61,796 nt of DNA from sequence record SRR20825006_271. One strand, given 5' to 3'. The notes beneath the pieces are model-generated. The model was not told where the DNA came from. It worked only from the letters and a program-made list of their open reading frames with translations, and did no database searches. The position numbers were made by a program, and so were the translations under genes. Shown here one piece after another: positions 1-61,796 of this stretch; within the stretch, counting starts at the first letter, position 1, and every line of letters starts with the position of its first letter.

Positions 1-543
1 ATGATTGACGATATTGCGTTTCAAACCAATTTGCTGGCGTTGAATGCCTCGGTTGAGGCGGCGCGGGCCGGGGAGGCGGGCAAAGGCTTTGCCGTGGTGG
101 CGGTGGAAGTGCGCCGCTTGGCCCAATCTGCGGCAGAAGCCTCTAGCGAGGTGAAGCAATTGATTGAGCAATCGGCCAGTGAAGTGGGCAGCGGCTCGCA
201 ATTGGTGTTTGATGCGGCCAAGCAATTAACGGCGATGCTGGATGCAGTGCGCGAAAATTCGGTGCTGATGGATGAGATTGCGGCGGAAAGTAAATCGCAA
301 GCCTCTTCCATTGAGGAGGTGGATTTGGCCGTGCGGCAAATGGACGAGATGACCCAGCATAATGCGGCACTGGTTGAGCAAACTAATGCGGCCATTGAGC
401 AAACGGAAAATCAGGCGATTGGGTTGGATAAAATTGTCGAAATTTTCCGGCTTGATGACACGATGCAAAGCCGGGCGGTGCAGGGCGAAGCCGAAATGCC
501 GATGCAGGACAGTGCCGCCGCGTGGATCACCAAATCCGCCTAA
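1..543 (+). CDS. Methyl-accepting chemotaxis protein, C-terminal signalling domain (5' truncated by window edge)
   Basis: MCP hairpin-tip motif [38 protein letters not shown] and methylation helix [15 protein letters not shown]. Confidence 0.95.
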
Positions 544-550
544 ATCCAGA

Positions 551-1000
551 TTATTTCTGACGGGCTGCTTCCAGCCCGTTGGTCAATTTTTTCAAAAGGC
601 GTTGCAGCTCATTGAGTTCGGCATGGTCTAACGATGTGTTGTTGACCATGCAGGCGGTAATGTCTGGCGCTTTTTTTTGCAGCGCGCGTCCGGTGGGGGC
701 GAGGCGCACAATGATTTGGCGTTTATCCTTATCGCCCGGGGTGCGCTTAATGTGCCCCAACGCCTCCAGCCGCTTGAGCAGGGGGGTGAGGGTGTTTGTG
801 TTCATCCGCAAGATTTTGGCCAGTTCGGTGACCTTTTGCCCATCGCGTTCCCACAACAGGGTGAGGGTTATATATTGCGGATAGGTGAGCCCAAGCCGCG
901 CCAGATGCGGCGCGTAGCTTTGGTTGATGACGTGGGACGCGGTGTACACCCCATAACAGAACATATCCTCAGCGCGGGTGGGCAATTGCTCCATTGTCAT
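551..1000 (-). CDS. OhrR-like MarR-family transcriptional regulator
   Basis: MFCYGVY (OhrR LCFALY equivalent with redox Cys), LGLTYPQY, TLTPLLKRLE, DKR wing; second Cys near C-terminus; ATG at 1000 has AAGGA upstream. Confidence 0.88.
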   Translation of the reverse strand: MTMEQLPTRAEDMFCYGVYTASHVINQSYAPHLARLGLTYPQYITLTLLWERDGQKVTELAKILRMNTNTLTPLLKRLEALGHIKRTPGDKDKRQIIVRLAPTGRALQKKAPDITACMVNNTSLDHAELNELQRLLKKLTNGLEAARQK

Positions 1001-1020
1001 CTTGCTGTCCTTAAGTTTGG

Positions 1021-1091
1021 TCGTGCACGATATTATTATTGACATGGGCATGACATTTCATCAACACTGTCAAATTATATCGTGCACGATA
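1021..1091. promoter_or_regulatory. Two palindromic operator candidates (TCGTGCACGA 1021-1030; TATCGTGCACGATA 1078-1091) in the divergent promoter
   Basis: Same perfect palindrome core twice, each about 16-20 bp upstream of one of the two divergent start codons. Confidence 0.7.
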
Positions 1092-1107
1092 CAAATGGAG
1101 AAAGAAG

Positions 1108-1329
1108 ATGAGCTGGTTGCCGAATTTGAAAACAGAAACTGCAGAAGAAGGTTTTGAGCTGGCGATTAAACTCTCGCGGATGGCGGTGAAGAAAACCCAA
1201 CCAGACGACGCCACCCGCACCAAACTGCGCGACGATTATGCTAACAGTGCTGACAGTTTGACACTGGCGTCACAGGTCGTGGCGACGAATTTTCAGACCG
1301 TTGCGGCGGCTAATGATTATTGGCGGTGA
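1108..1329 (+). CDS. Hexameric tyrosine-coordinated heme protein (HTHP)
   Basis: 73 aa; WLP.L.T.T.EEGFELAIKLSRMAVKKTQPD...Y...FQTVAAANDYW matches the Ruegeria (Silicibacter) pomeroyi HTHP as recalled; heme-ligand Tyr retained; GGAG RBS. Confidence 0.9.
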   Translation: MSWLPNLKTETAEEGFELAIKLSRMAVKKTQPDDATRTKLRDDYANSADSLTLASQVVATNFQTVAAANDYWR

Positions 1330-1451
1330 TGGCGCTCGATATCTGTGTTCAAATTGGAATTGTTTGTTTTGAAACGTAAAACTGGTACTCGACACGGCGA
1401 TCTATTTAGGTGAACATGGATAGATGAATCAGAAATTTAGACTTAAAATTT

Positions 1452-2789
1452 ATGCCCAAATCGCGTGAGATACACTGGACGAACAAGTCGGTCCTTAAAC
1501 TCGCCCGGCAAGGCGATCCTACAAAAATCATACAAGAAAAGGCTCGTTCCATTGTACTGAAGGCGCAGGAACAAGGCTGGTCTGGGCCGCCTTTTAATCC
1601 CATGGAAATCGCCAAAGCTATGGGCGCTGTTTTTGAAGCAAATTCAAGTATTGCCGATGCGCGTCTGATTGCAACCGATAATGGACCAAAAATTGAATAT
1701 AATCCTCGTCAACCGAGGGAGCGAGTGCGTTTCTCGATAGCGCATGAAATCGCCCATTTGCTATTTGAGGATTGGTACGAGTACGTGCGGAACAGAGGTG
1801 GAAGCAAAGATATAAAGGATGAATGGCAGCTTGAAATGTTATGCAACCTAGCGGCTTCGGAATTTGTACTTCCTATTGGAAGTCTGAAGCCATCTGGTGA
1901 CATTTCGAGGATGGAAGCGCTAATGAAGGAAAGGCGTGAATATGATGTGTCCGCTGAAGCCTTTCTTATTCGCATTGCTAAGACATCTACGGCCCCAATT
2001 GGTGTATTCTTCGCATCTCCCAACGTTGATATTGAGAATGAGCGTAAATATCGCATTGATTACGGAGTTTTATCGCCAACTGCTCCGGAAATAAATCTGC
2101 CTAGTATAGAAGTGCCAAACGGCAGTATTGTTCACGCTTGTACTGCAATTGGGCATACTGATAATGCCATAGAAAATTGGATAAGCGGTAACCCAACTCA
2201 AATAGAATGTGTTGGTTTGCCAGGATACCCGGGAAGCATCTATCCGCGCGTGGCGGGGTTGGTTAGATTTGAACATCCGCGCGAAGATCGGAGTTTGATT
2301 AGGACTATCCACGGTGATGTACTTGATCCTCGAGGCAATGACTGCAAGATTATTTGTCAATTAGTCAATGACAAAGCTACGAAATGGGGCGGAGGCATTG
2401 CTCGCAAGACTGCGAGAAAATTTCCTGAGGCCGAAAAACAGTTTACTGAAAATTTTTTGAATATTCAAAGCGACCAGCGTCTTGGTAGTGCGATTTTTAG
2501 TGTGGTCGATAGTAAACTAGTTATTGCTAGCTTAGTTGGTCAAGTCGGCTACGGAAAATCTTCGCTACCAAGAATACGGTACACGGCATTAGAAAATGCA
2601 TTGGAGGCAGTTGCAGAAAAGGCAGTTTCTTTAGGAGCTTCGATTCATATGCCTCGAATTGGGACTGGTGCTGCGGGTGGGACTTGGGCTGTTATTGAAG
2701 AAATACTTGATGATGTTGTGGTGCGGAGAGGGCTCGAGATTACAGTGTATGAGGTTCCGCCCAAACGTGTTCAATTAGAGCTATTTTAG
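1452..2789 (+). CDS. IrrE/ImmA-family Zn metallopeptidase fused to C-terminal macrodomain (DarG/TARG1/SCO6735-like)
   Basis: RFSIAHEIAH (HExxH) and ExxCNxxASEFVLP in N-half; C-half GDVL..VND...WGGGIA...SLVGQ...SIHMPRIGTGAAGGTW macrodomain motifs. Confidence 0.85.
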   Translation: MPKSREIHWTNKSVLKLARQGDPTKIIQEKARSIVLKAQEQGWSGPPFNPMEIAKAMGAVFEANSSIADARLIATDNGPKIEYNPRQPRERVRFSIAHEIAHLLFEDWYEYVRNRGGSKDIKDEWQLEMLCNLAASEFVLPIGSLKPSGDISRMEALMKERREYDVSAEAFLIRIAKTSTAPIGVFFASPNVDIENERKYRIDYGVLSPTAPEINLPSIEVPNGSIVHACTAIGHTDNAIENWISGNPTQIECVGLPGYPGSIYPRVAGLVRFEHPREDRSLIRTIHGDVLDPRGNDCKIICQLVNDKATKWGGGIARKTARKFPEAEKQFTENFLNIQSDQRLGSAIFSVVDSKLVIASLVGQVGYGKSSLPRIRYTALENALEAVAEKAVSLGASIHMPRIGTGAAGGTWAVIEEILDDVVVRRGLEITVYEVPPKRVQLELF

Positions 2790-2800
2790 ATTGGACCTAT

Positions 2801-4417
2801 ATGAAGTCTAAATTCAAAGTTATACTGATCTCGGGGCCGATTTGTTCGGGGAAAACATCACTTGTTGAGCAATTGCGAGAAAGGCATCAAGCTGTCGTAA
2901 TAAAAACTAGTGATTTGATAAAAAATAGACTCCCAAATACAAAAGATGAAAGAAGAGCCCTTCAAAGGGCTGGACAAAAGCTGGATCGTGAAGTGGGCGG
3001 AGCTTGGGTTGGTACCGCACTCGAACAAGTTATTTCGGATAAGTTAGATGGAGCACTTAAAGGCCTATTTGTAGTTGATTCAGTTCGGACACGGGAACAG
3101 ATTGACACGATCAGACAGGCATATAGCCCCGATGTTCATCATATCCATCTTACAGCGACACCCAAGGAGTTAGAACGCCGTTTCGAGGAGCGTACGCGGT
3201 CGGTAGATGCTGAGGTTTCTTATAAGGCGCTTAAGTCCAATAGAACGGAAAAACAAATTGATAACCTGAAAATGTATGCAGATGTTGTTGTCGATACGGA
3301 TCGTTGCAGTGCGGAGGCGGTTCTTGTTCGTGCTACAGCTTTGTTGCAGCTATATCCTCGTTCTAATGAAGCATGTGTTGATGTTCTTATTGGTGGCCAA
3401 TATGGAAGTGAAGGTAAGGGGAACATAGTAGGCCATATTGCACCCGAATATGATTTAATGATCAGAGTCGGCGGTCCGAATGCGGGTCACCAAGTATATG
3501 CTGAGCCTGCTCCAGAAAAATACTACCACCTTCCATCGGGGACCGGACGAGCACCAGAGGCGCAACTTTTGTTAGGGCCTGGTGCGGTAATTTATCCCCC
3601 AAAACTATTGGAAGAAATACAAATTCATAAAATTACGCCTAGTCGCCTAAAGATCGACCCGCAAGCCATGATCATTTCAAGCAAAGATATTGACGAGGAG
3701 AAGCGTAAATTCGGAAACATAGGATCGACTGCGCAGGGAGTGGGGATAGCGTCTGCACGTAAGATGACTGGCAGATCTGACTACAAAGTTAAACCCTCTT
3801 TTTTGGCAAAAGACTGTGCAGATTTGAAACCATTTATCGCCAGTGCAAGGCGAATTATTGCTGATGCAATGGTAGAAGGGAAAAAGATATTGCTTGAAGG
3901 TACACAAGGTACCACTTTAAGTCTTCACCACGGACAATATCCGCATGTTACAACGCGAGACACCACTGTATCCGGGTGTTTGGCGGATGCTGGCATAGCT
4001 CCTTCAAACGTTAGAAAAATAGTTATGGTCTGTCGAACGTATCCTATACGTGTTGGCGGCCCATCAGGGGACTTGGTCAATGAGGTGGAGATGGATGAAA
4101 TTAGCGAGCGCAGCGGAATAAAGCTGGACGAATTGAAGAAAACGGAAAAAACGACAACGACAAATAGGGATAGAAGAATTGCTGAATTTGACTGGGTACA
4201 ATTCCGCGATTCAGTTCAACTTAATGGCCCTACGGACATTGCGCTTACGTTTGTGGACTATTTCGATGTAAAGAATCGCTCCGCCTATCGCTTCGAGCAA
4301 CTGAGTACTGAGACAATTCGATTTGTGGAAGAAATTGAAAGAGTATCTGGGAGGCCAGTCTCATTGCTCTCTACCAATTTTAACTGGCGTAATGTCATTG
4401 ACAGGAGGGCATGGTGA
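2801..4417 (+). CDS. P-loop (deoxy)nucleotide monophosphate kinase-like domain fused to adenylosuccinate synthetase homologue of PurZ/PurZ0 type
   Basis: aa 1-185: GPICSGKT Walker A, RALQRAG, VVDSVR; aa ~193-538: GGQYGSEGKG, GGPNAGH, IGST, LLEGTQG, YPHVTTRDTT, RTYPIRVG, TTTTNRDRR, LTFVD. Confidence 0.85.
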   Translation: MKSKFKVILISGPICSGKTSLVEQLRERHQAVVIKTSDLIKNRLPNTKDERRALQRAGQKLDREVGGAWVGTALEQVISDKLDGALKGLFVVDSVRTREQIDTIRQAYSPDVHHIHLTATPKELERRFEERTRSVDAEVSYKALKSNRTEKQIDNLKMYADVVVDTDRCSAEAVLVRATALLQLYPRSNEACVDVLIGGQYGSEGKGNIVGHIAPEYDLMIRVGGPNAGHQVYAEPAPEKYYHLPSGTGRAPEAQLLLGPGAVIYPPKLLEEIQIHKITPSRLKIDPQAMIISSKDIDEEKRKFGNIGSTAQGVGIASARKMTGRSDYKVKPSFLAKDCADLKPFIASARRIIADAMVEGKKILLEGTQGTTLSLHHGQYPHVTTRDTTVSGCLADAGIAPSNVRKIVMVCRTYPIRVGGPSGDLVNEVEMDEISERSGIKLDELKKTEKTTTTNRDRRIAEFDWVQFRDSVQLNGPTDIALTFVDYFDVKNRSAYRFEQLSTETIRFVEEIERVSGRPVSLLSTNFNWRNVIDRRAW

Positions 4418-5082
4418 CAAAAGATGAACTTGAACTTCTAATTTCAGACTGCCCCACTTTGTACCACATGGCAGAGCGTGGTTCATGGGAAAGCATTAAA
4501 ACTAGCGGTCTGCTGAGTACAACGGCGTTGCTGGACAAATATGAAGTGTCTGGAAAACAGCGCGATGCTATTGAGAGTGCACATCGTCCTGTGAGCGTAG
4601 AAGTGTTGCATGACACACTTCCACGGGCCGTTGTTCGAGATCAAATCCCTATGAGCGATTCTGGCCTAAGGCGTTGCTTGCCTGAGTATATAGAGCCATC
4701 TGACTGGTACAGGCTACTAAACTCTAAGGTATTTTTTTGGCTTTCCAAGGAAAGATTGCACAAGCTGACGGGCGCCAAATCATACAGAGAACTTGAACAT
4801 GATGTACTGGAGGTTGACACTAGATCGCTTATTGAGAAGCATTTTGATCGTATTTGGCTTTGTCCGATAAACAGTGGTTGCACTAAACCCTTTCCTCACC
4901 CGAGAGATGAGCGTATTTTTACACAAATAGAAGAATATGATTACTCAGGTTGGCGGAAAAAAAGGAAATCTTGTGAGGTGGCGGTCGAGCTTGCAGTAGA
5001 GTATGCAGTCCATGATATCCGAAATCATGTTAAGCGTGTGGTCGTGATGAAGGGAACCGAGGTGTTGTCGGTAATCGAATGA
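4411..5082 (+). CDS. Putative DarT-like ADP-ribosyltransferase-fold protein (DUF7002-like)
   Basis: N-terminal LYHMAERGSWESIKTSGLLS resembles DarT LYHxT..NL.SI...GLLS; VFFW strand; C-terminal AVELAV with candidate catalytic Glu; ATGGTGA overlap with upstream gene and GGAGGG RBS. Confidence 0.65.
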   Translation: MVTKDELELLISDCPTLYHMAERGSWESIKTSGLLSTTALLDKYEVSGKQRDAIESAHRPVSVEVLHDTLPRAVVRDQIPMSDSGLRRCLPEYIEPSDWYRLLNSKVFFWLSKERLHKLTGAKSYRELEHDVLEVDTRSLIEKHFDRIWLCPINSGCTKPFPHPRDERIFTQIEEYDYSGWRKKRKSCEVAVELAVEYAVHDIRNHVKRVVVMKGTEVLSVIE

Positions 5083-5109
5083 AAATAAGTGCAAGTTTTT
5101 AGTAAACTC

Positions 5110-5146
5110 AAAAAAACACCGCCACAAATCTGTGACGGTGCATTTT
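5110..5146 (-). terminator. Intrinsic terminator, possibly bidirectional
   Basis: Minus strand CACCGTCACA-GATT-TGTGGCGGTG followed by T7; lies between convergent genes. Confidence 0.8.
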
Positions 5147-5170
5147 CTGCTGGCTTTATCCACCCTAACT

Positions 5171-6529
5171 TTAAACACTCGCCGCAGCACTCAGCCCCTT
5201 ATCCAACGCCCCAATCATCCGGGTTACATCATCTGCCGTGATCACCAGTGGGGGTGACAGGATGATATTATTGCCAGAGACGCGGATGGTTACGCCTGCC
5301 TCATAGGCGGCGTCGAAGGCGGCGGCGATCGCTGGTTTTGAGGCGGGGGTTTTGGTGGGGCGGTCGTCGACCAGTTCGATGGCGGCCATGAGGCCGATGC
5401 CGCGGGTGTCGCCGACGATCTGGTGTTTTTCTTTGAGTTGCGCGAGGCCGTTTTGCAGCTCAATGCCGCGGGCTTTTGCGTTTTCCCACACTTTGGCTTT
5501 TTTGATTTCGGCCAGGGTGGCGAGGGCGGCGGCGCAGCCGACCGGGTGGGCCGAATAGGTGTAGCCATGGCCAATATTGCCCACAGCGTCCTTATTGCTT
5601 TCGAAGGCTTCGACCACTTTTTCGCCCATCATGGCGGCGCCGAAGGGGAAGTATGAATTGGTGATGGCTTTGGCGGTGCACATCATATCTGGCGCCACGC
5701 CCCAGAGGCGCGAGCCGTGCACATCGCCTGTGCGGCCAAAGGCGGTGATCACTTCATCGGCGATCAACAAAATGCCATGCTTGTCGCACACCTCGCGCAC
5801 CATGGGCATAAAGCTTTTGTGCGGCACGATCACCCCGCCAGCGCCCAGCACTGGCTCCATAATCATGGCGGCGATTGTATCTGCCCCTTGGAAGGCGATT
5901 TCATCTTCCAGCATCGCGATGCAGCGGTTGGCGATTTCTTCTGCATTGTCGGTGCCGAATGGATTTCGGTACGTCCATGGGGCGGCGATTTGAAAGCAGC
6001 CAGCCAGCATCGGCTCATAATTGCGGCGGAAATTGGCGTTGCCATTCACGGACGCGCCGCCAAAATGGGTGCCGTGATAGCCTTTTTTGAGGCTGATAAA
6101 TTTGGTGCGTTCGCCTTCGCCGCGCACCTTATGATATTGCCGCGCCAGGCGCAGGCAGGTTTCAACGGAATCGGAGCCGCCGGAGGTGTAAAATGCGCGG
6201 GTGAGGCCTTCTGGTTTGAACCATTCATTCAGCTCAAAGGAAAGCTCCACCGCTTTATCGTTTGTGGTGCCGCGGAAGGCGGAATAATAGGGCAGTTCGG
6301 CCAATTGCTCTGTCATGGCCTGTTTGATGCTGTCGACCGAATAGCCCAGATTGGCGTTCCACAGGCCACCCACCGCGTCTAGCGTGGTGTGGCCGTCAAT
6401 GTCGGTGATTTCCACACCCTTGGCGCCGCGCATCATTTTGGGCGGATTGTTGCGCATATCGGCCGGGTGGGCCATAGGGTGCCACATATGTTTGGCGTTG
6501 TTTTCTTTCAAAAAGTTGGAATCGAGCAT
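5171..6529 (-). CDS. Class-III PLP aminotransferase (omega-amine:pyruvate type)
   Basis: LDAVGGLW, SGGSDSVE, GYHG, IADEVITAFGRTG, PLP lysine TAK, HGYTYSAHP. Confidence 0.93.
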   Translation of the reverse strand: MLDSNFLKENNAKHMWHPMAHPADMRNNPPKMMRGAKGVEITDIDGHTTLDAVGGLWNANLGYSVDSIKQAMTEQLAELPYYSAFRGTTNDKAVELSFELNEWFKPEGLTRAFYTSGGSDSVETCLRLARQYHKVRGEGERTKFISLKKGYHGTHFGGASVNGNANFRRNYEPMLAGCFQIAAPWTYRNPFGTDNAEEIANRCIAMLEDEIAFQGADTIAAMIMEPVLGAGGVIVPHKSFMPMVREVCDKHGILLIADEVITAFGRTGDVHGSRLWGVAPDMMCTAKAITNSYFPFGAAMMGEKVVEAFESNKDAVGNIGHGYTYSAHPVGCAAALATLAEIKKAKVWENAKARGIELQNGLAQLKEKHQIVGDTRGIGLMAAIELVDDRPTKTPASKPAIAAAFDAAYEAGVTIRVSGNNIILSPPLVITADDVTRMIGALDKGLSAAASV

Positions 6530-7195
6530 CTAGGCCTCCTGAACGGCTGATATGCCAAGCTTTGTAAGCGCTTCGGCGTAACTTTTATTGGGGTGTTGCA
6601 CGTCGAAATGAACAATGTTCATGCCCGCCTTGCGCGCGCCTTCAATGTTGCGGCGCTGATCGTCCACAAACACGCAATGGGCGGGGGCAATGTTCATTTG
6701 ATCGAAGATGAGTTGATATGCGCGCGGATCGGGCTTCAAAATGCCCGTATAGGTGGCATCCACGATGCATTCGAAATCTGCCATGAAGGGCAGTTTTTCT
6801 TTAAAATCAGCGCCGTAAAACAGATCCAGCTCATTGCTGAGGATGGCCAGGCGCACGCCATTTGCTTTGGCGGTTTCAATTGTGTGCAAAAATTCTGGGC
6901 GGATGATTTCCATTGGGTGCGCGGCGCGGGCGGCGACAACAAAGTCTGCCATTTTTGACCAGTCTTTGCCCACCAGTTGACCGGTTTCTTTGGCGCGGAT
7001 GGTCCAATAATCACGCTCGGTGATTTCGTCGCGCTGCATACGTCGCCACAGCTCATCCGATTCCGGCGCAAACGGGCCTTGCCAAGTGAGCGTGCCCGGC
7101 GCGAGGCCGAGGGCTTTTTCGGTGAGGGGATGGGTTTCAAACATGGTGCGGGAAATGACGCCGCCAAAATCCAAAACCAGTGCGCGATCAGTCAT
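6530..7195 (-). CDS. HAD-superfamily hydrolase (subfamily IA)
   Basis: Motif I LDFGGV (DxG variant), LSN, KPDPRAY, FVDD. Confidence 0.88.
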   Translation of the reverse strand: MTDRALVLDFGGVISRTMFETHPLTEKALGLAPGTLTWQGPFAPESDELWRRMQRDEITERDYWTIRAKETGQLVGKDWSKMADFVVAARAAHPMEIIRPEFLHTIETAKANGVRLAILSNELDLFYGADFKEKLPFMADFECIVDATYTGILKPDPRAYQLIFDQMNIAPAHCVFVDDQRRNIEGARKAGMNIVHFDVQHPNKSYAEALTKLGISAVQEA

Positions 7196-7201
7196 AATCA
7201 C

Positions 7202-7975
7202 CTAACGAATGAGCTTTTGAACATTGGGATGCAGCACGCCGCCAATGGCAGTGGTGATGCGGGCGGAGGCGGCGGCCACATTGCGTTTGACCTTGGTTAC
7301 CAACTCATCGCTTTTGCGGGTGATGGGCATGGCCACAGCAATGGCGCCTGCGGCGGAGCCATCGGCATTAAAATAGGGCATGGCGAGGCCAGCAACGTCT
7401 GATTCAAAGCCATGTTCGTTGAGGTAAAACCCATCTTCTTTGGCTTTGAGCACCCGCTGGCGAATCGCGTCTGGGTCGGTTTCGGTAAACTTGGTGTATT
7501 TCCCCAATTGCTGGCGCAGCGCGGCCTCCATCAGATCGGGTTCATTAAAAGCCAAAAAGGCGATGCCGGACGCCGTGGCGTGGAAGGGCAACGGCTCGGT
7601 CGGATCGATCATCACCACGGTGCCACGGTGGGGCTCTTTGTGTGCGATGGTGATCAATGCGCTCGGTCCGGCCACGCTGGCGTGTGCGGTTTCATGAGTG
7701 ATTTCGCACAGCCAATCCACTGTTTGGGTGGCAATAGCGGTGATCGGCGTGGTGGCTTCGCGCACCCGCGCCAAATGCAAGAAGCCGCTGCCCAGCCTGT
7801 AGGCCTTGGTGATTTTGTTTTGCTCAATGAAGTGATGCTTGATCAGGGATTTGAGAATACGCCGCGTGGTCGCCTTGTCCAAATCGGCAAGGCGCGCCAA
7901 TTCTGACAAGCCAATTTCTGGCTGTGTGGGCGTAAAATGGCTCAAAAGGCCCATGGCTTTATCTACAGTTTTCAT
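7202..7975 (-). CDS. IclR-family transcriptional regulator
   Basis: N-terminal HTH GLSELARLADLDKATTRRIL, YRLG, PFHATASGIAFLA effector domain. Confidence 0.93.
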   Translation of the reverse strand: MKTVDKAMGLLSHFTPTQPEIGLSELARLADLDKATTRRILKSLIKHHFIEQNKITKAYRLGSGFLHLARVREATTPITAIATQTVDWLCEITHETAHASVAGPSALITIAHKEPHRGTVVMIDPTEPLPFHATASGIAFLAFNEPDLMEAALRQQLGKYTKFTETDPDAIRQRVLKAKEDGFYLNEHGFESDVAGLAMPYFNADGSAAGAIAVAMPITRKSDELVTKVKRNVAAASARITTAIGGVLHPNVQKLIR

Positions 7976-8110
7976 AAGGCGAAAAAATCAATTGCTTCAC
8001 ATGTTCATAAAAATCTTGACTCAGATCGGTTCACAATGCAACCATTAAATGTGCCGATGGTGATAATAATGAACCGTTGGTAGAATTTCGAACGCTGTAG
8101 GGAGGAAATC

Positions 8111-9064
8111 ATGCGTGCGATCCGTTCACTTATCTCGGTGGTCCTGTTGGGACTGGCGACCATAATGGCTGCACTTACGCCAGCCATGGCTGAATATCCG
8201 GAAAAACCTGTTTCATTTGTGGTGCCATTCCCACCGGGGGATTTGGAAGATGTGCTGACCCGCATGATCGCAGAAGAGTTTCAAACTATGTATGGCGTGC
8301 CCGCAGCAGTGGTGAACAAGCCTGGCGGCGGTGGCGGGCCTTTCCCCGGCGCAGCGGAAGTGGCGCAAGCGCCTGCTGATGGATATACGATCGGTTCGTT
8401 CGTGGTGGATATTCCGCTGGTTGGTCCCTATGTGGGCATTCCAGCGTTGGAGCCAGATCCATTTGAGCCCGTTGGCATTTTCTTGACCTATCCGTTCGTG
8501 ATTGCGTCTTCAAAAGCGGCGCCATATCAAAATGTTGATGAGCTGGCCGCCTTTTCAAAAGACAATAAATTGCTGCTTGGCCATTTCGGTTCGTTCCTGA
8601 TCCCAACCCAGGTGACGATGGCGCTTGGTGAAGAGCGCGGCGTGCAATTCTATTCTAATGCAGCGTTTGATGCGCTGGATTGCAACACTTTGGCTTCCGG
8701 CGATGCGGATGTGATCAACACCACCTTGCAGTTGATTTTGCCATGTCTCGACAAGGTTAATGTGTTGGCGACAGTTACCACGGATCGCATTCCGTTGGTG
8801 CCAGATAGCCCAACCGTTGGTGAGCTTGAGCCTTCGCTAAACATTGCGCTTTGGAATGGCTTGTTTGTGCATAAGGACACACCAGCAGATGTGCGCGAGA
8901 AAATTGCCGCCGCAGCCCAAAAGGCATTGGCCAGCGATGCCGCGAAAAAGCTGGCTGAAGAAACTGGTGCCGGTGTTTACTGGCAAGGCGCTGAAGAGGC
9001 CGCTGCGCGGATTGAAGCAGATCGAGCGGTGGCCGACACGGTTGCTCGCTTTGCAGAAGAATAG
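8111..9064 (+). CDS. tctC: Tripartite tricarboxylate transporter substrate-binding protein (TctC/Bug)
   Basis: Signal peptide, YPEKPVSFVVPFPPG, VNKPGGGG, APADGYT. Confidence 0.9.
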   Translation: MRAIRSLISVVLLGLATIMAALTPAMAEYPEKPVSFVVPFPPGDLEDVLTRMIAEEFQTMYGVPAAVVNKPGGGGGPFPGAAEVAQAPADGYTIGSFVVDIPLVGPYVGIPALEPDPFEPVGIFLTYPFVIASSKAAPYQNVDELAAFSKDNKLLLGHFGSFLIPTQVTMALGEERGVQFYSNAAFDALDCNTLASGDADVINTTLQLILPCLDKVNVLATVTTDRIPLVPDSPTVGELEPSLNIALWNGLFVHKDTPADVREKIAAAAQKALASDAAKKLAEETGAGVYWQGAEEAAARIEADRAVADTVARFAEE

Positions 9065-9069
9065 GTTGA

Positions 9070-9100
9070 ATTTGGCCGGGGCAATTTGCTCCGGCCAAAT
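9070..9100 (+). terminator. Stem-loop after SBP gene (mRNA stabiliser or partial terminator)
   Basis: ATTTGGCCGGGGCAA-T-TTGCTCCGGCCAAAT inverted repeat. Confidence 0.6.
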
Positions 9101-9124
9101 CATATTGGTGAGTTTGATCTAACC

Positions 9125-9703
9125 ATGATTCAAGAAAATGAGATTGGCGGCAAATCTAATCGGGCCGAGAGGGTCGAGGATTATTTTGTTTCGCCTTACA
9201 GCTCGGCACTGGTTTGGTTTGGCGTTTGCACTTTTTTGGTGGCAATTTTTTTGGCCAGCCAATTGGGCGTGCAGGCCAAGTTTTTTGACAATCTGCCATT
9301 GGAAAAACAGCCGGGTCTTTGGTCTGCCATCGGCATTATCGGTATGTTGTTCTTTGGCTTTTTCCAAATGCTGCAATTTTGGTTTCACCGCAATGGGCTG
9401 CAGGCACCGGGCTTTGTGGCCGAAGCTTTGGTGTGGCTGAAAGCCGGGGAATATGTGCTGTGGTTTATGGCCTATGTGAGCTTGGTGCCGCTGACGGGTT
9501 ATTTGCCCACCACCATCGGCTTTCTGCTGCTGATGACTTGGCGGCTGGGCTATCGCGCGGGCCAATATTATCTGCTGGCGGCGCTGACCGGGCTTTTGAT
9601 CGTGGTGGTGTTTAAGAGCTTCCTGCAGGTGAAAATACCCGGTGGGGCGCTTTATGAATATCTGCCTGCGGCGGTGCGCGGCTTTGCCATTCTATATTTA
9701 TGA
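9125..9703 (+). CDS. tctB: TTT small membrane subunit TctB
   Basis: 4-5 TM segments, FKSFLQVKIPGG C-terminal motif, position between tctC and tctA. Confidence 0.85.
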   Translation: MIQENEIGGKSNRAERVEDYFVSPYSSALVWFGVCTFLVAIFLASQLGVQAKFFDNLPLEKQPGLWSAIGIIGMLFFGFFQMLQFWFHRNGLQAPGFVAEALVWLKAGEYVLWFMAYVSLVPLTGYLPTTIGFLLLMTWRLGYRAGQYYLLAALTGLLIVVVFKSFLQVKIPGGALYEYLPAAVRGFAILYL

Positions 9704-9725
9704 GTTCGGGTTTTAGGGGCGATTT

Positions 9726-11204
9726 GTGGAACTCTTATTGACAAGTTTAAGCGCGCTGGCGCGGATTGATGTGGCGATTGCGCTGTTTGTTGGCTCGGTT
9801 GGTGGCGTGATTATTGGCGCCATTCCGGGGGTGGGGCCAGCTATTGCCATCGCGATTTTGCTGCCGGCGACCTTTGCGCTGGAACCGATTGTAGGGTTGA
9901 CCCTTTTGTTGGGCATTTATGGCTCGTCCATGTATGGCGGGGCGATCCCGGCCATTTTGGTCAATGCGCCCGGCACAGCGGTGAACGCACTGACCACTTA
10001 TGACGGTTTCCCCATGACCAAGCGGGGGGAGGCCGCACGGGCCTTATCGCTGGCGTTTGGTGCCAGCTTCTGCGGCGGGATCATTTCGATTATCGCGTTG
10101 ATGTTGCTGTCGCCCGTGTTGGCTGCGGTGGCGCCAATGTTTGGCTCGCGCGAAATTTTCCTCGCGGCCTTATTGGGCATGGTGCTGGTGGTCGTAACCC
10201 ATCGTGGGCAGGCGCTGGCGGCGGGTGCGTTGCTATGTTTGGGTATTTTTATCAATACTATTGGATTGGAATCCATACGCTACACCCAGCGATACACTTT
10301 TGATCAGCCCTGGCTGGCCTCTGGTATCGATTTGATTGTTGTGGTGCTTGGCCTTTTTGCTCTTTCACAGGCATTTTTGCTGCTGGTGGGCGAAGATGAA
10401 CATAATGAACCGCCTGCTTTAGTGGGTAAGCTTTTTGACGGGCTGCGGGAAGTGCTGCGGATGCCGAAAATCTTTGTGCCTTCTGCCGGCTTTGGTGTGG
10501 TGATGGGCATGATCCCCGGTGTGGGCGAGTTTCTGGCTCAGTTCTTTTCCTATTCGCTGGCGCGCAAAACATCTGGCAATGGTGAGAATTTCGGCAAAGG
10601 CGCACCCGAGGGCTTGGTGGCATCAGAGGCGGCGAATAATGCGGTGCCCGCTGCGGCCATGATCCCGCTTTTGGCATTGGGCATTCCGGGCGAGGCCCTG
10701 ACCGCAATGATGCTGGCGGTGTTTTATGTGCACAATGTGATTCCTGGTCCGCAATTGTTTGCCAATGATTTTGACTTCATTCTCAGCCTTTATCTGGCAT
10801 TGATTGTGCTGAATGTGTTGGCCTTTGCCTTCTTGCTGGGCACCACCAAATGGCTCACCCAAGTGGTGCGCATTCCCAATCGTTTTTTGGGGATGGTGAT
10901 TTTGGTGCTGAGCTTTGTCGGCATCTTTTCACTACGTAACTCAATCATTGATTGTGCCATTGCGGCGGCCTTTGGCATGTTTGGTTTGATGCTCAAGCGG
11001 TTGAATTTGCCGATTGTGCCGATCATTCTCGGCATGGTGCTCGGCGGCATCATGGAAGTGAAATTCCGCACCAGCATGGCACGGGTTGAGACGGTTTTCG
11101 ACTTTATTGAGCGGCCCGTGGCGCAGGTGCTTTTCGGCATCATCGTGATTGTGCTGGTGGCTCATTTCTATTCGCTATTTCGCGCTAAAAATCCAAGGAC
11201 TTAA
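9726..11204 (+). CDS. tctA: TTT large membrane subunit TctA
   Basis: GAIPGVG, YGGAIPAILVNAPGT, EAANNA, LGIPG repeats; GTG start. Confidence 0.93.
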   Translation: MELLLTSLSALARIDVAIALFVGSVGGVIIGAIPGVGPAIAIAILLPATFALEPIVGLTLLLGIYGSSMYGGAIPAILVNAPGTAVNALTTYDGFPMTKRGEAARALSLAFGASFCGGIISIIALMLLSPVLAAVAPMFGSREIFLAALLGMVLVVVTHRGQALAAGALLCLGIFINTIGLESIRYTQRYTFDQPWLASGIDLIVVVLGLFALSQAFLLLVGEDEHNEPPALVGKLFDGLREVLRMPKIFVPSAGFGVVMGMIPGVGEFLAQFFSYSLARKTSGNGENFGKGAPEGLVASEAANNAVPAAAMIPLLALGIPGEALTAMMLAVFYVHNVIPGPQLFANDFDFILSLYLALIVLNVLAFAFLLGTTKWLTQVVRIPNRFLGMVILVLSFVGIFSLRNSIIDCAIAAAFGMFGLMLKRLNLPIVPIILGMVLGGIMEVKFRTSMARVETVFDFIERPVAQVLFGIIVIVLVAHFYSLFRAKNPRT

Positions 11205-11206
11205 GA

Positions 11207-12691
11207 ATGATCACGCAAGAAGAGATCAATGCGCTACGCCACAAGGTGATTGCGCCGCAAAAAATGCTGATTGATGGCCAATGGGTCGATGCCAGCGATG
11301 GTGGCACTGTTGATGTGGTGAGCCCGATTGACGGCAAAAAGCTGACAACATTGGCGGCGGCAACTGTTGAAGATGTGGACCGGGCGGTGCTTGCGGCGCG
11401 CAAGGTTTTTGAGCGCGGAGACTGGTCGCGCATGGCGCCGCAGGGCCGCATGAAAATAATGCACAAAATTGCCGATCTGATCGCGGCTAATGCGAAAGAA
11501 ATGGCGGTATTGGGCGCACGCGATAACGGCACGGAAATCGGTATGGCGATCAAGGCCGAGCCGGGATCAGCGGCGGGCACGTTCCGCTTTTATGCAGAAG
11601 CCATCGACAAGGTTTACGGTGAAATTGCGCCTACCGCGGACAATCAATTGGCACTCATCCATCGTGAGCCAGTTGGCGTGGTGGGGGCTATTGTGCCTTG
11701 GAATTTCCCCATGATGATCGGGGCATGGAAAATCGCGCCGGCACTGGCAGCGGGCAATAGCGTGGTGTTGAAACCATCTGAAGCTGCATCGCTCAATTTG
11801 TTGCGCTTGGCCGAACTTTGCCAAGAAGCGGGTTTGCCGGATGGGGTGTTGAACGTGATCACTGGCAGCGGTTCTGTGGCGGGCGAGGCCATGGGCTTGC
11901 ACCATGATATTGATATAATCGGCTTTACCGGGTCTGGCGGCGTGGGGCGACGGCTGATGGATTATGCTGCGCGCTCCAACATGAAGCGGCTCTATCTCGA
12001 ATTAGGCGGCAAGTCCCCCAATATTATCTTTGCAGATGCGGCGGATTTGGACCATGCGGCAAAGGTTTCTGCGGCGGGTATTTTCCGAAATTCGGGCGAA
12101 GTGTGCGTGGCGGGATCGCGCATTTTGGTCGAGCGCACCATCCATGATGCCTTTGTTGAAAAACTGCGCGCTGAAGCTGCGAAATATAAGGTCGGCGACC
12201 CATTGGATTTGGGCAACAATATCGGCGCGATCACCACGGCGCAGCAGCTTGAAGGCGACTTGGCCTTTGTGGTGCGGGCGCAAAAAGAAGGTGGCACCTT
12301 GGTAACTGGCGGCAAGCAACTTAATGCCGGGCAGGGCTATTATATGGAGCCGACCATTTTCACCAACATCAAGCCGGATATGGATTTGTTTCAAAATGAG
12401 GTGTTTGGGCCAGTGGTTTCCGTGACGCCATTCGATACGGAGGAGGAAGCAGTGGCGTTGGCCAATGGCACTGACTTTGGCTTAGCGGCGGGCGTGTGGA
12501 CATCGAACTTGTCGCGGGCGCACCGCATGGTCCGCAACATCAAATCTGGCGTGGTGCATGTGAACACTTATGGCGGCGCGGGCAATAATGTGCCGCTGGC
12601 AGGCATGAAGCAGTCTGGTAATGGGGCGGACAAGTCGCTGCACGCGATTGAGAAATATGAAAATTTGAAAACGGCTTGGATCCAGCTTTAG
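11207..12691 (+). CDS. NAD-dependent aldehyde dehydrogenase (PuuC-like subfamily)
   Basis: IVPWNFP, KPSE, FTGS, LELGGKSP, NSGEVC (catalytic Cys), EVFGPV. Confidence 0.93.
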   Translation: MITQEEINALRHKVIAPQKMLIDGQWVDASDGGTVDVVSPIDGKKLTTLAAATVEDVDRAVLAARKVFERGDWSRMAPQGRMKIMHKIADLIAANAKEMAVLGARDNGTEIGMAIKAEPGSAAGTFRFYAEAIDKVYGEIAPTADNQLALIHREPVGVVGAIVPWNFPMMIGAWKIAPALAAGNSVVLKPSEAASLNLLRLAELCQEAGLPDGVLNVITGSGSVAGEAMGLHHDIDIIGFTGSGGVGRRLMDYAARSNMKRLYLELGGKSPNIIFADAADLDHAAKVSAAGIFRNSGEVCVAGSRILVERTIHDAFVEKLRAEAAKYKVGDPLDLGNNIGAITTAQQLEGDLAFVVRAQKEGGTLVTGGKQLNAGQGYYMEPTIFTNIKPDMDLFQNEVFGPVVSVTPFDTEEEAVALANGTDFGLAAGVWTSNLSRAHRMVRNIKSGVVHVNTYGGAGNNVPLAGMKQSGNGADKSLHAIEKYENLKTAWIQL

Positions 12692-12700
12692 GGAGGCACC

Positions 12701-13945
12701 ATGGCAGAGAAGAAAACCATTTTGGTGATCGGCACTTATGACACCAAATCAGACGAGCTGGATTATTTAACCAATGCCATCAAAGGGCAGGGCGGCAATG
12801 TGCTCACCATGGATGTGAGCGTGTTGGGCGACCCATCAACGCCGACGGATGTGTCGAAGCATGACGTGGCGGAGGCGGCTGGGTCGAGCATTCAGGCAGC
12901 GATTGACTCTGGTGATGAGAATGTGGCGATGCAAATTATGGCGCGGGGTGCATCTGCCCTGTGTCACCAATTGCAGGCTGACGGCCGAATTGATGGGATG
13001 ATCGCCATGGGCGGTTCTATGGGCACCGATCTGGCGCTGGATTGCGCACGGGCACTGCCACTTGGGGTGCCGAAATATATCATTTCCACCATCGCATTTT
13101 CACCGCTTATTCCAGCGGATCGTTTGGCGACAGATATTCAGATGATCCTGTGGGCTGGCGGCCTATATGGCTTGAACTCGGTGTGCAAAGCGTCGTTGAG
13201 CCAAGCGGCTGGTGCGGTGTTGGGCGCGGCGCAGGCGGTTCAACTGCCTGCTGAAGATCGCCCAATGATTGGCATGACCAGCATGGGGTCTACCTGCTTG
13301 CGTTATATGAAAGCTCTAAAGCCTGCGCTGGAAGAGCGGGGCTTTGAAGTGGCTATTTTCCACGCGACTGGCATGGGCGGCATGGCGTTTGAAAATCTGG
13401 CGCGTGAAGGCAAGTTTGCGTGCGTAATGGATTTTGCACCGCAGGAGATGGGCAATGAATTGATGGGGTCGGTGGTCAGCTCCGGGCCGGATCGGTTGCG
13501 CGGTGCGGCCGTTTCTGGCACGCCTGCGATGATTGCGCCGGGCTGTATTGATCTGGTGGATTTTCCGGGCTGGCAGCCTTTTCCTGAGCAGTTTAATGAC
13601 CGCTCATTCCATGCCCATAACCGGCTTTTGTCGTCTGCCACATTGAATGCAGATGAGCGGCGTTTGTTGGCGCGAGAATTAGCGGGGCGTGCTGCGGAAA
13701 ATAAAGCGCCAACCCATATCATTTCGCCGCTTCAAGGCATTGAAGAGTGGGACAAGCCGGGTGAACCTGCATACGAGCCAGAAAATCATGCGGCTTTTGT
13801 GGCGGAATTGGCTAAATCAGTGCAGACACCGGTTGGTTTTACGGAACTGGATTGTCACATTAATGATCAAGCGTTTAGCGACTTTGTGTTGCAACTGTTT
13901 AATCAATGGTTGGCCGATGGCACGGTAAAAAATCCGAAAGCATAA
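12701..13945 (+). CDS. Tm-1-like ATP-binding domain protein (UPF0261)
   Basis: IGTYDTK..E, GGSMGT, ALPLGVPKYIIST, FHATGMGG, HAHN, HIND motifs. Confidence 0.88.
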   Translation: MAEKKTILVIGTYDTKSDELDYLTNAIKGQGGNVLTMDVSVLGDPSTPTDVSKHDVAEAAGSSIQAAIDSGDENVAMQIMARGASALCHQLQADGRIDGMIAMGGSMGTDLALDCARALPLGVPKYIISTIAFSPLIPADRLATDIQMILWAGGLYGLNSVCKASLSQAAGAVLGAAQAVQLPAEDRPMIGMTSMGSTCLRYMKALKPALEERGFEVAIFHATGMGGMAFENLAREGKFACVMDFAPQEMGNELMGSVVSSGPDRLRGAAVSGTPAMIAPGCIDLVDFPGWQPFPEQFNDRSFHAHNRLLSSATLNADERRLLARELAGRAAENKAPTHIISPLQGIEEWDKPGEPAYEPENHAAFVAELAKSVQTPVGFTELDCHINDQAFSDFVLQLFNQWLADGTVKNPKA

Positions 13946-13962
13946 AGCTAGAAGGTGCGGCA

Positions 13963-16900
13963 TTACCCGATTTTTGCCGCGCCATCTAAGACCATTTGTT
14001 TCACCTGATCGCGCAAGGATTTGAGGGCTTTAAGCTCGGTTTGCATGTCGCCCTCTGCGCAATGGTTCAACACATAATCTGCCGTGGCCAAAACATCGCG
14101 CCAGCGCGGGTTTTGCGGCAGGGTGTCAATCGAGAAATATTTGTCCAGTGTTCGGGTTTGCAGCGACGAGCGATCTAAATGCACGCGCCAAATTCCGCTT
14201 TGCTCCGCAAAATCAAATTTCGATTTTTTGCTGCATTTTTGCCAGATGTTCAGCGCCTGGCACATTAATTCAACTGTGGTTTGTCGATAGGCGTCATTAT
14301 TGTCGTCAGTTCGGTCATTGCTCTCTGTATTAACCGCAGTAGACGCGATGCTGGGCACCTCAATGGTGTCGAGTGCGCGGCGCAGGATGGTCGGGTCTGG
14401 TGCGTTGGCCCAATCGCCATTGCTGCTTGGCAGGATGATGATGTTTAAACCGCCGCCCACTTCTTGGTCCATTTCAAATGCGTGCAAGCTCACCTGTTCA
14501 TCTTTGTTTTTAAGGTGCACATTTTCCAATCGTGCTGCACCATCTTCACGGCAGTTTGCGAGCAATTCACCAAACTCCTGTTCACTGACCAGTTGTTTGA
14601 TGTTGGCGCGGGTGCCTGCCGGAATGCCCAGCCAATCTTGGGCAAAGCGGTTGGTGTAGAATAAATCACCCGTTTCCTCCACGCACCAAAGGCCAACATT
14701 GAGGCTGTCCAACAAGCCAGCCATGCGGGTTTGAGACAGGCGCAATGCGTCTTCGACTTGAATGCGGCGCTTCATTTCGGCGTGTAACTGCGCGTTTTCA
14801 GCGCTGGCCATGCGGGCGCGTTGAGCTTCAAGTAGCGTGTCGACGCGGGCGAGTAGTTCGTCCTTCACGAATGGCTTGACCACATAATCATTCGCCCCGG
14901 CTTCCAACCCCGCGATGATGTCACGGGTGCGGGAGCGGGCGGTGACCATGATGATGGGAAGTTCCAACCTGTCGAACCGCTCGCGCAGACGGCGGGCCAC
15001 CTCAAGGCCGCTCAGATCGGGCATCATTACGTCGAGGATGATCAGATTTGGACGGTGCTTGTCGATCAGTTCAAGGGCAGTGGCGCCGTTGTCAGCCGTG
15101 CGCACGCCGAAGCCTTGCGGCAGAAGAACGTTGCGCAGCACTTGCAGATTGATCGGCTCGTCATCAACGACCAGAATTTCTGGCACACCATCTTTGATCG
15201 GTTGGTCTTCCTGCAGCCAGCTTTCGTCAGAACTGTTCAGTTTTTCCTGATACCCCTCAGATTGACGGGCGATGGCTGGGGCGCCTTCGAGTTCGAAATC
15301 CTTTGCGGTGGCGGATTTTAGTTTCAGGGTGAAAACCGATCCTTCGCCCAAAGTGCTGTTGGCCCAAAGTTCGCCGCCCAAAATGGTGGCGAGGTGGCGG
15401 GCGATGGTGAGGCCCAAACCTGTGCCGCCCGTTTTCCGCGCAGTGTCGACGCCATCAGCTTGTTCAAGTGGCTTAAACATGCGGCCCAAATCTGCTTCAG
15501 AAATGCCCATGCCGGTGTCGGCGATGGAGATTTGCACTGTGCCATCTTGCGCTTCGGCTGTGATGCGGATGGTGCCTGCTTCGGTATATTTGATGGCATT
15601 GCCCACGAGGTTGTGCAGGATTTGTTCAAGCCGCACCGGGTCGGCCATGACCAACGGCGTGTCTTTGGCGATATCAACTTCCAATGTCACCGGTTCGCCG
15701 CGCAGTAGGGGTTCTGATAGCAGCAGGACGTTGCGTACGCTGGTGGCGACATCAACGGGGTGCATGTCCAACCGCATTCGGCCTTGGCGGATGCGATAGA
15801 GATCGAGCAGATCATCCACCAAGCGCGATAGCTTGCGGGCACTGAAGGTGATTAGCTGCAGTTGGCTGCGCTGACGTTCGGATAGATCGCCTGCCGCGCC
15901 TGCAGTGAGTGTTTCCGAAATCCCGACAATGCCATTGAGCGGCGTACGCAGTTCGTGGGAAGTGTTGGCCAGAAATGTATCCTTCATCCGGTCCGCTTCT
16001 TCCAGCTGGGCATTCTTTTCTTCAATGGCGGCGACGTTGGCGTTGATTTGCGAAAGCTGGTCGCGCACCGCATCGCGCATGCGGCCGAAACTGTCAGCCA
16101 AACGCTTCAACTCGATCGGTTTTTCAATATCCGGCATGGTGCGGTTCAAGTCGCCAGCGGCGATGGCTTCCGCCGTGTTGGTGATACGCAAAATGGGGCG
16201 TGTGGCGCTGCTGGCCAGTCGTGTCGCGATGAAAAATAGAATGGGAATGGCCAGCAAAGCTAGGGCTGAAACCGTGGCGATCAGTGTATTCACGCTGGCA
16301 TAAGCTTGTGAGGTTGGCACTTCGCTGACCAAAAGCCAATCGCGGTCAAACACACGGACGCCGCCAAAAGCGGCGAGGGCGGGGCCATTGGTGAGGCCGT
16401 TGGACACCTTGGCTGTTTCGCGATCAGACGTTGGACGCAAGGTGCGGGCGGCACCCGGCTTGTCGCCAATGGTGTAGTCGCTTTCTGACGGGTGGCTGAG
16501 CACCTGTCGATTTGAGGACAGGAGGAACACGCGTCCGGCTTCGCGGGTTTCAGATTGCACCAAACGCTCCACGCCATTGGTGGGCAATCGGAACACGACA
16601 ACACCGCTGGGGCGTGAATAGAATTTGACCTTTACGGCCAAATAGGCGGCAAAGTGCCCGGTGACAGCGTCTTCATCAAAATCGTGAAAAACGATGCCTA
16701 AATCTTCTTCTGTTGAGAGGAGCTTTTGCGATATTTGCGCAACGGGCGCATTGGCCAGCGGGCCATAAATTGAAGTGGCGAGATAATTGTCCTTCTCAAC
16801 CGAATAGACAATGCGCCCCTGATTGTTGACTAAATAGAGATTGTCATATTCAGCAGAATCGATGAAGGCCTGATATTCGCCATGGAACTGGGCGTGCATA

Positions 16901-17316
16901 TTGTCGTAGATCAGGGCGGTGCTGATCAGCTTATCGCGGTCAGCGCGGCTGGCAGTGCCACCGACACCAAAGGCTGCGCGCAAAATTCGGGCGGCTTCTT
17001 CCGGTTCTGGGGAGATTTCGCGGAAGCCATAGCTAAAACCGTAAAACTCACCAATTGAATACCTTACAATATTTGTTTGGCTTAAAGAGTCTGCTTGGCG
17101 GGAGGCAAATTGCAAATATTGCCGGATTTCAGCCTGTTTCGCCTCATTGACGAATTCGAGTTTGGCGAAGTTCTCATCTTCAAGATTGGCAATAAGCACA
17201 TAAAAGAAGGTGGCACTGACAATGAGGAGTGGAATCAATGAGATGCCCGTGAAGGCCAGCAACAATCTCGCATGTAGACCTCTTGGTGCCATTTTATTTG
17301 GCCGCATATAGTCCAA
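13963..17316 (-). CDS. chiS: ChiS-like hybrid sensor histidine kinase (periplasmic sensor-HAMP-HisKA-HATPase-receiver-C-terminal DNA-binding domain)
   Basis: 1117 aa; LANTSHELRTPLNG H-box, GGTGLGL, VDDEPIN..LDVMMP receiver; C-terminal KFDFAEQSGIWRVHLDRSSLQTRTLDKY..PRWR matches the Vibrio ChiS DNA-binding domain as recalled; TTG start after GGGGGAGG. Confidence 0.85.
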   Translation of the reverse strand: MDYMRPNKMAPRGLHARLLLAFTGISLIPLLIVSATFFYVLIANLEDENFAKLEFVNEAKQAEIRQYLQFASRQADSLSQTNIVRYSIGEFYGFSYGFREISPEPEEAARILRAAFGVGGTASRADRDKLISTALIYDNMHAQFHGEYQAFIDSAEYDNLYLVNNQGRIVYSVEKDNYLATSIYGPLANAPVAQISQKLLSTEEDLGIVFHDFDEDAVTGHFAAYLAVKVKFYSRPSGVVVFRLPTNGVERLVQSETREAGRVFLLSSNRQVLSHPSESDYTIGDKPGAARTLRPTSDRETAKVSNGLTNGPALAAFGGVRVFDRDWLLVSEVPTSQAYASVNTLIATVSALALLAIPILFFIATRLASSATRPILRITNTAEAIAAGDLNRTMPDIEKPIELKRLADSFGRMRDAVRDQLSQINANVAAIEEKNAQLEEADRMKDTFLANTSHELRTPLNGIVGISETLTAGAAGDLSERQRSQLQLITFSARKLSRLVDDLLDLYRIRQGRMRLDMHPVDVATSVRNVLLLSEPLLRGEPVTLEVDIAKDTPLVMADPVRLEQILHNLVGNAIKYTEAGTIRITAEAQDGTVQISIADTGMGISEADLGRMFKPLEQADGVDTARKTGGTGLGLTIARHLATILGGELWANSTLGEGSVFTLKLKSATAKDFELEGAPAIARQSEGYQEKLNSSDESWLQEDQPIKDGVPEILVVDDEPINLQVLRNVLLPQGFGVRTADNGATALELIDKHRPNLIILDVMMPDLSGLEVARRLRERFDRLELPIIMVTARSRTRDIIAGLEAGANDYVVKPFVKDELLARVDTLLEAQRARMASAENAQLHAEMKRRIQVEDALRLSQTRMAGLLDSLNVGLWCVEETGDLFYTNRFAQDWLGIPAGTRANIKQLVSEQEFGELLANCREDGAARLENVHLKNKDEQVSLHAFEMDQEVGGGLNIIILPSSNGDWANAPDPTILRRALDTIEVPSIASTAVNTESNDRTDDNNDAYRQTTVELMCQALNIWQKCSKKSKFDFAEQSGIWRVHLDRSSLQTRTLDKYFSIDTLPQNPRWRDVLATADYVLNHCAEGDMQTELKALKSLRDQVKQMVLDGAAKIG

Positions 17317-17592
17317 TTTGTGCCTCCCCCGGTCACTTTATAGACCAATTTATCCACAGCTGTGGCATCTCATATATAGTCTAAGTGTTTGATACCATTT
17401 GGCCAAAAATCGATTTTTACGATTTTTCAGCAGATTTTTCAGAATGCGCTACGTGACTTTTGGTATTCAATTGGTTTGGTATAAGCTCACCTGCAGCATC
17501 GCGTTTGTCAAGAGGCGACAGGGGCAGGGCTGAGGGACTTGCGACATTATAAAGATCGCAAGTGAGAGGATAAATTTTTAGGAGGAACTCCC

Positions 17593-19248
17593 ATGCGTCG
17601 TAGCATGATTTTGTCAGCGGTTACCGCTGCGCTTATGGCTGGCACATCAGTTGCCCAGGCCGAAGATGTCATTTTGACAGCCGTCCCCCACCAAACAACA
17701 GCATTTGCTGAAGTTTACAACCCATTCAACCAAACATCAGATGTGCGCTCAGTTCGCGACTTCATGTTTGAGCAGCTTGTTGTGTTCAACCGTTTGCAAG
17801 GCGGTAAGCCTGAATATCGCTTGGCTGAGAGCTTCGAATATTCAGATGATTTGACTTCTGTTACGTTCAAAATTCGTGATGGCGTAAAATGGTCAGATGG
17901 TGAAACACTTGACGCAAATGACGTTTATTTCACATTCAATTTGATTAAAGAGCACCCAGCGCTGGATACACGTGCGCTTTGGGAAAAAATCGACAGCGTT
18001 GAGCTAATCGATGATAGCCATGTGAAAGTGAACTACAAAGAAGCCAGCACTGGTTTGATCTTTGACGTTGCGCGTATTCACACAGTGCCTGAGCATGTTT
18101 GGGCTGAAGTTGAAGACCCTGTAAGCTTCACCAACCCAAATCCAGTTGGCTCTGGCCCATTGACTGAAATCCGTCGCTTCACACCACAAGAATATGTGCA
18201 GTGCCGCAACCCACACTATTTCCAAGCTGATGATTTGGACATTGATTGCATGCGCTTCCCGCAAATCGCAACCAACGACCAAACTTTGACTGCTGCGGCA
18301 AAAGGTGAGTTGGATTGGTTTGGTTCATTCTTGCCAGACATCGAAAAAACCTATGTGGCGAAAGATCCTGAAAACCACAAATATTGGTTCCCAGGTGGTT
18401 CATTGGTTATCTTTAACCTGAACATGAACGCATCAGAAGAAGGCAACAAAGAAGCCTTTAGTGATGTGAACTTCCGTCGTGCCTTCTCTATGGCAATGGA
18501 CCGTCAAGCAATGGTTGACATTGCGGGTTATGGCTACCCAACCATCAACCAATATCCATCAGGCTTGGGCCGTGGTTACCACGCATGGAACAACCCAGAA
18601 GCTGACGCACAATATGGTCAATACACCGAATACAATATTGAAGGTGCAATGGCTCTGTTGGAAGAAGCTGGCTATAAAGATGCGGATGGCGATGGCTTCA
18701 TCGACACACCATCGGGCAAGCCAATCAAGTTTGACTTGATTGTACCTAACGGCTGGACTGACTGGGTAAACACAGTTCAATTGGCTGTTGAAGGTTTGAA
18801 CGAAGCCGGCGTTAATGCCAGCGTTTCAACACCTGAAGCTGCTGCTTGGACCCAGCAATTGCTGGACGGGTCTTACCAAGGTGCAATCAACGCGTTGGTT
18901 GTTGGCGTAACACCACATATGGCGTTTGACACGTTCCACTCTTCAAAAGCGATGGCGAGCCGTTTCTCTGTAACCGGTTACACCAATGGCGAGTTGGACA
19001 AGTTGCTTGATAGCTTCTTCAAAACTGCGGAAGAGTCTGAGCAGCGCGAGATCATGAACGAAATTCAGATGATCTTGTCTAAAGACATGCCGCACATCCC
19101 TGTGTTCAACAACCCATATTGGTACCAGTACAACACAGCACGCTTTGAAGGCTTCTTCTCTGCTGAGAATGATTATGCGGTTCCAACCGTACATGACGGT
19201 AACCCAGAGCGTATCCTTCACTTGCTTTCAATCAAGCCTAAGAGCTAG
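17593..19248 (+). CDS. Chito-oligosaccharide-binding protein (family 5 ABC SBP, Vibrio CBP-like)
   Basis: Signal peptide, RDGVKWSDGE, NPVGSGP, WTDW, WYQYNTARFEG; adjacent to chiS-like gene. Confidence 0.8.
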   Translation: MRRSMILSAVTAALMAGTSVAQAEDVILTAVPHQTTAFAEVYNPFNQTSDVRSVRDFMFEQLVVFNRLQGGKPEYRLAESFEYSDDLTSVTFKIRDGVKWSDGETLDANDVYFTFNLIKEHPALDTRALWEKIDSVELIDDSHVKVNYKEASTGLIFDVARIHTVPEHVWAEVEDPVSFTNPNPVGSGPLTEIRRFTPQEYVQCRNPHYFQADDLDIDCMRFPQIATNDQTLTAAAKGELDWFGSFLPDIEKTYVAKDPENHKYWFPGGSLVIFNLNMNASEEGNKEAFSDVNFRRAFSMAMDRQAMVDIAGYGYPTINQYPSGLGRGYHAWNNPEADAQYGQYTEYNIEGAMALLEEAGYKDADGDGFIDTPSGKPIKFDLIVPNGWTDWVNTVQLAVEGLNEAGVNASVSTPEAAAWTQQLLDGSYQGAINALVVGVTPHMAFDTFHSSKAMASRFSVTGYTNGELDKLLDSFFKTAEESEQREIMNEIQMILSKDMPHIPVFNNPYWYQYNTARFEGFFSAENDYAVPTVHDGNPERILHLLSIKPKS

Positions 19249-19276
19249 TCCCTCCCTTTTGAAAGCTTGAGATGGT

Positions 19277-19298
19277 GGGCGGTGCTTAGGCACCGCCC
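19277..19298 (+). terminator. Stem-loop after SBP gene
   Basis: GGGCGGTGC-TTAG-GCACCGCCC followed by TCTTT. Confidence 0.6.
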
Positions 19299-19324
19299 TC
19301 TTTGTAAAAGATCGGAAGACCAAA

Positions 19325-20302
19325 ATGTCATTCATCATTAGACGAATTATGTTTTATCTCGTCGCATTTTTGGTGGCGGCCACCATCAACTTTTTGCTGC
19401 CGCGCCTGATGCCGGGTAACCCCATTGATATTATGTTCGCCAATGCAGGCAACAGCTTGCCACCAGAAGCCAAAAAGGCTTTGGCCGAAACATTCGGCTT
19501 TGTGGAGCGGCCTCTTATTGAAGAATATTTTATCTATCTGAAATCCGTATTCTCTTGGGATTTTGGTGTTTCGATTAAAAAATATCCACTGACTGTGATG
19601 GATGTTTTGATGCAGGCTCTGCCTTGGACCCTGTTTTTGGCAGGGACCTCAGTTATCCTTGCTTTCTGCATTGGTTCTCTGTTGGGCATCTATGCTGCAT
19701 GGAAACGCGGCGGTAGTTTTGACAGCGTGATTTCACCTTCGGCCCTTGCGGTGCAGTCTGTGCCCGCCTTGGTGATCGGCATCACCACGCTTTATATCTT
19801 TGGTTTGGTGCTTGAGGTTTTGCCGACCAGCTATGCCTATGATCCTTCAATCGATCCCGGCTTTACTTGGGAATATCTCAGCTCTGTTTTCTATCATGCA
19901 TTGATGCCAATCGGCACTTTGGCCTTTGTATCCATCGGTGGTTATTTGATCACCATGCGCAACAATATGATTGGGCAATTGGGTGAAGAGCATGTGGTGA
20001 TGGGCCACGCCAAAGGCCTGTCGGACAAGCGTGTACGCTATAATTATGCGGCGCGGAATGCCTTGTTGCCATCAATGACCGCATTTGCGTTGAGCTTGGG
20101 CTCAGTTATGGGCGGCTCTTTGATCATTGAGATCGTGTTTAACTATCCTGGGCTTGGCAATATTTTGTTCCAAGGCATCATTGCCCGCGATTATCCGCTG
20201 ATCCAAGGTCAGTTGATCATCATGACTTTGGCCATGCTGACAGCGAACCTTTTGATCGACTTCATCTATATTTTCCTCGATCCCCGTCTGCGGAAGGCAT
20301 AA
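19325..20302 (+). CDS. ABC transporter permease (OppB/DppB-like)
   Basis: PRLMPGNP, AKGLS..RNALLP EAA loop, IEIVFNYPGLG, DPRLR. Confidence 0.92.
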   Translation: MSFIIRRIMFYLVAFLVAATINFLLPRLMPGNPIDIMFANAGNSLPPEAKKALAETFGFVERPLIEEYFIYLKSVFSWDFGVSIKKYPLTVMDVLMQALPWTLFLAGTSVILAFCIGSLLGIYAAWKRGGSFDSVISPSALAVQSVPALVIGITTLYIFGLVLEVLPTSYAYDPSIDPGFTWEYLSSVFYHALMPIGTLAFVSIGGYLITMRNNMIGQLGEEHVVMGHAKGLSDKRVRYNYAARNALLPSMTAFALSLGSVMGGSLIIEIVFNYPGLGNILFQGIIARDYPLIQGQLIIMTLAMLTANLLIDFIYIFLDPRLRKA

Positions 20303-20305
20303 ATC

Positions 20306-21220
20306 ATGTTGAAATTTTTCTCGATTGTTATGCGTAACAAAAAAGCGACCGCAGGCATGTTGATTGTGTTGGCTTACATCGCTCTGGCGCTGGCAGCACC
20401 TTTGATCACCAGCCACGACCCGGCTAAACGGGTGGCGCGGCCACACCAAGCGCCGAGTGTGGAGCATGTGATGGGGTCAACACGCATGGGCCGCGATGTT
20501 TACACCCAATTTGTTTGGGGCACGCGCACTTCTTTGATGGTTGGTTTTTCCGCCGGGTTGATCGTGACCGTGATCGGCACATTGATCGGCGTGACCGCAG
20601 GCTATTTTGGCGGGGTTATTGATGAAAGTTTGAACTTCATCACCAATATTGCATTGGTCATACCCCAATTGCCCTTATTGTTGGTGCTGGCGGCCTTTAT
20701 CGGTAAATCCGACCCCTTTATGATCGCGCTGATTATCGGCTTAACGTCCTGGGCGTGGGGGGCACGGGTCACCCGTGCCCAGACCTTGACCCTGCGACGG
20801 CGCGAGTTTGTTGAAGCTTCAGAGCAAATTGGTGAACCAAGCTGGCGGATCATTTGCATCGAATTGATGCCTAACCTGTTGTCCATCATCGGCTTCAACT
20901 TTATCGGGTCAGTGGTTTACACCATCATCACCCAGGCGACACTTGAGTTCTTGGGACTTGGCGACCCGCTCGCAGTGTCATGGGGCAACATGCTTTATAA
21001 CGCCCAAACCTCGTCAGCGATCACCGTTGGTGCTTGGTGGGAAATGTTTGCGCCATGTTTCGCCATCGTGACCATCGGCATTGGCTTGAGCTTGCTGAAC
21101 TTCGGCGTTGATGAAATCTCAAACCCTCGTTTGCGGACATTGGGTGCCATCAACAAAGCGGTGAAAGCGCAGAAGAAATTTGACCGCAGCTATAAAAGCG
21201 CGAAGGGAGCTGCATCATGA
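20306..21220 (+). CDS. ABC transporter permease (OppC/DppC-like)
   Basis: HVMGSTRMGRDV, EFVEASEQIG, FLGLG, SWGNML. Confidence 0.92.
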   Translation: MLKFFSIVMRNKKATAGMLIVLAYIALALAAPLITSHDPAKRVARPHQAPSVEHVMGSTRMGRDVYTQFVWGTRTSLMVGFSAGLIVTVIGTLIGVTAGYFGGVIDESLNFITNIALVIPQLPLLLVLAAFIGKSDPFMIALIIGLTSWAWGARVTRAQTLTLRRREFVEASEQIGEPSWRIICIELMPNLLSIIGFNFIGSVVYTIITQATLEFLGLGDPLAVSWGNMLYNAQTSSAITVGAWWEMFAPCFAIVTIGIGLSLLNFGVDEISNPRLRTLGAINKAVKAQKKFDRSYKSAKGAAS

Positions 21221-22026
21221 CACAATCAGAACGGTTCCTAGACGTTAAAGACCTCAAGGTCGATTACATGACCCTTGACGGTCCATTTCGGGCGGTGAAA
21301 GGCGTTGATTTGCATATCAATCGCGGCGAAGTGCTTGGCCTTGCCGGGGAAAGCGGATGTGGGAAATCCACCATTGCTTACGCATTGATGCGTTTGCACC
21401 GACCACCTGCTTTTATTGCTGGCGGTGACATCACCGTGGATGGTGAAGATGTGCTGGCATTTGATGAAGAAACATTGGCGCAATGGCGTTGGAGCAAAGT
21501 GTCTTTGGTGTTCCAAAGCGCCATGAATGCGCTCAATCCGGTATTGACCATTTTTGAGCAATTCCGTGATGTTTATCATCGCCATACTGGTAAAAGCACT
21601 GAAGAAGCACGTGCTCGCGCTGTTGAGTTGATGGAATTGGTGGGCATTGATCCGGTGCGACTTGATGATTATCCGCACCAATTGTCCGGTGGCATGCGGC
21701 AGCGTGTGGTGTTGGCCAATGCGCTTATTCTTGAACCGCAAATGATCATTATGGATGAGCCAACCACAGCGTTAGACGTTGTGGTACAGCGGGAAATCTT
21801 GCAAGAAATTGCGGGGCTGCAGAAGAAGTTTGGCTTTTCAATTTTGTTCATTACCCACGATTTGGCGCTGATGTCGCAATTTGCGGATCGCATTGCAATC
21901 ATGCTGAAAGGCGAGATTGTGGAAGTGAACAGTGCGCATGAAATTTTGCACAATCCGCAACATGATTACACCAAGCAATTGTGGGATGCGATGCCCAGCT
22001 TTGAAGATGCTGAGGGAGTGGCGTAA
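21217..22026 (+). CDS. ABC transporter ATP-binding protein (OppD-like)
   Basis: GESGCGKS, YPHQLSGGMRQR, DEPTTALD. Confidence 0.93.
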   Translation: MTQSERFLDVKDLKVDYMTLDGPFRAVKGVDLHINRGEVLGLAGESGCGKSTIAYALMRLHRPPAFIAGGDITVDGEDVLAFDEETLAQWRWSKVSLVFQSAMNALNPVLTIFEQFRDVYHRHTGKSTEEARARAVELMELVGIDPVRLDDYPHQLSGGMRQRVVLANALILEPQMIIMDEPTTALDVVVQREILQEIAGLQKKFGFSILFITHDLALMSQFADRIAIMLKGEIVEVNSAHEILHNPQHDYTKQLWDAMPSFEDAEGVA

Positions 22027-22953
22027 ATGACTGACCAACCCTATTTGGAAGTGAAGGGCGTTTCGAAAACCTACACGCTCAAAACCATCTTTAGTGGCTC
22101 AAAACAGGTTAAAGCACTGCAGGATATTTCCTTTAAACTTGGCCGGGGTGAAGCCTTGGCCTTGGTGGGGGAAAGTGGCTCAGGCAAATCCACTTGTGGT
22201 CGCGCGATTGCAGGCATGTTTGATATTGATGCAGGCGATATTCTGGTGAATGGCAAAAGCATCACCAGCGCCCGCAACTCAAAAGAAAAGCGTGAAAATG
22301 CACGCAAAGTGCAAATGGTGTTTCAAGACCCATTTGCCTCGCTAAACCCTACGCACACTGTACGCCATCATCTGGCACGTCCGCTCAGCCTGCACAGTCG
22401 GGTGCCTGACGGATCTACCCTTGAACAAGAGGTGATCCGCACGCTGGAAGATGTGGAGTTGGACCCTTCTGTGATGTTGGACAAGTACCCGCATGAGCTT
22501 TCTGGCGGACAACGTCAGCGGATCAATTTGGCCCGCGCTTTGGCTGTTGGGGCGGAATTGATTATCGCTGATGAACCTACGTCAATGCTTGATGTGTCGA
22601 TCCGTCGGTCTATTTTGAACTTGATGAACCGTCTTAAAAAAGAACGTGGCATTACATTTTTGTACATCACGCACGATTTGGCGACGGCGCATTATTTGAC
22701 CGAGAATACTGCGGTTATGTTTGGTGGGCGCATTGTTGAGTTCGGACCATCGGACATGATCGTTCGTGACCCACAACATGCATATTCAAAGCTGCTTTTG
22801 TCCTCTGTGCCGAATGCGCATACGCGGATCAATGCTGACTTTGAACATGCACGTGACTTTTCCAAATTTGCCGATAAGGTGCGGGCTGAAACGGCGGCTA
22901 GCACTGGGGCGTTGGAAGAGATTTCGACTGGCCGGTTTGTGCGGGCAGCCTAA
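22027..22953 (+). CDS. ABC transporter ATP-binding protein (OppF-like)
   Basis: GESGSGKS, YPHELSGGQRQR, DEPTSMLD. Confidence 0.93.
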   Translation: MTDQPYLEVKGVSKTYTLKTIFSGSKQVKALQDISFKLGRGEALALVGESGSGKSTCGRAIAGMFDIDAGDILVNGKSITSARNSKEKRENARKVQMVFQDPFASLNPTHTVRHHLARPLSLHSRVPDGSTLEQEVIRTLEDVELDPSVMLDKYPHELSGGQRQRINLARALAVGAELIIADEPTSMLDVSIRRSILNLMNRLKKERGITFLYITHDLATAHYLTENTAVMFGGRIVEFGPSDMIVRDPQHAYSKLLLSSVPNAHTRINADFEHARDFSKFADKVRAETAASTGALEEISTGRFVRAA

Positions 22954-22973
22954 TATATTGAAGGAGGTCATTG

Positions 22974-23582
22974 ATGGCGGATTTGTCTAAATTTTTTGTG
23001 CGTGCTGCGCGCCTTGAAGACGAAGTTGCCATCAGTGATATTTGCGTGCGCACTGCAGCAAGCGGTGAGGACGCCCGTGATCGCTATTCTCGCTTAGATT
23101 TGCCCGGTATGATTTGGGCGGTGCCTTATGTGCATTTTAATGCTGACCATTGTTTTGTCGTGGACAATGGCACGGGCGAGGCGGTGGGTTACATCGTGAC
23201 AGCTGCGAATACGCGGGCATATGAAGCTTGGCAAAAAGACAATTGGTGGCCAAGGGTTGCGTCATTTTTGCAAGAGTTTGAGCCACAAACCGAGGGTGAT
23301 CGCAACTTTCTGACTTCGCTGGCGCAAAACCAACAACCTGCCCCAGATTATGCCGACGATTATCCGGCGCATTTGCACATCAATTTGTTGCCACCATCGC
23401 AAGGTGATGGGTTTGGCGGTAAGTTGATGCGTGCCGCATTAGACAAGTTGCGGGCAGATGGCGTAAGTGGCATCCATTTGGGCGTGAACCGCGAGAACCA
23501 CCGTGCGATTGGCTTTTATAAGGCCATGGGGTTTGAGCAAATTGCAGACAATGGTGCCCCTATCTTCGCGCGGACGCTCTGA
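22974..23582 (+). CDS. GNAT-family N-acetyltransferase
   Basis: YPAHLHINLLP, QGDGFG acetyl-CoA loop, N.RAIGFYKAMGF; AAGGAGG RBS. Confidence 0.85.
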   Translation: MADLSKFFVRAARLEDEVAISDICVRTAASGEDARDRYSRLDLPGMIWAVPYVHFNADHCFVVDNGTGEAVGYIVTAANTRAYEAWQKDNWWPRVASFLQEFEPQTEGDRNFLTSLAQNQQPAPDYADDYPAHLHINLLPPSQGDGFGGKLMRAALDKLRADGVSGIHLGVNRENHRAIGFYKAMGFEQIADNGAPIFARTL

Positions 23583-23594
23583 TCTTATATTCGC

Positions 23595-24089
23595 CTACGC
23601 CGCGCGGAGGCGGGCGCGTATATATTTTGCGGCAGATCGATAATGGCTAGGGCCTGCGGCTTCTGCCCATCGGCCAGGTGTCCAATCATTGTTCGCGCCT
23701 TTCATCGGCCCGCCATAAAGCTGCTGATCGCTATGCGAGACCATAAATTCGCGTAACTTTTCATGATTGTTTTGCAACAATGCCTTTGCGTCAGGCCAAG
23801 AGAGATTGGCCTGTTGTGCACGCAGGTTCGCATTGTATTTCTTCAACTCATTCCATTTATAGCCTTTTGCTGGGAAAAACACTTCCTTGCCCGCTTGGCC
23901 GTCCGCGTACCAACCGAGAAACAGCTCGATCCAATGTGCGCGGTGTCCCACCACGTCTTTTATGCTTGTGTCGTCTTGGTCTTTTTGCAGGGCAAAATCA
24001 TCTTGTATGTCCGACAGTAGTTTTTGCAGTTTTGCATATTCTTTATTGGTGACCGCAATCAGGTCTTCTTTTGATGTGGCAGCAGGCAT
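23595..24089 (-). CDS. ClbS/DfsB-family (DUF1706) four-helix-bundle protein
   Basis: MPAATSKEDL, KDVVGHRAHW...WY..G, FPAKGYKWN, SHY motifs. Confidence 0.8.
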   Translation of the reverse strand: MPAATSKEDLIAVTNKEYAKLQKLLSDIQDDFALQKDQDDTSIKDVVGHRAHWIELFLGWYADGQAGKEVFFPAKGYKWNELKKYNANLRAQQANLSWPDAKALLQNNHEKLREFMVSHSDQQLYGGPMKGANNDWTPGRWAEAAGPSHYRSAAKYIRARLRAA

Positions 24090-24263
24090 AGCTCTCTCCT
24101 TTGCCCCCTATGCTGCTTCATTGGGCGGAACTTTCCATGATCTGCATCAACTTTTGTTTCCAGATCATCGGTGCTTAACCCTAATTCGTGGATTCGTTAG
24201 ATCAAGAAAACATTCAATAAATTGTAAGGGAATTCGACCTATAAAGGGGGTAGGAGAGATAAC

Positions 24264-26621
24264 ATGTTGCGTGTGATTAATTGTATTGCGTATGCACACG
24301 ACCTGATTTTGGTGGCCCTTGCTGCAATGATTTGCGCGTCGGGTGCTTTCGTGTCTGTACATTTGCTCAAAAAGGTATTTGCCACTAAATCGCGGGCGCG
24401 ATTTGCGTGGGGATTTATTGGTGCGATTGCGGCCGGGTCAACTATTTGGTGCACCCATTATGTTGCCATGCTCGCTTTTGAACCGGGTGTTCCGGTTGCC
24501 TATGATTTCGGGCCGACATTAATCTCGCTCATTGTTGCCATTCTTGGCTGCATCGCTGCATATGGCTTGGCGGGTGAACGTTTTGCGTTTGCCGCACCTA
24601 TTGGTGGCGCAACCTTCGGGCTGGCGATTTCCGCCATGCACTATATGGGCATGACCGCTTTTTCAGCGCGGGCGCTAACCGCGTGGGACATGAATTATGT
24701 TGCTGCATCCGTTTTCCTTGCAGTCCTTTTAGGGGCGCTGACATTTTGGTTGATGCAGAATATGCGTGGCGCGCGCAGCATTGCTGCGGGCACGGGCACA
24801 ATGGTGTTGGCCATTGTGAGCCTGCATTTCACCGGCATGGCCGCGCTTGAGATTACACCATTGGCACCTGCCAGTGGCGACGTAACCGCGGTCGAAGCGC
24901 GTGATTTAATTGCGGCTGCCGTGGCAGGCGTATGTTTTCTGGTGTTGGGCACTGGGGCCGTGACCTATTTTCTTGATAACCAGGCACGCGCCTTTGCGTC
25001 GATCCGTTTGCGCCATTTGGCTGAAAGTGCTGTGGATGGCATGGCGGTGGTGCGCGGTGCCTTAATGGTTGAGGCCAACAGCGAATTTGCCCGTATGGTG
25101 AAGATGTCCAAAAAGGAAATCACAGGGCAGCCTGTGGCCAAATTTTTGGATCAAGTTGAGCAATATCAAGAAGGTGTTTTGAGCGCGACAGAGCTTAAGC
25201 GTGCCGATGGATCGAGCCTGCCGGTTGAACTTGCCGTGCAAACGGAACAGGTGAGCGAAGATGGTCAGCCTTTGACCATTTTGGCGTTGCGCGACATTAG
25301 CCAGCGTTTGGCACAGGAAGAGAAAATCACCTTCTTGGCGCAATATGACAGCCTGACCGGATTACGGAATCGTCCCACCTTTTTGGAGAATAGCCAAAGC
25401 ATTCTAGATTGGGGTGGCGAGGATGGTGATTACGCGGTGATTGCCATCGATTTGGATCGCTTCAAAGAAATCAACGATATGTATGGCCATGCTGCGGGTG
25501 ACAGCGTTTTGGGCAAAACGGGCAAACGGTTGAAAAAGGCTTTGGCGGCCCATCAGTTTGCGGCGCGTATCGGCGGCGACGAATTTGTTGTTTTCTCGAA
25601 AATCGAGTCCAAGGATGATGCAATCCAACTGGCTGAGCTGCTTGAACGCGAGTTGAACCAAGATATTGAGCATGATGGCGTAGTATTGCGATGTGAAGCG
25701 AGCTTCGGCATCGCGCTTTATCCAGAAGATGGACGGCAAATTAACACGCTTTTGAACAATGCTGATATGGCCATGTATCGGGCGAAATCATCTGATGATC
25801 AGCAGATTTGCCTTTATGATAAAGGCATGGACGACACCATTCGCAAGCGGCGCCAATTGGTGGATGAGTTGCGGTTGGCAATCCAAAGTGATCAGCTTGA
25901 ATTGCATTATCAAGTGCAGATGAATGTGCCGAAAGAAACCGTTGCGGGTTATGAAGCACTTGTGCGCTGGAACCACCCGACCAAAGGCATGTTGCCGCCA
26001 AATGTGTTTATTCCATTGGCAGAGCAAACTGGCCTGATTGTGATGTTGGGCGAATGGGTTTTGCGCACCGCTTGCCACGAGGCGGCGAGTTGGAGCAGCG
26101 GTCTTCCGGTTTCTGTGAACTTGTCGCCGGCTCAGCTCACCACGCCGAATTTTGTTGAGCAAGTGCAGGACATTTTGCTGGAAAGCGGTTTGGCCCCTCA
26201 GCGGTTGGAACTTGAAGTGACTGAAACCACTTTTATCGCCGACCAGAAAAAAGCCATTTCTGTGCTTGAGCGATTAAAGGCGCTTGGTATCTCTATTTCA
26301 GTGGATGATTTTGGCACTGGCTATTCGTCACTCGCCATGTTGCGGGCGTTCCCATTTGACAAAATCAAGCTCGATAAATCTTTGATCGATGACATTGATA
26401 ATAATTATAAATCCAAAGGCGTGTTCAGAGCCGTGCTGTCCTTAGGAGATGCGCTTTCGGTGCCGATTTTGGCGGAAGGGGTTGAGAATAAGGAACAGCT
26501 CGCCTTCCTGCTGGAGCATGGATGTCAATTGGTTCAAGGCTATTATTATGGCAAGCCAGAGCCTTTTTCCGCACCGGGCAAAGTAACCTTTGTTGAGCCG
26601 GACAAGAAAAAGATCAGCTAA
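24264..26621 (+). CDS. MHYT-PAS-GGDEF-EAL diguanylate cyclase/phosphodiesterase
   Basis: TM region with THY/MHYM/LHFT repeats; DLDRFKEIND..GH..GD, intact GGDEF; YEAL, DDFGTGYSSL, AEGVE. Confidence 0.92.
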   Translation: MLRVINCIAYAHDLILVALAAMICASGAFVSVHLLKKVFATKSRARFAWGFIGAIAAGSTIWCTHYVAMLAFEPGVPVAYDFGPTLISLIVAILGCIAAYGLAGERFAFAAPIGGATFGLAISAMHYMGMTAFSARALTAWDMNYVAASVFLAVLLGALTFWLMQNMRGARSIAAGTGTMVLAIVSLHFTGMAALEITPLAPASGDVTAVEARDLIAAAVAGVCFLVLGTGAVTYFLDNQARAFASIRLRHLAESAVDGMAVVRGALMVEANSEFARMVKMSKKEITGQPVAKFLDQVEQYQEGVLSATELKRADGSSLPVELAVQTEQVSEDGQPLTILALRDISQRLAQEEKITFLAQYDSLTGLRNRPTFLENSQSILDWGGEDGDYAVIAIDLDRFKEINDMYGHAAGDSVLGKTGKRLKKALAAHQFAARIGGDEFVVFSKIESKDDAIQLAELLERELNQDIEHDGVVLRCEASFGIALYPEDGRQINTLLNNADMAMYRAKSSDDQQICLYDKGMDDTIRKRRQLVDELRLAIQSDQLELHYQVQMNVPKETVAGYEALVRWNHPTKGMLPPNVFIPLAEQTGLIVMLGEWVLRTACHEAASWSSGLPVSVNLSPAQLTTPNFVEQVQDILLESGLAPQRLELEVTETTFIADQKKAISVLERLKALGISISVDDFGTGYSSLAMLRAFPFDKIKLDKSLIDDIDNNYKSKGVFRAVLSLGDALSVPILAEGVENKEQLAFLLEHGCQLVQGYYYGKPEPFSAPGKVTFVEPDKKKIS

Positions 26622-26678
26622 GCTGCACAAAATTCAACATGACTTGCCAAGGCTTATAAATTGGTGTGTCATGTTGAA

Positions 26679-27689
26679 ATGGACACAGTTGATCTTTCCC
26701 CTGTCACTTCAGTTTCATTGAATAAAAACGCTTTGCAAGTTCGCGACAGCGTTTTTTGTGACTCGCATTGCGAGCAATTCAGCGCACAAGATGTGCTGTT
26801 GCGCTTTGCTAATGATCGGGGAGAAGGCGCGGTTGAGTTCATTGAATTTTGCCCTGAATTCAATGTGATTTTGAGCAAGTGCTTTTGGAAAGACAGTGGC
26901 TATTTGCGTTATCAAGGCGAAGGTTGGGTACGATTCAATTTTAGCTTGGCCTCAGATGCCACATTTGTTTTTGATGATGCAGGGGCGTTTGACCTTAAAG
27001 GTTCCGAATTGCGCGTTTTCCATCAGCCAGAAGGTGTGGCCTGCGAGCATTTTATCCATGGAAATGCCAGTTCAGAATGTGTGACACTTTCCGTGCATGA
27101 AAGCTATTTGCGCCAACGGTTGCAAGACATGCCAGAATTGAGCGGGAGTTGCTTGGGGCAGCTTAGCTTTGGCGATAATCCCTTCTTTTTTGAACGGTTT
27201 TGGCAAACGCCTCAAACCTTGCGCATTGTGCGCGAACTATTGCATGTGCCTTATCAAGGGGCATTGCGATACAATTATGCGCGGGCAAAATGCGAAGAGC
27301 TGCTTATTGCTGCGTTCCATACGATGATTTTGACGGATCGAACGCCAATGCCTTTGCGCATGCGCGATGGCGATTGGGATCGAATTGATCAAGCGCGCAA
27401 GCATATTGAAGATGATTTGGTGCAAGTGCCCGCGGTGCCAGAACTGGCACGGCTGGTCGGGTTGAACCGCAATAAGCTTTCTTATGGGTTCAAACATAAG
27501 TTCAATATGAGTATTGGCCAATATATTGTCACAAAACGGATGGAATTGGCGTGGTATATGTTGGAGCGAGATCGGTGCAGCGTATCTGAGGTTGCCGCGT
27601 TGGTTGGCTACGAACATGTGGCCAGTTTCTCGGCGGCATTTAAAGCTCATTTTGGACTGTCGCCTAAGTTGGTGACGCTGCCCCGCTAG
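26679..27689 (+). CDS. AraC-family transcriptional regulator
   Basis: C-terminal double HTH ELARLVGLNRNKL..GFK...SEVAALVGYEHVASFSAAFKAHFGLSP; start could be 26661. Confidence 0.9.
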   Translation: MDTVDLSPVTSVSLNKNALQVRDSVFCDSHCEQFSAQDVLLRFANDRGEGAVEFIEFCPEFNVILSKCFWKDSGYLRYQGEGWVRFNFSLASDATFVFDDAGAFDLKGSELRVFHQPEGVACEHFIHGNASSECVTLSVHESYLRQRLQDMPELSGSCLGQLSFGDNPFFFERFWQTPQTLRIVRELLHVPYQGALRYNYARAKCEELLIAAFHTMILTDRTPMPLRMRDGDWDRIDQARKHIEDDLVQVPAVPELARLVGLNRNKLSYGFKHKFNMSIGQYIVTKRMELAWYMLERDRCSVSEVAALVGYEHVASFSAAFKAHFGLSPKLVTLPR

Positions 27690-27800
27690 GCCAAGACTTT
27701 CAAATTGTGCTGATTTCCTAAATCTTTGTGATAAGCGCCAAAAACAGCCCGCACCATGGCTGCTAATCTTCTTGAGTTGATTTCTTGAGGAGGAGCAGAA

Positions 27801-28532
27801 ATGCAACAACATCATGAATTTTTATTGATACATGGGTCTTGGCACACAGGTGCTTGCTGGCGGCATGTGGAAGCGGTGTTGCAGGCCAATGGCCATAAAA
27901 CACATGCGATCACGCTGCCAGGTCATGGGGATGGCGCAACAGATGTGTCGCTTGAAAAATATGTGCAAGCGATCGTGGATTACGTAGATGCGGCGGCGCT
28001 GGACAAGTTTGTTTTGGTTGGGCACAGCGCTGGTGGCACTATCGTGTGCAAAGCCGCGGAAAAATTGGGCGACACTATTGCGCGATTGGTATTGATTTCG
28101 CCGCTGTTGGCAAAAGATGGTGAAGCGCTGACGCAGGCGGTGCCGCCTGCCTATGCCGATTTATTTGCGCAAATGGCTGCCGCAAATGACAATAATCAAA
28201 TTATGGTGCCCTGGGAGGTTTGGCGCGATAGCTTTATTGGTGACGCCAGTGAAGAAGTGGCGCGGGCGGCATTTGATGAATTATGCCCTGAGCCATTTGG
28301 GCCGCTGACCGAGGCTGTGGATTTAAGCAAATTTGCACAACTACCAATCGCCAAGAGCTACATTCGCTGCATGGAAGATGTGGTATTTCCGGTGGGTGAG
28401 TTTGGCCTTTTCCCCCGTATGTATGAGCAAATTGCGCCGTGCCGTTTGGTCAATGTGCAGGGCAGCCATGAATTGATGTATTCCAACCCTGATGCGTTAG
28501 CTGATGCGCTGATTAAAGCGGGGCGCGCATAA
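27801..28532 (+). CDS. Alpha/beta-hydrolase (methylesterase/SABP2-like esterase)
   Basis: LIHGSWH, GHSAGG nucleophile elbow, ED and GSH triad positions. Confidence 0.88.
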   Translation: MQQHHEFLLIHGSWHTGACWRHVEAVLQANGHKTHAITLPGHGDGATDVSLEKYVQAIVDYVDAAALDKFVLVGHSAGGTIVCKAAEKLGDTIARLVLISPLLAKDGEALTQAVPPAYADLFAQMAAANDNNQIMVPWEVWRDSFIGDASEEVARAAFDELCPEPFGPLTEAVDLSKFAQLPIAKSYIRCMEDVVFPVGEFGLFPRMYEQIAPCRLVNVQGSHELMYSNPDALADALIKAGRA

Positions 28533-28533
28533 G

Positions 28534-29967
28534 GTGAAGGAAGAGGAGTATGCCCTTTTAGATGCCACGGGTTTGGCAGGTTTGGTGGCGCGCGGGGAGG
28601 TGGACCCCTATTCCCCTTCGCGGGCTGCCCAACAAAGAATTGCTCGTCTCAACCCCACCTTCAATGCAGCGGTCACATCTATTGTGCCTGCATTGGAAAT
28701 GGAGAGTTGGCACGAGCACTTGCCGCCCTTTTTTGGTGTGCCAACCTTGGTGAAAGATTTGCACACTTTGGTCAAAGGGTCCGCTTTAACCCATGGCTCC
28801 CGGTTCTTTAAAGGGCATATTTCTTCCCATGATAGTGACTTGGTGGCGCGGATGCGCCGCGCGGGCATGTCTATTGTCGGCCGTAGCAATACGCCTGAGT
28901 TTGGCATCAATACGAGCACTGAAGGTGCCTTTCACGGCCCTGCCTTGAACCCATGGAATATTGCACGGAGCACTGGCGGTTCAAGCGGTGGTGCTGCTGC
29001 AGCTGTGGCCAGCGGGATGGTGCCTATCGCGCATGCAACGGATAGCGGTGGGTCAATCCGTATTCCCGCATCGTGCTGTGGTTTGATTGGTTTGAAACCA
29101 AGTCGAGGCCGTATCTTTGCTGGGTTGGACGACGGGGAAGGTTGGCATGATATGTTTCATGCCTTTTTTCTTACGCGCTCAGTGCGTGATGTGGCGGGGC
29201 TGTTAGATTGCCTTGCCAATCAGGATGGCGCGGTGCCTTATATGGCTCCAGTAAAATCAGGCACTTATAAGGAGCTTTTGCGGCAGCCTTGCCCGAAATA
29301 CAAGGTGGGTGTGATGCGGTTGCCGCCGAATGAGGTCGCGATAGACCCAGAATGTGAGAAGGCGCTTAACAGAGCCGAAGCGGCGTTTTCCGAAATGGGG
29401 CATGGGCTGATCGATTTGCACATTTCGATCAATGTGCCGGAGATGGCGGATTGTTTTCGCAAAGTGATCGCGAGCAGCGTTGCGGCGACCATCACTGCGC
29501 ATGAAAAGGTGTTGAAGCGGCAGGCGCGTGAAGATGATTTTGAGCCAGTTGTTTGGCAGATGCTGCGGTTGGGTCGAAGCATCGATGGGGGCGAGCTTAA
29601 TCGCGCGACGGCTCAATTGCATCTTTTGGCACGAGACATAATGCAAACCACCAGCCGATTTGATCTGCTGCTAACGCCAACACTGGCGAAAGCGCCTCTG
29701 CCTTTGGGCGAGTTGGATGCAAGCACGCCTGATCTTGATGTTTTTTTTCAAAAGATCTTCGGATTTGCTCCCTTTACATCGCTCTTTAATGTGACGGGTC
29801 AGCCAGCGATCAGTTTGCCCATTCATTGGAATCAGGATGATTTGCCAATTGGTGTGCAATGTGTTGCGGGCGCTGGGTGTGAGGATATTTTGCTGCACAT
29901 CGCGCGTGACTTTGAACATTATTTCGAATGGCAAAAGCGCCAAAATAAATTGATTAAACGACTTTGA
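28534..29967 (+). CDS. Amidase-signature family amidase
   Basis: [34 protein letters not shown]. Confidence 0.92.
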
Positions 29968-30031
29968 TTTTACATTAGACTTCTCATTTCCTCTCGTATG
30001 TTGAGCTGAAGATATTCTTCGGCAAATAAAT

Positions 30032-30058
30032 ATGACTTGTCATTAAATGATATGTCAT
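30032..30058. promoter_or_regulatory. Tandem palindromic MarR operator candidates ATGACTTGTCAT and ATGATATGTCAT
   Basis: Two near-identical ATGA-N4-TCAT inverted repeats 3 bp apart just upstream of the marR gene. Confidence 0.55.
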
Positions 30059-30077
30059 ATAATTTAATGTGTGGGGG

Positions 30078-30584
30078 ATGAGTGAAATGAACAAGACGAT
30101 AAATTCCGTTTTACGGTTGGACCATATTCCAAGCACAGCAAGTGAATTGTCTGTTGCCACGCAGCGTTTGGCGCGGCTATTGCGCGGGCAAATTTCCATG
30201 TTGCTGGCTGCTAATGGTGAATTGGGGCTGGTTGAATGGCGGATATGTCTTTGTATTTCACAAAGTGAAAACCCATCGCAAAAAGACCTTGTAGATTTTG
30301 CGGGTATTGAGCAGGCACAGGTCAGCCGTGCGCTGATGAAGCTTGAGCAAAAGGGTATTATTCAATCTCGGCAATCGGAAGAGGATCGTCGGGTTCGGAT
30401 TTTTGGCCTGAGTGAAACAGGCCAGGCCTATTTTGATCGGGTGCAGCCTGTGATTGCTGCCTATCACCAGCAGATTGATGCGGTTTTAAGCGAAGCGGAA
30501 AAAACACAATTCCTCGACATGGTTGAACGCGTGGCGAAAGCGGCGCAATTGGCCTGCAATGATGAAGCGCAACAAGCGGGCTAA
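30078..30584 (+). CDS. MarR-family transcriptional regulator
   Basis: EWRI, QAQVSRAL..LEQKG, DRR wing; start between 30069 and 30087. Confidence 0.88.
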   Translation: MSEMNKTINSVLRLDHIPSTASELSVATQRLARLLRGQISMLLAANGELGLVEWRICLCISQSENPSQKDLVDFAGIEQAQVSRALMKLEQKGIIQSRQSEEDRRVRIFGLSETGQAYFDRVQPVIAAYHQQIDAVLSEAEKTQFLDMVERVAKAAQLACNDEAQQAG

Positions 30585-30649
30585 CCGAAATTTCGGAGCA
30601 CGCTGAGCAACGCCCTTGGATAGAAGAGGGCCGATTGGGAGGATATATA

Positions 30650-31585
30650 ATGAAGAAAATTATCGCACTAGCATGTGCAGCAATGTTGGGCATGGCTGCG
30701 CCAGCATTGGCTGAAGATTGGGCGCCATCGGGTCCGATTGAGTTGCAAATTGGCTTTGGTGCTGGCGGTGAAACCGACACTTTGGGTCGGGTGATTGCCG
30801 CCACAATGGAAGAGCAGACAGGCTGGAATGTGGTGCCACAAAATAAGCCTGGCGGTGGTGGCATTGCCATGTTCACTGGTTTGCTGAACGCCAAGAATGA
30901 CGGGTCGGTGATCGCGATGGGTGTATCTATGCCTGTGTTGATCAATCTCACCTTACGCGGCGATCAATTGCCATTTGATCTGGATAGCTTTGACTATCTC
31001 GGCACGGTGACCCGGGCGCAATTGGCGCTGATCGCCAAAAGCGATGCGCCATTTGATGATATGGCGGGGTTGATTGAATATTCAAAAGAGCAGGGCGGTG
31101 TTCCGGTTGCTTTTGATGCTAAGCCGCAAGAATTGATGTTGATGGCGCTGAATGAGCAAACAGGTGCTGGCTTTAAGCTTGTGTCCACAAAAAGCTCAGC
31201 CGAAATGGTGCAGTTTGTTTTGGGTGGTCAGGTTGTTGCGTCGTTCAATGCGGGCACGCACATTCAGTATTTGGAAAAGGGCGACGTGAAAATGTTGGCC
31301 AGTGCAAATGCGGACCGTCATGCCTATGCTGAAGATGTGCCAACACTACAAGAGCAGGGCTATGATCTTTACACCGACCCGTATTTCTATTTTGCGGCGC
31401 CGGGTGGCATGTCTGACGAAGCAAAGTCTGCCTTGGCAACAGCCTTGGACAATGCGATTGGCTCCGAAAAAGTGCAGGATCTGGTGAAGAATGTGATGCA
31501 GAATAGCGTCAATAATCTTGGCCCAGACGGCACAGAAAAAATGATGAAAGATGGCTTGAACAGCGTTGGCGATCTGTTCAACTAA
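30650..31585 (+). CDS. tctC: TTT substrate-binding protein (TctC/Bug)
   Basis: Signal peptide, GFGAGGETD, NKPGGGG, VPTLQEQG. Confidence 0.9.
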   Translation: MKKIIALACAAMLGMAAPALAEDWAPSGPIELQIGFGAGGETDTLGRVIAATMEEQTGWNVVPQNKPGGGGIAMFTGLLNAKNDGSVIAMGVSMPVLINLTLRGDQLPFDLDSFDYLGTVTRAQLALIAKSDAPFDDMAGLIEYSKEQGGVPVAFDAKPQELMLMALNEQTGAGFKLVSTKSSAEMVQFVLGGQVVASFNAGTHIQYLEKGDVKMLASANADRHAYAEDVPTLQEQGYDLYTDPYFYFAAPGGMSDEAKSALATALDNAIGSEKVQDLVKNVMQNSVNNLGPDGTEKMMKDGLNSVGDLFN

Positions 31586-31593
31586 GCAAATTG

Positions 31594-31618
31594 GCTGCCC
31601 CGCACCGGGGCGGCTTTT
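31594..31618 (+). terminator. Stem-loop after SBP gene
   Basis: GCTGCCCCG-CAC-CGGGGCGGC-TTTT. Confidence 0.55.
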
Positions 31619-31640
31619 CGCTCTTTTCAGGTGATCGACC

Positions 31641-32057
31641 ATGATTGAACGATTAACGGGCGTGGCTGTTGCCGCGTTTGGTGCAGCGCTATTCTTCCTC
31701 ATCACGCCAATGGCGACTGAAACAGTTGGCTATGGTTGGTTGCGGCCCAACACGGTGCCCAATGTGATGGCCGTGATCATGATGCTTGCGGGGCTAATCC
31801 TAGCGCTTACCGCGCCGCAGGATCAGTTTATTGATTTCCCGAAAATGGCGCGGGCGGCAGGCTTTCTGCTGGTGATCGTGGCCGGGCTGTGGGCGATGGT
31901 GCAATGGCGATATCATTTTGTGGCGCCGGGTTTGGCGCTTGTGCTGATGCTGCTGGTGGGCGAGCGCCGATGGCGCTGGCTGCTCGTCGGAGCATTGATT
32001 TTACCGCTCAGCATTTCGTTTCTTATTGAATATGTGCTTTCCCGTCCCCTGATCTAA
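31641..32057 (+). CDS. tctB: TTT small subunit TctB
   Basis: Hydrophobic 138 aa protein between tctC and tctA. Confidence 0.8.
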   Translation: MIERLTGVAVAAFGAALFFLITPMATETVGYGWLRPNTVPNVMAVIMMLAGLILALTAPQDQFIDFPKMARAAGFLLVIVAGLWAMVQWRYHFVAPGLALVLMLLVGERRWRWLLVGALILPLSISFLIEYVLSRPLI

Positions 32058-32068
32058 TTGGATAATTT

Positions 32069-33568
32069 ATGGTCGATTTTTCCGTTATCTTGGCTGGATT
32101 TGCTGACGCTTTTACGCCCATCAATTTGATGTTTGTGGTGTTTGGCGTGATGCTGGGACAATTTGTGGGGGCCATGCCCGGCATTGGCCCGGTGATGGCG
32201 ATGGCGATTGCTATCCCCTTTACTTTTGTGATTGATCCGCTGCCTGCGATTGCCTTTCTGGTCGGCATCAATAAGGGTGGTCTGGTTGGCGGTGCAGTGC
32301 CTGCGATTTTGATCAACACCCCCGGTACGCCGGATGCAGCCGCGACAGCAATGGATGGTCACCCGCTAGCGCAGCAGGGCAAGCCGGAAAAAGCGACCAA
32401 GATGGCGCTTTATTCTTCCGTCACGGGCGACACATTTTCCGACATTGTGTTGGTGACCATATCCGCGCCGCTCGCGCTGGTTGCGTTGAAAATGGGACCG
32501 GTGGAAATTCTGGCGCTGATGGTCTTTGCATTCTCCGTGATCGCAGGTTTGGTGGGCAAGAGCATTTCAAAAGGGATTATCGCAGCGGCTTTGGGCATGC
32601 TGGCGGCGACTGTGGGGCTGGACCCGGAACATGCCACACCGCGCTATTATTTCGGCTATTTTGAGCTGTTTGACGGCTTGCCGTTGGCGGCAGTGGCCAT
32701 CGGTATGTTGGCCGTTGCTGAGATTTTGCGGCGGCTGGCCAGCAGCAAAAAAGGTTCCTCTGCGGCGATTGCGCAGCAAAAAGATATGGCGCCAGAAGAT
32801 CGTCGCGTGAGCTTTGCTGAATATTGGACCTGTCGCTTCACCATGGTGCGTGGTGCTTTCATTGGCACGATTTTAGGTGCTTTGCCCGGCGTTGGCTCTA
32901 CTGCTGCAGCCTTTATGTCTTATGCGGCGACTAAGAAATCGTCCAAAGATCCGGAGAGCTTTGGCAAAGGCAATTTGCAGGGGATCGCGGCGGCGGAGAG
33001 CGCGAACTCGGCAGTAATGGGCGCCAATCTGATTCCGCTTTTGACACTTGGCATTCCTGGAAGTGTGGGTGCGGCGCTGATTATATCTGCTTTTGTGATC
33101 CACGGTATTCAGCCGGGCCCGTTGCTGTTTGAAGAGCAGGGGCGGTTGGTCTATGGCCTGTTTGGCGCGATGATTATGGCGAACTTCGCCAATCTCTTTG
33201 TGGGGCAATTGGGATTGCGGCTGTGGTCCTTTGTGATCCGTGCGCCGGAATCCGTTATCTTTTCCACTGCCATTCTTTTGTGCATCGCCGGGGTCTATCT
33301 GGCTACGGGCGGCCTGTTCGGTGTGATCATCATGTTGATGGCGGCGGCGCTTGGCTATGTGATGACCAGCTTCGGCTTCTCACCTGTGATCTTCATCATC
33401 GCCTTTTTCCTTGGTGGACGGTTTGAAATTGCCCTGTCGCAAAGTCTTGTCTTGTTGGATGGCAATGTTTTGGCCTTAATCAATTACCCAATTGCTTTGG
33501 CCTTATTTGCGATCGCGCTGATCACCATGGTTTGGATGATCTGGGCTGATCGCCAAAAAGAATTATAG
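32069..33568 (+). CDS. tctA: TTT large subunit TctA
   Basis: GAMPGIG, ILINTPGTP, ESANSA, LTLGIPGS, GIQPGP. Confidence 0.93.
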   Translation: MVDFSVILAGFADAFTPINLMFVVFGVMLGQFVGAMPGIGPVMAMAIAIPFTFVIDPLPAIAFLVGINKGGLVGGAVPAILINTPGTPDAAATAMDGHPLAQQGKPEKATKMALYSSVTGDTFSDIVLVTISAPLALVALKMGPVEILALMVFAFSVIAGLVGKSISKGIIAAALGMLAATVGLDPEHATPRYYFGYFELFDGLPLAAVAIGMLAVAEILRRLASSKKGSSAAIAQQKDMAPEDRRVSFAEYWTCRFTMVRGAFIGTILGALPGVGSTAAAFMSYAATKKSSKDPESFGKGNLQGIAAAESANSAVMGANLIPLLTLGIPGSVGAALIISAFVIHGIQPGPLLFEEQGRLVYGLFGAMIMANFANLFVGQLGLRLWSFVIRAPESVIFSTAILLCIAGVYLATGGLFGVIIMLMAAALGYVMTSFGFSPVIFIIAFFLGGRFEIALSQSLVLLDGNVLALINYPIALALFAIALITMVWMIWADRQKEL

Positions 33569-33577
33569 AGGTTTTTT

Positions 33578-35236
33578 ATGACCCAGAAGAAAAATGTCCT
33601 TTTCATCATGTTTGATCAGCTCCGGTTTGATTATCTGAGCTGTCAGGGCCATCCGCATTTGCATACGCCACATATGGATCGTTTAGCGGAAAAGGGTGTG
33701 CGCTTTACCCGCGCCTATGTGCAGTCGCCGATCTGCGGTTCATCGCGCATGAGTTATTACACAGGGCGTTATGTGCATAGCCATGGGGCACAGCGGAACA
33801 ATTTTCCGTTGAAGGTTGGTGAGTTTACACTCGGCGATCATCTGCGCAATGGGGACATTGATTGCTATTTGATCGGCAAAACCCACATGCAGGCTGATGA
33901 GGCTGGGTTGAAGCGGCTGGGCATTATGCCCGATAGTGTGATCGGCGCGCGGCAATCAGAATGTGGGTTTGATGCCTATATTCGTGATGATGGCCTCTGG
34001 GCCGAAGGCGTCGGTGGTCTCTATGACAGTAAGCGCTCGCCCTATAATGAATATCTGAAAGATAAGGGCTATGAGGCGCATAATCCGTGGCATGAAAATG
34101 CCAATTCGGCACTGAATGAAGAGGGGGATATTGCCTCGGGCTGGTTGATGCAAAATGCGGATCAGCCTGCCAATATCAAGGAAGAGGATTCCGAGACCCC
34201 TTGGCTCACCAGTCAAGCGATCCAGTTTATGGAAGAGCGACGCGGGGCGGATAAATCGTGGTTGTGCCACCTCTCTTACATCAAGCCGCATTGGCCGTAT
34301 ATTGTGCCCGCGCCCTATCATGACATGTATGGGCCTGAACATATTTTGCCGGTGCAACGCAGTGACCAAGAAAAGGCGCATCCGCATCCAGTTTATGGCG
34401 CCTATATGGAAAATTTAGTGGCGCAAAGCTTTTCCAAAGATGAAGTGCGGGAGAAGGTGATCCCCGCCTATATGGGCCTGATCAAGCAATGTGATGATCA
34501 GATGGGGCGGTTGTTTGCCTATCTGGAAGAAACTGGGCAAATGGACGATACCATGATCGTGATCACATCTGATCACGGGGATTATTTGGGCGATCATTGG
34601 CTGGGTGAAAAAGACCTTTTCCATGAATGTTCGGTCAAGGTGCCGCTGATCATTTATGATCCGAGTACTGAGGCTGATGCGACACGCGGGACGGTGTGTG
34701 ATGAACTGGTTGAAGCTGTTGATTTGGTCCCAACATTTTTGGAATGGTTTGGGCAGGACATTCCAAACCATATTGTCGAAGGGCGATCATTGATGCCGTT
34801 TTTGCGCGGCGAGACCGTGGATGATTGGCGCGATTTTGTGATCTCAGAATATGATTATTCCACCACATTGGCGGCCGAAAAATTGGGTCTGGAGCCTGCG
34901 GATTGCCGACTGTTTATGGTCGCAGATAAGGATTGGAAATTGGTGCATGCCGAAGGGGATATGCGCCCGATGTTGTTTAATCTGAACGACGATCCTGAAG
35001 AATATTACGATCTGGGAGATAGCGCGGCGCACTATCCCGTGCGTGAGCAAATGTATCGGCATTTGGGCGCATGGGCGCGGCGCATGTCTCAGCGGACAGC
35101 CATTTCCGATAATCGCATTAAGATGATGCGGGGCAAAGCGCTGGAGAAGGGCATTTTTCTGGGGCTTTATGACGGGTCGGAAGTGCCAGAAGAAAAGGTG
35201 ACACCCATTAAAGGCAAAGGGCAAAAAGCCACCTAA
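33578..35236 (+). CDS. Formylglycine-dependent arylsulfatase (SpAS1-like, PMH-related)
   Basis: FDQLR, CGSSR FGly motif, GKTH, KPHWP, SDHG, GEK; resembles R. pomeroyi SpAS1 as recalled. Confidence 0.85.
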   Translation: MTQKKNVLFIMFDQLRFDYLSCQGHPHLHTPHMDRLAEKGVRFTRAYVQSPICGSSRMSYYTGRYVHSHGAQRNNFPLKVGEFTLGDHLRNGDIDCYLIGKTHMQADEAGLKRLGIMPDSVIGARQSECGFDAYIRDDGLWAEGVGGLYDSKRSPYNEYLKDKGYEAHNPWHENANSALNEEGDIASGWLMQNADQPANIKEEDSETPWLTSQAIQFMEERRGADKSWLCHLSYIKPHWPYIVPAPYHDMYGPEHILPVQRSDQEKAHPHPVYGAYMENLVAQSFSKDEVREKVIPAYMGLIKQCDDQMGRLFAYLEETGQMDDTMIVITSDHGDYLGDHWLGEKDLFHECSVKVPLIIYDPSTEADATRGTVCDELVEAVDLVPTFLEWFGQDIPNHIVEGRSLMPFLRGETVDDWRDFVISEYDYSTTLAAEKLGLEPADCRLFMVADKDWKLVHAEGDMRPMLFNLNDDPEEYYDLGDSAAHYPVREQMYRHLGAWARRMSQRTAISDNRIKMMRGKALEKGIFLGLYDGSEVPEEKVTPIKGKGQKAT

Positions 35237-35262
35237 AGCTCTCAAATCAAATTCATCTGCCA

Positions 35263-35302
35263 TTGTCATTTAGACGTCGAAGAAGCGTCACAATAATGTA
35301 GT
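35263..35302 (+). promoter_or_regulatory. Pho-box-like 11-bp periodic repeats upstream of phnF
   Basis: TTGTCAT-N4-ACGTCGA-N4-GCGTCAC-N4-ATGTAGT. Confidence 0.45.
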
Positions 35303-35348
35303 GCGGCCACCATAGATTTCGATTCATTCGAACGAATTGTGGTGAGCT

Positions 35349-36104
35349 ATGGCCGATTCAAAATGGATATTGGTGCGCAACGCCATTGATGCCGAGATCA
35401 AAGCTGGGCAGTTGAAGCCGGGTGCGCGTTTGCCAACGGAGCCAGACCTTTGCGCCAAGTTTGACGCGGGCCGCCATTCGGTGCGGCGCGCCATTGCGGC
35501 TTTGTCGATTGAAGGCAAGGTGCGTACGCAGCAAGGCAGTGGCACTTATGTAGAAACGCCTGAACTGATCAAATATGTGATCGGTCGGCGCACACGCTTT
35601 CGGCAGAACCTACGAGAGCAAGGTTTGGCGCCGGGCGGCAAAATGCTGGGCCATAGTGTGGGTAAGGCCGATGAAAAGGTTGCGCAGGCGCTTGGCATCA
35701 AGCCGGGCGATCAGGTGATCCGCATTGAACGGCTGACCACGGCGGACAATGTGCCCATTGCCTATGGCACGGCCTACAAGCCTTATGATCGTTTCCCCGA
35801 TTATATACATCGCCGTGCGCAGCATAAGTCTGTGACCGATACTTATAAAAGCTATGGCATTGAAGATTATGTGCGGGCAGACACAACCGTCTACACCCGC
35901 CAGCCGCGCACAGCGGAAGCACATGCCTTAGCGCAGCATCCGCAAATGCCAGTGATGGTGGTGAGCTCCATCGATGCGCTGCTTGATGGCACGCCCATCA
36001 GCTATTCGCAGGTGGCATGGGCCGGCGCGCGCGTGCGCTTTTCACTTGAAGCTGAACCAGAAGATTTTCCGATCCCGTTAGAAATGGAGCGCCAAAATGG
36101 CTGA
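35349..36104 (+). CDS. phnF: Phosphonate regulator PhnF (GntR/HutC)
   Basis: GARLPTE.DL...RHSVRRA..QGSGTYV, IGRRTRF, UTRA domain. Confidence 0.88.
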   Translation: MADSKWILVRNAIDAEIKAGQLKPGARLPTEPDLCAKFDAGRHSVRRAIAALSIEGKVRTQQGSGTYVETPELIKYVIGRRTRFRQNLREQGLAPGGKMLGHSVGKADEKVAQALGIKPGDQVIRIERLTTADNVPIAYGTAYKPYDRFPDYIHRRAQHKSVTDTYKSYGIEDYVRADTTVYTRQPRTAEAHALAQHPQMPVMVVSSIDALLDGTPISYSQVAWAGARVRFSLEAEPEDFPIPLEMERQNG

Positions 36105-36525
36105 CCAACAAAGCCGCCATGCCTTTGTGCTTGCAACATTGGCCCGCGGCAATGATGCCGAAATCAAACAATTTGCTGAGCAATTGCTGGCAGACATAGA
36201 TGAAGTTGAAGTGATTAAAAACCGTACCGGGCTGGTGATGCTGCCCATGCGCGACACGGTGGAAGGCACAGCCTTCCATCTGGGCGAGGTGCTGGTTGCA
36301 GAAGCGCATATCAGGGCGCTGGGCCAAGAAGGCTATGGCATGAAAACCGGACGCGACTTGGAAGCGGCGATGGCCATCGCGGTGATCGATGTTGCTTGGC
36401 AGGCGGGCCATGAACTTTCAGCCATTAATGCTTTTGTGGCGGCGCAGGCTGATGCCATTGCGGCAAATGACAATCAACGCATGCGGGCGGTGGAAGCCAC
36501 GCGCGTTAATATGGAGACATTTTAA
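36097..36525 (+). CDS. phnG: C-P lyase complex subunit PhnG
   Basis: TGLVML..R....FHLGEVLV, C-terminal ATRVNMETF. Confidence 0.85.
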   Translation: MADQQSRHAFVLATLARGNDAEIKQFAEQLLADIDEVEVIKNRTGLVMLPMRDTVEGTAFHLGEVLVAEAHIRALGQEGYGMKTGRDLEAAMAIAVIDVAWQAGHELSAINAFVAAQADAIAANDNQRMRAVEATRVNMETF

Positions 36526-37061
36526 TGATGGCGGCTCCCCAACGTAATCATGAAGAAGCATTTGCCAATGCCGCGTTTGACGCGATGTTGAGTGCAACCG
36601 CACGGCCGGGCCAAATTGAAACGCTGCCAGACAGCGATTTTGGTCCCGTAATTGCCGCGCTGATCGATCGTGAATGCACCTTCTTCGCCAGTGATGAAGT
36701 TCTTATTCAGCAATTGAGCGAGACCGGCGCGCGTTTTACCGCAATTGGTGAGGCTGACTTTGTGTTTTGCCGCGCGAGTGAATTGGTGGCGCTTTTGCCG
36801 AAGGTGAAAATTGGCTCTGATCTTTACCCGGACGATGGTGCGACATTGATTGTTTCGGCACGGTTGGCGAAGGGCGACAAGCTGCGGCTGAGTGGGCCAG
36901 GCATTAAACGCCATGAAGATGTGGCCATTGCTGGATTTGAACGTGCGGTGTGGGACCATCGCGCACGGCAAATTCGATATCCGACAGGTTTTGACATGTT
37001 GATTGTGGATGGTGCGCAGCTGATGGCGTTGCCGCGGTCCACCAAGGTGGAGGTTTTGTAA
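36525..37061 (+). CDS. phnH: C-P lyase complex subunit PhnH
   Basis: ARPG, GSDLYPDDGATLI, LSGPGI, YPTGFD, ALPRST. Confidence 0.9.
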   Translation: MMAAPQRNHEEAFANAAFDAMLSATARPGQIETLPDSDFGPVIAALIDRECTFFASDEVLIQQLSETGARFTAIGEADFVFCRASELVALLPKVKIGSDLYPDDGATLIVSARLAKGDKLRLSGPGIKRHEDVAIAGFERAVWDHRARQIRYPTGFDMLIVDGAQLMALPRSTKVEVL

Positions 37062-38123
37062 ATGGCCTATGTTGCAACACGTGGTGGCGAACGGGCCATC
37101 GAGCAATCGGAGCGTTTGTTCAAGCAAGAGCTGGGCACCATTACGCCTGAGAAGGTGAAACAAGTTGGCGAGACAATGCCTTATCTGGTGGACCGGGTAA
37201 TGGGCGAAGCGTCGCTTTATGATCGTGAAGTGGCGGCGCTTGCGCTGGCGCAAACGGGCGGTGAACTCAGCGAGGCGGTGCTGTTGTTGCGCGCTTGGCG
37301 GACAACGCAGCCGCGCATCAGTGTGGCAAAGCCATTGGAGCAGGATGAGCTGCATGTGTTTCGGCGCATTTCGGCGGCGTTTAAGGATATTCCGGGCGGC
37401 CAGCTTTTGGGCCCATCTTTGGATTATGCCCACCGCTTGCTGGCGACCGAAGTTTTGGCTGGCGAAGACTATACGCCAGAGCCTGTGGAATCAGCAGAGA
37501 AAGCGGCACCATCGCATCAGCCGAGTGTGAGCGCGTGGTTGTCGAGCCAAGGCTTGGTGGAAGATGCAGACCATGATGACACGGCACCAGACGATATTCC
37601 GGATTTGACGCGGGAGCCTTTGCTGTTTCCGGCCAAGCGGGCCCATCGGTTGCAAAGCTTGGCCCGTGCGGATTCAGGCGGGGTGTTGGCACTGGGCTAC
37701 TCGGCCATGCGCGGCTATGGCCAAGCGCACCCGACCGTCAGCGAATTGCGACTAACCGAAGCCGAGATTGAGGTGCAGCACCCTTGTGGCACGAGCTTCA
37801 GTGTGGGCCGCGTGAAGGTGAGCCAAGCCGAAGTTGTGTCGAAAGCCAAGGGCGAGCGGCTCGAGCGCGGCTTCGCCGCCACCTTTGGGTGGAACGAAGT
37901 GAAGTGCATTTCGGCCGCCACATTGGATTTGAATGCGGATGGGGCCGAGAAAAATTCTGCCGTTGAGGAAGAGTTCTTCCTTTACCACACGGAAGGTGTG
38001 GAAAGCTCAGGCTTCTGCATTCACTTCAAGCTGCCGCACTATGTGACGTTCCAATCCAGCCTAGATGCAATGCGCGATGCGAAGGCGAAAAAGCAAACCC
38101 CGCAAATGGAGGCGGCAGAATGA
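37062..38123 (+). CDS. phnI: C-P lyase complex subunit PhnI
   Basis: YVATRGGERAI, VDRVMGEASLY, RRISAAFKDIPGGQ, HFKLPHYVTFQ. Confidence 0.93.
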   Translation: MAYVATRGGERAIEQSERLFKQELGTITPEKVKQVGETMPYLVDRVMGEASLYDREVAALALAQTGGELSEAVLLLRAWRTTQPRISVAKPLEQDELHVFRRISAAFKDIPGGQLLGPSLDYAHRLLATEVLAGEDYTPEPVESAEKAAPSHQPSVSAWLSSQGLVEDADHDDTAPDDIPDLTREPLLFPAKRAHRLQSLARADSGGVLALGYSAMRGYGQAHPTVSELRLTEAEIEVQHPCGTSFSVGRVKVSQAEVVSKAKGERLERGFAATFGWNEVKCISAATLDLNADGAEKNSAVEEEFFLYHTEGVESSGFCIHFKLPHYVTFQSSLDAMRDAKAKKQTPQMEAAE

Positions 38124-39034
38124 ATTTAAAATCGCTGAGCAAAGAGTGGGAAGCGGTGAGCTACGGCTTTTTGGACGCTTCCGCCAAGCGCGAATTGCGC
38201 CGCAAAATGCTGAAAGCTGTGGCCGTGCCGGGTTGCCAAATGCCTTATGCTAGCCGTGAAGTGCCGATGGCGCGGGGATGGGGCACGGGCGGGCTGCAAG
38301 TGTCGCTGACCTTGATGAATCCAAAAACGGTCGTGAAAGTCATCGACCAGGGGGCAGATGACAGCGTGAACGCTGCATCGATCCGCAAGTTTTTGACAAG
38401 AGTAACCGGGGCGGAAGCCACATGGAACACGCTGGAGGCGACGCTAATCCAGTCGCGCCACCGGGTGCCGGAGGAGAAACTCACCAAGGATCAGATTTTG
38501 GTGCTGCAGGTGCCAAACCCAGAACCTTTGCGGTCTGTGGAGCCGAACATGTCTATCGCCCGGCAAATGCATGCAGATGCGGATTATAGCCGCATGTGGC
38601 TGCAGCTCTATGAGCAGATTGTCCGCTCTGGCCGGGTGATGCAGGGTGCATCATATCCGTCCATGGTGAATGGTCGTCATGTGATGACGCCATCGCCAAT
38701 CCCGCGGTGGGACGTGCCAAAGCTGCATATGGCCGAACATTTGACCATTCTTTCTGCTGGGCGGGAGAAACGTATTTTTGCCGTGCCGCCGCACACCCGG
38801 GTGGAGCCATTGGTGTTCTCTGATGTGCCCTACAAGGTGGAAGAGCATGGCGACATCACCTGCACGCGCTCGGCGCTCAAGGGCTTCTTTATGAATGAAA
38901 TTCCAAATGATGATGGCACCTCGAGCTATGAAGTGTCGGACAGCAATTTGGGCATTAAGGCGCTGAATGCGCCGGAGGATGCATCACAAAAAATTGGCGA
39001 GACCTGGTATCAAGATGGGGAGTGGGCGCAATGA
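38120..39034 (+). CDS. phnJ: Divergent PhnJ homologue lacking the canonical CX2CX21CX5C motif
   Basis: KAVAVPG, GWGTGG, KVIDQG.DD.VNA, QSRHRVPE, PSPIP, AGREKR; only two Cys in the protein (C39, C248). Confidence 0.9.
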   Translation: MNLKSLSKEWEAVSYGFLDASAKRELRRKMLKAVAVPGCQMPYASREVPMARGWGTGGLQVSLTLMNPKTVVKVIDQGADDSVNAASIRKFLTRVTGAEATWNTLEATLIQSRHRVPEEKLTKDQILVLQVPNPEPLRSVEPNMSIARQMHADADYSRMWLQLYEQIVRSGRVMQGASYPSMVNGRHVMTPSPIPRWDVPKLHMAEHLTILSAGREKRIFAVPPHTRVEPLVFSDVPYKVEEHGDITCTRSALKGFFMNEIPNDDGTSSYEVSDSNLGIKALNAPEDASQKIGETWYQDGEWAQ

Positions 39035-39840
39035 GTGTCGACATGAACTTAGAGCGCAGCGCGCCGCAATTTATTACCCATGAACCGTTGCTGCACATGA
39101 CCAACATTTCCAAACGCTATGGCGATGTGGTGGCACTGGATCAGGTGGGTGCCAAGGTCTATCCCGGCGAAGTGTTGGGCATTGTGGGTGAAAGTGGCTC
39201 CGGCAAATCCACCTTGCTGCGGATGATGAATTTGCAGGAATTGCCTGATCAAGGCACCTACCATCTCGATATTGAAACTGAGAAGCCGAACCTTTTCGAT
39301 ATGGATCGCTATGCGCGATTGCAATTGCGGTCGCGGCATATTGGCATTGTGTATCAAAACCCGCACCAAGGGCTTTTGATGAAGCACACAAGTTCCGGCA
39401 ATGTGGCAGAACGGTTGCTAATCGCTGGGGAACGTAGCTTTGCGAATTTGCGGGCAAAGGCCAGTGATGCGCTGGATGCCAGTGAGTTTCCGCTGGAGCG
39501 GATGGACGCACCGCCGATTGAACTTTCTGGCGGGATGCAACAGCGTGTGCAATTGGCCAAGGCGATTGCGCTTGAGCCAGCCTTGTTGCTTCTGGATGAA
39601 CCGACCACAGGTCTGGATGTGTCGGTGCAGGCCCTGGTGCTCGATACGCTTAAGCGTTTGCAGCAGGATCGGAAGATCACCATGGTAATTGTGAGCCATG
39701 ATTTGGGTGTCATACGCACGATGGCAGACCGGGTTATGGTGATGCGGCGCGGGCAGGTGGTTGAGCAGGGTTTGGTGGACCAAGTGTTCCAAGATCCGCA
39801 ACACGCCTACACTCAACAACTTGTCCATGCGAAATTGTGA
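39031..39840 (+). CDS. phnK: C-P lyase ABC-like ATPase PhnK
   Basis: GESGSGKS, LSGGMQQR, DEPTTGLDVSVQA, DPQHAYTQQLV; ATGA overlap with phnJ. Confidence 0.92.
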   Translation: MSVDMNLERSAPQFITHEPLLHMTNISKRYGDVVALDQVGAKVYPGEVLGIVGESGSGKSTLLRMMNLQELPDQGTYHLDIETEKPNLFDMDRYARLQLRSRHIGIVYQNPHQGLLMKHTSSGNVAERLLIAGERSFANLRAKASDALDASEFPLERMDAPPIELSGGMQQRVQLAKAIALEPALLLLDEPTTGLDVSVQALVLDTLKRLQQDRKITMVIVSHDLGVIRTMADRVMVMRRGQVVEQGLVDQVFQDPQHAYTQQLVHAKL

Positions 39841-40568
39841 GGCACAACATGACTGAAGCTGTTTTGAATGTAAGCGGGCTAACCAAAAGCTTCCAAATGC
39901 ATCATTTGGACAATACGCTGCATGCATTTCGTGATGTGAACTTTAGCCTGAAGCAGGGTGAATTTGTGCTGCTTAAAGGGCCAAACGGGGTGGGCAAATC
40001 CACCTTGTTGCGAACCATTTATCGCACCTATTTGCCCGTTGATGGCAAAGTGATGTTCCATTCTGCCCGGGGCGATATTGATCTGGCGAATGCGGCCGAT
40101 ATTGATGTGGCTCTGTTGCGGGCCGAAGAGATTGGGTTTGTGACCCAGTTTTTGGTCGCGCGGCCACGGGTTGCGGCAGAAGAAATTGTGGCTGAACCGC
40201 TGCGGTTGGCCGGGGTTGCCCCCGAAGATGCGCTGGACCAAGCGCGCCATTGGTTGAATGTGTTCGGGGTGAAGGAGAAGCTTTGGAAAGCTTATCCAAC
40301 AACTTTCTCCGGCGGTGAGCAGCAAAAAGTGAACTTGGCCCGCGCCTTAATTTTGCCGCGGCGATTGCTTCTGCTTGACGAACCTACAGCCTCGCTTGAT
40401 GCGGGGGCCCGCGCAGCGTTGACCCAGCGCTTGATTGAGCTGAAAAATGAAGGTGTGGCCATGATCGGCGTTTTTCACCACCCCGGTGATGTGGCGGAGT
40501 TGGTGGACCGTACCATTGAATTGACAATTGTAAGCGAAGAACGGAGACCGGCTGATGTGGCTGTCTGA
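39837..40568 (+). CDS. phnL: C-P lyase ABC-like ATPase PhnL
   Basis: GPNGVGKST, PTTFSGGEQQ, DEPTASLD, GVFH. Confidence 0.92.
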   Translation: MRHNMTEAVLNVSGLTKSFQMHHLDNTLHAFRDVNFSLKQGEFVLLKGPNGVGKSTLLRTIYRTYLPVDGKVMFHSARGDIDLANAADIDVALLRAEEIGFVTQFLVARPRVAAEEIVAEPLRLAGVAPEDALDQARHWLNVFGVKEKLWKAYPTTFSGGEQQKVNLARALILPRRLLLLDEPTASLDAGARAALTQRLIELKNEGVAMIGVFHHPGDVAELVDRTIELTIVSEERRPADVAV

Positions 40569-41721
40569 TCTGAGAATTGTGCAACATGACCGCGTGATTG
40601 AGCGCGGTGCAGTGCGGATTGATAATGGCATGATTGCTGAAATCCGCGAAGAACCTGTAGCTGGCGGTATTGCTGGTGATGGCCTGGCGCTTATGCCGGG
40701 CTTTATTGATATGCATGGTGACATGATTGAGCGCGAGCTGGAGCCGCGCCCACGGGTTAATATGCCGGCTGAAATCGCTTTCCGCGAGTTGGATCGCCGC
40801 TTGGCGGGTGCTGGCGTTGTCACCGCTTATGCTGCCGTTTCCTTCACCACAGGCGCAGCGGCTGGTGAAATGCGCTCGTTTGAACATACGGGCCAAGTGA
40901 TCCGCGACTTATGTGCCGTGCGCCACAAGTTGAATGTGGACCACCGCATTCATGCGCGTTTTGACATCACGCTGAAAAATGCTTTGAGCGTCATTCGCGG
41001 ATTGATTGAAGATGACACGTTGGATTTGGTGTCGTTGATGGATCATACGCCGGGCCAAGGACAATACCGCGATATTGAGCGGCATATTGAACATGTGGCG
41101 CATATGCGCGGCATTTCCCGCACCGAAGCGCAAGCGCTGGTGGAGCGGAAAATTGCAGATCGCACGCGCCCGGAAGATGTGTTAACTGCGACATTGCGCG
41201 AAATTTCAGATTTGTGCAAAGCGCACAAAGTGATCATGGCCAGCCATGATGACGACACGGTTGAAAAAGTCGCACTGATGAACGCGTTCGGCGTGGCGAT
41301 TTCCGAATTTCCAGTAGACATGATCGCGGCGAAAGAAGCCCATGCCTGTGGCTTGGCCAATGCGATGGGCGCACCGAATGCTTTGCGTGGCCAGTCTTAT
41401 TCCGGCAATTTGTCGGCGCGTCAGGCACATGAAGCTGGCGTGTTGGATATTTTGGCATCTGACTATCACCCAAGTTCAATTTTGCCTGCGATTTTGATTT
41501 TGGCGCAAACTGATCCGAACGGTTTGCCGGGTGCGGTGCGCTTGGCCACAGCTAACCCGGCCAAAGCTCTGGGGCTGACAGACCGAGGCCGCATTGAAGT
41601 TGGTCAAAAGGCTGATCTGGTGATCGCGGAAACGGATGGCATGGGGCACATTGTGACCAGCATGCGCAATGGTCGCGTGATCTATTCTGATGGGGTTGTT
41701 GGTCTCAACAAAGCAGCCTGA
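40555..41721 (+). CDS. phnM: Ribose 1-phosphonate 5-triphosphate diphosphatase PhnM (amidohydrolase)
   Basis: PGFIDMHGD, SLMDHTPGQGQY, ASHDD, SEFP, MGAPN, ASDY. Confidence 0.92.
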   Translation: MWLSDLRIVQHDRVIERGAVRIDNGMIAEIREEPVAGGIAGDGLALMPGFIDMHGDMIERELEPRPRVNMPAEIAFRELDRRLAGAGVVTAYAAVSFTTGAAAGEMRSFEHTGQVIRDLCAVRHKLNVDHRIHARFDITLKNALSVIRGLIEDDTLDLVSLMDHTPGQGQYRDIERHIEHVAHMRGISRTEAQALVERKIADRTRPEDVLTATLREISDLCKAHKVIMASHDDDTVEKVALMNAFGVAISEFPVDMIAAKEAHACGLANAMGAPNALRGQSYSGNLSARQAHEAGVLDILASDYHPSSILPAILILAQTDPNGLPGAVRLATANPAKALGLTDRGRIEVGQKADLVIAETDGMGHIVTSMRNGRVIYSDGVVGLNKAA

Positions 41722-41736
41722 AAGGCTGAATAAATA

Positions 41737-41769
41737 CCGGATGATTTGGGATTCAACCAATTCATCCGG
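41737..41769 (+). terminator. Stem-loop between phnM and phnC
   Basis: CCGGATGA-T-TTGG...CCAA-T-TCATCCGG inverted repeat. Confidence 0.5.
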
Positions 41770-41863
41770 ACTTGTGACACAAGTTTTACATTTCTGCACA
41801 TAGAGCGTCATTTAGGCGCGGTATCACTTCCCTAAATCATCCGAATGAAAAGGGGAGGGTGAA

Positions 41864-42670
41864 ATGACCGCTCTTAATATTTCTGGACTTTCAAAGCATT
41901 TTGGCACCACCAAAGCGGTGGATAGCGCCACGCTCGACATTGAAGCTGGGCAGTTTGTGGGCGTGATTGGCCGCTCCGGTGCTGGCAAATCCACTTTGCT
42001 GCGGTTGATCAACCGCTTGATCGAACCGACAGAAGGTTCTGTTTCGTTCGATGGCGTCGACATCACCAAGCTAAAAGGCAAGGCCCTGCGCCAGTGGCGG
42101 CGCGATTGCGCGATGATCTTTCAACAATTCAACTTGGTGGACCGGTTGGATGTGATCACCAATGTGTTGATTGGCCGGGTGGCCGAGCATGGCGTTCTGT
42201 CGTCCACTGCAATGCGTTTTTCTGATGAAGAGCGCACCATGGCGGCAAAGGCGCTTGATCGGTTGGATATGGTGCCGTTTGCCTTGCAACGTGCTGGCAC
42301 CTTATCTGGCGGACAACAGCAACGCGTCGCCATTGCCCGCGCGCTGGTTCAAAACCCGCGCATTATGTTGGCGGATGAGCCAATTGCCTCGCTCGATCCG
42401 GGCAATGCGACCCGCGTTATGGATGCGCTACGTACCATCAATGAAGAAGATAAACTCACTGTTTTGGTCAATTTGCACACGCTGGATACCGCGCGTGAAT
42501 ATTGCGGGCGGATTATCGCCATGCGCCAAGGCAAAGTGATGTTTGACGGCCCAGCTCACGAGCTCACTGATGCGGTTGTGCGCGATATTTATGGCGCAGA
42601 TGGCCTTGAAGATTTCAACGAAGCTGTAACCTCAACATCGGTCGGTAATCGACCACGCGTTGCAGCATAA
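41864..42670 (+). CDS. phnC: Phosphonate ABC transporter ATPase
   Basis: [35 protein letters not shown]. Confidence 0.94.
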
Positions 42671-42710
42671 TTCCCAATACCTAACCAGCATATCTATCAG
42701 GAGAACCCCC

Positions 42711-43643
42711 ATGAAGTTGCTGACAAGTACTGCGCTTTTGGCGTTGATGATGACCCCTGCCTTTGTTGCACCAGCTGCGGCTGAAGGTTGGAAAGACGAT
42801 TATCAAGTTGTGAAATTTGGTATTCTTTCTGGCGAAAACGAGCAAGATCGTTTGGAGCGCAACGAGCCTTTGCGTTCTTACCTTGAAGAAACACTTGGCG
42901 TTAAAGTTGAGTTCTTCACCGCTGGCAATTATGACGGTGTTGTGCAGGCTATGGCCGCTGACCAAATCGAATTTGCGAGCTTTGGTTCTTCTTCATATGC
43001 AGCGGTTTACAAAGCCACAAATGGCGGTGTGATCCCGTTTTTGACGTCTCAAAAATTGAATGGCAACACAGGCTATCGCTCAATCGTGGTCACACGTTGT
43101 GACAGCGGCATCAAAAGCCTTGCTGACGCCAAAGGCAAAGTACACGCTTTTGCTGACCCAGACTCTACTTCTGGCTATGCGGTGCCTTACTTCAACTTCA
43201 TCGAAAAAGAAGGCTTTAAGCCAGAGGAATATTTCTCTGCTGTGCCATTCTCTGGTTCGCATGAAGCTGGTGTGCAAGGCGTTGTAAACGGCACATTCAA
43301 CACCGCGTCGACATATCAGAACAATGACGAAGATGGCGTTTATCAGCGCATGGAAAACAAAGGCATGATCGACGAAGGCGTTGTTTGTAAAATCTGGGAA
43401 AGCCCAGAAATTACATCTGGCCCTTGGACTGCTCGCGCCAGCTTGCCTGAAGAAATGATTGCTGATTTTGCTGAAGCCATGAAGGCGTTCCCAACAGCAC
43501 GTCCTGAAGATTACAAAGTTTACTCTTCATTCGACCCTGAAGATCCAAACCCAGATAATGGCTATGTGGAAGTTGACCATGAGCGTTATCAGTGGATCGT
43601 TGATATGCGTGAATGGCTGCGCCAACAGCGTCGTGGCGGCTAA
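42711..43643 (+). CDS. phnD: Phosphonate ABC substrate-binding protein
   Basis: Signal peptide, DPDSTSG, GSHE motifs. Confidence 0.92.
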   Translation: MKLLTSTALLALMMTPAFVAPAAAEGWKDDYQVVKFGILSGENEQDRLERNEPLRSYLEETLGVKVEFFTAGNYDGVVQAMAADQIEFASFGSSSYAAVYKATNGGVIPFLTSQKLNGNTGYRSIVVTRCDSGIKSLADAKGKVHAFADPDSTSGYAVPYFNFIEKEGFKPEEYFSAVPFSGSHEAGVQGVVNGTFNTASTYQNNDEDGVYQRMENKGMIDEGVVCKIWESPEITSGPWTARASLPEEMIADFAEAMKAFPTARPEDYKVYSSFDPEDPNPDNGYVEVDHERYQWIVDMREWLRQQRRGG

Positions 43644-43657
43644 GAACTGACAAGATG

Positions 43658-43693
43658 GAGCGGGCTATGTCTTTGGGCATAGTCCGTTCTTTT
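43658..43693 (+). terminator. Stem-loop after phnD
   Basis: GAGCGGGCTATGTC-TTTG-GGCATAGTCCGTTC-TTTT. Confidence 0.6.
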
Positions 43694-43709
43694 ATTGAAG
43701 GAAGAGCAT

Positions 43710-44651
43710 ATGACCTTGCAGGCGACCAGCATACATGATTTGCCGCCCAGTAGCTCGGCGATGGACCAGTTTGAACAAGATTTTAATGCCCACCGACGCA
43801 GCATGCGCTTCAATTGGGCAATTGGCAGTTTGGTCTTTATTGTCCTGTTTGTGGTAACAGCTTGGATTGGTGACTTTTTCAAAGTGACCCAAGTGACCAC
43901 CATTGATGGTGCCCGCGAGTGGCAATGGATTATTTCAGCCGGTTTGCCCCGGTTGGGCGAATTTATTGTGCAGACCATCCCCACCCTAACGTGGGAAAAT
44001 CTGGGCGCAGATCTGGCCAATTGGTTTTGGCGCTGGCCCGTGTGGATGCAGCTTCTGCTCGAGACGATTTTGATCGCATTTATGGCGACGGTACTCGGGG
44101 TGATTGGCGGTTTCGTTCTGTCTTTCCCGGCCGCCCGAAATTTGACGCCCAATAAATATGTGCTTTGGGTGTGTCGTCGCTATTTGGAAATTGCACGTAC
44201 GGTGCCTGAATTGGTGTGGGCGCTGATCTTTGTGTTTTGCTTTTCAGTTGGGCCAATGGCTGGCGTCTTGGCGATTGCGCTACATGCTACAGGATCGCTG
44301 GGCAAGCTCTATTCTGAAGTCAATGAGAACATTGACATGCGTCCGCTGGAGGGCGTGAAAGCTGCCGGGGGCAGTTGGTTCGATCAGATTCGCTATGGCG
44401 CTGTGCCGCAGGTGATGCCGAACATCATCAGCTACACATTGCTGCGCTTTGAGATCAATGTGCGGGCCTCCTCAATTATTGGCTATGTGGGTGCGGGTGG
44501 CTTGGGCCAAGAGTTCCGCACGGCGATGAGTTTTCAAGAATATACCGACTTGTCGGCTCTCTTTATCATCATTTTCGTCACCGTGATGGTGATTGATTTT
44601 CTATCGGAAAAACTGCGTCACCGCATTATTGGCATGGGAGAGCGCACATGA
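43710..44651 (+). CDS. phnE: Phosphonate ABC permease
   Basis: RTVPELVWAL, LGKLYSE, RFEINVR, GAGGLG. Confidence 0.93.
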   Translation: MTLQATSIHDLPPSSSAMDQFEQDFNAHRRSMRFNWAIGSLVFIVLFVVTAWIGDFFKVTQVTTIDGAREWQWIISAGLPRLGEFIVQTIPTLTWENLGADLANWFWRWPVWMQLLLETILIAFMATVLGVIGGFVLSFPAARNLTPNKYVLWVCRRYLEIARTVPELVWALIFVFCFSVGPMAGVLAIALHATGSLGKLYSEVNENIDMRPLEGVKAAGGSWFDQIRYGAVPQVMPNIISYTLLRFEINVRASSIIGYVGAGGLGQEFRTAMSFQEYTDLSALFIIIFVTVMVIDFLSEKLRHRIIGMGERT

Positions 44652-45505
44652 ATGTGACAGAAAAAGAAATCGCCCATTATCGCGCGCAGGTGCCGCATTT
44701 ATACAGCGAGCCATTGCAAGTGCGTTTGCAGCGGGTTGCGGTTTGGATTGGCATTGTCGGCCTGTTTATTTACTGCCTGATTGTGTTCGATTTTTCGCCA
44801 TCCCGGATTATGACAGGTGTGGAGCGTTTTGGCCGGGTGCTGAGCTTTATGTTCCCGCCTTATATTTGGACAAGCTGGTTTGAGTTTGCGCCGATCTTAG
44901 AAGGTCTTTTGGAAACATTGGCCATCGCCTTTTTGGGTACTGTGCTTGGTGCGGTCATTGCGTTTCCGCTGTCGTTTTTAGGTGCGAAAAACATCAACCG
45001 CATTCCGTTTTTGCGGCATACAACGCGCCGGGGCTATGATGTAATCCGGGCGTTTGAAACCTTGATCTTGGCACTGATCTTTATCCGTGCATTTGGCTTG
45101 GGGCCGCTGCCGGGAATTTTGGCGATGGCTGTTTCCGAAATTGGCACATTCGCCAAACTATTTTCTGAGGCGATTGAGAATACGTCAGAAAAGCCCGTTG
45201 ATGGGGTGAAAGCCTCTGGCGGCTCACGGTTCCAAACGGTGCGCTTTGGGGTGATGCCACAGGTGAGCCCGGTGATCATTTCGATCCTGCTTTACAATTT
45301 TGAGTCCAACGTACGGTCCGGCACGATTTTGGGTATTGTGGGCGCAGGCGGCATTGGCTTTTTGCTGTCGGATCGGATTTCGGCTTACAAATGGGATGAA
45401 GCATGGTCGATCATCTTTTTGATCATCATCATGGTTTACATCATTGACTGGCTGAGCGCGAAAATCCGCAAGAAGATTATTGGCGAGTTTGGCGACACAA
45501 AATAA
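44648..45505 (+). CDS. phnE: Phosphonate ABC permease (second copy)
   Basis: AKLFSEAIE, FESNVRS, GIVGAGGIG. Confidence 0.93.
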   Translation: MNVTEKEIAHYRAQVPHLYSEPLQVRLQRVAVWIGIVGLFIYCLIVFDFSPSRIMTGVERFGRVLSFMFPPYIWTSWFEFAPILEGLLETLAIAFLGTVLGAVIAFPLSFLGAKNINRIPFLRHTTRRGYDVIRAFETLILALIFIRAFGLGPLPGILAMAVSEIGTFAKLFSEAIENTSEKPVDGVKASGGSRFQTVRFGVMPQVSPVIISILLYNFESNVRSGTILGIVGAGGIGFLLSDRISAYKWDEAWSIIFLIIIMVYIIDWLSAKIRKKIIGEFGDTK

Positions 45506-45534
45506 CGCAAAATGCCATGCGACACTGTTCTAAC

Positions 45535-45560
45535 TGGGGCGCGATCTGCGCCCCACTTTT
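45535..45560 (+). terminator. Terminator-like hairpin after phnE
   Basis: TGGGGCGC-GATCT-GCGCCCCA-CTTTT. Confidence 0.5.
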
Positions 45561-45577
45561 CAATTTGAGGATCAGAT

Positions 45578-46186
45578 ATGAAGCAATTAAGTGAAGCGCC
45601 GACAGTGCATCCGGAAGCAGACGTTAAGGACTGCACCTTGGGTGCATGGACCGATGTGGGCAAAGGCACCATGATGCGCGAAAGCGAAATGGGTGATTAC
45701 TCTTATATTACCCAAGATTGCCATGTGGTGTGGACCAGCATTGGTAAATTTTGCTCTATTGCAAATTCGGTGCGGATTAACCCAGGCAACCACCCGACGT
45801 GGCGGGCCTTGCAGCACCATTCAGTCTATCGTGCTGAGCAATATGATCTGGGGGAAGACGACCACGAGTTTTTTGACTGGCGTAAAGACCATTGGGTGAC
45901 TATCGGTCATGATGTTTGGATTGGTCATGGGGTGACCGTGACCGCTGGGGTGACGATTGGCAATGGCGCAGTTGTTGGTGCCGGGGCGGTGGTGACGAAA
46001 GATGTTGCACCCTATAGTGTTGTTGGTGGCGTACCTGCCAAACTGATAAAACGCCGTTTCACCGAAGCGCAGGCGGAAGCGCTTGAGCAAATCGCAGTTT
46101 GGGACTGGCCACGCGACAAATATAAGGCCGCTATTCCGGATATTAGAGCATTAGATATTGACGCATTCATTGAAAAATACCGCTGA
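45578..46186 (+). CDS. Phosphonate-metabolism hexapeptide-repeat acetyltransferase
   Basis: [41 protein letters not shown]. Confidence 0.88.
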
Positions 46187-46736
46187 AGATCAACCCGCTA
46201 CGGTTGAGCCTAAACCCAAAAAGCGCAAAATCTTTGACGGTGGATTTCTGGTTCTTATGACAATGACGCTGTTTGCAGCGATCGGTGTTGTCGCCCAAAA
46301 GGGCCTTTGGCGCGTGGTCGAAATATTCGGCGAAACCATTGTGTTTGCGGTTACCCTATCACCGAAAATCCTAGGCGGTGTGTTTATCGCAGCGGCCATC
46401 CCATTGCTGGTGTCCAATGATAAAATTGCCAATATGGTTGGCGGGGAAAGCGGCATTTGGGGGCTCGGGCTGGCGGCTTTTCTCGGCGCGTTGATGCCGG
46501 GTGGTCCAATGATGGTTTATCCGTTGGCGGCGGGTTTCGTGGTGGCTGGTGTTGATGCTGGTGCGCTTGTGGCTTTTGTGACCGGGTGGAGCCTTTTGAA
46601 TCTCAATCGCACTTTGATCTGGGAAATGTCGTTCTTGCATGCAGACTTTGTTTTGCTGCGCTTATCCATATCAGTCGTCTTGCCCATTTTGTGCGGCCTT
46701 GCTGCGCGGAAGATGTTTGCGGAGGCGCGGGCATGA
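46158..46736 (+). CDS. Small permease (DUF318/ArsP-like half); start uncertain (TTG 46158 or 46170)
   Basis: Hydrophobic; GALMPGGP helix-break motif; paralogous to next gene. Confidence 0.65.
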
Positions 46737-47218
46737 ATATTTTGATCGGCACGATTGTGATTTGGGCTGGCGTTTTTTATGCGTGGCAGCGGCTAGGGCG
46801 CACTGGACAGCGAGGCGAAGCGCTGACGGCAGCGGTTGAATTGTTAAAGTTCACCTTGCCACGCATTGGCATCGCATTGCTGGGCGCAGGCCTGTTTGCA
46901 GAGCTGTTACCGCAGGATCAGGTGCGGTCGGTATTGGGGAAAGAGGCGGGCTTTGGCGCTATCGTGCTGGCCAGTTTTCTTGGCCCGATCACGCCAGGCG
47001 GGGCCTTTGTTTGCTTTGCAATTAGCGCGGGCGCGCTGAAAGCTGGCGCAGCCATTGCACCCGTTATGGCCTACACCACAGCGTGGGCGCTGTTCTCCAC
47101 CAGTAAGATCCTCGCTTATGAATTGCCTTTGTTGGGCGGACGCAACTTTATGCTGCGCTTTGCCGTGACATGGCCGATACCGCTATTGGTGGGTGGGATT
47201 GTCTATTTCCTAGCTTAG
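46733..47218 (+). CDS. Small permease (DUF318/ArsP-like half)
   Basis: GPITPGGA motif; ATGA overlap with upstream gene and GGAGG RBS. Confidence 0.65.
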   Translation: MNILIGTIVIWAGVFYAWQRLGRTGQRGEALTAAVELLKFTLPRIGIALLGAGLFAELLPQDQVRSVLGKEAGFGAIVLASFLGPITPGGAFVCFAISAGALKAGAAIAPVMAYTTAWALFSTSKILAYELPLLGGRNFMLRFAVTWPIPLLVGGIVYFLA

Positions 47219-48133
47219 CTGCGCGGCAAAGTTTTGCGCGGCCGCCAAGGTATGGCGGCCAGAATGGGCGTAATGATTGCCTTTGAGTTCAATGATGATG
47301 CCAGCGGGCTTTTCTAGCTTGAGTGCATCTGCAATGGCGTCGAAATCGATAGTGCCAAAGCCGGGAGCGGCATGCATGTCGCCAATGCCGAAAAACAACC
47401 GTTCGCCATCATTATCCCATTTGATGGTGGCGGGGGCGCCTGTTGAATCTGAGAAATGGATATGCCCGATATGCGGGGCCAAATCTGGTAGTTTGTCCAG
47501 TACATCATAGCCCTGCAGTGTTGCGCCTTGCTGGGCATGGCTCACATCAAAACAAGCCACAAGGTGTGGATGATTGATGTGGGAAAGCTGGTTGGCCAAA
47601 GCGCTCAAGTCCAAGGCGTATGATGTTTCGGTGCCTGCAATATTGTGGCGATTGGGGTTAAGGTTTTCATAGGCAATTGTGACGCCTAGATTTTGGGCCC
47701 GGTCGGCCAATACATGCAAATCTTCTGCCTCTAGTGCCAATAAGTTGCTGGCATTGTCGACCCAATGGCCGGGATGCACACGGCCTGGATGCATGACCAT
47801 GATCTCCGCGTCGCATTCGGCGGCCAATTCAAGGCTTGCCATGGCAGCGCGCAAATGATGTTCAATATGAGGGCGGTCCATTAAATTAATGGCAATTGGC
47901 GCGTGAAGAGAATAGGCGATCTTTTGACGTGCCAGAATGTTTTTCAATTTGGCGAGGCGTTCGGGCATCAAGCGGCAGGCAGAAACAACATCAAGATTGG
48001 AGGCATTTAGCTCGCAAAAATTGGCGCCCATATCGACTTGTTGAGCAACGCGCTTGCCCAATGCGTCCAAATCCCCTTGCTGGCCATAATTGCCGACGCT
48101 AAAGCCAATTCGATTTTCCATGATGGTGATCAC
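47210..48133 (-). CDS. Sugar-phosphate isomerase/epimerase / AP endonuclease-2 TIM-barrel protein
   Basis: SLHAP, VMHPG, YEN, FDVSH, HIHFSD, DMH..PG.GTIDF, IIE metal ligands; start may be ATG 48121. Confidence 0.85.
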   Translation of the reverse strand: MITIMENRIGFSVGNYGQQGDLDALGKRVAQQVDMGANFCELNASNLDVVSACRLMPERLAKLKNILARQKIAYSLHAPIAINLMDRPHIEHHLRAAMASLELAAECDAEIMVMHPGRVHPGHWVDNASNLLALEAEDLHVLADRAQNLGVTIAYENLNPNRHNIAGTETSYALDLSALANQLSHINHPHLVACFDVSHAQQGATLQGYDVLDKLPDLAPHIGHIHFSDSTGAPATIKWDNDGERLFFGIGDMHAAPGFGTIDFDAIADALKLEKPAGIIIELKGNHYAHSGRHTLAAAQNFAAQLS

Positions 48134-48170
48134 CGCTATTTGATTTTTGTTTTGGTTTTAGGCGGGTTAG

Positions 48171-48188
48171 GTGTCACTTCGGTGACAA
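48171..48188 (-). promoter_or_regulatory. Pho-box-like site upstream of TIM-barrel gene
   Basis: Minus strand TTGTCAC-CGAA-GTGACAC (7-4-7); also a palindrome. Confidence 0.45.
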
Positions 48189-48320
48189 ATTGCTGCCATG
48201 AGCTGCGGCGAAACTGAATTTGTGCGTTTGCATAAAACGGGTTTTGAAACGGGCTTAGCACTATGGTAGGGTTTGGCGGTTAAGATCGGTCTTAAGTTAA
48301 GTGTTTGGAGTAGCAGCAAA

Positions 48321-50219
48321 TTGTCTAATTTGGTGCGTAAGGGTTTTGCGGGAATTTCTGTCGTCGCGCTGCTGAGTATGGCCGCGGCGCCTGCAAGTGC
48401 GTTCAGTTTATCTCAATTGTGGCCATTCGGCGGAGGCGAAGCGCGGATCACCAGCGCTGCCAGTCTGGAGCCTGTGGCGGGCGAAGTGCGCTATGCAACG
48501 CAAATCCAAGTGGATAATGCCGATCTTGAACAAGTGATCGCCAATGCCTCGCTTCTGGTGAGTGATCAAGCTGAAGCGCCCGAAGATAGTGTGAGCCTTT
48601 TGACCCGCGCCAGAGTGGACCAAAAGCGCATTGTGGCCGCCATGTATGGCGAAGCTTATTATGGCGCGGTGCTGAAAATTTTGATCAATGGCACCCCGTT
48701 GGATCAGGTGCCGCTGGATGTGAACCTTGAAGGCAAAGCCACTCAAGTCACCATTCAAGTGGAAGCGGGGCCGCAATTTGTGTTCGCGACGCCAGATGTG
48801 CGCACCAATGGGCAGCCGCTGGTGGTTGCAGATTATGGTCTGCGTGCGGGCGATGTGGCTAAATCAGATGTGATTTTGGAGGCGCAAAACGCAATCCTGT
48901 CTGAATGGCGGGACAAGGGCTATGCCTTTGCTGAAGTGGTGGATCGGACCATTGAGGCAGACCACCGGACAAACCAACTTGATGTCACTTTGCGCATTGA
49001 AACGGGGCAGTTGGCCCATATCGGCAATGTGCGGGTTTCTGGCGCAAAAGATGTGCGCGAGCAGACCATTATTGAAATTGCAGATCTGCCGCGTGGCGAG
49101 ATTTATCGTCCGCAAATCACCAAGCGTGCAACGCGCAATTTGCAGGAATTGGGTGTGTTCAACAGCGTGGTGATCAAGCGCGAGCGCCGCGCGGATCGAC
49201 CCGATTTGGTTGATTTGAATATTGAAGTGAGTGAACGCAAGCCGCGCACCATTGGTGTAGGCGCCACAATCGGCAATACAGATGGGCTGGGCGTTGAAGG
49301 TTTCTGGGTGCACCGCAATTTGTTTGGCGGTGCAGAAAAAGTGCGGGTTGAAGGTTCGGTCAATCGTATCGGTCAAGGCGGGCTGGATCAGCTCGATTTC
49401 CATACAGCGCTGGTTTATTTTAAGCCCAATGCGTTTGGCCCCAAAACAAGCTTTGAAGGCAAAATCTCATTCGACATTGAGAACCCCAAGGCCTTCACCA
49501 AGCGCGGCGGTAAAATTGAAGCTAATTTGACGCATGATATTACGGACGAATTGAGTGTGCGTGGCGGTTTGACGGGCGAATATGCGGTGTTGACTGTGGA
49601 TGGCGTGACCACCAATCAGTCTATCGTTTCGGCCCCCTTTGAGTTGACATATGACACGCGCGATGACGCGCTTAATCCCACCGAAGGTATTTTTGCTGTT
49701 GCCTATGCAGAGCCGACCTACGCTTTTGACAGTGGTGCGCAATTTGTAAAAACTTCGGTGAAAGCCAGCACCTATTACGCTTTTGATGATGAAGCCAAAT
49801 TGGTTTTGGCGGGTCGCGCGGCGGCTGGTTCGATCATCGGTGCGGATTTGGCGGACGTGCCGGTGGACCGTCGGTTCTTTGCTGGGGGCGCAGGCTCTAT
49901 TCGTGGCTATGCCTTCCAAGCGGCCGGGCCGAGAACGGGCGCAGGCGTGCCCACTGGTGGGTTGTCATACTTCGAAACATCAGCAGAGGTGCGTTACAAA
50001 GCAACTGAGCAAATTGGCGTGGTTGGCTTTGTAGATATGGGCGGCGCCTTCACCTCGAATATACCGGGGCAGGGCGGCGATATTTATACCGGTGTTGGCG
50101 TTGGCGTGCGTTATTTGACGCCGCTTGGGCCGATCCGTGCAGATTTGGCGATCCCACTTAAAAATATTTCTGGGGAACCAAATTATGGCCTATATCTTGG
50201 TATAGGACAGGCTTTTTAA
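48321..50219 (+). CDS. tamA: Translocation and assembly module TamA (Omp85 family)
   Basis: Signal peptide, POTRA region, RFFAGGAGSIRGY, GVRYLTPLGPIRAD, C-terminal GQAF; start uncertain (48273-48333). Confidence 0.9.
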   Translation: MSNLVRKGFAGISVVALLSMAAAPASAFSLSQLWPFGGGEARITSAASLEPVAGEVRYATQIQVDNADLEQVIANASLLVSDQAEAPEDSVSLLTRARVDQKRIVAAMYGEAYYGAVLKILINGTPLDQVPLDVNLEGKATQVTIQVEAGPQFVFATPDVRTNGQPLVVADYGLRAGDVAKSDVILEAQNAILSEWRDKGYAFAEVVDRTIEADHRTNQLDVTLRIETGQLAHIGNVRVSGAKDVREQTIIEIADLPRGEIYRPQITKRATRNLQELGVFNSVVIKRERRADRPDLVDLNIEVSERKPRTIGVGATIGNTDGLGVEGFWVHRNLFGGAEKVRVEGSVNRIGQGGLDQLDFHTALVYFKPNAFGPKTSFEGKISFDIENPKAFTKRGGKIEANLTHDITDELSVRGGLTGEYAVLTVDGVTTNQSIVSAPFELTYDTRDDALNPTEGIFAVAYAEPTYAFDSGAQFVKTSVKASTYYAFDDEAKLVLAGRAAAGSIIGADLADVPVDRRFFAGGAGSIRGYAFQAAGPRTGAGVPTGGLSYFETSAEVRYKATEQIGVVGFVDMGGAFTSNIPGQGGDIYTGVGVGVRYLTPLGPIRADLAIPLKNISGEPNYGLYLGIGQAF

Positions 50220-50262
50220 CCTAAAGCCGTCTGACCGCAGGATTTAGCCGAAGGCCTTCCGT

Positions 50263-53200
50263 ATGAATGCAGCAAAAAAATGGATTTGGCGGATCACGCT
50301 GCCCCTTTTGGTGGCGGTGGTTTTGGCGCTGGGCGCCATTTCGTTTTTGCTGCTCACATCGCCTGGGCGCGATTTTACCGGAAATTACATTGCAAACACC
50401 GTGAGCAATGAAGCGCAGCAGGTGGAAATCACCGGCCTGAAGCAAGTGCTGGGCGACAAATTGCGGATCGATCAAGTTCGGCTGAGCGATGTGGACGGCG
50501 TATGGGCAGAGCTCAATGATGTGCAGTTGGATTATCAACTGGGCCAGCTCTTTTCGCGTCGGCTGATGCTGGATCGATTGGCGGTAGCTAAAGTGCAGCT
50601 TTATCGATTGCCCAAAGCACCAGAAAACCAAGATGTGCCTGCATCTCCCCTCGCATTTCCCGAACAGTTTTTACCTGATCCCTTGCGGGCTGCGGATATT
50701 GATCAAATTTCGATTGATGAAATTGTGCTGGACGAACCCGTGCTGGGCACAGCGCGACGCTTGGCGCTAAGCGGCAATGTGGATGCGCAAAATGTGCCGC
50801 TAAACACTCATGGTGAATTGCGGTTGATTTCGCTTGATCGTAATGCGCCGATTTTGGATGCCGACTGGACCATCGCGCCAAATGAAGATGGTTTTGGCCT
50901 TACGCTGGCCATTGATGAGCCGGGCGAAGGCTTGTTTGCTGATCTGATCGATATTCCCGGTCGTCCTGCATTTGAAGCGCGTATTGCGACCAGCGGACCA
51001 TTGTCCAACCTCAAAGCAGATTTGAGCGCATCATTGGATGGGCGCGAAGCAGTTAAAGGTGCGCTTGTTGTGTCCCTAACTGGTGAACAACAGGGGCTTC
51101 AAGCTGAGTTGGTGGGGCAATTGGCACCGTTTATGCCTGATATGCTGGTGCCATTTGTGGCAGGGCAATCGCAGCTCAATATTGATGCGGTGCGTCGCGG
51201 TGACAATGAATTTGATGTGCGCAGCGCTCGGTTCCGCTCCGCCCTGACGCAAATTGAAGCGCGCGGCACCTATGCGGCGGATGCAGTTGATTTGTCGCTG
51301 ACTGGACAATTTGGTGATGAGGAAACCGAAGTCGCATTCTCGCCCGATGGCGAGACTGAAATGCGCTTGGGTGCTGTCAATTTGAATGGCCAATTAAGCG
51401 GTGCGTTGTCCGCCGCCGATTTGGTGTTGAGCGGGCGCGTGGCGCAATTGAATAGCGCCGACGCAAGCTTTGAGGATGCACAGTTCAACGTTCGCGCTTC
51501 TGCCTTCGATCTGAATGAGCGGCAGGGAAATTTGGATGTGACCGCCAAAATGGCATCTGCCCAATTGCAAAATCCGCAGATTGATCCGCTGCTGGCGGGG
51601 CCAATCAGTTTGGCAACGACCTTAAAGATTTCGCCGGATCAATATCAATTTGAGGACTTGAGGCTTGAAAGCGCGGCTATGGCGGCGCGAGGTAAGGGCA
51701 GTTTTGAGCCTGAAACACAAAATCTAATCGCGGAACTTAATGCCGATATCGCGCCGCAGCAGGATGGGATTTATGGCCAGTTGTTCGCCAATGGCACCGG
51801 GCAAATTGAAGTGCGTTTGGTGCGCGATGGGCAAAAGCTTGCTGCTGAGCGGTTGGTCGTGGGCAGCGGTAATTTGAATGCTGAATTGGCTGCGGAATTG
51901 ACGGCAGAAGGCCTTGGCGCAAAGGGCAATGTTGGCTTTGCCAAGCTATCTGCATTTGATCCGCGCCTTGAAGGACAAGCCAAGTTTGATCTTGAAGCTA
52001 GCGGTGCGTTGAACAATCCGCAGGTCAAGTTGCAATTGGCCAGCCAGGGTGTGCAGCTTGAAGGTGAGCCGCTGGAAGATTTAAGCGGCACAATTGAAGG
52101 TGGCTTAACGGATGGGATCAAACTGGCGCTAAATGCCACTTATCGGCAGTCGCCTGTTGAGGTTCAGGCCGAATATATTCAGCAAGAAGACGGTCGGCAA
52201 TTGCTGCGAAATGTGAAGGCCAATGTGCCCGGTGGTCGTGCCGAGGGGGCGTTGGTTATATCAGGCGATGGCTTGTTGGAAGGTAGCTTTGCGCTAGCTG
52301 TCGCCGATTTGAAAGAGTTGGCGCCGCTGCTGTTGCAAGAAGGGCTGGCCGGTAATCTCAATGGCAAATTGGTGCTGGATGCTACCGATGGTCAGCAGAA
52401 TGTGCAGTTTGAAGCTTCGGCAGATGAATTGTCTATGGCGACAGCGAAGGCGCAGAATGTGCAAATCGGCGCGCGGGCAAATGACCTATTTGGTACGCCA
52501 ATTCTCGACGGTACGGTTCGGGTTGAAACAGTGCGTGCCGCCAATGAACGGCTATCGGATGTGCGATTTGATCTGCGTAGCGAAGGGCAAAATTACCCGT
52601 TTGTTTTGCAAGCCGAATATGAAGGTGATCAGTTGCGTGCAGCGGGCAATGGCGCCTTGGGCGACGATGGATTTGCCCTCAATTTGGCAGAATTTTCAGG
52701 TCGGTATCAGAATGTGCCGCTGGAGTTGATACAGGTCGCGACACTTACACCTGCAGATAATGGGTTTGATCTGGCGCTGCCGGGGTTAACCGTTGGTTCA
52801 GGGCGTGTTTCTGCGAATGGCCAGATTGGCGATCAGCTTAATCTTGAGGCACAATTGGATGATTTTCCGCTGAATTTGATCGAGAACTTTGCCAGCACTG
52901 GGCAAGCGATTGAAGGCAATTTGACGGGTCGCGCGACAATCACTGGCAGTGCCTCGGCACCCAAAGTAGATTATCGCTATCAGGCCAATGGGTTTTCTGT
53001 TGCGCTAAGCCGCAGCAATCAATTGTCATCGCTCAGCCTTTCCGGTTCTGGCACATTCGCCAACAATCAATTGTCGATGCAAAATGATATTCAAGGCGGT
53101 GGCGCATCGGCTCGTGCCAACGGTAATATCAATCTGGCATCCAATGCCTTGAACATTGATGTAGCCGGGCAGTTACCCTTTGAATATTTGGCGCAACCCT

Positions 53201-54447
53201 TGTCTCGGGCAGGGCTGCGGCTGACGGGTGCGGCCTCAATCAATGCAAAGATTACGGGCAGCACTGCTGTGCCGCGTTATCAAGGGCAAGTGAACACCAG
53301 CGGTGCGCGCCTATTGGATGTAGCATCAAAAATTTCGGTTTCGAATATTGAAGCCAATATTGCGCTTAACAATGATCGGGCACAGGTGGTGCAGTTGAAC
53401 GGCACAATTGGCGGTGGCGGCCAATTGTCCGTGACAGGCGAAACCTCTCTAAGACCCGCAGAGAACCTGCAAAGCAATTATGATATTCGTGTGCGCAATG
53501 GCTCATATGAAGATGGCACATTGTCGACGCAGTTTAATGCGGATTTGCGGCTGACAGGACCGCTGGCCACCGGCGGTTCAATTGGCGGCGTTGCCAATAT
53601 TGATCAAGCCAGCATCATCATTCCAGAGCAGTTGGGTGGCGGCGTGTCGCCAGTTGATATTCAACATAAAGGCGCTTCCGGCGCGGTGCAGCAACAGGCG
53701 GTTGAACTGGCGCCGAAGCCTGCCGCGAGTGGCGGTAGCGGTGGCGGCATGAATTTGGATATTCAAGTGAATGCGCCGCGACGTATCTATGTGCGCGGTC
53801 GTGGTGTGGATGCTGAGTTGGGCGGGCAATTGCGTATTTTGGGCACCACAGGCAATCCATCGCCATCCGGGCAAATCAGCCTGATGCGTGGCCGCGTGGA
53901 TCTGTTGACCAAGCGGTTCGACTTTGACACCGGGCAAGTCATTTTCCGCGGCACCATGGACCCTTCATTGAACTTCAGCGCCAGCACGCGAAGCGATGGT
54001 TATATTTATTCGATCATTGTGCAGGGCTATGCGTCTTCGCCGGAATTTTCATTCCAATCCTCGCCAAGCCTGCCGCAGGATGAAGTGGTGGCCAATCTGT
54101 TCTTTGGCAAAAGCTTGGGCGAACTCTCTCCGCTGCAATTGGCGCAATTAGCGAATGCTGTGGCCACGTTGAATGGCTCCAATTCTGGTCCCGGATTGCT
54201 GGATCGCTTGCGCTCTTTGGCGGGGGTCGACAATATCGACATTAAGAGCAATGAGCAGGGCGAAACCACTGTTGGCATTGGCGGTTATCTCAATGATCGC
54301 ACCTATATAAATGTTGAAAAAGGCACCAAGGCTGCCGACGATAAGGTGACGATTGATTTGGAGATCACCGATAGTTTGAAAGCGCGTGGTGAGACTTCGG
54401 GTGATGGAAACACTGAAGCGGGTATCTTTTTCGAGAGAGATTATTAG
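50263..54447 (+). CDS. tamB: Translocation and assembly module TamB
   Basis: 1394 aa, N-terminal TM anchor, beta-rich body, DUF490-like C-terminus (VRGRGVDAELGG, S.PSLPQDEV, FFERDY). Confidence 0.9.
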   Translation: MNAAKKWIWRITLPLLVAVVLALGAISFLLLTSPGRDFTGNYIANTVSNEAQQVEITGLKQVLGDKLRIDQVRLSDVDGVWAELNDVQLDYQLGQLFSRRLMLDRLAVAKVQLYRLPKAPENQDVPASPLAFPEQFLPDPLRAADIDQISIDEIVLDEPVLGTARRLALSGNVDAQNVPLNTHGELRLISLDRNAPILDADWTIAPNEDGFGLTLAIDEPGEGLFADLIDIPGRPAFEARIATSGPLSNLKADLSASLDGREAVKGALVVSLTGEQQGLQAELVGQLAPFMPDMLVPFVAGQSQLNIDAVRRGDNEFDVRSARFRSALTQIEARGTYAADAVDLSLTGQFGDEETEVAFSPDGETEMRLGAVNLNGQLSGALSAADLVLSGRVAQLNSADASFEDAQFNVRASAFDLNERQGNLDVTAKMASAQLQNPQIDPLLAGPISLATTLKISPDQYQFEDLRLESAAMAARGKGSFEPETQNLIAELNADIAPQQDGIYGQLFANGTGQIEVRLVRDGQKLAAERLVVGSGNLNAELAAELTAEGLGAKGNVGFAKLSAFDPRLEGQAKFDLEASGALNNPQVKLQLASQGVQLEGEPLEDLSGTIEGGLTDGIKLALNATYRQSPVEVQAEYIQQEDGRQLLRNVKANVPGGRAEGALVISGDGLLEGSFALAVADLKELAPLLLQEGLAGNLNGKLVLDATDGQQNVQFEASADELSMATAKAQNVQIGARANDLFGTPILDGTVRVETVRAANERLSDVRFDLRSEGQNYPFVLQAEYEGDQLRAAGNGALGDDGFALNLAEFSGRYQNVPLELIQVATLTPADNGFDLALPGLTVGSGRVSANGQIGDQLNLEAQLDDFPLNLIENFASTGQAIEGNLTGRATITGSASAPKVDYRYQANGFSVALSRSNQLSSLSLSGSGTFANNQLSMQNDIQGGGASARANGNINLASNALNIDVAGQLPFEYLAQPLSRAGLRLTGAASINAKITGSTAVPRYQGQVNTSGARLLDVASKISVSNIEANIALNNDRAQVVQLNGTIGGGGQLSVTGETSLRPAENLQSNYDIRVRNGSYEDGTLSTQFNADLRLTGPLATGGSIGGVANIDQASIIIPEQLGGGVSPVDIQHKGASGAVQQQAVELAPKPAASGGSGGGMNLDIQVNAPRRIYVRGRGVDAELGGQLRILGTTGNPSPSGQISLMRGRVDLLTKRFDFDTGQVIFRGTMDPSLNFSASTRSDGYIYSIIVQGYASSPEFSFQSSPSLPQDEVVANLFFGKSLGELSPLQLAQLANAVATLNGSNSGPGLLDRLRSLAGVDNIDIKSNEQGETTVGIGGYLNDRTYINVEKGTKAADDKVTIDLEITDSLKARGETSGDGNTEAGIFFERDY

Positions 54448-54495
54448 ACCTCGCCGGAGTTGATTATTGCCGCTGATCTGCGTACCAGTTGTGCC

Positions 54496-54843
54496 ATGAT
54501 AATTCTCGACAACATCATTTCAGATCGCGGATCAAAATATGCGGTTTCGGGCGGCCCCTGCCATTCTGCAGATGAGGCAAAAGCTTTCATCAAAGAACTG
54601 AAACGCAAGAAGAAATTCGCAAAGGCCACGCACAACACGTGGGCGGTGATCTGCGGTGAGGAAGAGATTAAAAATGATGATGGCGAGAGCGGCGCGGGCA
54701 TGATCATTCTGCAAATGCTGGCGCGGGAAGAATTGCAAAATCACATCATTGTGGTGACGCGCTGGTATGGCGGCAAACATTTGGGTGGCGATCGGTTTCG
54801 CCATGTGAAGGATGCCGTTCGGCTCTATTTGGATGAGCTTTAG
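54496..54843 (+). CDS. YigZ/IMPACT (UPF0029) single-domain protein
   Basis: DRGSKY, ATHNTWA, DDGESGAG, VVTRWYGG.HLG..RF. Confidence 0.88.
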   Translation: MIILDNIISDRGSKYAVSGGPCHSADEAKAFIKELKRKKKFAKATHNTWAVICGEEEIKNDDGESGAGMIILQMLAREELQNHIIVVTRWYGGKHLGGDRFRHVKDAVRLYLDEL

Positions 54844-54856
54844 AGTTTAGAAAACT

Positions 54857-55729
54857 CTAGGTAAATTTCCGGAAAAATTTAGTGCGGTCAAACATGACCT
54901 CCAACTCTTCCATCCGCTGGCGGGTTTTGGGCCAGGTGCGGGTTTGCACATCGGCAATAATAGTTTCCACCACCAGCATTGTTGTCACCGAACTGTCCCA
55001 TGCTGACGGCACAACGATTTTCACACTGAAAGTGTGGTCCGCCAATTTGGCGATGGGCGAGTGCCACTGATCCGTGAACAGGATGATTTTTGCGCCGGCT
55101 TCGGCGGCCATTTCGGCGAGGCGCAAGGTGCTGGTTTCGTAGCGGCGCACGTCAAAAATGACGATCACGTCATCCTTCTTCATATCGAGAAGATAGTGCG
55201 GCCACGCATTTGAAATGGCTTGGATGTGAGTCACATCCTCGCGCAGCACTTGCATGTGCAAGAAGAAATAGTCGGCCAAAGACCGGGTGATGCGCCCGCC
55301 TACGATAAACAGGGATCGCTTTGTGTCTGCCAGCAGCGCGCAGGTTTGGTCAAATGTTTCAATATCCAATTGGCCAAGGGAATGGCGGATATTTTCAATC
55401 ACCGCATCGGTGAATTTGTTAACGATGTGCTCGTTTGGCGCTTGGCCTGCCCATGTGTCGTGCTTGGCAATCGGGTCGGAGATGGTTGCCTCCACCTCGT
55501 TGCGCAAAGCGGCTTGAAATTCCGGGAAACCTGAGAAGCCGATTTTCTTCACCAAGCGGGCGACCGTTGGGGTGGAGACCCCCGCATTTTTCGCGACAGC
55601 CGTGATCGAGCCAAGGCCTGAAACAGGATAGTTCACCAAAATAGATTGGGAAAGCTGGCGCTCTGCGCGCGTCAGATTGTCGGCATTGTTTTGCAACAAT
55701 TCGGCGACTGTGCTGGTGCTTTTTGACAC
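54857..55729 (-). CDS. RpiR/MurR-family transcriptional regulator
   Basis: LTRAERQL, AGVSTPTVARLVKKIGFSGFPEFQ, SIS domain (TDQWHSP). Confidence 0.92.
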   Translation of the reverse strand: MSKSTSTVAELLQNNADNLTRAERQLSQSILVNYPVSGLGSITAVAKNAGVSTPTVARLVKKIGFSGFPEFQAALRNEVEATISDPIAKHDTWAGQAPNEHIVNKFTDAVIENIRHSLGQLDIETFDQTCALLADTKRSLFIVGGRITRSLADYFFLHMQVLREDVTHIQAISNAWPHYLLDMKKDDVIVIFDVRRYETSTLRLAEMAAEAGAKIILFTDQWHSPIAKLADHTFSVKIVVPSAWDSSVTTMLVVETIIADVQTRTWPKTRQRMEELEVMFDRTKFFRKFT

Positions 55730-55775
55730 GACAATTTCTCCGTTTCTCTTGGTTTATCAACAATCGAAATGAATA

Positions 55776-55864
55776 TGAAGAAAAGATTTCAGAAAAGATA
55801 TTGACAGGCGATTGGGTTTTGAAGAAAAATGTACAGAAGAGGGGTGGATGTGAATATTTCTTCA
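55776..55864. promoter_or_regulatory. Three related 16-bp operator candidates plus TTGACA -35 (55801-55806)
   Basis: TGAAGAAAAGATTTCA (55776), TGAAGAAAAATGTACA (55820), and on the minus strand TGAAGAAATATTCACA (55849-55864). Confidence 0.55.
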
Positions 55865-55879
55865 GAAAAATCGAAAAAC

Positions 55880-56644
55880 ATGAATACTGATTTTGAGGCT
55901 GTACGGCTGGAGAACCCAGACGGCACATCGCCTGTGCTTTTAATTTGTGAACATGCGTCAAACCATTTCCCACCTCAGTTTAACGGGCTGGGCCTGAGCC
56001 AAGAGGTGCAGCAAAGCCACGTGGCATGGGACCCGGGCGCCTATGCTGTGATGCAGCGGATGGGCGAAATTCTTGATGCCAAAATGATTTCTGGCGGCGT
56101 TTCCCGCTTAATCTACGATTGTAATCGCCCGCCAGAGGCCGTGGATGCCGTGCCGGTGAAAAGCGAGATTTATGATGTGCCGGGCAATCGCGATCTAAGC
56201 GTTGATGCCTATATGGCGCGCGTGTCGCAATGCTACACGCCGTTCCATAAACAAGTTGCTCAAGCCATTAGCTGGGCCAAAGTGCCGCCTGTGCTGGTGA
56301 CAATTCACAGTTTCACTCCGGTGTATTTTGGCGAGCAACGGGCCACCGAAATTGGCATTTTGCACGATGAAGATTCCCGCCTAGCAGATGCGATGTTGGC
56401 CCATGCTGAACAAATGTCAGCGATGAAGATTGAGCGGAACGAGCCTTACGGCCCCGAAGATGGGGTGACCTATACACTGCAGCGCCACGGCATTGAGCAT
56501 AAGCTTTTGAACGTGATGATCGAAGTGCGCAATGATTTGATTAAAACTGAAGCGCAGCAAGATGAAATGGCGCAACTGCTCTCGGATATGGTGCAACGGG
56601 CTTTGAATACCCTTGATGAAATTAGCGCGGGGGAGGCGAGCTAA
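55880..56644 (+). CDS. N-formylglutamate amidohydrolase-family protein
   Basis: CEHASN, SHVAWDPGA, SRLIYDCNRP, IHSFTP, NEPY, MIEVRNDLI. Confidence 0.9.
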   Translation: MNTDFEAVRLENPDGTSPVLLICEHASNHFPPQFNGLGLSQEVQQSHVAWDPGAYAVMQRMGEILDAKMISGGVSRLIYDCNRPPEAVDAVPVKSEIYDVPGNRDLSVDAYMARVSQCYTPFHKQVAQAISWAKVPPVLVTIHSFTPVYFGEQRATEIGILHDEDSRLADAMLAHAEQMSAMKIERNEPYGPEDGVTYTLQRHGIEHKLLNVMIEVRNDLIKTEAQQDEMAQLLSDMVQRALNTLDEISAGEAS

Positions 56645-57150
56645 TGATGTCATTTATGGGCAAATATGTCCGCATTATTGATGCGATCAATTATCGAATG
56701 GGTCGCATCATGATGTATTTTATCTTTGTGATGGTGGCCATTTTGTTGTGGTCTTCTATCTCAAAAACTTTCTTTTTGCCTTCGCTTTGGACCTTGGAAA
56801 TGGCCCAGTTTGCGATGGTTGCCTATTATATTTTGGGTGGGCCTTATGCCCTGCAAAAAGGGGCGAATGTGCGCATGGATTTGTTCTATGGCACCTGGTC
56901 AGACAAGCGGAAAGCGCAGGTGGACGCGATTACCGTTTTGTTTTTGATCTTTTATCTCGGTGTCATGCTCTATGGCGCCTATGACAGCACCAGCTATTCC
57001 TTCCAATATGGCGAACGAAGCCCAACCGCTTGGCGCCCTTATCTTTGGCCAATCAAAGTTGTGATGTGTTTTGGCATTTTCATGATGTTGCTGCAGTCCA
57101 TTTCGGAACTGTTCAAAGACATTGCCACCCTTAAAGGAGTGAAGCTCTAA
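56644..57150 (+). CDS. dctQ: TRAP transporter small permease
   Basis: 4 TM, NVRMDLFY motif. Confidence 0.9.
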   Translation: MMSFMGKYVRIIDAINYRMGRIMMYFIFVMVAILLWSSISKTFFLPSLWTLEMAQFAMVAYYILGGPYALQKGANVRMDLFYGTWSDKRKAQVDAITVLFLIFYLGVMLYGAYDSTSYSFQYGERSPTAWRPYLWPIKVVMCFGIFMMLLQSISELFKDIATLKGVKL

Positions 57151-58472
57151 TGCCTTATGAGTTGATTGCCATCTTTATGTTTGCCTCGATGATGCTGATG
57201 CTGATGACCGGGCAACGCGTTTTTGGGGCGATTGGCGCAGTGGCGGCAGTTGCAGCGCTTTTCCTGTGGGGAACAGGCGGGTCTGATATTCCGTTCGCAT
57301 CGGCCATGAAGCTGATGAAATGGTATCCGCTCTTAACCCTGCCCATGTTCATCTTTATGGGCTATGTGCTTTCGGAATCCAAAATTGCTGACGATCTTTA
57401 CCGCATGTTCCATGTGTGGATGGGGCCGATCAATGGCGGGTTGGCCATCGGCACCATCGGCTTGATGGTGCTGGTGTCTGCGATGAATGGCCTGTCGGTT
57501 GCCGGCATGGCAATTGGCGCGACCATTGCGCTGCCTGAATTGCTCCGTCGCGGCTATGACAAGAAGATGGTGACAGGCGTTATTCAAGCTGGGTCGTCGC
57601 TGGGCATTTTGGTGCCGCCTTCAGTGGTGTTGGTGCTCTATGCGATGATTGCGCGGGCACCTGTTGGCCAATTGTGGTTGGCGGGCGTGGTGCCGGGTTT
57701 GATTATGGCGGCCCTATTCATCCTCTATATCTATATTCGCTGTCGCATTCAGCCAGAGCTTGGCCCTGCGCTGAAACAAGAAGATCGCGATGTGACCACG
57801 GCTGAAAAATATCGGTTGTTGGGCGCAGGTGTGCTGCCGATCGTAATTTTTGCCGCGATGATGGTGCCATTTATCAATGGCTGGACCAGCCTCGTGGAAA
57901 GCTCTGCTATCGGCGCGATGACGGCTTTCCTGGCGGCGGTCGTGAAACGTCGTATGACGCGAGAAGTGTTTGAAACGTCGGTGCGCCAGACTTTGTTGAT
58001 TTCGTGCATGTTTATGTGGATCATTTTGGCGGCTTTGGGCTTTGGTGCGGTGTTTGACGGGTTGGGCGCAGTGCGCGCTATTGAAAACCTGTTCACCGAG
58101 CAATTGGGGCTCAACCCCTGGGTGATCCTGATCATCATGCAGCTTTCATTTTTGCTGATGGGCACATTCTTGGATGACACGGCGATGCTGGTGATCGTGG
58201 CGCCGCTTTATGTGCCGCTGGTGGCCGCACTTGGCTTCGATCTGGTTTGGTATGGCGTTCTGTACACCATCACCACGCAGATCGCTTATATGACGCCGCC
58301 CTTCGGCTACAACCTCTTTTTGATGCGGGCGATGGCGCCGCCTGAGATCACGCTGAAAGACATTTATGGCTCGATCTTGCCGTTTGTGTTGGTGATGCTG
58401 CTGGCGCTTGGGTTGATCATGGCATTCCCGCAATTGGCGCTTTGGCTGCCAGAAACAGTCTACGGAAAATAA
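57150..58472 (+). CDS. dctM: TRAP transporter large permease
   Basis: LPMFIFMG, LGILVPPS, GTFLD, MTPPFG. Confidence 0.93.
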   Translation: MPYELIAIFMFASMMLMLMTGQRVFGAIGAVAAVAALFLWGTGGSDIPFASAMKLMKWYPLLTLPMFIFMGYVLSESKIADDLYRMFHVWMGPINGGLAIGTIGLMVLVSAMNGLSVAGMAIGATIALPELLRRGYDKKMVTGVIQAGSSLGILVPPSVVLVLYAMIARAPVGQLWLAGVVPGLIMAALFILYIYIRCRIQPELGPALKQEDRDVTTAEKYRLLGAGVLPIVIFAAMMVPFINGWTSLVESSAIGAMTAFLAAVVKRRMTREVFETSVRQTLLISCMFMWIILAALGFGAVFDGLGAVRAIENLFTEQLGLNPWVILIIMQLSFLLMGTFLDDTAMLVIVAPLYVPLVAALGFDLVWYGVLYTITTQIAYMTPPFGYNLFLMRAMAPPEITLKDIYGSILPFVLVMLLALGLIMAFPQLALWLPETVYGK

Positions 58473-58527
58473 CTCAATAATAAGACCCAGAAAATGGGCA
58501 CTAAACGCTTCAAACAAGGAGAAGGAA

Positions 58528-59562
58528 ATGACCAACAGACGTAAGTTTCTTGCCGGTGCCGCCATGGCACCAGCGGCTGCATTGGCCACCCCGGCCATTG
58601 CGCAAAATAAGATCCGCTGGCGGATGCAAACATATGCTGGCCCGGCTTTGGCTGAGCATGTGATTAAACCTGCCATCGATAGCTTTAACAAAATTGCTGG
58701 CGACGAGATGGAAATCGAATTGTTCTTCGCTGACCAGCTGGTGCCCACAGGCGAATTGTTCCGCGCCATGCAAAAGGGCACGATTGATGCCGTACAGTCT
58801 GACGATGACTCCATGGCATCGCCAACAGAAGTAACTGTTTTCGGCGGTTATTTCCCATTTGCGAGCCGTTATTCTTTGGACGTGCCCGTGCTGTTCAACC
58901 AATATGGTTTGAACGAAATTTGGGATGAAGAATATTCCAAAGTGGGCGTGAAGCACCTTTCAGCCGGCGCATGGGACCCATGTCACTTCGCCACGAAAGA
59001 TCCGATCCGCAGCTTGGAAGATTTGAAAGGCAAACGCGTCTTTACCTTCCCAACGGCGGGCCGTTTCTTGAGCCAATTTGGTGTGGTGCCGGTGACATTG
59101 CCTTGGGAAGATATTGAGGTTGCGGTGCAAACTGGTGAGTTGGATGGCGTTGCCTGGTCAGGCATCACAGAAGATTACACTGTGGGCTGGGCCGATGTGA
59201 CCAACTACTTCCTCACCAACAATATTTCAGGTGCTTGGGCTGGGTCATTCTTTGCCAATATGGACCGTTATCAAGAGCTTCCTGATCACCTGAAAGAACT
59301 GCTTAAAATTACCATGGACAGCTCTCATTATTATCGTCAATGGTGGTATTGGGGTGGCGAAGCCTCACTTCGGGTAAATGGCACGAAGATGCAACTAACC
59401 TCTATTCCGGATCAGGAATGGGATCAGGTTGAAAAAGCCGCGTTGACGTTCTGGGATGAGATTGCTGCAGAATCTGAGACCAAAGCACGCGTGGTTGAAA
59501 TCTTCAAAAAGTACAATGCGGATATGCAAAAAGCAGGTCGTCCGTATCGCTACAACAGCTAA
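58528..59562 (+). CDS. dctP: TRAP substrate-binding protein (Tat signal)
   Basis: NRRKFL twin-arginine, WRMQT, IRSLEDLKGKR, QTGELDG. Confidence 0.92.
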   Translation: MTNRRKFLAGAAMAPAAALATPAIAQNKIRWRMQTYAGPALAEHVIKPAIDSFNKIAGDEMEIELFFADQLVPTGELFRAMQKGTIDAVQSDDDSMASPTEVTVFGGYFPFASRYSLDVPVLFNQYGLNEIWDEEYSKVGVKHLSAGAWDPCHFATKDPIRSLEDLKGKRVFTFPTAGRFLSQFGVVPVTLPWEDIEVAVQTGELDGVAWSGITEDYTVGWADVTNYFLTNNISGAWAGSFFANMDRYQELPDHLKELLKITMDSSHYYRQWWYWGGEASLRVNGTKMQLTSIPDQEWDQVEKAALTFWDEIAAESETKARVVEIFKKYNADMQKAGRPYRYNS

Positions 59563-59570
59563 TACAACTG

Positions 59571-59602
59571 GTCCCGGGGTGTGCATTTTGCTGCTCCGGG
59601 AC
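59571..59602 (+). terminator. Stem-loop after dctP
   Basis: GTCCCGGGGT...GCTCCGGGAC inverted repeat. Confidence 0.5.
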
Positions 59603-59636
59603 ATATTGCCAATTTGAGGGATGACGGACCAGAAAT

Positions 59637-61001
59637 ATGCCGGGTAATTTATCATTTGAAAGACTAAAAGAACTGGTCAAAAACGGTGAGGTGGACACCG
59701 TTATCGCAGCGCTGCCCGACATGCAGGGGCGGCTGATGGGTAAGCGGTTTCATGCGGTTCATTTTGTTGAAAGCGCATGGGAAGAAACCCATTGCTGCAA
59801 CTATCTTTTGGCAACCGATTTAGAAATGCACACGGTGGAAGGCTATAAGGCCACCAGCTGGCAATCTGGCTATGGCGATTATGTGATGCAGCCGGATATG
59901 ACCACCTTGCGCCTCGTGCCTTGGCTAGAAGGCACAGCGATGGTGTTGTGCGATGTGCTCGATCATCACACCCATGACGAAATTCCCCATTCGCCGCGTG
60001 CGGTTCTGAAAAAGCAGATCGCCCGGTTAAAAGAATTAGGCTTTGAAGCCATGACCGCGACCGAGTTGGAGTTCTTTATTTTTGAAAAGAGCTATGATGA
60101 AGTGCGCAAATCTGGGTTTCGCGATCTAGAGCCAATTAGCGGCTATAATGAAGATTATCATATCCTGCAAACCACCAAAGAAGAGTCGGTGATGCGCCCC
60201 TTGCGCAACCATCTCTATGCGGCGGGCATCCCAATTGAAAATTCAAAGGGGGAAGCCGAGGCCGGGCAGGAAGAATTGAACATTCGCTATGGCGCGGCGC
60301 TGGATTGTGCCGATGATCATACCGTCGCCAAACATGCGGCCAAGGAAATTGGCTGGCAGCAGGGGCGGGCGGTGAGCTTTTTGCCCAAATGGCATCATGA
60401 CCGGGTGGGCAGCTCGTCACACGTGCACCAGTCGCTTTGGAAAGAGGGCAGTAATGCCTTTTATGACCCGAATGGCGAATTGGGCATGTCTGAGCTGATG
60501 CGCAATTATATGGCCGGGCTGATCAAATATGCGCCGGATTATACCTATTTTCTGGCGCCTTATATTAACAGCTATAAGCGGTTCCAGAAGGGCACCTTTG
60601 CCCCGACCAAAACCGTGTGGTCTGTCGATAATCGCACGGCGGGTTTCCGGCTTTGTGGTGATGGCACCAAGGCCATCCGGGTGGAATGTCGCATTGGCGG
60701 ATCGGACTTGAACCCTTATCTGGCCGTTGCGGCGCAATTGGCGGCCGGTATTAAGGGCATTGAAGAGAAAATGGAGCTGGCGCCGCAGACATCTGGCGAC
60801 GTGTATGAGGCGCAAAAGGCTGATGAAATTCCGCAGACCTTGCGGGCGGCAATGGTGACGTTGGACAAGTCCGACATGTTGCGCGCGGCGTTTGGTGATG
60901 CGGTGGTTGACCATTATGTGCGTGCCGCAGAATGGGAACAGGAAGAGTTTGATCGGGTGGTGACGGATTATGAAATCGCCCGTGGGTTTGAAAGAGCGTA
61001 A
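59637..61001 (+). CDS. Glutamine-synthetase-like gamma-glutamyl-amine ligase
   Basis: DMQGRLMGKR, ELEF, EAEAGQEE, GSSSHVHQS, NSYKRF, DNRT, ECRIGGSD.NPY. Confidence 0.9.
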   Translation: MPGNLSFERLKELVKNGEVDTVIAALPDMQGRLMGKRFHAVHFVESAWEETHCCNYLLATDLEMHTVEGYKATSWQSGYGDYVMQPDMTTLRLVPWLEGTAMVLCDVLDHHTHDEIPHSPRAVLKKQIARLKELGFEAMTATELEFFIFEKSYDEVRKSGFRDLEPISGYNEDYHILQTTKEESVMRPLRNHLYAAGIPIENSKGEAEAGQEELNIRYGAALDCADDHTVAKHAAKEIGWQQGRAVSFLPKWHHDRVGSSSHVHQSLWKEGSNAFYDPNGELGMSELMRNYMAGLIKYAPDYTYFLAPYINSYKRFQKGTFAPTKTVWSVDNRTAGFRLCGDGTKAIRVECRIGGSDLNPYLAVAAQLAAGIKGIEEKMELAPQTSGDVYEAQKADEIPQTLRAAMVTLDKSDMLRAAFGDAVVDHYVRAAEWEQEEFDRVVTDYEIARGFERA

Positions 61002-61004
61002 TAT

Positions 61005-61796
61005 ATGACCAATAAAGTGACATGTATCTCCCCGATTGACGGGTCGGTTTATGCCGAACGTCCGGTGCTGAGCGAAAGTGATGCGAAAGCAGCTGTGGCC
61101 AAAGCGGCAGAGGCGCAAAAGGCCTGGGCCAAGCGCCCACTGGATGAACGCATTGCACTGGTGCGCGCAGGCATTGCCAAAGTGGGCGAGATGAATGACC
61201 AAATCGTGGAAGAACTGGCGTGGCAAATGGGTCGCCCGGTGCGCTTTGGCGGCGAATTTGGCGGCTTTGAAGAGCGTGGCCTGCATATGGCCAATATTGC
61301 AGCCAAGGCGCTGGCGCCAATTGAGATTGAAGAGAGCGATCAGTTTGTGCGCTATATCGAGCGCATCCCGCACGGGGTGGTGCTGGTCGTGGCGCCGTGG
61401 AACTATCCGTATATGACAGCCATTAACACGGTGGCGCCGGCTTTGATCGCAGGCAACAGCGTGATGCTGAAACATGCCTCGCAAACCTTGCTGGTGGGCG
61501 AGCGTTTGGCGGAAGCGTTCCATGCGGCGGGTGTGCCGGAGGAGGTGTTCCAGAATGTCTTTTTGGACCATGACACCACCTCTGCCCTGATTGCAGCGGG
61601 GTCGTTCGGTTTTGTGAACTTTACCGGCTCTGTTGGTGGCGGCGTCGCGATGGAAAAAGCGGCGGCGGGCACGTTCACGGGCGTGGGTACTGAACTGGGC
61701 GGCAAAGACCCCGGCTATGTGATGGAAGATGCGGATGTGGACGCGGCCGTTGCGACATTGATCGATGGCGCCATGTTCAATTCCGGCCAGTGCTGT
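61005..61796 (+). CDS. Aldehyde dehydrogenase (3' truncated by window edge; absent from ORF track)
   Basis: Translated by eye: MTNKVTCISPIDGSVYAER...APWNYPY...FTGS...ELGGKDP...FNSGQCC, open to window end. Confidence 0.88.
   Translation, partial: MTNKVTCISPIDGSVYAERPVLSESDAKAAVAKAAEAQKAWAKRPLDERIALVRAGIAKVGEMNDQIVEELAWQMGRPVRFGGEFGGFEERGLHMANIAAKALAPIEIEESDQFVRYIERIPHGVVLVVAPWNYPYMTAINTVAPALIAGNSVMLKHASQTLLVGERLAEAFHAAGVPEEVFQNVFLDHDTTSALIAAGSFGFVNFTGSVGGGVAMEKAAAGTFTGVGTELGGKDPGYVMEDADVDAAVATLIDGAMFNSGQCC

Follow-up and report, generated by a model that had tools for sequence, protein, structure and literature searches.

A PurZ-like synthetase fused to a kinase-like domain lies in a conserved three-gene cassette with a putative ADP-ribose writer and eraser

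The PurZ-like gene in sequence record SRR20825006_271 is an accessory gene and not a housekeeping one, and it belongs to a cassette of three genes that was acquired horizontally, as a translationally coupled unit, in a variable slot. We analysed a window of 61,796 nt from this record (the whole stretch of DNA), where the cassette is arranged around the open reading frame (ORF) at 2801-4417. Phages use PurZ-type enzymes to make DNA with 2-aminoadenine (Z). The first-pass annotation had considered the gene without its context, and the macrodomain and DarT-like ADP-ribosyltransferase (ART) neighbours had been missed. This conserved context is the most informative fact on the role of the PurZ-like gene. 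With a probability of roughly 0.55, we propose that the kinase-PurZ-like enzyme acts in a conflict cassette which links the conversion of guanine nucleotides into 2-aminoadenine nucleotides to reversible ADP-ribosylation.

The insertion is specific to the window and covers 1331-5171 (3.84 kb), with a MarR-family regulator gene on one side and a class-III aminotransferase gene on the other. The nearest genome (G001) was 96% identical to the window at 1-1330 and 5172-8000 and had different DNA in between. Its slot was occupied by 3.36 kb unrelated to the cassette, which carried a D12-class adenine methyltransferase gene (Dam-like) and three ORFs without Pfam match; canonical purA was present in this genome and the PurZ-like gene was not found in it. 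GC content was 0.449 at 2001-4000, compared with 0.50-0.55 in the flanks. We found no direct or inverted repeats at the insertion boundaries, and a promoter scan of 1000-5300 performed no better than shuffled sequences (7 promoters found against 7.3 ± 3.1). The insertion consisted of the three cassette genes only, all with intact and conserved ORFs on the plus strand, and contained no polymerase, dATPase, dGTP pyrophosphatase, integrase or structural gene. The annotated lack of an adjacent datZ, mazZ or dpoZ was borne out, as no datZ, mazZ or DNA polymerase gene adjoins the PurZ-like gene in the window; furthermore, neither dutZ nor a DpoZ-type polymerase gene was found in the cassette or its flanks.

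Gene 1 (1452-2789, 445 aa) encodes an M78 peptidase joined to a macrodomain. The zinc peptidase part (ImmA/IrrE, CapP-like) has the motif HEIAH at residues 98-102 (bases 1743-1757), and the macrodomain is C-terminal, at about residues 280-435. Pfam gave Peptidase_M78 (5.4e-07) and Macro (9.5e-04), and PADLOC gave capP (7.7e-16, 188/242 profile positions), RmrA models and DarG (0.0095). Sequence matches in the PDB were the macrodomain 5e3b (7.5e-24), 2afc and 2fg1, followed by ALC1 (CHD1L; 2.7e-07), TARG1 (0.15) and IrrE (1e-3). These matches assign the macrodomain to the ALC1/TARG1/SCO6735 type and make it a putative ADP-ribose eraser; TARG1-type macrodomains act on carboxyl-ester-linked ADP-ribose. 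No HTH partner for the M78 domain was recognised by eye among the ORFs of at least 25 aa at 1052-1451. Some relatives had a wHTH or sigma-like ORF upstream.

Gene 2 is a fusion. Translation of 2801-4414 gave 538 aa, with residue 193 starting at base 3377 and the stop codon ending at 4417. Its N-terminal domain (residues 1-192, 2801-3376) is P-loop NMP-kinase-like, with the Walker A motif GPICSGKT at residues 12-19 (bases 2834-2857). It matched Pfam AAA_18 (1.7e-10) and AAA_33 (4.1e-09) as well as the kinase part of the PADLOC dCTPase model (1e-10). For its AF2 model (pLDDT 90.4) the best Foldseek matches were the AMP-bound adenylate-kinase-related 3lw7, UMP/CMP kinase 1uke and AK1. G12, G17, K18, D93 and R127 were invariant, and R96 and R131 nearly so. 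The domain is predicted to fold like NMP kinases and retains their Walker A motif, Asp and lid arginines.

The C-terminal domain (residues 193-538, 3377-4417) is a Ser-clade synthetase with a PurA fold; as annotated, it is short (346 aa), in the same length class as archaeal PurA and PurZ. Its residues were mapped by a structure-anchored alignment with E. coli PurA, and E. coli numbering is used here. The substitutions reported by the first-pass annotation were all recovered: Ser203 (codon 3407-3409, in GGQYGSEGKG) replaces the catalytic Asp13, Ile416 (codon 4046-4048, in TYPIRVG) replaces Thr271, and a TTTT loop (T451-T454, bases 4151-4162) stands in place of GATT (G298/A299/T300/T301). The same alignment placed R303 at Arg456 in NRDRR, so that the PurA-type Arg after the loop is indeed kept, R304 at Asp457 and R305/R306 at Arg458/Arg459. 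LTFVD likewise retains the Asp, with D333 at Asp486 (4256-4258) and T330/K331 at Thr483/Phe484. The catalytic acid His (H41, His230), N38 (Asn227) and Q224 (Gln369) were all kept. A phmmer alignment with Pyrococcus horikoshii PurA showed the same contrasts, the archaeal motifs being GGQWGDEGKG, SFPTRVG and GTVTGRRRR. A set of 32 diverse homologues with the fusion showed no variation at Ser203, Ile416, Thr483 or Asp486. From the 150 best matches of a search of 1.84 billion proteins we retained 121 representatives; 116 of them have Ser at D13, 118 have Ile at T271 and 118 have Asp at D333. Because they are conserved across relatives, Ser203 and Ile416 are not chance changes in one sequence. In comparison, Asp13 is conserved in 99% of a PurA clade of 251 sequences, according to the excerpted text of PMC12884076.

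These residues bear on the likely substrates. The swaps had been annotated as creating the space that the 2-amino group of dGMP needs. For Ser this agrees with S-2L PurZ, where S23 sits by that group, but a role for Thr-to-Ile was not found in the same source, as far as the available portion of it goes (PMC8342488). The loop near the aspartate site reads TTTT-N-R-D here, against G-x-x-T-G-R-R in PurA and T-T-V-T-K-K-V in PurZ. In six PurZ/PurZ0 reference sequences the R303 position was K (4), R (1) or L (1), so Arg456 is PurA-like. Furthermore, the S-2L PurZ insertion that excludes the ribose 2'-OH was absent from the window domain in the structure-anchored alignment; given these two features, the substrate may be of either the ribo or the deoxy form. 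Thr454 (T301), Arg456 (R303) and Arg458 (R305) occupy the aspartate-binding positions of PurA.

The domain scored below the cut-offs of the NCBIfam models: 260 against 368 bits for archaeal PurA (NF003295, its best single match), 196 against 396 bits for bacterial PurA (TIGR00184) and 192.7 against 300 bits for PurZ (NF038379). In our main tree (46 rows, LG+C20+F+G4, bacterial PurA as outgroup), archaeal PurA (P0346; 540 bits with NF003295) was basal to the whole Ser clade, which held PurZ, PurZ0 and the fused clade with support of 100/99. The subclades were supported at 100/100 (PurZ0), 97/90 (PurZ) and 96/90 (fused clade, 19 rows including the window), and the window synthetase fell outside the PurZ clade and outside the PurZ0 clade. 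Quick trees of 75 rows agreed. Nesting within housekeeping PurA clades, which had been set as a test beforehand, was seen in neither the 46-row nor the 75-row trees. The annotated PurZ/PurZ0 signatures therefore hold for the base-pocket residues and for the PurA/PurZ0-type Asp, but the enzyme is neither PurZ nor PurZ0: it belongs to a third branch of the Ser clade, defined by the NMP-kinase-like fusion and found in bacteria as well as in the replication modules of phages. A very large clade carries the Ser/Ile "PurZ signature", and the PurZ and PurZ0 enzymes characterised so far account for just two of its branches. One Brachyspira locus (L014) translated as ordinary PurA (GDEGKG) and was set aside; the two Brachyspira loci, L014 and L015, were left out of the fused-gene loci.

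The best PDB match of the synthetase was archaeal PurA (P. horikoshii 2D7U/5K7X), full-length and at 1e-50. It shares the length class and the GTP-site Asp, whereas its Asp13, Thr/Ser271 and GTVTGRRRR loop are all replaced in the window. PurZ0 (PDB 7VF6, Gordonia phage Archimedes; the actinophage GTP-type) was matched at 2.4e-25 and shares the short PurA fold, the Ser clade, Ser at D13, Ile at T271, GSE, and Thr/Asp at 330/333. However, it forms a separate clade with about 27-30% identity, its loop is TTVT-Q-K-V, the kinase fusion is found in the window, and the window locus is without the PurZ0-type neighbours dutZ, dmtZ and dpoZ. In the excerpted text of PMC12884076, dutZ occurs in all 98 PurZ0 genomes and a DpoZ-type polymerase gene lies in the Z gene cluster. 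PurZ (phiVC8 6FM1; S-2L 7ODX) has the Ser/Ile pocket, the Thr-rich loop tip and the short fold in common with the window, and its gene lies next to PolA, as do the fused relatives in phages. It differs in having GST and Asn at 330/333 (NF[AC]NY), where the window has GSE and Thr483/Asp486, and its partners datZ and mazZ are absent beside the window gene. Asn/Asn at 330/333 was found in phiVC8, Bm1 and Acinetobacter phage 53, and this ATP-type pocket is absent from the window. The sources disagree on whether PurZ or PurZ0 is the GTP user: in the parts available, PMC12884076 has PurZ0 preferring ATP, and PMC8342488 and bioRxiv 10.1101/2025.10.22.683976 have PurZ using ATP.

Gene 3 (4411-5082, 223 aa) starts 7 bases before the end of the gene 2 stop codon. 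It encodes a DUF7002 protein (Pfam 6.3e-70), for which no family other than DUF7002 was given by Pfam. A sequence search of the PDB returned nothing usable (best E = 1), and the ESM Atlas returned DUF7002 clusters only. Its AF2 model (pLDDT 85.8, pTM 0.85) matched DarT first in Foldseek (7omw, prob 0.99) and then pertussis/cholera-type ARTs. VIA-align ranked DarT1 8baq highest (Z 10.2, rmsd 3.6 over 159 residues), followed by other DarT entries and by Tpt1/KptA at Z 7-8. Sequence identity was 10-13%, and His19 and Glu193 were invariant in DUF7002. The model points to a DarT-like ADP-ribosyltransferase fold and hence to a putative ADP-ribose writer, which gives DUF7002 a fold assignment. A complex prediction of the 538-aa protein with DUF7002, run without controls and without custom alignments, scored 0.01 and gave no verdict. 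Of the 401 class genomes, 8 carried DUF7002, and only 2 of these 8 had the fused gene. In four others that were examined, the gene stood alone among unrelated genes with no macrodomain adjacent, which argues against an obligate toxin that depends on the cassette eraser.

The cassette was conserved across the 101 loci with the fused gene. Where 1450 bp or more of upstream sequence was available (83 loci), an M78-macrodomain gene directly preceded the fused gene in 74; where the downstream sequence reached 700 bp or more (96 loci), a DUF7002-like ORF directly followed it in 87. Both flanks were long enough in 81 loci, and 71 of these had all three genes together. Alphaproteobacteria, Binatia and one deltaproteobacterial MAG are the sources of the named loci. 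In bacteria, this branch is tied to a conserved cassette in which an ADP-ribose writer and an eraser, both putative, accompany it. The cassette is rare and its distribution was patchy: among the 401 class genomes, synthetase matches at E <= 1e-20 were found in seven and the fused gene in two (G104, and G244, where it is apparently split), and a third (G252) had kinase and synthetase as separate neighbouring ORFs. The three PurZ-like carriers that were tested (G104, G252 and G092) each had canonical purA as well. In the small genomes G366 and G068, the PurZ-type gene was the only PF00709 homologue, so a Ser-clade enzyme might serve ordinary purine metabolism in some genomes.

The "non-phage context" given by the first-pass annotation is right for the window but not for the family. 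Three phage contigs (L128, L129 and L130) have the fused enzyme in a replication module, where it adjoins family-A DNA polymerase, DnaB or primase, as it also does in the viral contig L132; the phage fused genes interleave with cassette genes in trees. In another locus (L133) an NDT-like DUF4406 gene lies downstream, which recalls DmtZ of PurZ0 phages (PMC12884076, as excerpted). Two full cassettes were on IMG/VR contigs (L125 and L126). However, L125 is identical to a Roseibium chromosome locus (L005), which shows how little a "viral" label proves by itself. A terminase gene lay upstream in L050. Association of the cassette with defence islands was anecdotal: HsdS (L009), HsdM/HsdS (G252), a ResIII helicase (L123) and Schlafen/AlbA_2 (L108) were among its neighbours, and Abi_C lay beside a solitary DUF7002 gene (L215), but many neighbours were ordinary, such as a chaperonin, an extensin-like protein or the aminotransferase in the window. 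A gene of about 385 aa followed the ART gene only in L004, L005 (= L125), L006 and L012; it is not core and is absent from the window.

In the order of events that we infer, the synthetase would phosphorylate O6 of a guanine mononucleotide, like PurZ/PurZ0, most likely dGMP and possibly GMP. The phosphate donor would be GTP, since the window enzyme shares Asp486 and Thr483 with PurA and PurZ0, and aspartate would then displace the phosphate to give N6-succino-2-amino(deoxy)adenylate. PurZ-like chemistry is the economical assumption because the phage fused genes interleave with the cassette genes in the tree. The kinase domain may take one of the nucleoside monophosphates of this pathway as substrate, e.g., in the step from dZMP to dZDP. 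In phages, this step of the PurZ pathway is done by host GMP kinase, which acts after PurZ/PurB (bioRxiv 10.1101/2025.10.22.683976, in part). Guanine nucleotides would in this way be converted or drained towards nucleotides of the 2-aminoadenine pathway. DUF7002 would write and the macrodomain erase ADP-ribose, making the modification reversible, with the M78 domain as a probable trigger or regulator. The conflict is probably with phages, and the cassette could work in anti-phage defence, by abortive infection or as an addiction module. Should (d)GMP prove to be the substrate, bacteria would be employing Z-pathway chemistry in a conflict system, and nucleotide-pool manipulation would gain a new link with ADP-ribosylation. 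A narrower version, which we regard as speculative, is an immune system built from captured phage Z-base chemistry: on infection, (d)GMP would be diverted into N6-succino-2-aminoadenylate and 2-aminoadenine nucleotides that poison or mark replicating phage DNA, or that feed or signal to the DarT-like ART, with the M78-macrodomain protein as trigger and eraser. If true, this would be the first cellular, rather than phage, use of a 2-aminoadenine pathway.

Alternatively, the three proteins might together produce or process a small molecule, be it an unusual nucleotide, a signal or a toxic analogue. The ART could, for instance, ADP-ribosylate the synthetase product or use a NAD-derived guanine/hypoxanthine nucleotide, the macrodomain could trim the product, and the amine donor may not be aspartate. 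Such a small-molecule pathway would fit the tight coupling of the synthetase and ART genes through their overlap, and the ART gene stays by the fused gene in two loci (L123 and L131) without an M78-macrodomain gene directly upstream. The aspartate-site loop, unlike both PurA and PurZ, points the same way. A succinyl product has two carboxylates, which are presumably relevant to a TARG1-type enzyme that acts on carboxyl esters. However, the three residues that bind aspartate in PurA are kept, and the nearest folds to DUF7002, DarT and Tpt1, modify nucleic acids; we consider this pathway unlikely.

It is also improbable, in our judgement, that the cassette is DNA-modification cargo of a mobile element or prophage, in which the enzyme makes 2-aminoadenine nucleotides, the ART and macrodomain are passengers or protectors, and the chromosomal copies are remnants. 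The polymerase, DnaB or primase genes beside the fused enzyme in viral contigs, the DUF4406 gene, the two IMG/VR cassettes and the terminase gene are what such cargo would predict. Remnants, however, should decay, and gene order was kept in the 71 complete loci of distant lineages, the three ORFs are intact, the window insertion lacks polymerase, integrase and structural genes, and the viral label of L125 is weak. A divergent housekeeping adenylosuccinate synthetase (IMP + Asp + GTP) would explain the fold, the retention of K16, N38, H41, Q224, R305 and D333, the archaeal PurA model as best NCBIfam match, and the sole PF00709 copies in the two small genomes. We rejected this very improbable reading on the grounds of Ser203 at the position of the catalytic base, which is Asp in nearly all of the PurA clade and Ser in most relatives, the scores under every PurA cut-off, the tree position outside PurA clades, and the patchy distribution: carriers are few and the three that were tested keep a normal purA, and the low-GC insertion is missing from the nearest genome.

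The conflict cassette that we favour appears to be undescribed. No description of it was found in PMC or bioRxiv, and the supplementary trees of PMC12884076 and PMC8342488 might show bacterial Ser-type sequences. Searches of 8.1 million PMC papers plus bioRxiv returned no mention of DUF7002, and nothing on an adenylosuccinate synthetase with an ADP-ribosyltransferase in a phage defence system, on PurA-like proteins in defence islands, or on DarT, ImmA and a macrodomain together. In the anti-phage and conflict-systems paper that these searches listed, adenylosuccinate synthetase received a passing mention only, in a PUA-domain context, and a paper on NAD/ADPr systems in viruses (PMC9503650) contained no adenylosuccinate, PurA, M78 or ImmA. 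PADLOC-DB 2.0.0 gave only partial, domain-level matches (capP, RmrA and the kinase part of dCTPase); the cassette is not a recognised defence system, because no PADLOC model covers the synthetase domain or DUF7002. Parts of it nevertheless resemble known systems. As in DarTG, a two-gene toxin-antitoxin unit that ADP-ribosylates bases of ssDNA, a DarT-like ART fold and a TARG1/ALC1-class macrodomain occur in one operon. However, there is no sequence-level DarT match, the kinase-synthetase gene lies between the macrodomain and ART genes, and the macrodomain is joined to an M78 peptidase and not to the DarG C-terminal domain. The M78 domain of gene 1 matches the profile of capP, known from the CapH/CapP regulation of CBASS, but the window showed no recognisable HTH gene next to it as a partner. 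Finally, the kinase-fused anti-phage dCTP deaminases have the same layout, a P-loop kinase joined to a nucleotide-converting enzyme, with a deaminase as the catalytic domain where the window has a synthetase.

The interval 3377-4417, which the first-pass annotation had read as a PurA homologue with PurZ/PurZ0 signatures, is the C-terminal two thirds of a single plus-strand ORF (2801-4417) encoding 538 amino acids. In Pfam, the C-terminal part of this protein matched Adenylsucc_synt (2.1e-53) and residues 1-170 matched the P-loop kinase families AAA_18, AAA_33, Zeta_toxin and, weakly, dNK. The archaeal short PurA model NF003295 was the top NCBIfam model for the synthetase (260 bits vs a cut-off of 368), followed by bacterial PurA TIGR00184 (196 vs 396) and PurZ NF038379 (193 vs 300); the protein was therefore under the cut-off for all three. 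The closest PDB sequence was PurA of Pyrococcus horikoshii (2d7u/5k7x, 1e-50), aligned end to end, and next came bacterial PurAs and phiVC8 PurZ (~6e-32), S-2L PurZ (6.4e-28) and 7vf6 (2.4e-25), the PurZ0 of Gordonia phage Archimedes (PMC12884076). A structure model of the N-terminal 192 residues, made from 27 homologues (pLDDT 90.4), was nearest to 3lw7, an AMP-bound adenylate-kinase-related protein from Sulfolobus, with UMP/CMP kinases and AK1 next. Within this kinase-like domain the Gly/Lys of Walker A, Asp93 and Arg127 were invariant, and Arg96 and Arg131 almost invariant. PADLOC's 'dCTPase' model, which describes a kinase-fused anti-phage deaminase, matched the same domain through its kinase part (1e-10).

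Residue equivalences were taken from an alignment including E. coli PurA from NC_000913.3, in E. coli numbering. D13 was replaced by Ser203, T271 by Ile416, T128 by Ser309 and R131 by Gln312. G298/A299 became Thr451/Thr452, with T300/T301 as the last two residues of TTTT, and G302, R304 and K331 became Asn455, Asp457 and Phe484, respectively. R303 (Arg456), R305/R306 (Arg458/Arg459), T330 (Thr483), D333 (Asp486), K16, N38, H41 and Q224 were retained. PurZ of phiVC8, Burkholderia phage Bm1 and Acinetobacter phage 53 has S, I, TTVT and N/N at 330/333. The enzymes of Arthrobacter phage Preamble, Streptomyces phage Galactica and Microbacterium phage Jera share S, I and TTVT with these but carry T/D at 330/333; they are labelled PurZ0-type here from their actinophage origin and single clade, their records being annotated only as PurA-like or 2-aminooxy adenylosuccinate synthetase. 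Since S and I are shared with PurZ and T/D is kept, the base pocket of the window's synthetase is of the PurZ type and its donor pocket of the PurA/PurZ0 type, which bears out the first-pass annotation. PurZ0 is taken here as the GTP-using type. PurZ has been described as using ATP or dATP (PMC8342488; introduction of bioRxiv 10.1101/2025.10.22.683976); the opposite assignment, in which PurZ0 prefers ATP and PurZ prefers GTP, is found in section 24 of PMC12884076. In S-2L PurZ, Ser S23 and the 2-amino group of dGMP are 3.7 A apart, and the PurZ-specific substrate contacts are S23, T273 (loop tip T273-T276) and Q308 (PMC8342488). No statement on Ile at the T271 position was found there.

When the synthetase domain was run with HMMER against all 1.84 billion representatives, 7985 matches had E <= 1e-3, and 597 of them E <= 1e-30. 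From the best 150 matches, 121 domain-covering sequences were kept (query start <= 12, query end >= 290), 40 with a long N-terminal extension and 81 stand-alone. Among these, the D13 position was Ser in 116, the T271 position Ile in 118 and the D333 position Asp in 118. The five sequences without Ser had Asp (two), Gly (two) and Cys (one, apparently frameshifted). One Asp sequence, P0346, was a true archaeal PurA (NF003295, 540 bits), and the other, P0381, was below both the PurA and PurZ cut-offs, as were seven other Ser-type stand-alone sequences tested; P0287, a Ser sequence, was also above the NF003295 cut-off (377 bits). Two quick trees of 75 sequences each, with fused and stand-alone sequences thinned and the frameshifted P0311 left out, were complemented by a careful tree of 46 sequences (IQ-TREE, LG+C20+F+G4 by PMSF; support as ultrafast bootstrap/SH-aLRT), with bacterial PurA (E. 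coli, the nearest genome G001 and Brachyspira) as outgroup. In all three trees archaeal PurA was basal and the Ser-type sequences formed one clade (100/99 in the careful tree), which included the window's domain and stood apart from bacterial and archaeal PurA. Within it PurZ0 (100/100), PurZ (97/90) and a kinase-fused clade (96/90) formed subclades with no resolved branching order; the last took in every kinase-fused sequence (19 sequences, 17 fused and two stand-alone). Given its place in this fused subclade, the window's synthetase is PurZ-like by clade and pocket, yet belongs to neither the PurZ nor the PurZ0 family.

The fused gene lies in a three-gene cassette. Gene 1 (1452-2789), whose stop is 11 bases from the fused-gene start, encodes an M78 peptidase with HEIAH fused to a macrodomain. 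Its M78 part matched PADLOC capP (7.7e-16) and IrrE in the PDB (1e-3); the best relatives of the macrodomain were 5e3b, 2afc and 2fg1 (~1e-23), with ALC1 at ~3e-07 and TARG1 weak. Gene 3 (4411-5082) overlaps the fused-gene stop by 7 bases and encodes DUF7002 (Pfam, 6.3e-70). With its AF2 model (pLDDT 85.8), Foldseek returned only ADP-ribosyltransferases (ARTs), DarT at the top, and the VIA-align scores were Z 10.2 for DarT1 (rmsd 3.6 over 159 residues), Z 7.7-9.4 for other DarT entries and Z 7-8 for Tpt1/KptA. His19 in the first strand and Glu193 in a late strand were invariant and would occupy the positions expected of ART catalytic residues. The three genes recurred in this order in every one of the 12 genome loci where a full-length relative occurred (Methyloligella, Pseudooceanicola, Roseibium, Sphingomonas, Breoghania, Xanthobacteraceae, Binatia and a deltaproteobacterial MAG), with split or partial matches for a flanking gene in L007 and L012 and the fused gene itself interrupted in L012. 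Across 101 fused-gene loci (12 genome, 80 metagenome and 9 viral-collection), M78-macro was directly upstream in 74 of the 83 with enough upstream flank, and a DUF7002-like ORF, called by an HMM from the family alignment with some matches as weak as 1e-7, directly downstream in 87 of 96; all three genes occurred together in 71 of the 81 with both flanks. Neither partner was present in viral contigs L127-L130 and L132 or in L108, where a Schlafen/AlbA_2 gene follows the fused gene. The ART without an upstream M78-macro was seen in L123 and L131, and in L051, L074 and L124 a partner gene lay elsewhere in the locus, in the first two on the opposite strand. An extra upstream ORF, sigma-70-region-2-like, winged-HTH or a second M78, was carried by some relatives, as in the divergent cassettes L087:3504-4172, L058:5059-5589 and L055:1478-2038; these suggest CapH/CapP-like transcriptional control in some lineages. 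A fourth gene (~372-385 aa; weak Peptidase_M48, 2.4e-4), absent from the window, starts at or a few bases from the DUF7002 stop in L005:8276-9433, L004:8279-9433, L006:8279-9397 and L012 (about 8218-10162).

The cassette is accessory. Window 1-1330 and 5172-8000 have counterparts in G001 (96% identity), which carries 3.36 kb of other DNA between them, and GC is 0.449 across 2001-4000 vs 0.50-0.55 around. Among 401 genomes of the class, matches at E <= 1e-20 occurred in seven, and the fused gene in G104 and, apparently split, G244; in G252 kinase and synthetase are separate neighbouring ORFs. No canonical purA lies within the window; the one PF00709 gene of G001 is a canonical 430-aa purA, and G104, G252 and G092 also have a canonical purA (580-595 bits). 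DUF7002 (PF22531) matched eight of the 401 genomes, only two of which have the fused gene. In the four others examined it was single among unrelated genes and lacked a neighbouring macrodomain gene, though one copy adjoined an Abi_C gene; in three of the four it also gave a BLAST match (26-34% identity). This solitary occurrence makes it less likely that the ART and macrodomain form a strict toxin-antitoxin pair. The most economical reading is that the synthetase domain would perform PurZ-type chemistry on a guanine mononucleotide with GTP as donor and the kinase domain would handle a neighbouring phosphorylation step; the fused enzyme would serve DNA-base replacement in phages, and in bacteria it would have become part of a mobile conflict cassette together with an eraser-plus-peptidase and an ADP-ribose writer. 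No description of the cassette was found in the literature searched (PMC and bioRxiv).

In the G001 slot (L044:311-3443, equivalent to window 1331-5171) there are a D12-class N6-adenine methyltransferase gene and ORFs of 209, 215 and 329 aa with no Pfam match, which could together form an unusual restriction-modification system or a defence module of another kind. Window 1-543 encodes the C-terminal part of a methyl-accepting chemotaxis protein, and the first 440 bases match at least a dozen other places in G001 (70-84% identity), a large paralogous family.

Phage fused genes interleaved with cassette genes inside the fused clade. In the uncultured phage contigs L128:2792-8677, L129:4189-8581 and L130:5633-13645 the fusion lies within replication modules, beside family-A DNA polymerase (PolA), DnaB-like helicase or primase genes or a UDG-PolA fusion, and these phages are candidates for Z-type genomes that include their own NMP kinase. 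In L128 PolA and the fused gene are separated by a vWA-domain gene, and an NDT-like DUF4406 gene is downstream of the fused gene in L133.

PurZ-type genes also occurred in other contexts. In G366 (L033:7740-8783) and G068 (L034:7030-8067), two small genomes from a single genus (1.6-1.8 Mb; 91 and 99% complete), such a gene is the only PF00709 homologue and no canonical purA was found. Its neighbours are a cytidylate kinase gene on one side and, on the other, a Ham1-family (non-canonical purine NTPase) gene followed by rpsA; the G366 protein has GSTGKG, PIRV and NFANY, and in the careful tree it forms a long branch whose sister is phage PurZ (100/99). Either a PurZ-type enzyme works in core metabolism there or the bacterium has Z-pathway chemistry. 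In G252 (L031:6150-10980), a four-gene run adjoining the type I restriction genes hsdM and hsdS encodes a 701-aa protein that combines an RNase_H_2-superfamily domain with a P-loop kinase domain, a 347-aa stand-alone PurZ-like protein sharing 36% identity with the window's domain, a protein resembling dCTP deaminase/dUTPase and a deoxynucleoside kinase. The PurZ-like gene of G092 (L032) is likewise paired with a DCD-like gene, and these sets could represent further nucleotide-converting defence modules or act as DutZ-like helpers.

Follow-up and report, generated by a model that had tools for sequence, protein, structure and literature searches.

The open reading frame at positions 38120-39034 on the + strand of sequence record SRR20825006_271, a 61,796-nucleotide stretch of DNA that is referred to here in its entirety as the window, encodes a form of PhnJ (designated PhnJ', P0001) that, as judged by its alignments, belongs to a large, old, well-conserved and distinct branch of PhnJ, a lineage in which neither the [4Fe-4S]/SAM site nor the thiyl-radical Cys has been preserved. 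For oceans and lakes, PhnJ serves as the marker gene from which the aerobic formation of methane from methylphosphonate is inferred. Based on profile matches, phnJ' is part of a complete, paralogous C-P-lyase-type operon that comprises a regulator, an importer, the PhnG-H-I-J'-K-L core, PhnM and an acyltransferase. The accepted mechanism of PhnJ rests on the [4Fe-4S]/SAM site together with Cys272, and operons containing PhnJ' probably work differently from the textbook enzyme. The explanation favored here, at slightly less than an even chance, is that they encode an Fe-S-independent, non-radical C-P-lyase-like system.

The 304-residue translation has no internal stops and is matched by PF06007, the Pfam profile for PhnJ, with 388.4 bits (gathering score cut-off 25), residues 13-277 lying on profile positions 3-268 of 275, which corresponds to the full domain. 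An AF2 model built with multiple alignment A2 (pLDDT 82) has E. coli PhnJ chains as its top Foldseek matches and compares with E. coli PhnJ 7z19_H at TM 0.79/0.87 (E 5e-36; 272-278 columns matched), and the PhnJ fold is predicted by this model to be preserved end to end. Gly32 is the radical carrier (glycyl radical site) of E. coli PhnJ. In MAFFT and family alignments the pair Gly32-Tyr33 corresponds to G38-C39 (38232-38237, +), and C39, in the motif VPGCQ, is one of only two Cys in PhnJ', the other being C248 in TCTRS. According to papers on the E. coli enzyme, C241, C244 and C266 are the [4Fe-4S] ligands, and Cys272 also has a stated catalytic role. In the HMMER alignment of PhnJ' with the solved E. 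coli PhnJ (7z15_D, E 8.4e-81), TCTRS...EVSDS lies opposite PCAICG...FVCSDT, and aligning it by MAFFT to the nearest genome's canonical PhnJ places G, C, C, S, V and G at Gly32, Tyr33, C241, C244, C266 and C272, respectively. Of the three ligands of the CX2CX21C cluster site, PhnJ' keeps only the C241 equivalent (C248), with S251 and V273 at the other two, and the column of Cys272, the residue of the thiyl radical or covalent intermediate, is occupied by Gly279. A preliminary description of this DNA had noted the loss of the cluster Cys and a total of two Cys, both of which are borne out by the alignments and the translation, and had assigned roles to the two lost ligands and Cys272 that agree with those stated in the papers. 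It had placed the former Fe-S/Cys272 segment at 38861-38953; the start is correct (C248 codon, 38861-38863) but the end is one codon short, as the Gly at the Cys272 position is encoded at 38954-38956 and the segment spans 38861-38956 (+). Retained in PhnJ' are Gly32, R107, H108 and Q124 (E. coli numbering), the RHR motif being R113-H114-R115 and the Gln being Q130, as well as the GWGTGG loop, and the protein bears a clade-specific and conserved C-terminal extension of ∼25 residues, GxT[WY]Y..G.

The operon, described beforehand as an otherwise intact C-P lyase operon, is indeed intact in the window by profile matches (phnF, G, H, I, J, K, L, M, C, D, E, E), and all of its genes are on the + strand. 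It begins with a phnF-type GntR/UTRA regulator (35349-36104; TIGR02325, 196 bits, cut-off 156.8; Pfam GntR and UTRA), found in 74 of 80 related loci, followed by a divergent phnG (36097-36525; PF06754, 79.8 bits; TIGR03293, 84.1 bits, below the cut-off of 89), phnH (36525-37061; PF05845, 125 bits; TIGR03292, 120 bits) and phnI (37062-38123; PF05861, 384 bits). The Zn-binding His pair of PhnI is retained, the alignment with 7z15_C having His in IHFKLPHY (E. coli H328/H333) and in GQAHP (H219). The phnI stop overlaps the phnJ' start in ATGA and phnK, which starts with GTG at 39022, shares its first 13 nt with the end of phnJ', in accordance with earlier statements that the ORF is full length and coupled to both neighbors and that RHR and the PhnI His pair are kept (alignments to 7z15_D and 7z15_C). 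The ABC ATPase genes phnK (39022-39840; TIGR02323, 220.8 bits, below the cut-off of 302.85; PF00005) and phnL (39837-40568; TIGR02324, 231.6 bits, below the cut-off of 256.3) are present in 80 of 80 related loci, PhnK with a median identity of 77%. These are followed by phnM (40555-41721; NF011988, 503.5 bits, cut-off 369; TIGR02318, 403 bits), an amidohydrolase of the RPnTP diphosphatase type, by phnC, phnD, phnE and phnE (41864-45505; TIGR02315, TIGR03431, and BPD_transp_1 twice), which are the operon's own ABC importer, and by a hexapeptide-repeat acyltransferase (45578-46186; PF00132). The latter is the last conserved gene of the cluster and occurs in 60 of 80 loci, always after phnE2 (median identity 80%). 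The translationally coupled phnG, H, I, K, L and M are kept along with phnJ' in 76-80 of the 80 related loci, and the order phnF-GHIJ'KLM-CDEE-hexapeptide transferase is syntenic across them. A sulfatase-family gene and TctAC located upstream of phnF in Maritalea were rejected as parts of the system, being present in only 3-4 of 80 loci. RNA-Seq contigs from two libraries of one study span 36097-41721 at ∼94% identity, although DNA carry-over is possible and transcription is not implied; one RNA-Seq contig matching the operon is part of a 16.4-kb contig.

A role unrelated to P-X cleavage might be considered, for example PhnI-type nucleotide or ribose-phosphate salvage under phosphate stress, or a regulatory or chaperone-like complex, with PhnJ' being structural. 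This would fit a PhnF regulator and an ABC importer that are always in the operon, but TIGR02315 (320.6 bits) and, for PhnD, TIGR03431 (260.7 bits against a cut-off of 261.1) mark the importer as one of the phosphonate PhnCDE type, PhnM is of the RPnTP-diphosphatase type and the gene content is exactly parallel to that of the canonical pathway, which makes such a role quite unlikely.

The possibility had been raised that close homologs would retain the Cys, as expected of strain-specific decay or a sequencing error. Instead, the Cys-less C-terminal pattern is present in 120 of the 120 best database homologs listed (identity 77-99%, across orders), and phnJ' is an uninterrupted ORF in all 81 copies extracted, one from the window and 80 from related loci. 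Purifying selection on phnJ' is as strong as on its canonical paralog, with median pairwise dN/dS values of 0.085 for phnJ' and 0.094 for canonical phnJ across one shared set of 30 genomes, in which 274 of 435 pairs could be used. This substantiates the earlier view that the gene is maintained. For the C-terminal part with the former Fe-S/Cys272 segment, dN/dS is 0.163 in PhnJ' and 0.163 in canonical PhnJ. The R107/H108 and Q124 ligand-contact equivalents are invariant across PhnJ', the Gly32 equivalent (G38) is invariant in alignment A2 and present in at least 97% of 102 rows, and new invariant motifs occur in the C-terminal region. The only clade-diagnostic residues to pass a strict filter are H207, S212 and the C-terminal G293/T295/G300; an Ala-Arg ahead of GWGTGG was rejected by this filter. 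A decaying or non-functional paralog, or a sequencing error, would account for the loss of three catalytic residues and for PhnG, PhnK and PhnL scoring below NCBIfam equivalog cut-offs, but is exceedingly improbable and was ruled out by the uniformity of the best listed homologs across orders, the open reading frames, the low dN/dS, the strict synteny and the depth of the clade.

A tree calculated from 240 N-terminal columns, omitting the Cys region, unites 48 Cys-less rows in a single clade (SH-aLRT 97), which contains no canonical rows and joins an alphaproteobacterial group and a Chloroflexota-type group as sisters. Whether Cys-less sequences form a clade was a question raised in the preliminary description; the feature is not that of a single odd operon but marks a deep clade in at least two phyla. 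The Chloroflexota-type proteins, named PhnJ in records from Oscillochloris, Chloroploca, Roseiflexaceae and Anaerolineae, have 55-62% identity to the PhnJ' of the window and, like it, the derived motifs and the C-terminal extension, and their operon has the order phnCED-GHIJ'KLM, the transferase being present in some and absent from others. Nearly all of them have Tyr after Gly32, the Cys272 position is mostly Ala, and some, with Asp or Ser in place of C241, are entirely free of Cys; one Cys is found in 95 of 119 proteins and none in 7. Across the whole clade the Cys272 column contains Gly, Ala, Met, Leu, Val or Ile. A representative-sequence search, which gave mostly fragments, was used only for finding other Cys-poor variants.

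The Cys after Gly32, previously thought to be newly placed, is present in the window protein but is not a feature of the lineage, as it is conserved in, and largely confined to, the main alphaproteobacterial subgroup, with Tyr or Ser in basal members and most of the Chloroflexota-type proteins, a few of which have Cys. This patchy distribution, and the 7 of 119 proteins that lack Cys altogether, make a relocated thiyl site unlikely. The system might nevertheless still be a radical C-P lyase that cleaves without Cys272, its Gly32 radical being generated in trans by a separate activase, some other cofactor or the canonical PhnJ. In its favor are Gly32 and its Pro-Gly context, invariant in canonical and Cys-less sequences alike, and the Cys beside Gly32 in the main alphaproteobacterial subgroup. 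However, a general thiyl relay is incompatible with the lack of a universal Cys in the clade, position 33 being without it in basal members. Furthermore, the conserved 13-gene cluster contains neither radical-SAM nor activase genes, and genomes with PhnJ' only offer no canonical PhnJ as activase. A radical installed in trans is thus considered unlikely.

The distribution of the two types of PhnJ was analyzed using the nearest genome (G001) and named relatives as the genomic reference. A check for a second, canonical phnJ, as suggested initially, revealed that the genus carries a canonical operon elsewhere, and both operons are present in the three Maritalea genomes examined. Canonical phnJ accompanies phnJ' in 36 of 36 selected Rhodobacterales genomes, and within a sample of 401 Rhodobacterales genomes all 14-15 carriers of phnJ', ∼6% of the PhnJ-positive genomes sampled, also have canonical phnJ and none has phnJ' alone. 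The two operons are ∼18-21 kb apart in four genomes. On the other hand, phnJ' is the sole PhnJ in 5 of 11 further Hyphomicrobiales genomes (91-99% complete), two of which have a canonical phnM-phnN-transferase-phnCDEE block that is devoid of the F/G-L core and adjoins the PhnJ' operon. Neither phnN nor PhnP/DUF1045 is encoded in the window, and neither phnN nor DUF1045 was found in the 80 PhnJ' loci including flanks of up to 10 kb, while one metagenome contig (L132) contains phnM-DUF1045-phnN-phnGHIJ'KL in one cluster. Genes of the PhnN and PhnP/DUF1045 types occur elsewhere in the nearest genome and in all five genomes with PhnJ' only, although DUF1045 is not PhnJ-specific, and the trio DUF1045-phnM-phnN is intact in three of these five (dN/dS 0.05-0.26). 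Retention of DUF1045 and PhnN as proof of a complete pathway was undercut by a control in which DUF1045 was found in 99 and PhnJ in 75 of 151 Hyphomicrobiales genomes; as DUF1045 is the more common of the two, its presence in PhnJ'-only genomes says little.

The co-occurrence in Rhodobacterales and the absence of phnN/DUF1045 from most PhnJ' operons would also fit dependence on the canonical system. In such a scheme PhnJ' would be the catalytically dead scaffold of a second PhnG-H-I-K-L machine, whose operon takes up and ribosylates different phosphonates, and the diffusible 5-phosphoribosyl phosphonate would be cleaved by the cell's canonical radical PhnJ. The constant presence of the canonical copy in both Rhodobacterales samples, the proximity of the operons in four genomes, a PhnJ' operon that has its own importer and regulator, and the location of both phnN and DUF1045 in the canonical operon of the nearest genome are all consistent with it. 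It does not explain the genomes in which PhnJ' is the only PhnJ, nor a former cluster region constrained as in the active enzyme, the invariance of the ligand-contacting RH/Q residues, or the new invariant motifs and conserved C-terminal extension, which would be superfluous for a mere scaffold. Activation by PhnJ' operons for the benefit of canonical PhnJ is therefore a possibility but a rather doubtful one.

In the favored non-radical reading, each catalytic step of which we infer, the PhnJ' complex would still import an organophosphorus compound, which PhnI, together with G, H and L, would ribosylate at the expense of ATP and from which PhnM would remove pyrophosphate, and the resulting 5-phosphoribosyl adduct would bind in the retained PhnI-PhnJ' Zn/His pocket. 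There the P-substituent bond would be broken without a radical, a likely route being that the ribose 2-OH, assisted by a metal, attacks phosphorus (heterolytic cyclization) to give 5-phosphoribosyl 1,2-cyclic phosphate, which DUF1045/PhnP-type and PhnN enzymes encoded elsewhere would finish. A leaving group better than methyl would be needed, candidates being activated (carbonyl- or heteroatom-substituted) phosphonates and P-O or P-N compounds, and hence the substrate range of PhnJ' would differ from the canonical one and methane would not be the product. Points in favor of this reading are the clade-wide loss of the residues, the selection and synteny, the pocket and fold that are kept, the genomes in which PhnJ' stands alone, the coreless canonical block beside the PhnJ' operon in two of these, and the single cluster on contig L132. 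Invariance of Gly32 in the Cys-less clade is unexpected if radicals are uninvolved, although the Pro-Gly turn may be structural. A bolder version, in which a widespread Cys-less lineage cleaves the P-substituent bond without Fe-S/radical-SAM chemistry by oxygen-tolerant heterolytic cyclization in the PhnI-PhnJ' Zn/His pocket, and is the only such system in a Devosiaceae genus, another Hyphomicrobiales genus and probably Chloroflexota, is conceivable but somewhat unlikely.

Public sources name the Cys-less proteins as ordinary PhnJ, and surveys based on phnJ or K06163 will count them, as had been suspected from the window sequence. PhnJ' genes have likely been miscounted in surveys of marine methane production, and such gene counts may overestimate methane-forming capacity. 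If the bolder version is true, a share of environmental phnJ counts does not report methane-forming capacity, and the 'His site' of PhnI-PhnJ is a true catalytic center. PhnJ' systems lack the radical site by nature and make the second active site of C-P lyase directly testable, and an oxygen-insensitive route for the use of organophosphorus compounds may exist.

A full-text literature search found neither a description of a Cys-less PhnJ lineage nor biochemical or genetic data on any of its members in the passages available from the articles retrieved, the supplementary trees of which could show the clade (PMC11978286, PMC9947105, PMC9381506, PMC6852614, PMC8774927, PMC5649143). PhnJ' has 48% identity to E. 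coli PhnJ, with a matching fold and PF06007 common to both, and both C-P lyase systems have the partners G, H, I, K, L and M and the Zn His pair of PhnI. In E. coli, the ribose cyclic phosphate is contacted by R107, H108, Q124 and loop 47-50 of PhnJ and by H328 and H333 of PhnI (PMC9947105), and by alignment the ribosyl-phosphate pocket residues at the PhnI-PhnJ interface are all retained in the window. Unlike the E. coli enzyme, PhnJ' keeps one of the four Cys (C244 is replaced by Ser, C266 by Val and C272 by Gly), has Ser for Gly in the xGAGRE motif and carries the added C-terminal extension, and its operon lacks phnN and phnP/DUF1045. In the same genus, the canonical operon (locus L113 of G001) is arranged as phnGHIJKL-DUF1045-phnM-phnN with a divergent phnFCDEE, and shares gene families and overall logic with that of the window, to which its subunits show identities of 28% (G), 30% (H), 40% (I), 47% (J), 44% (K), 42% (L) and 34% (M). 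The PhnJ of this canonical operon has all four Cys, and the operon encodes the downstream enzymes that the PhnJ' operon does not.

The stop-free ORF at 38120-39034 (+) encodes 304 residues that match the Pfam PhnJ profile with 388 bits and include two cysteines, C39 (VPGCQ) and C248 (TCTRS). Alignments to E. coli PhnJ in the solved structure 7z15_D (E 8.4e-81) and to the canonical, four-Cys PhnJ of the nearest genome, which belongs to the genus Maritalea, confirm the cysteine loss noted in the preliminary description, with the E. coli Gly32, Tyr33, C241, C244, C266 and C272 columns occupied by Gly, Cys, Cys, Ser, Val and Gly, respectively. The segment concerned begins as described, with C248 at nt 38861, but the Gly codon of the C272 column (nt 38954-38956) lies one codon past its proposed end. 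This gene, designated phnJ' as a member of a Cys-less lineage, is part of a phnF, G, H, I, J, K, L, M, C, D, E, E array, and its reported coupling to phnI and phnK is borne out by start/stop overlaps at the I/J and J/K junctions.

The same pattern of loss, LTCxRS...FFMNEIP...SDS..G.K...GxTWY, is found in all of the best 120 database homologues (77-99% identity), which are recorded as Maritalea, many Rhodobacterales, Devosia, Cohaesibacter and Aquamicrobium and mostly contain exactly two Cys. The gene order phnF-G-H-I-J'-K-L-M-C-D-E-E-hexapeptide transferase is maintained in 80 related genome loci, where J, K and L are each present in 80/80, I in 79, G and H in 77, M in 76, F in 74, D and E in 70 and the transferase in 60, the absent genes falling mostly at contig ends. 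Pairwise dN/dS values (NG86) were calculated for 30 genomes containing both Cys-less and canonical phnJ, namely those whose canonical locus was returned, and were restricted to pairs whose dS lay between 0.05 and 2 for each gene (274 of 435). The medians, 0.085 for Cys-less and 0.094 for canonical phnJ, indicate purifying selection on the former, and when the genes are split where the Cys region begins the values are 0.060 and 0.069 for the N-terminal part and 0.163 for both C-terminal parts, so the replaced segment is constrained like the Fe-S segment of the active enzyme. Decay, to which the lost residues and sub-threshold NCBIfam scores might point, is extremely improbable, as the selection, the synteny and the depth of the clade refute it; the 120/120 homologues, the synteny in 80 loci and the dN/dS of 0.085 likewise rule out sequencing error.

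A representative search revealed more Cys-poor PhnJ fragments, and from one of these a large group named as Chloroflexota was found (Oscillochloris, Chloroploca, Roseiflexaceae and Anaerolineae). One Cys is present in 95 of the 119 full-length proteins listed for this group and none in seven, and the key columns are mostly G-Y-C-T-L-A, with Cys, Asp or Ser in the C241 column. Public records label both these proteins and the best homologues of the window protein as PhnJ. Full-text literature searches found no statement of a PhnJ lineage without the cysteines, although supplementary trees or reviews might contain earlier notice; one study checks its own PhnJ sequences for the four Cys and mentions two major PhnJ clades (PMC11978286). 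A PhnJ tree (IQ-TREE quick search, LG+C20 PMSF) was calculated from 240 N-terminal columns, which exclude the Cys columns themselves, and 88 of 111 assembled rows, 23 canonical metagenome rows having been removed at random. In this unrooted, quick-search tree, which has long branches on several representative rows, 48 Cys-less rows form the single clade whose existence had been raised as a question (SH-aLRT 97); it includes an alphaproteobacterial group (28 rows, SH-aLRT 99) and a Chloroflexota-type group (19 rows) and contains no four-Cys row. The clade is thus larger than first recognized. The Cys described as newly placed after Gly32 is present in the window (C39) but is limited to the main alphaproteobacterial subgroup rather than being clade-wide, and the basal members (loci L121 and L132, genomes G713 and G740) have Tyr or Ser there. 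PhnJ variants in which one or more of C244, C266 and C272 are missing are also encoded on metagenome contigs L156, L182, L139 and L131, that of L182 having only C241 and C266 left. L156 and L182 fall outside the Cys-less clade, in one that is canonical apart from them (SH-aLRT 99), and so represent independent losses, which means that the Cys were lost at least twice; the position of L139 is unresolved in this tree.

With one of three cluster ligands left and no Cys272, canonical radical C-P lysis as carried out by the E. coli enzyme is impossible for PhnJ', as had been argued, given the established roles of these residues, some of which reportedly come from work of the Raushel laboratory. A relocated thiyl is unlikely because no Cys is universal across the Cys-less clade. 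A radical enzyme activated in trans, with which the invariant Gly32 is consistent, is rather improbable given this lack of a universal Cys and a gene cluster without a partner gene. The ribosyl-phosphate pocket is retained. According to Amstrup et al. (2023, PMC9947105), a ribose cyclic phosphate at the PhnI-PhnJ interface of the E. coli complex contacts PhnJ R107, H108, Q124 and loop 47-50 and touches the Zn bound by PhnI H328 and H333, and the Cys site is ~30 Å from Gly32. The window proteins keep all of these pocket residues, which are ≥97% conserved across 54 canonical and 48 Cys-less rows. An AlphaFold model of PhnJ' (alignment A2; pLDDT 82, ~90 for residues 240-280) gives TM 0.79/0.87 when superposed on E. 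coli PhnJ (272-278 columns). Strictly clade-diagnostic residues are few, H207 and S212 (Gly to Ser in xGAGRE), along with G293, T295 and G300 of a C-terminal extension. The best-supported reading, put forward tentatively, is that PhnJ' belongs to an Fe-S-independent system that cleaves a P-substituent bond heterolytically. We infer all of its catalytic steps: uptake, ATP-dependent ribosylation and pyrophosphate removal would be kept, and the P-substituent bond would then be broken heterolytically in the retained Zn/His pocket.

The window contains one PhnJ gene and no match to PhnN or DUF1045. The search for a second, canonical phnJ proposed in the preliminary description proved positive in the nearest genome, which has a four-Cys copy in its own operon (phnGHIJKL-DUF1045-phnM-phnN). 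A canonical-grade copy is likewise present in 36/36 carrier genomes, three of them Maritalea, that were selected among the 80 loci as isolates or long-contig assemblies, and in all carriers (14 and one partial copy) among 401 Rhodobacterales genomes (PhnJ match in 245), none of which has PhnJ' as its sole PhnJ. Of 12 carriers among 401 Hyphomicrobiales genomes, the nearest genome has both, six of the other 11 have a canonical-grade copy and five have only PhnJ', three of the four from a single Devosiaceae genus (completeness 99%) and two from another family (91-94%), so co-occurrence is frequent but not obligate. The two phnJ types are ~18-21 kb apart on one contig in four Rhodobacterales genomes (G012:C10, G019:C10, G036:C3 and G034:C1), and canonical phnJ is in two adjacent pieces, likely frameshifted copies, in two Hyphomicrobiales (G499:C5:6683-7499 and G543:C5:16219-17032). 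A module confined to activation, with its product passed on to canonical PhnJ, would fit the co-occurrence in Rhodobacterales and the missing phnN and DUF1045, but is unlikely in view of the five stand-alone genomes and the constrained PhnJ' C-terminus.

In genomes G497 and G786, the PhnJ' operon is back to back with a canonical-type phnM-phnN-transferase-phnCDEE block that, in their congener G710, which has both systems, encloses phnF and phnGHIJKL; by this comparison the former two are without the canonical core, its accessory genes being left beside PhnJ'. This context, the presence of DUF1045 and PhnN in 5/5 PhnJ'-only genomes, a DUF1045-phnM-phnN trio intact in three (pairwise dN/dS 0.05-0.26) and a single phnM-DUF1045-phnN-phnGHIJ'KL cluster on metagenome contig L132 suggest that PhnJ' and canonical cores share their downstream enzymes. 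Part of this argument is undercut by a control of 151 Hyphomicrobiales genomes, of which 99 have DUF1045 and 75 have PhnJ, so that DUF1045 is not tied to PhnJ. The trio of G497-type genomes is distant from all core genes. DUF1045, a putative PhnP analogue, occurs without a PhnJ match in G441, G445, G452, G457, G464, G466 and other Hyphomicrobiales, which suggests that a module containing it is able to work without a C-P lyase core. At L208 (G740:C35:839000-858900; PhnJ'-only), the phnGHIJ'KLM core adjoins an oligopeptide-type ABC transporter and two M20 peptidases, a neighborhood that may reflect phosphonopeptide use.

Directly upstream of phnF in the window (30635-35236, +) are genes for TctC, TctA and a 552-residue sulfatase/alkaline-phosphatase-superfamily protein, which among the 80 related loci are limited to 3-4, those of Maritalea; phosphonate monoester hydrolases are members of the same Pfam family. 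An ArsP_1-type permease is encoded by two overlapping ORFs (46158-46736 and 46586-47218, +), each matching half of the Pfam profile, as also seen 3' of the transferase in some other PhnJ' loci, and is either frameshifted or a genuine two-gene form. Many of L006-L082 (for example L010, L015, L058 and L065) have a second PhnM-like amidohydrolase (~28-34% identity) close to the Cys-less operon but in the opposite orientation, sometimes with another ABC transporter, and in a Chloroflexota-type operon a Cys-based phosphatase (L117:4533-5291, +; Y_phosphatase3, 209 bits) is immediately 3' of the hexapeptide transferase. The whole core operon of a ~94%-identical relative is spanned by RNA-Seq contigs (two libraries, one study), although contigs are no proof of transcription. 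An unrelated role of the operon, whose function is a prediction for every member, is quite improbable as the importer is phosphonate-type, PhnM is also encoded and the gene content parallels the C-P lyase pathway. Compared with the canonical operon of the nearest genome, the PhnJ' operon is a deep paralogue, with 28-47% identity from G to M.
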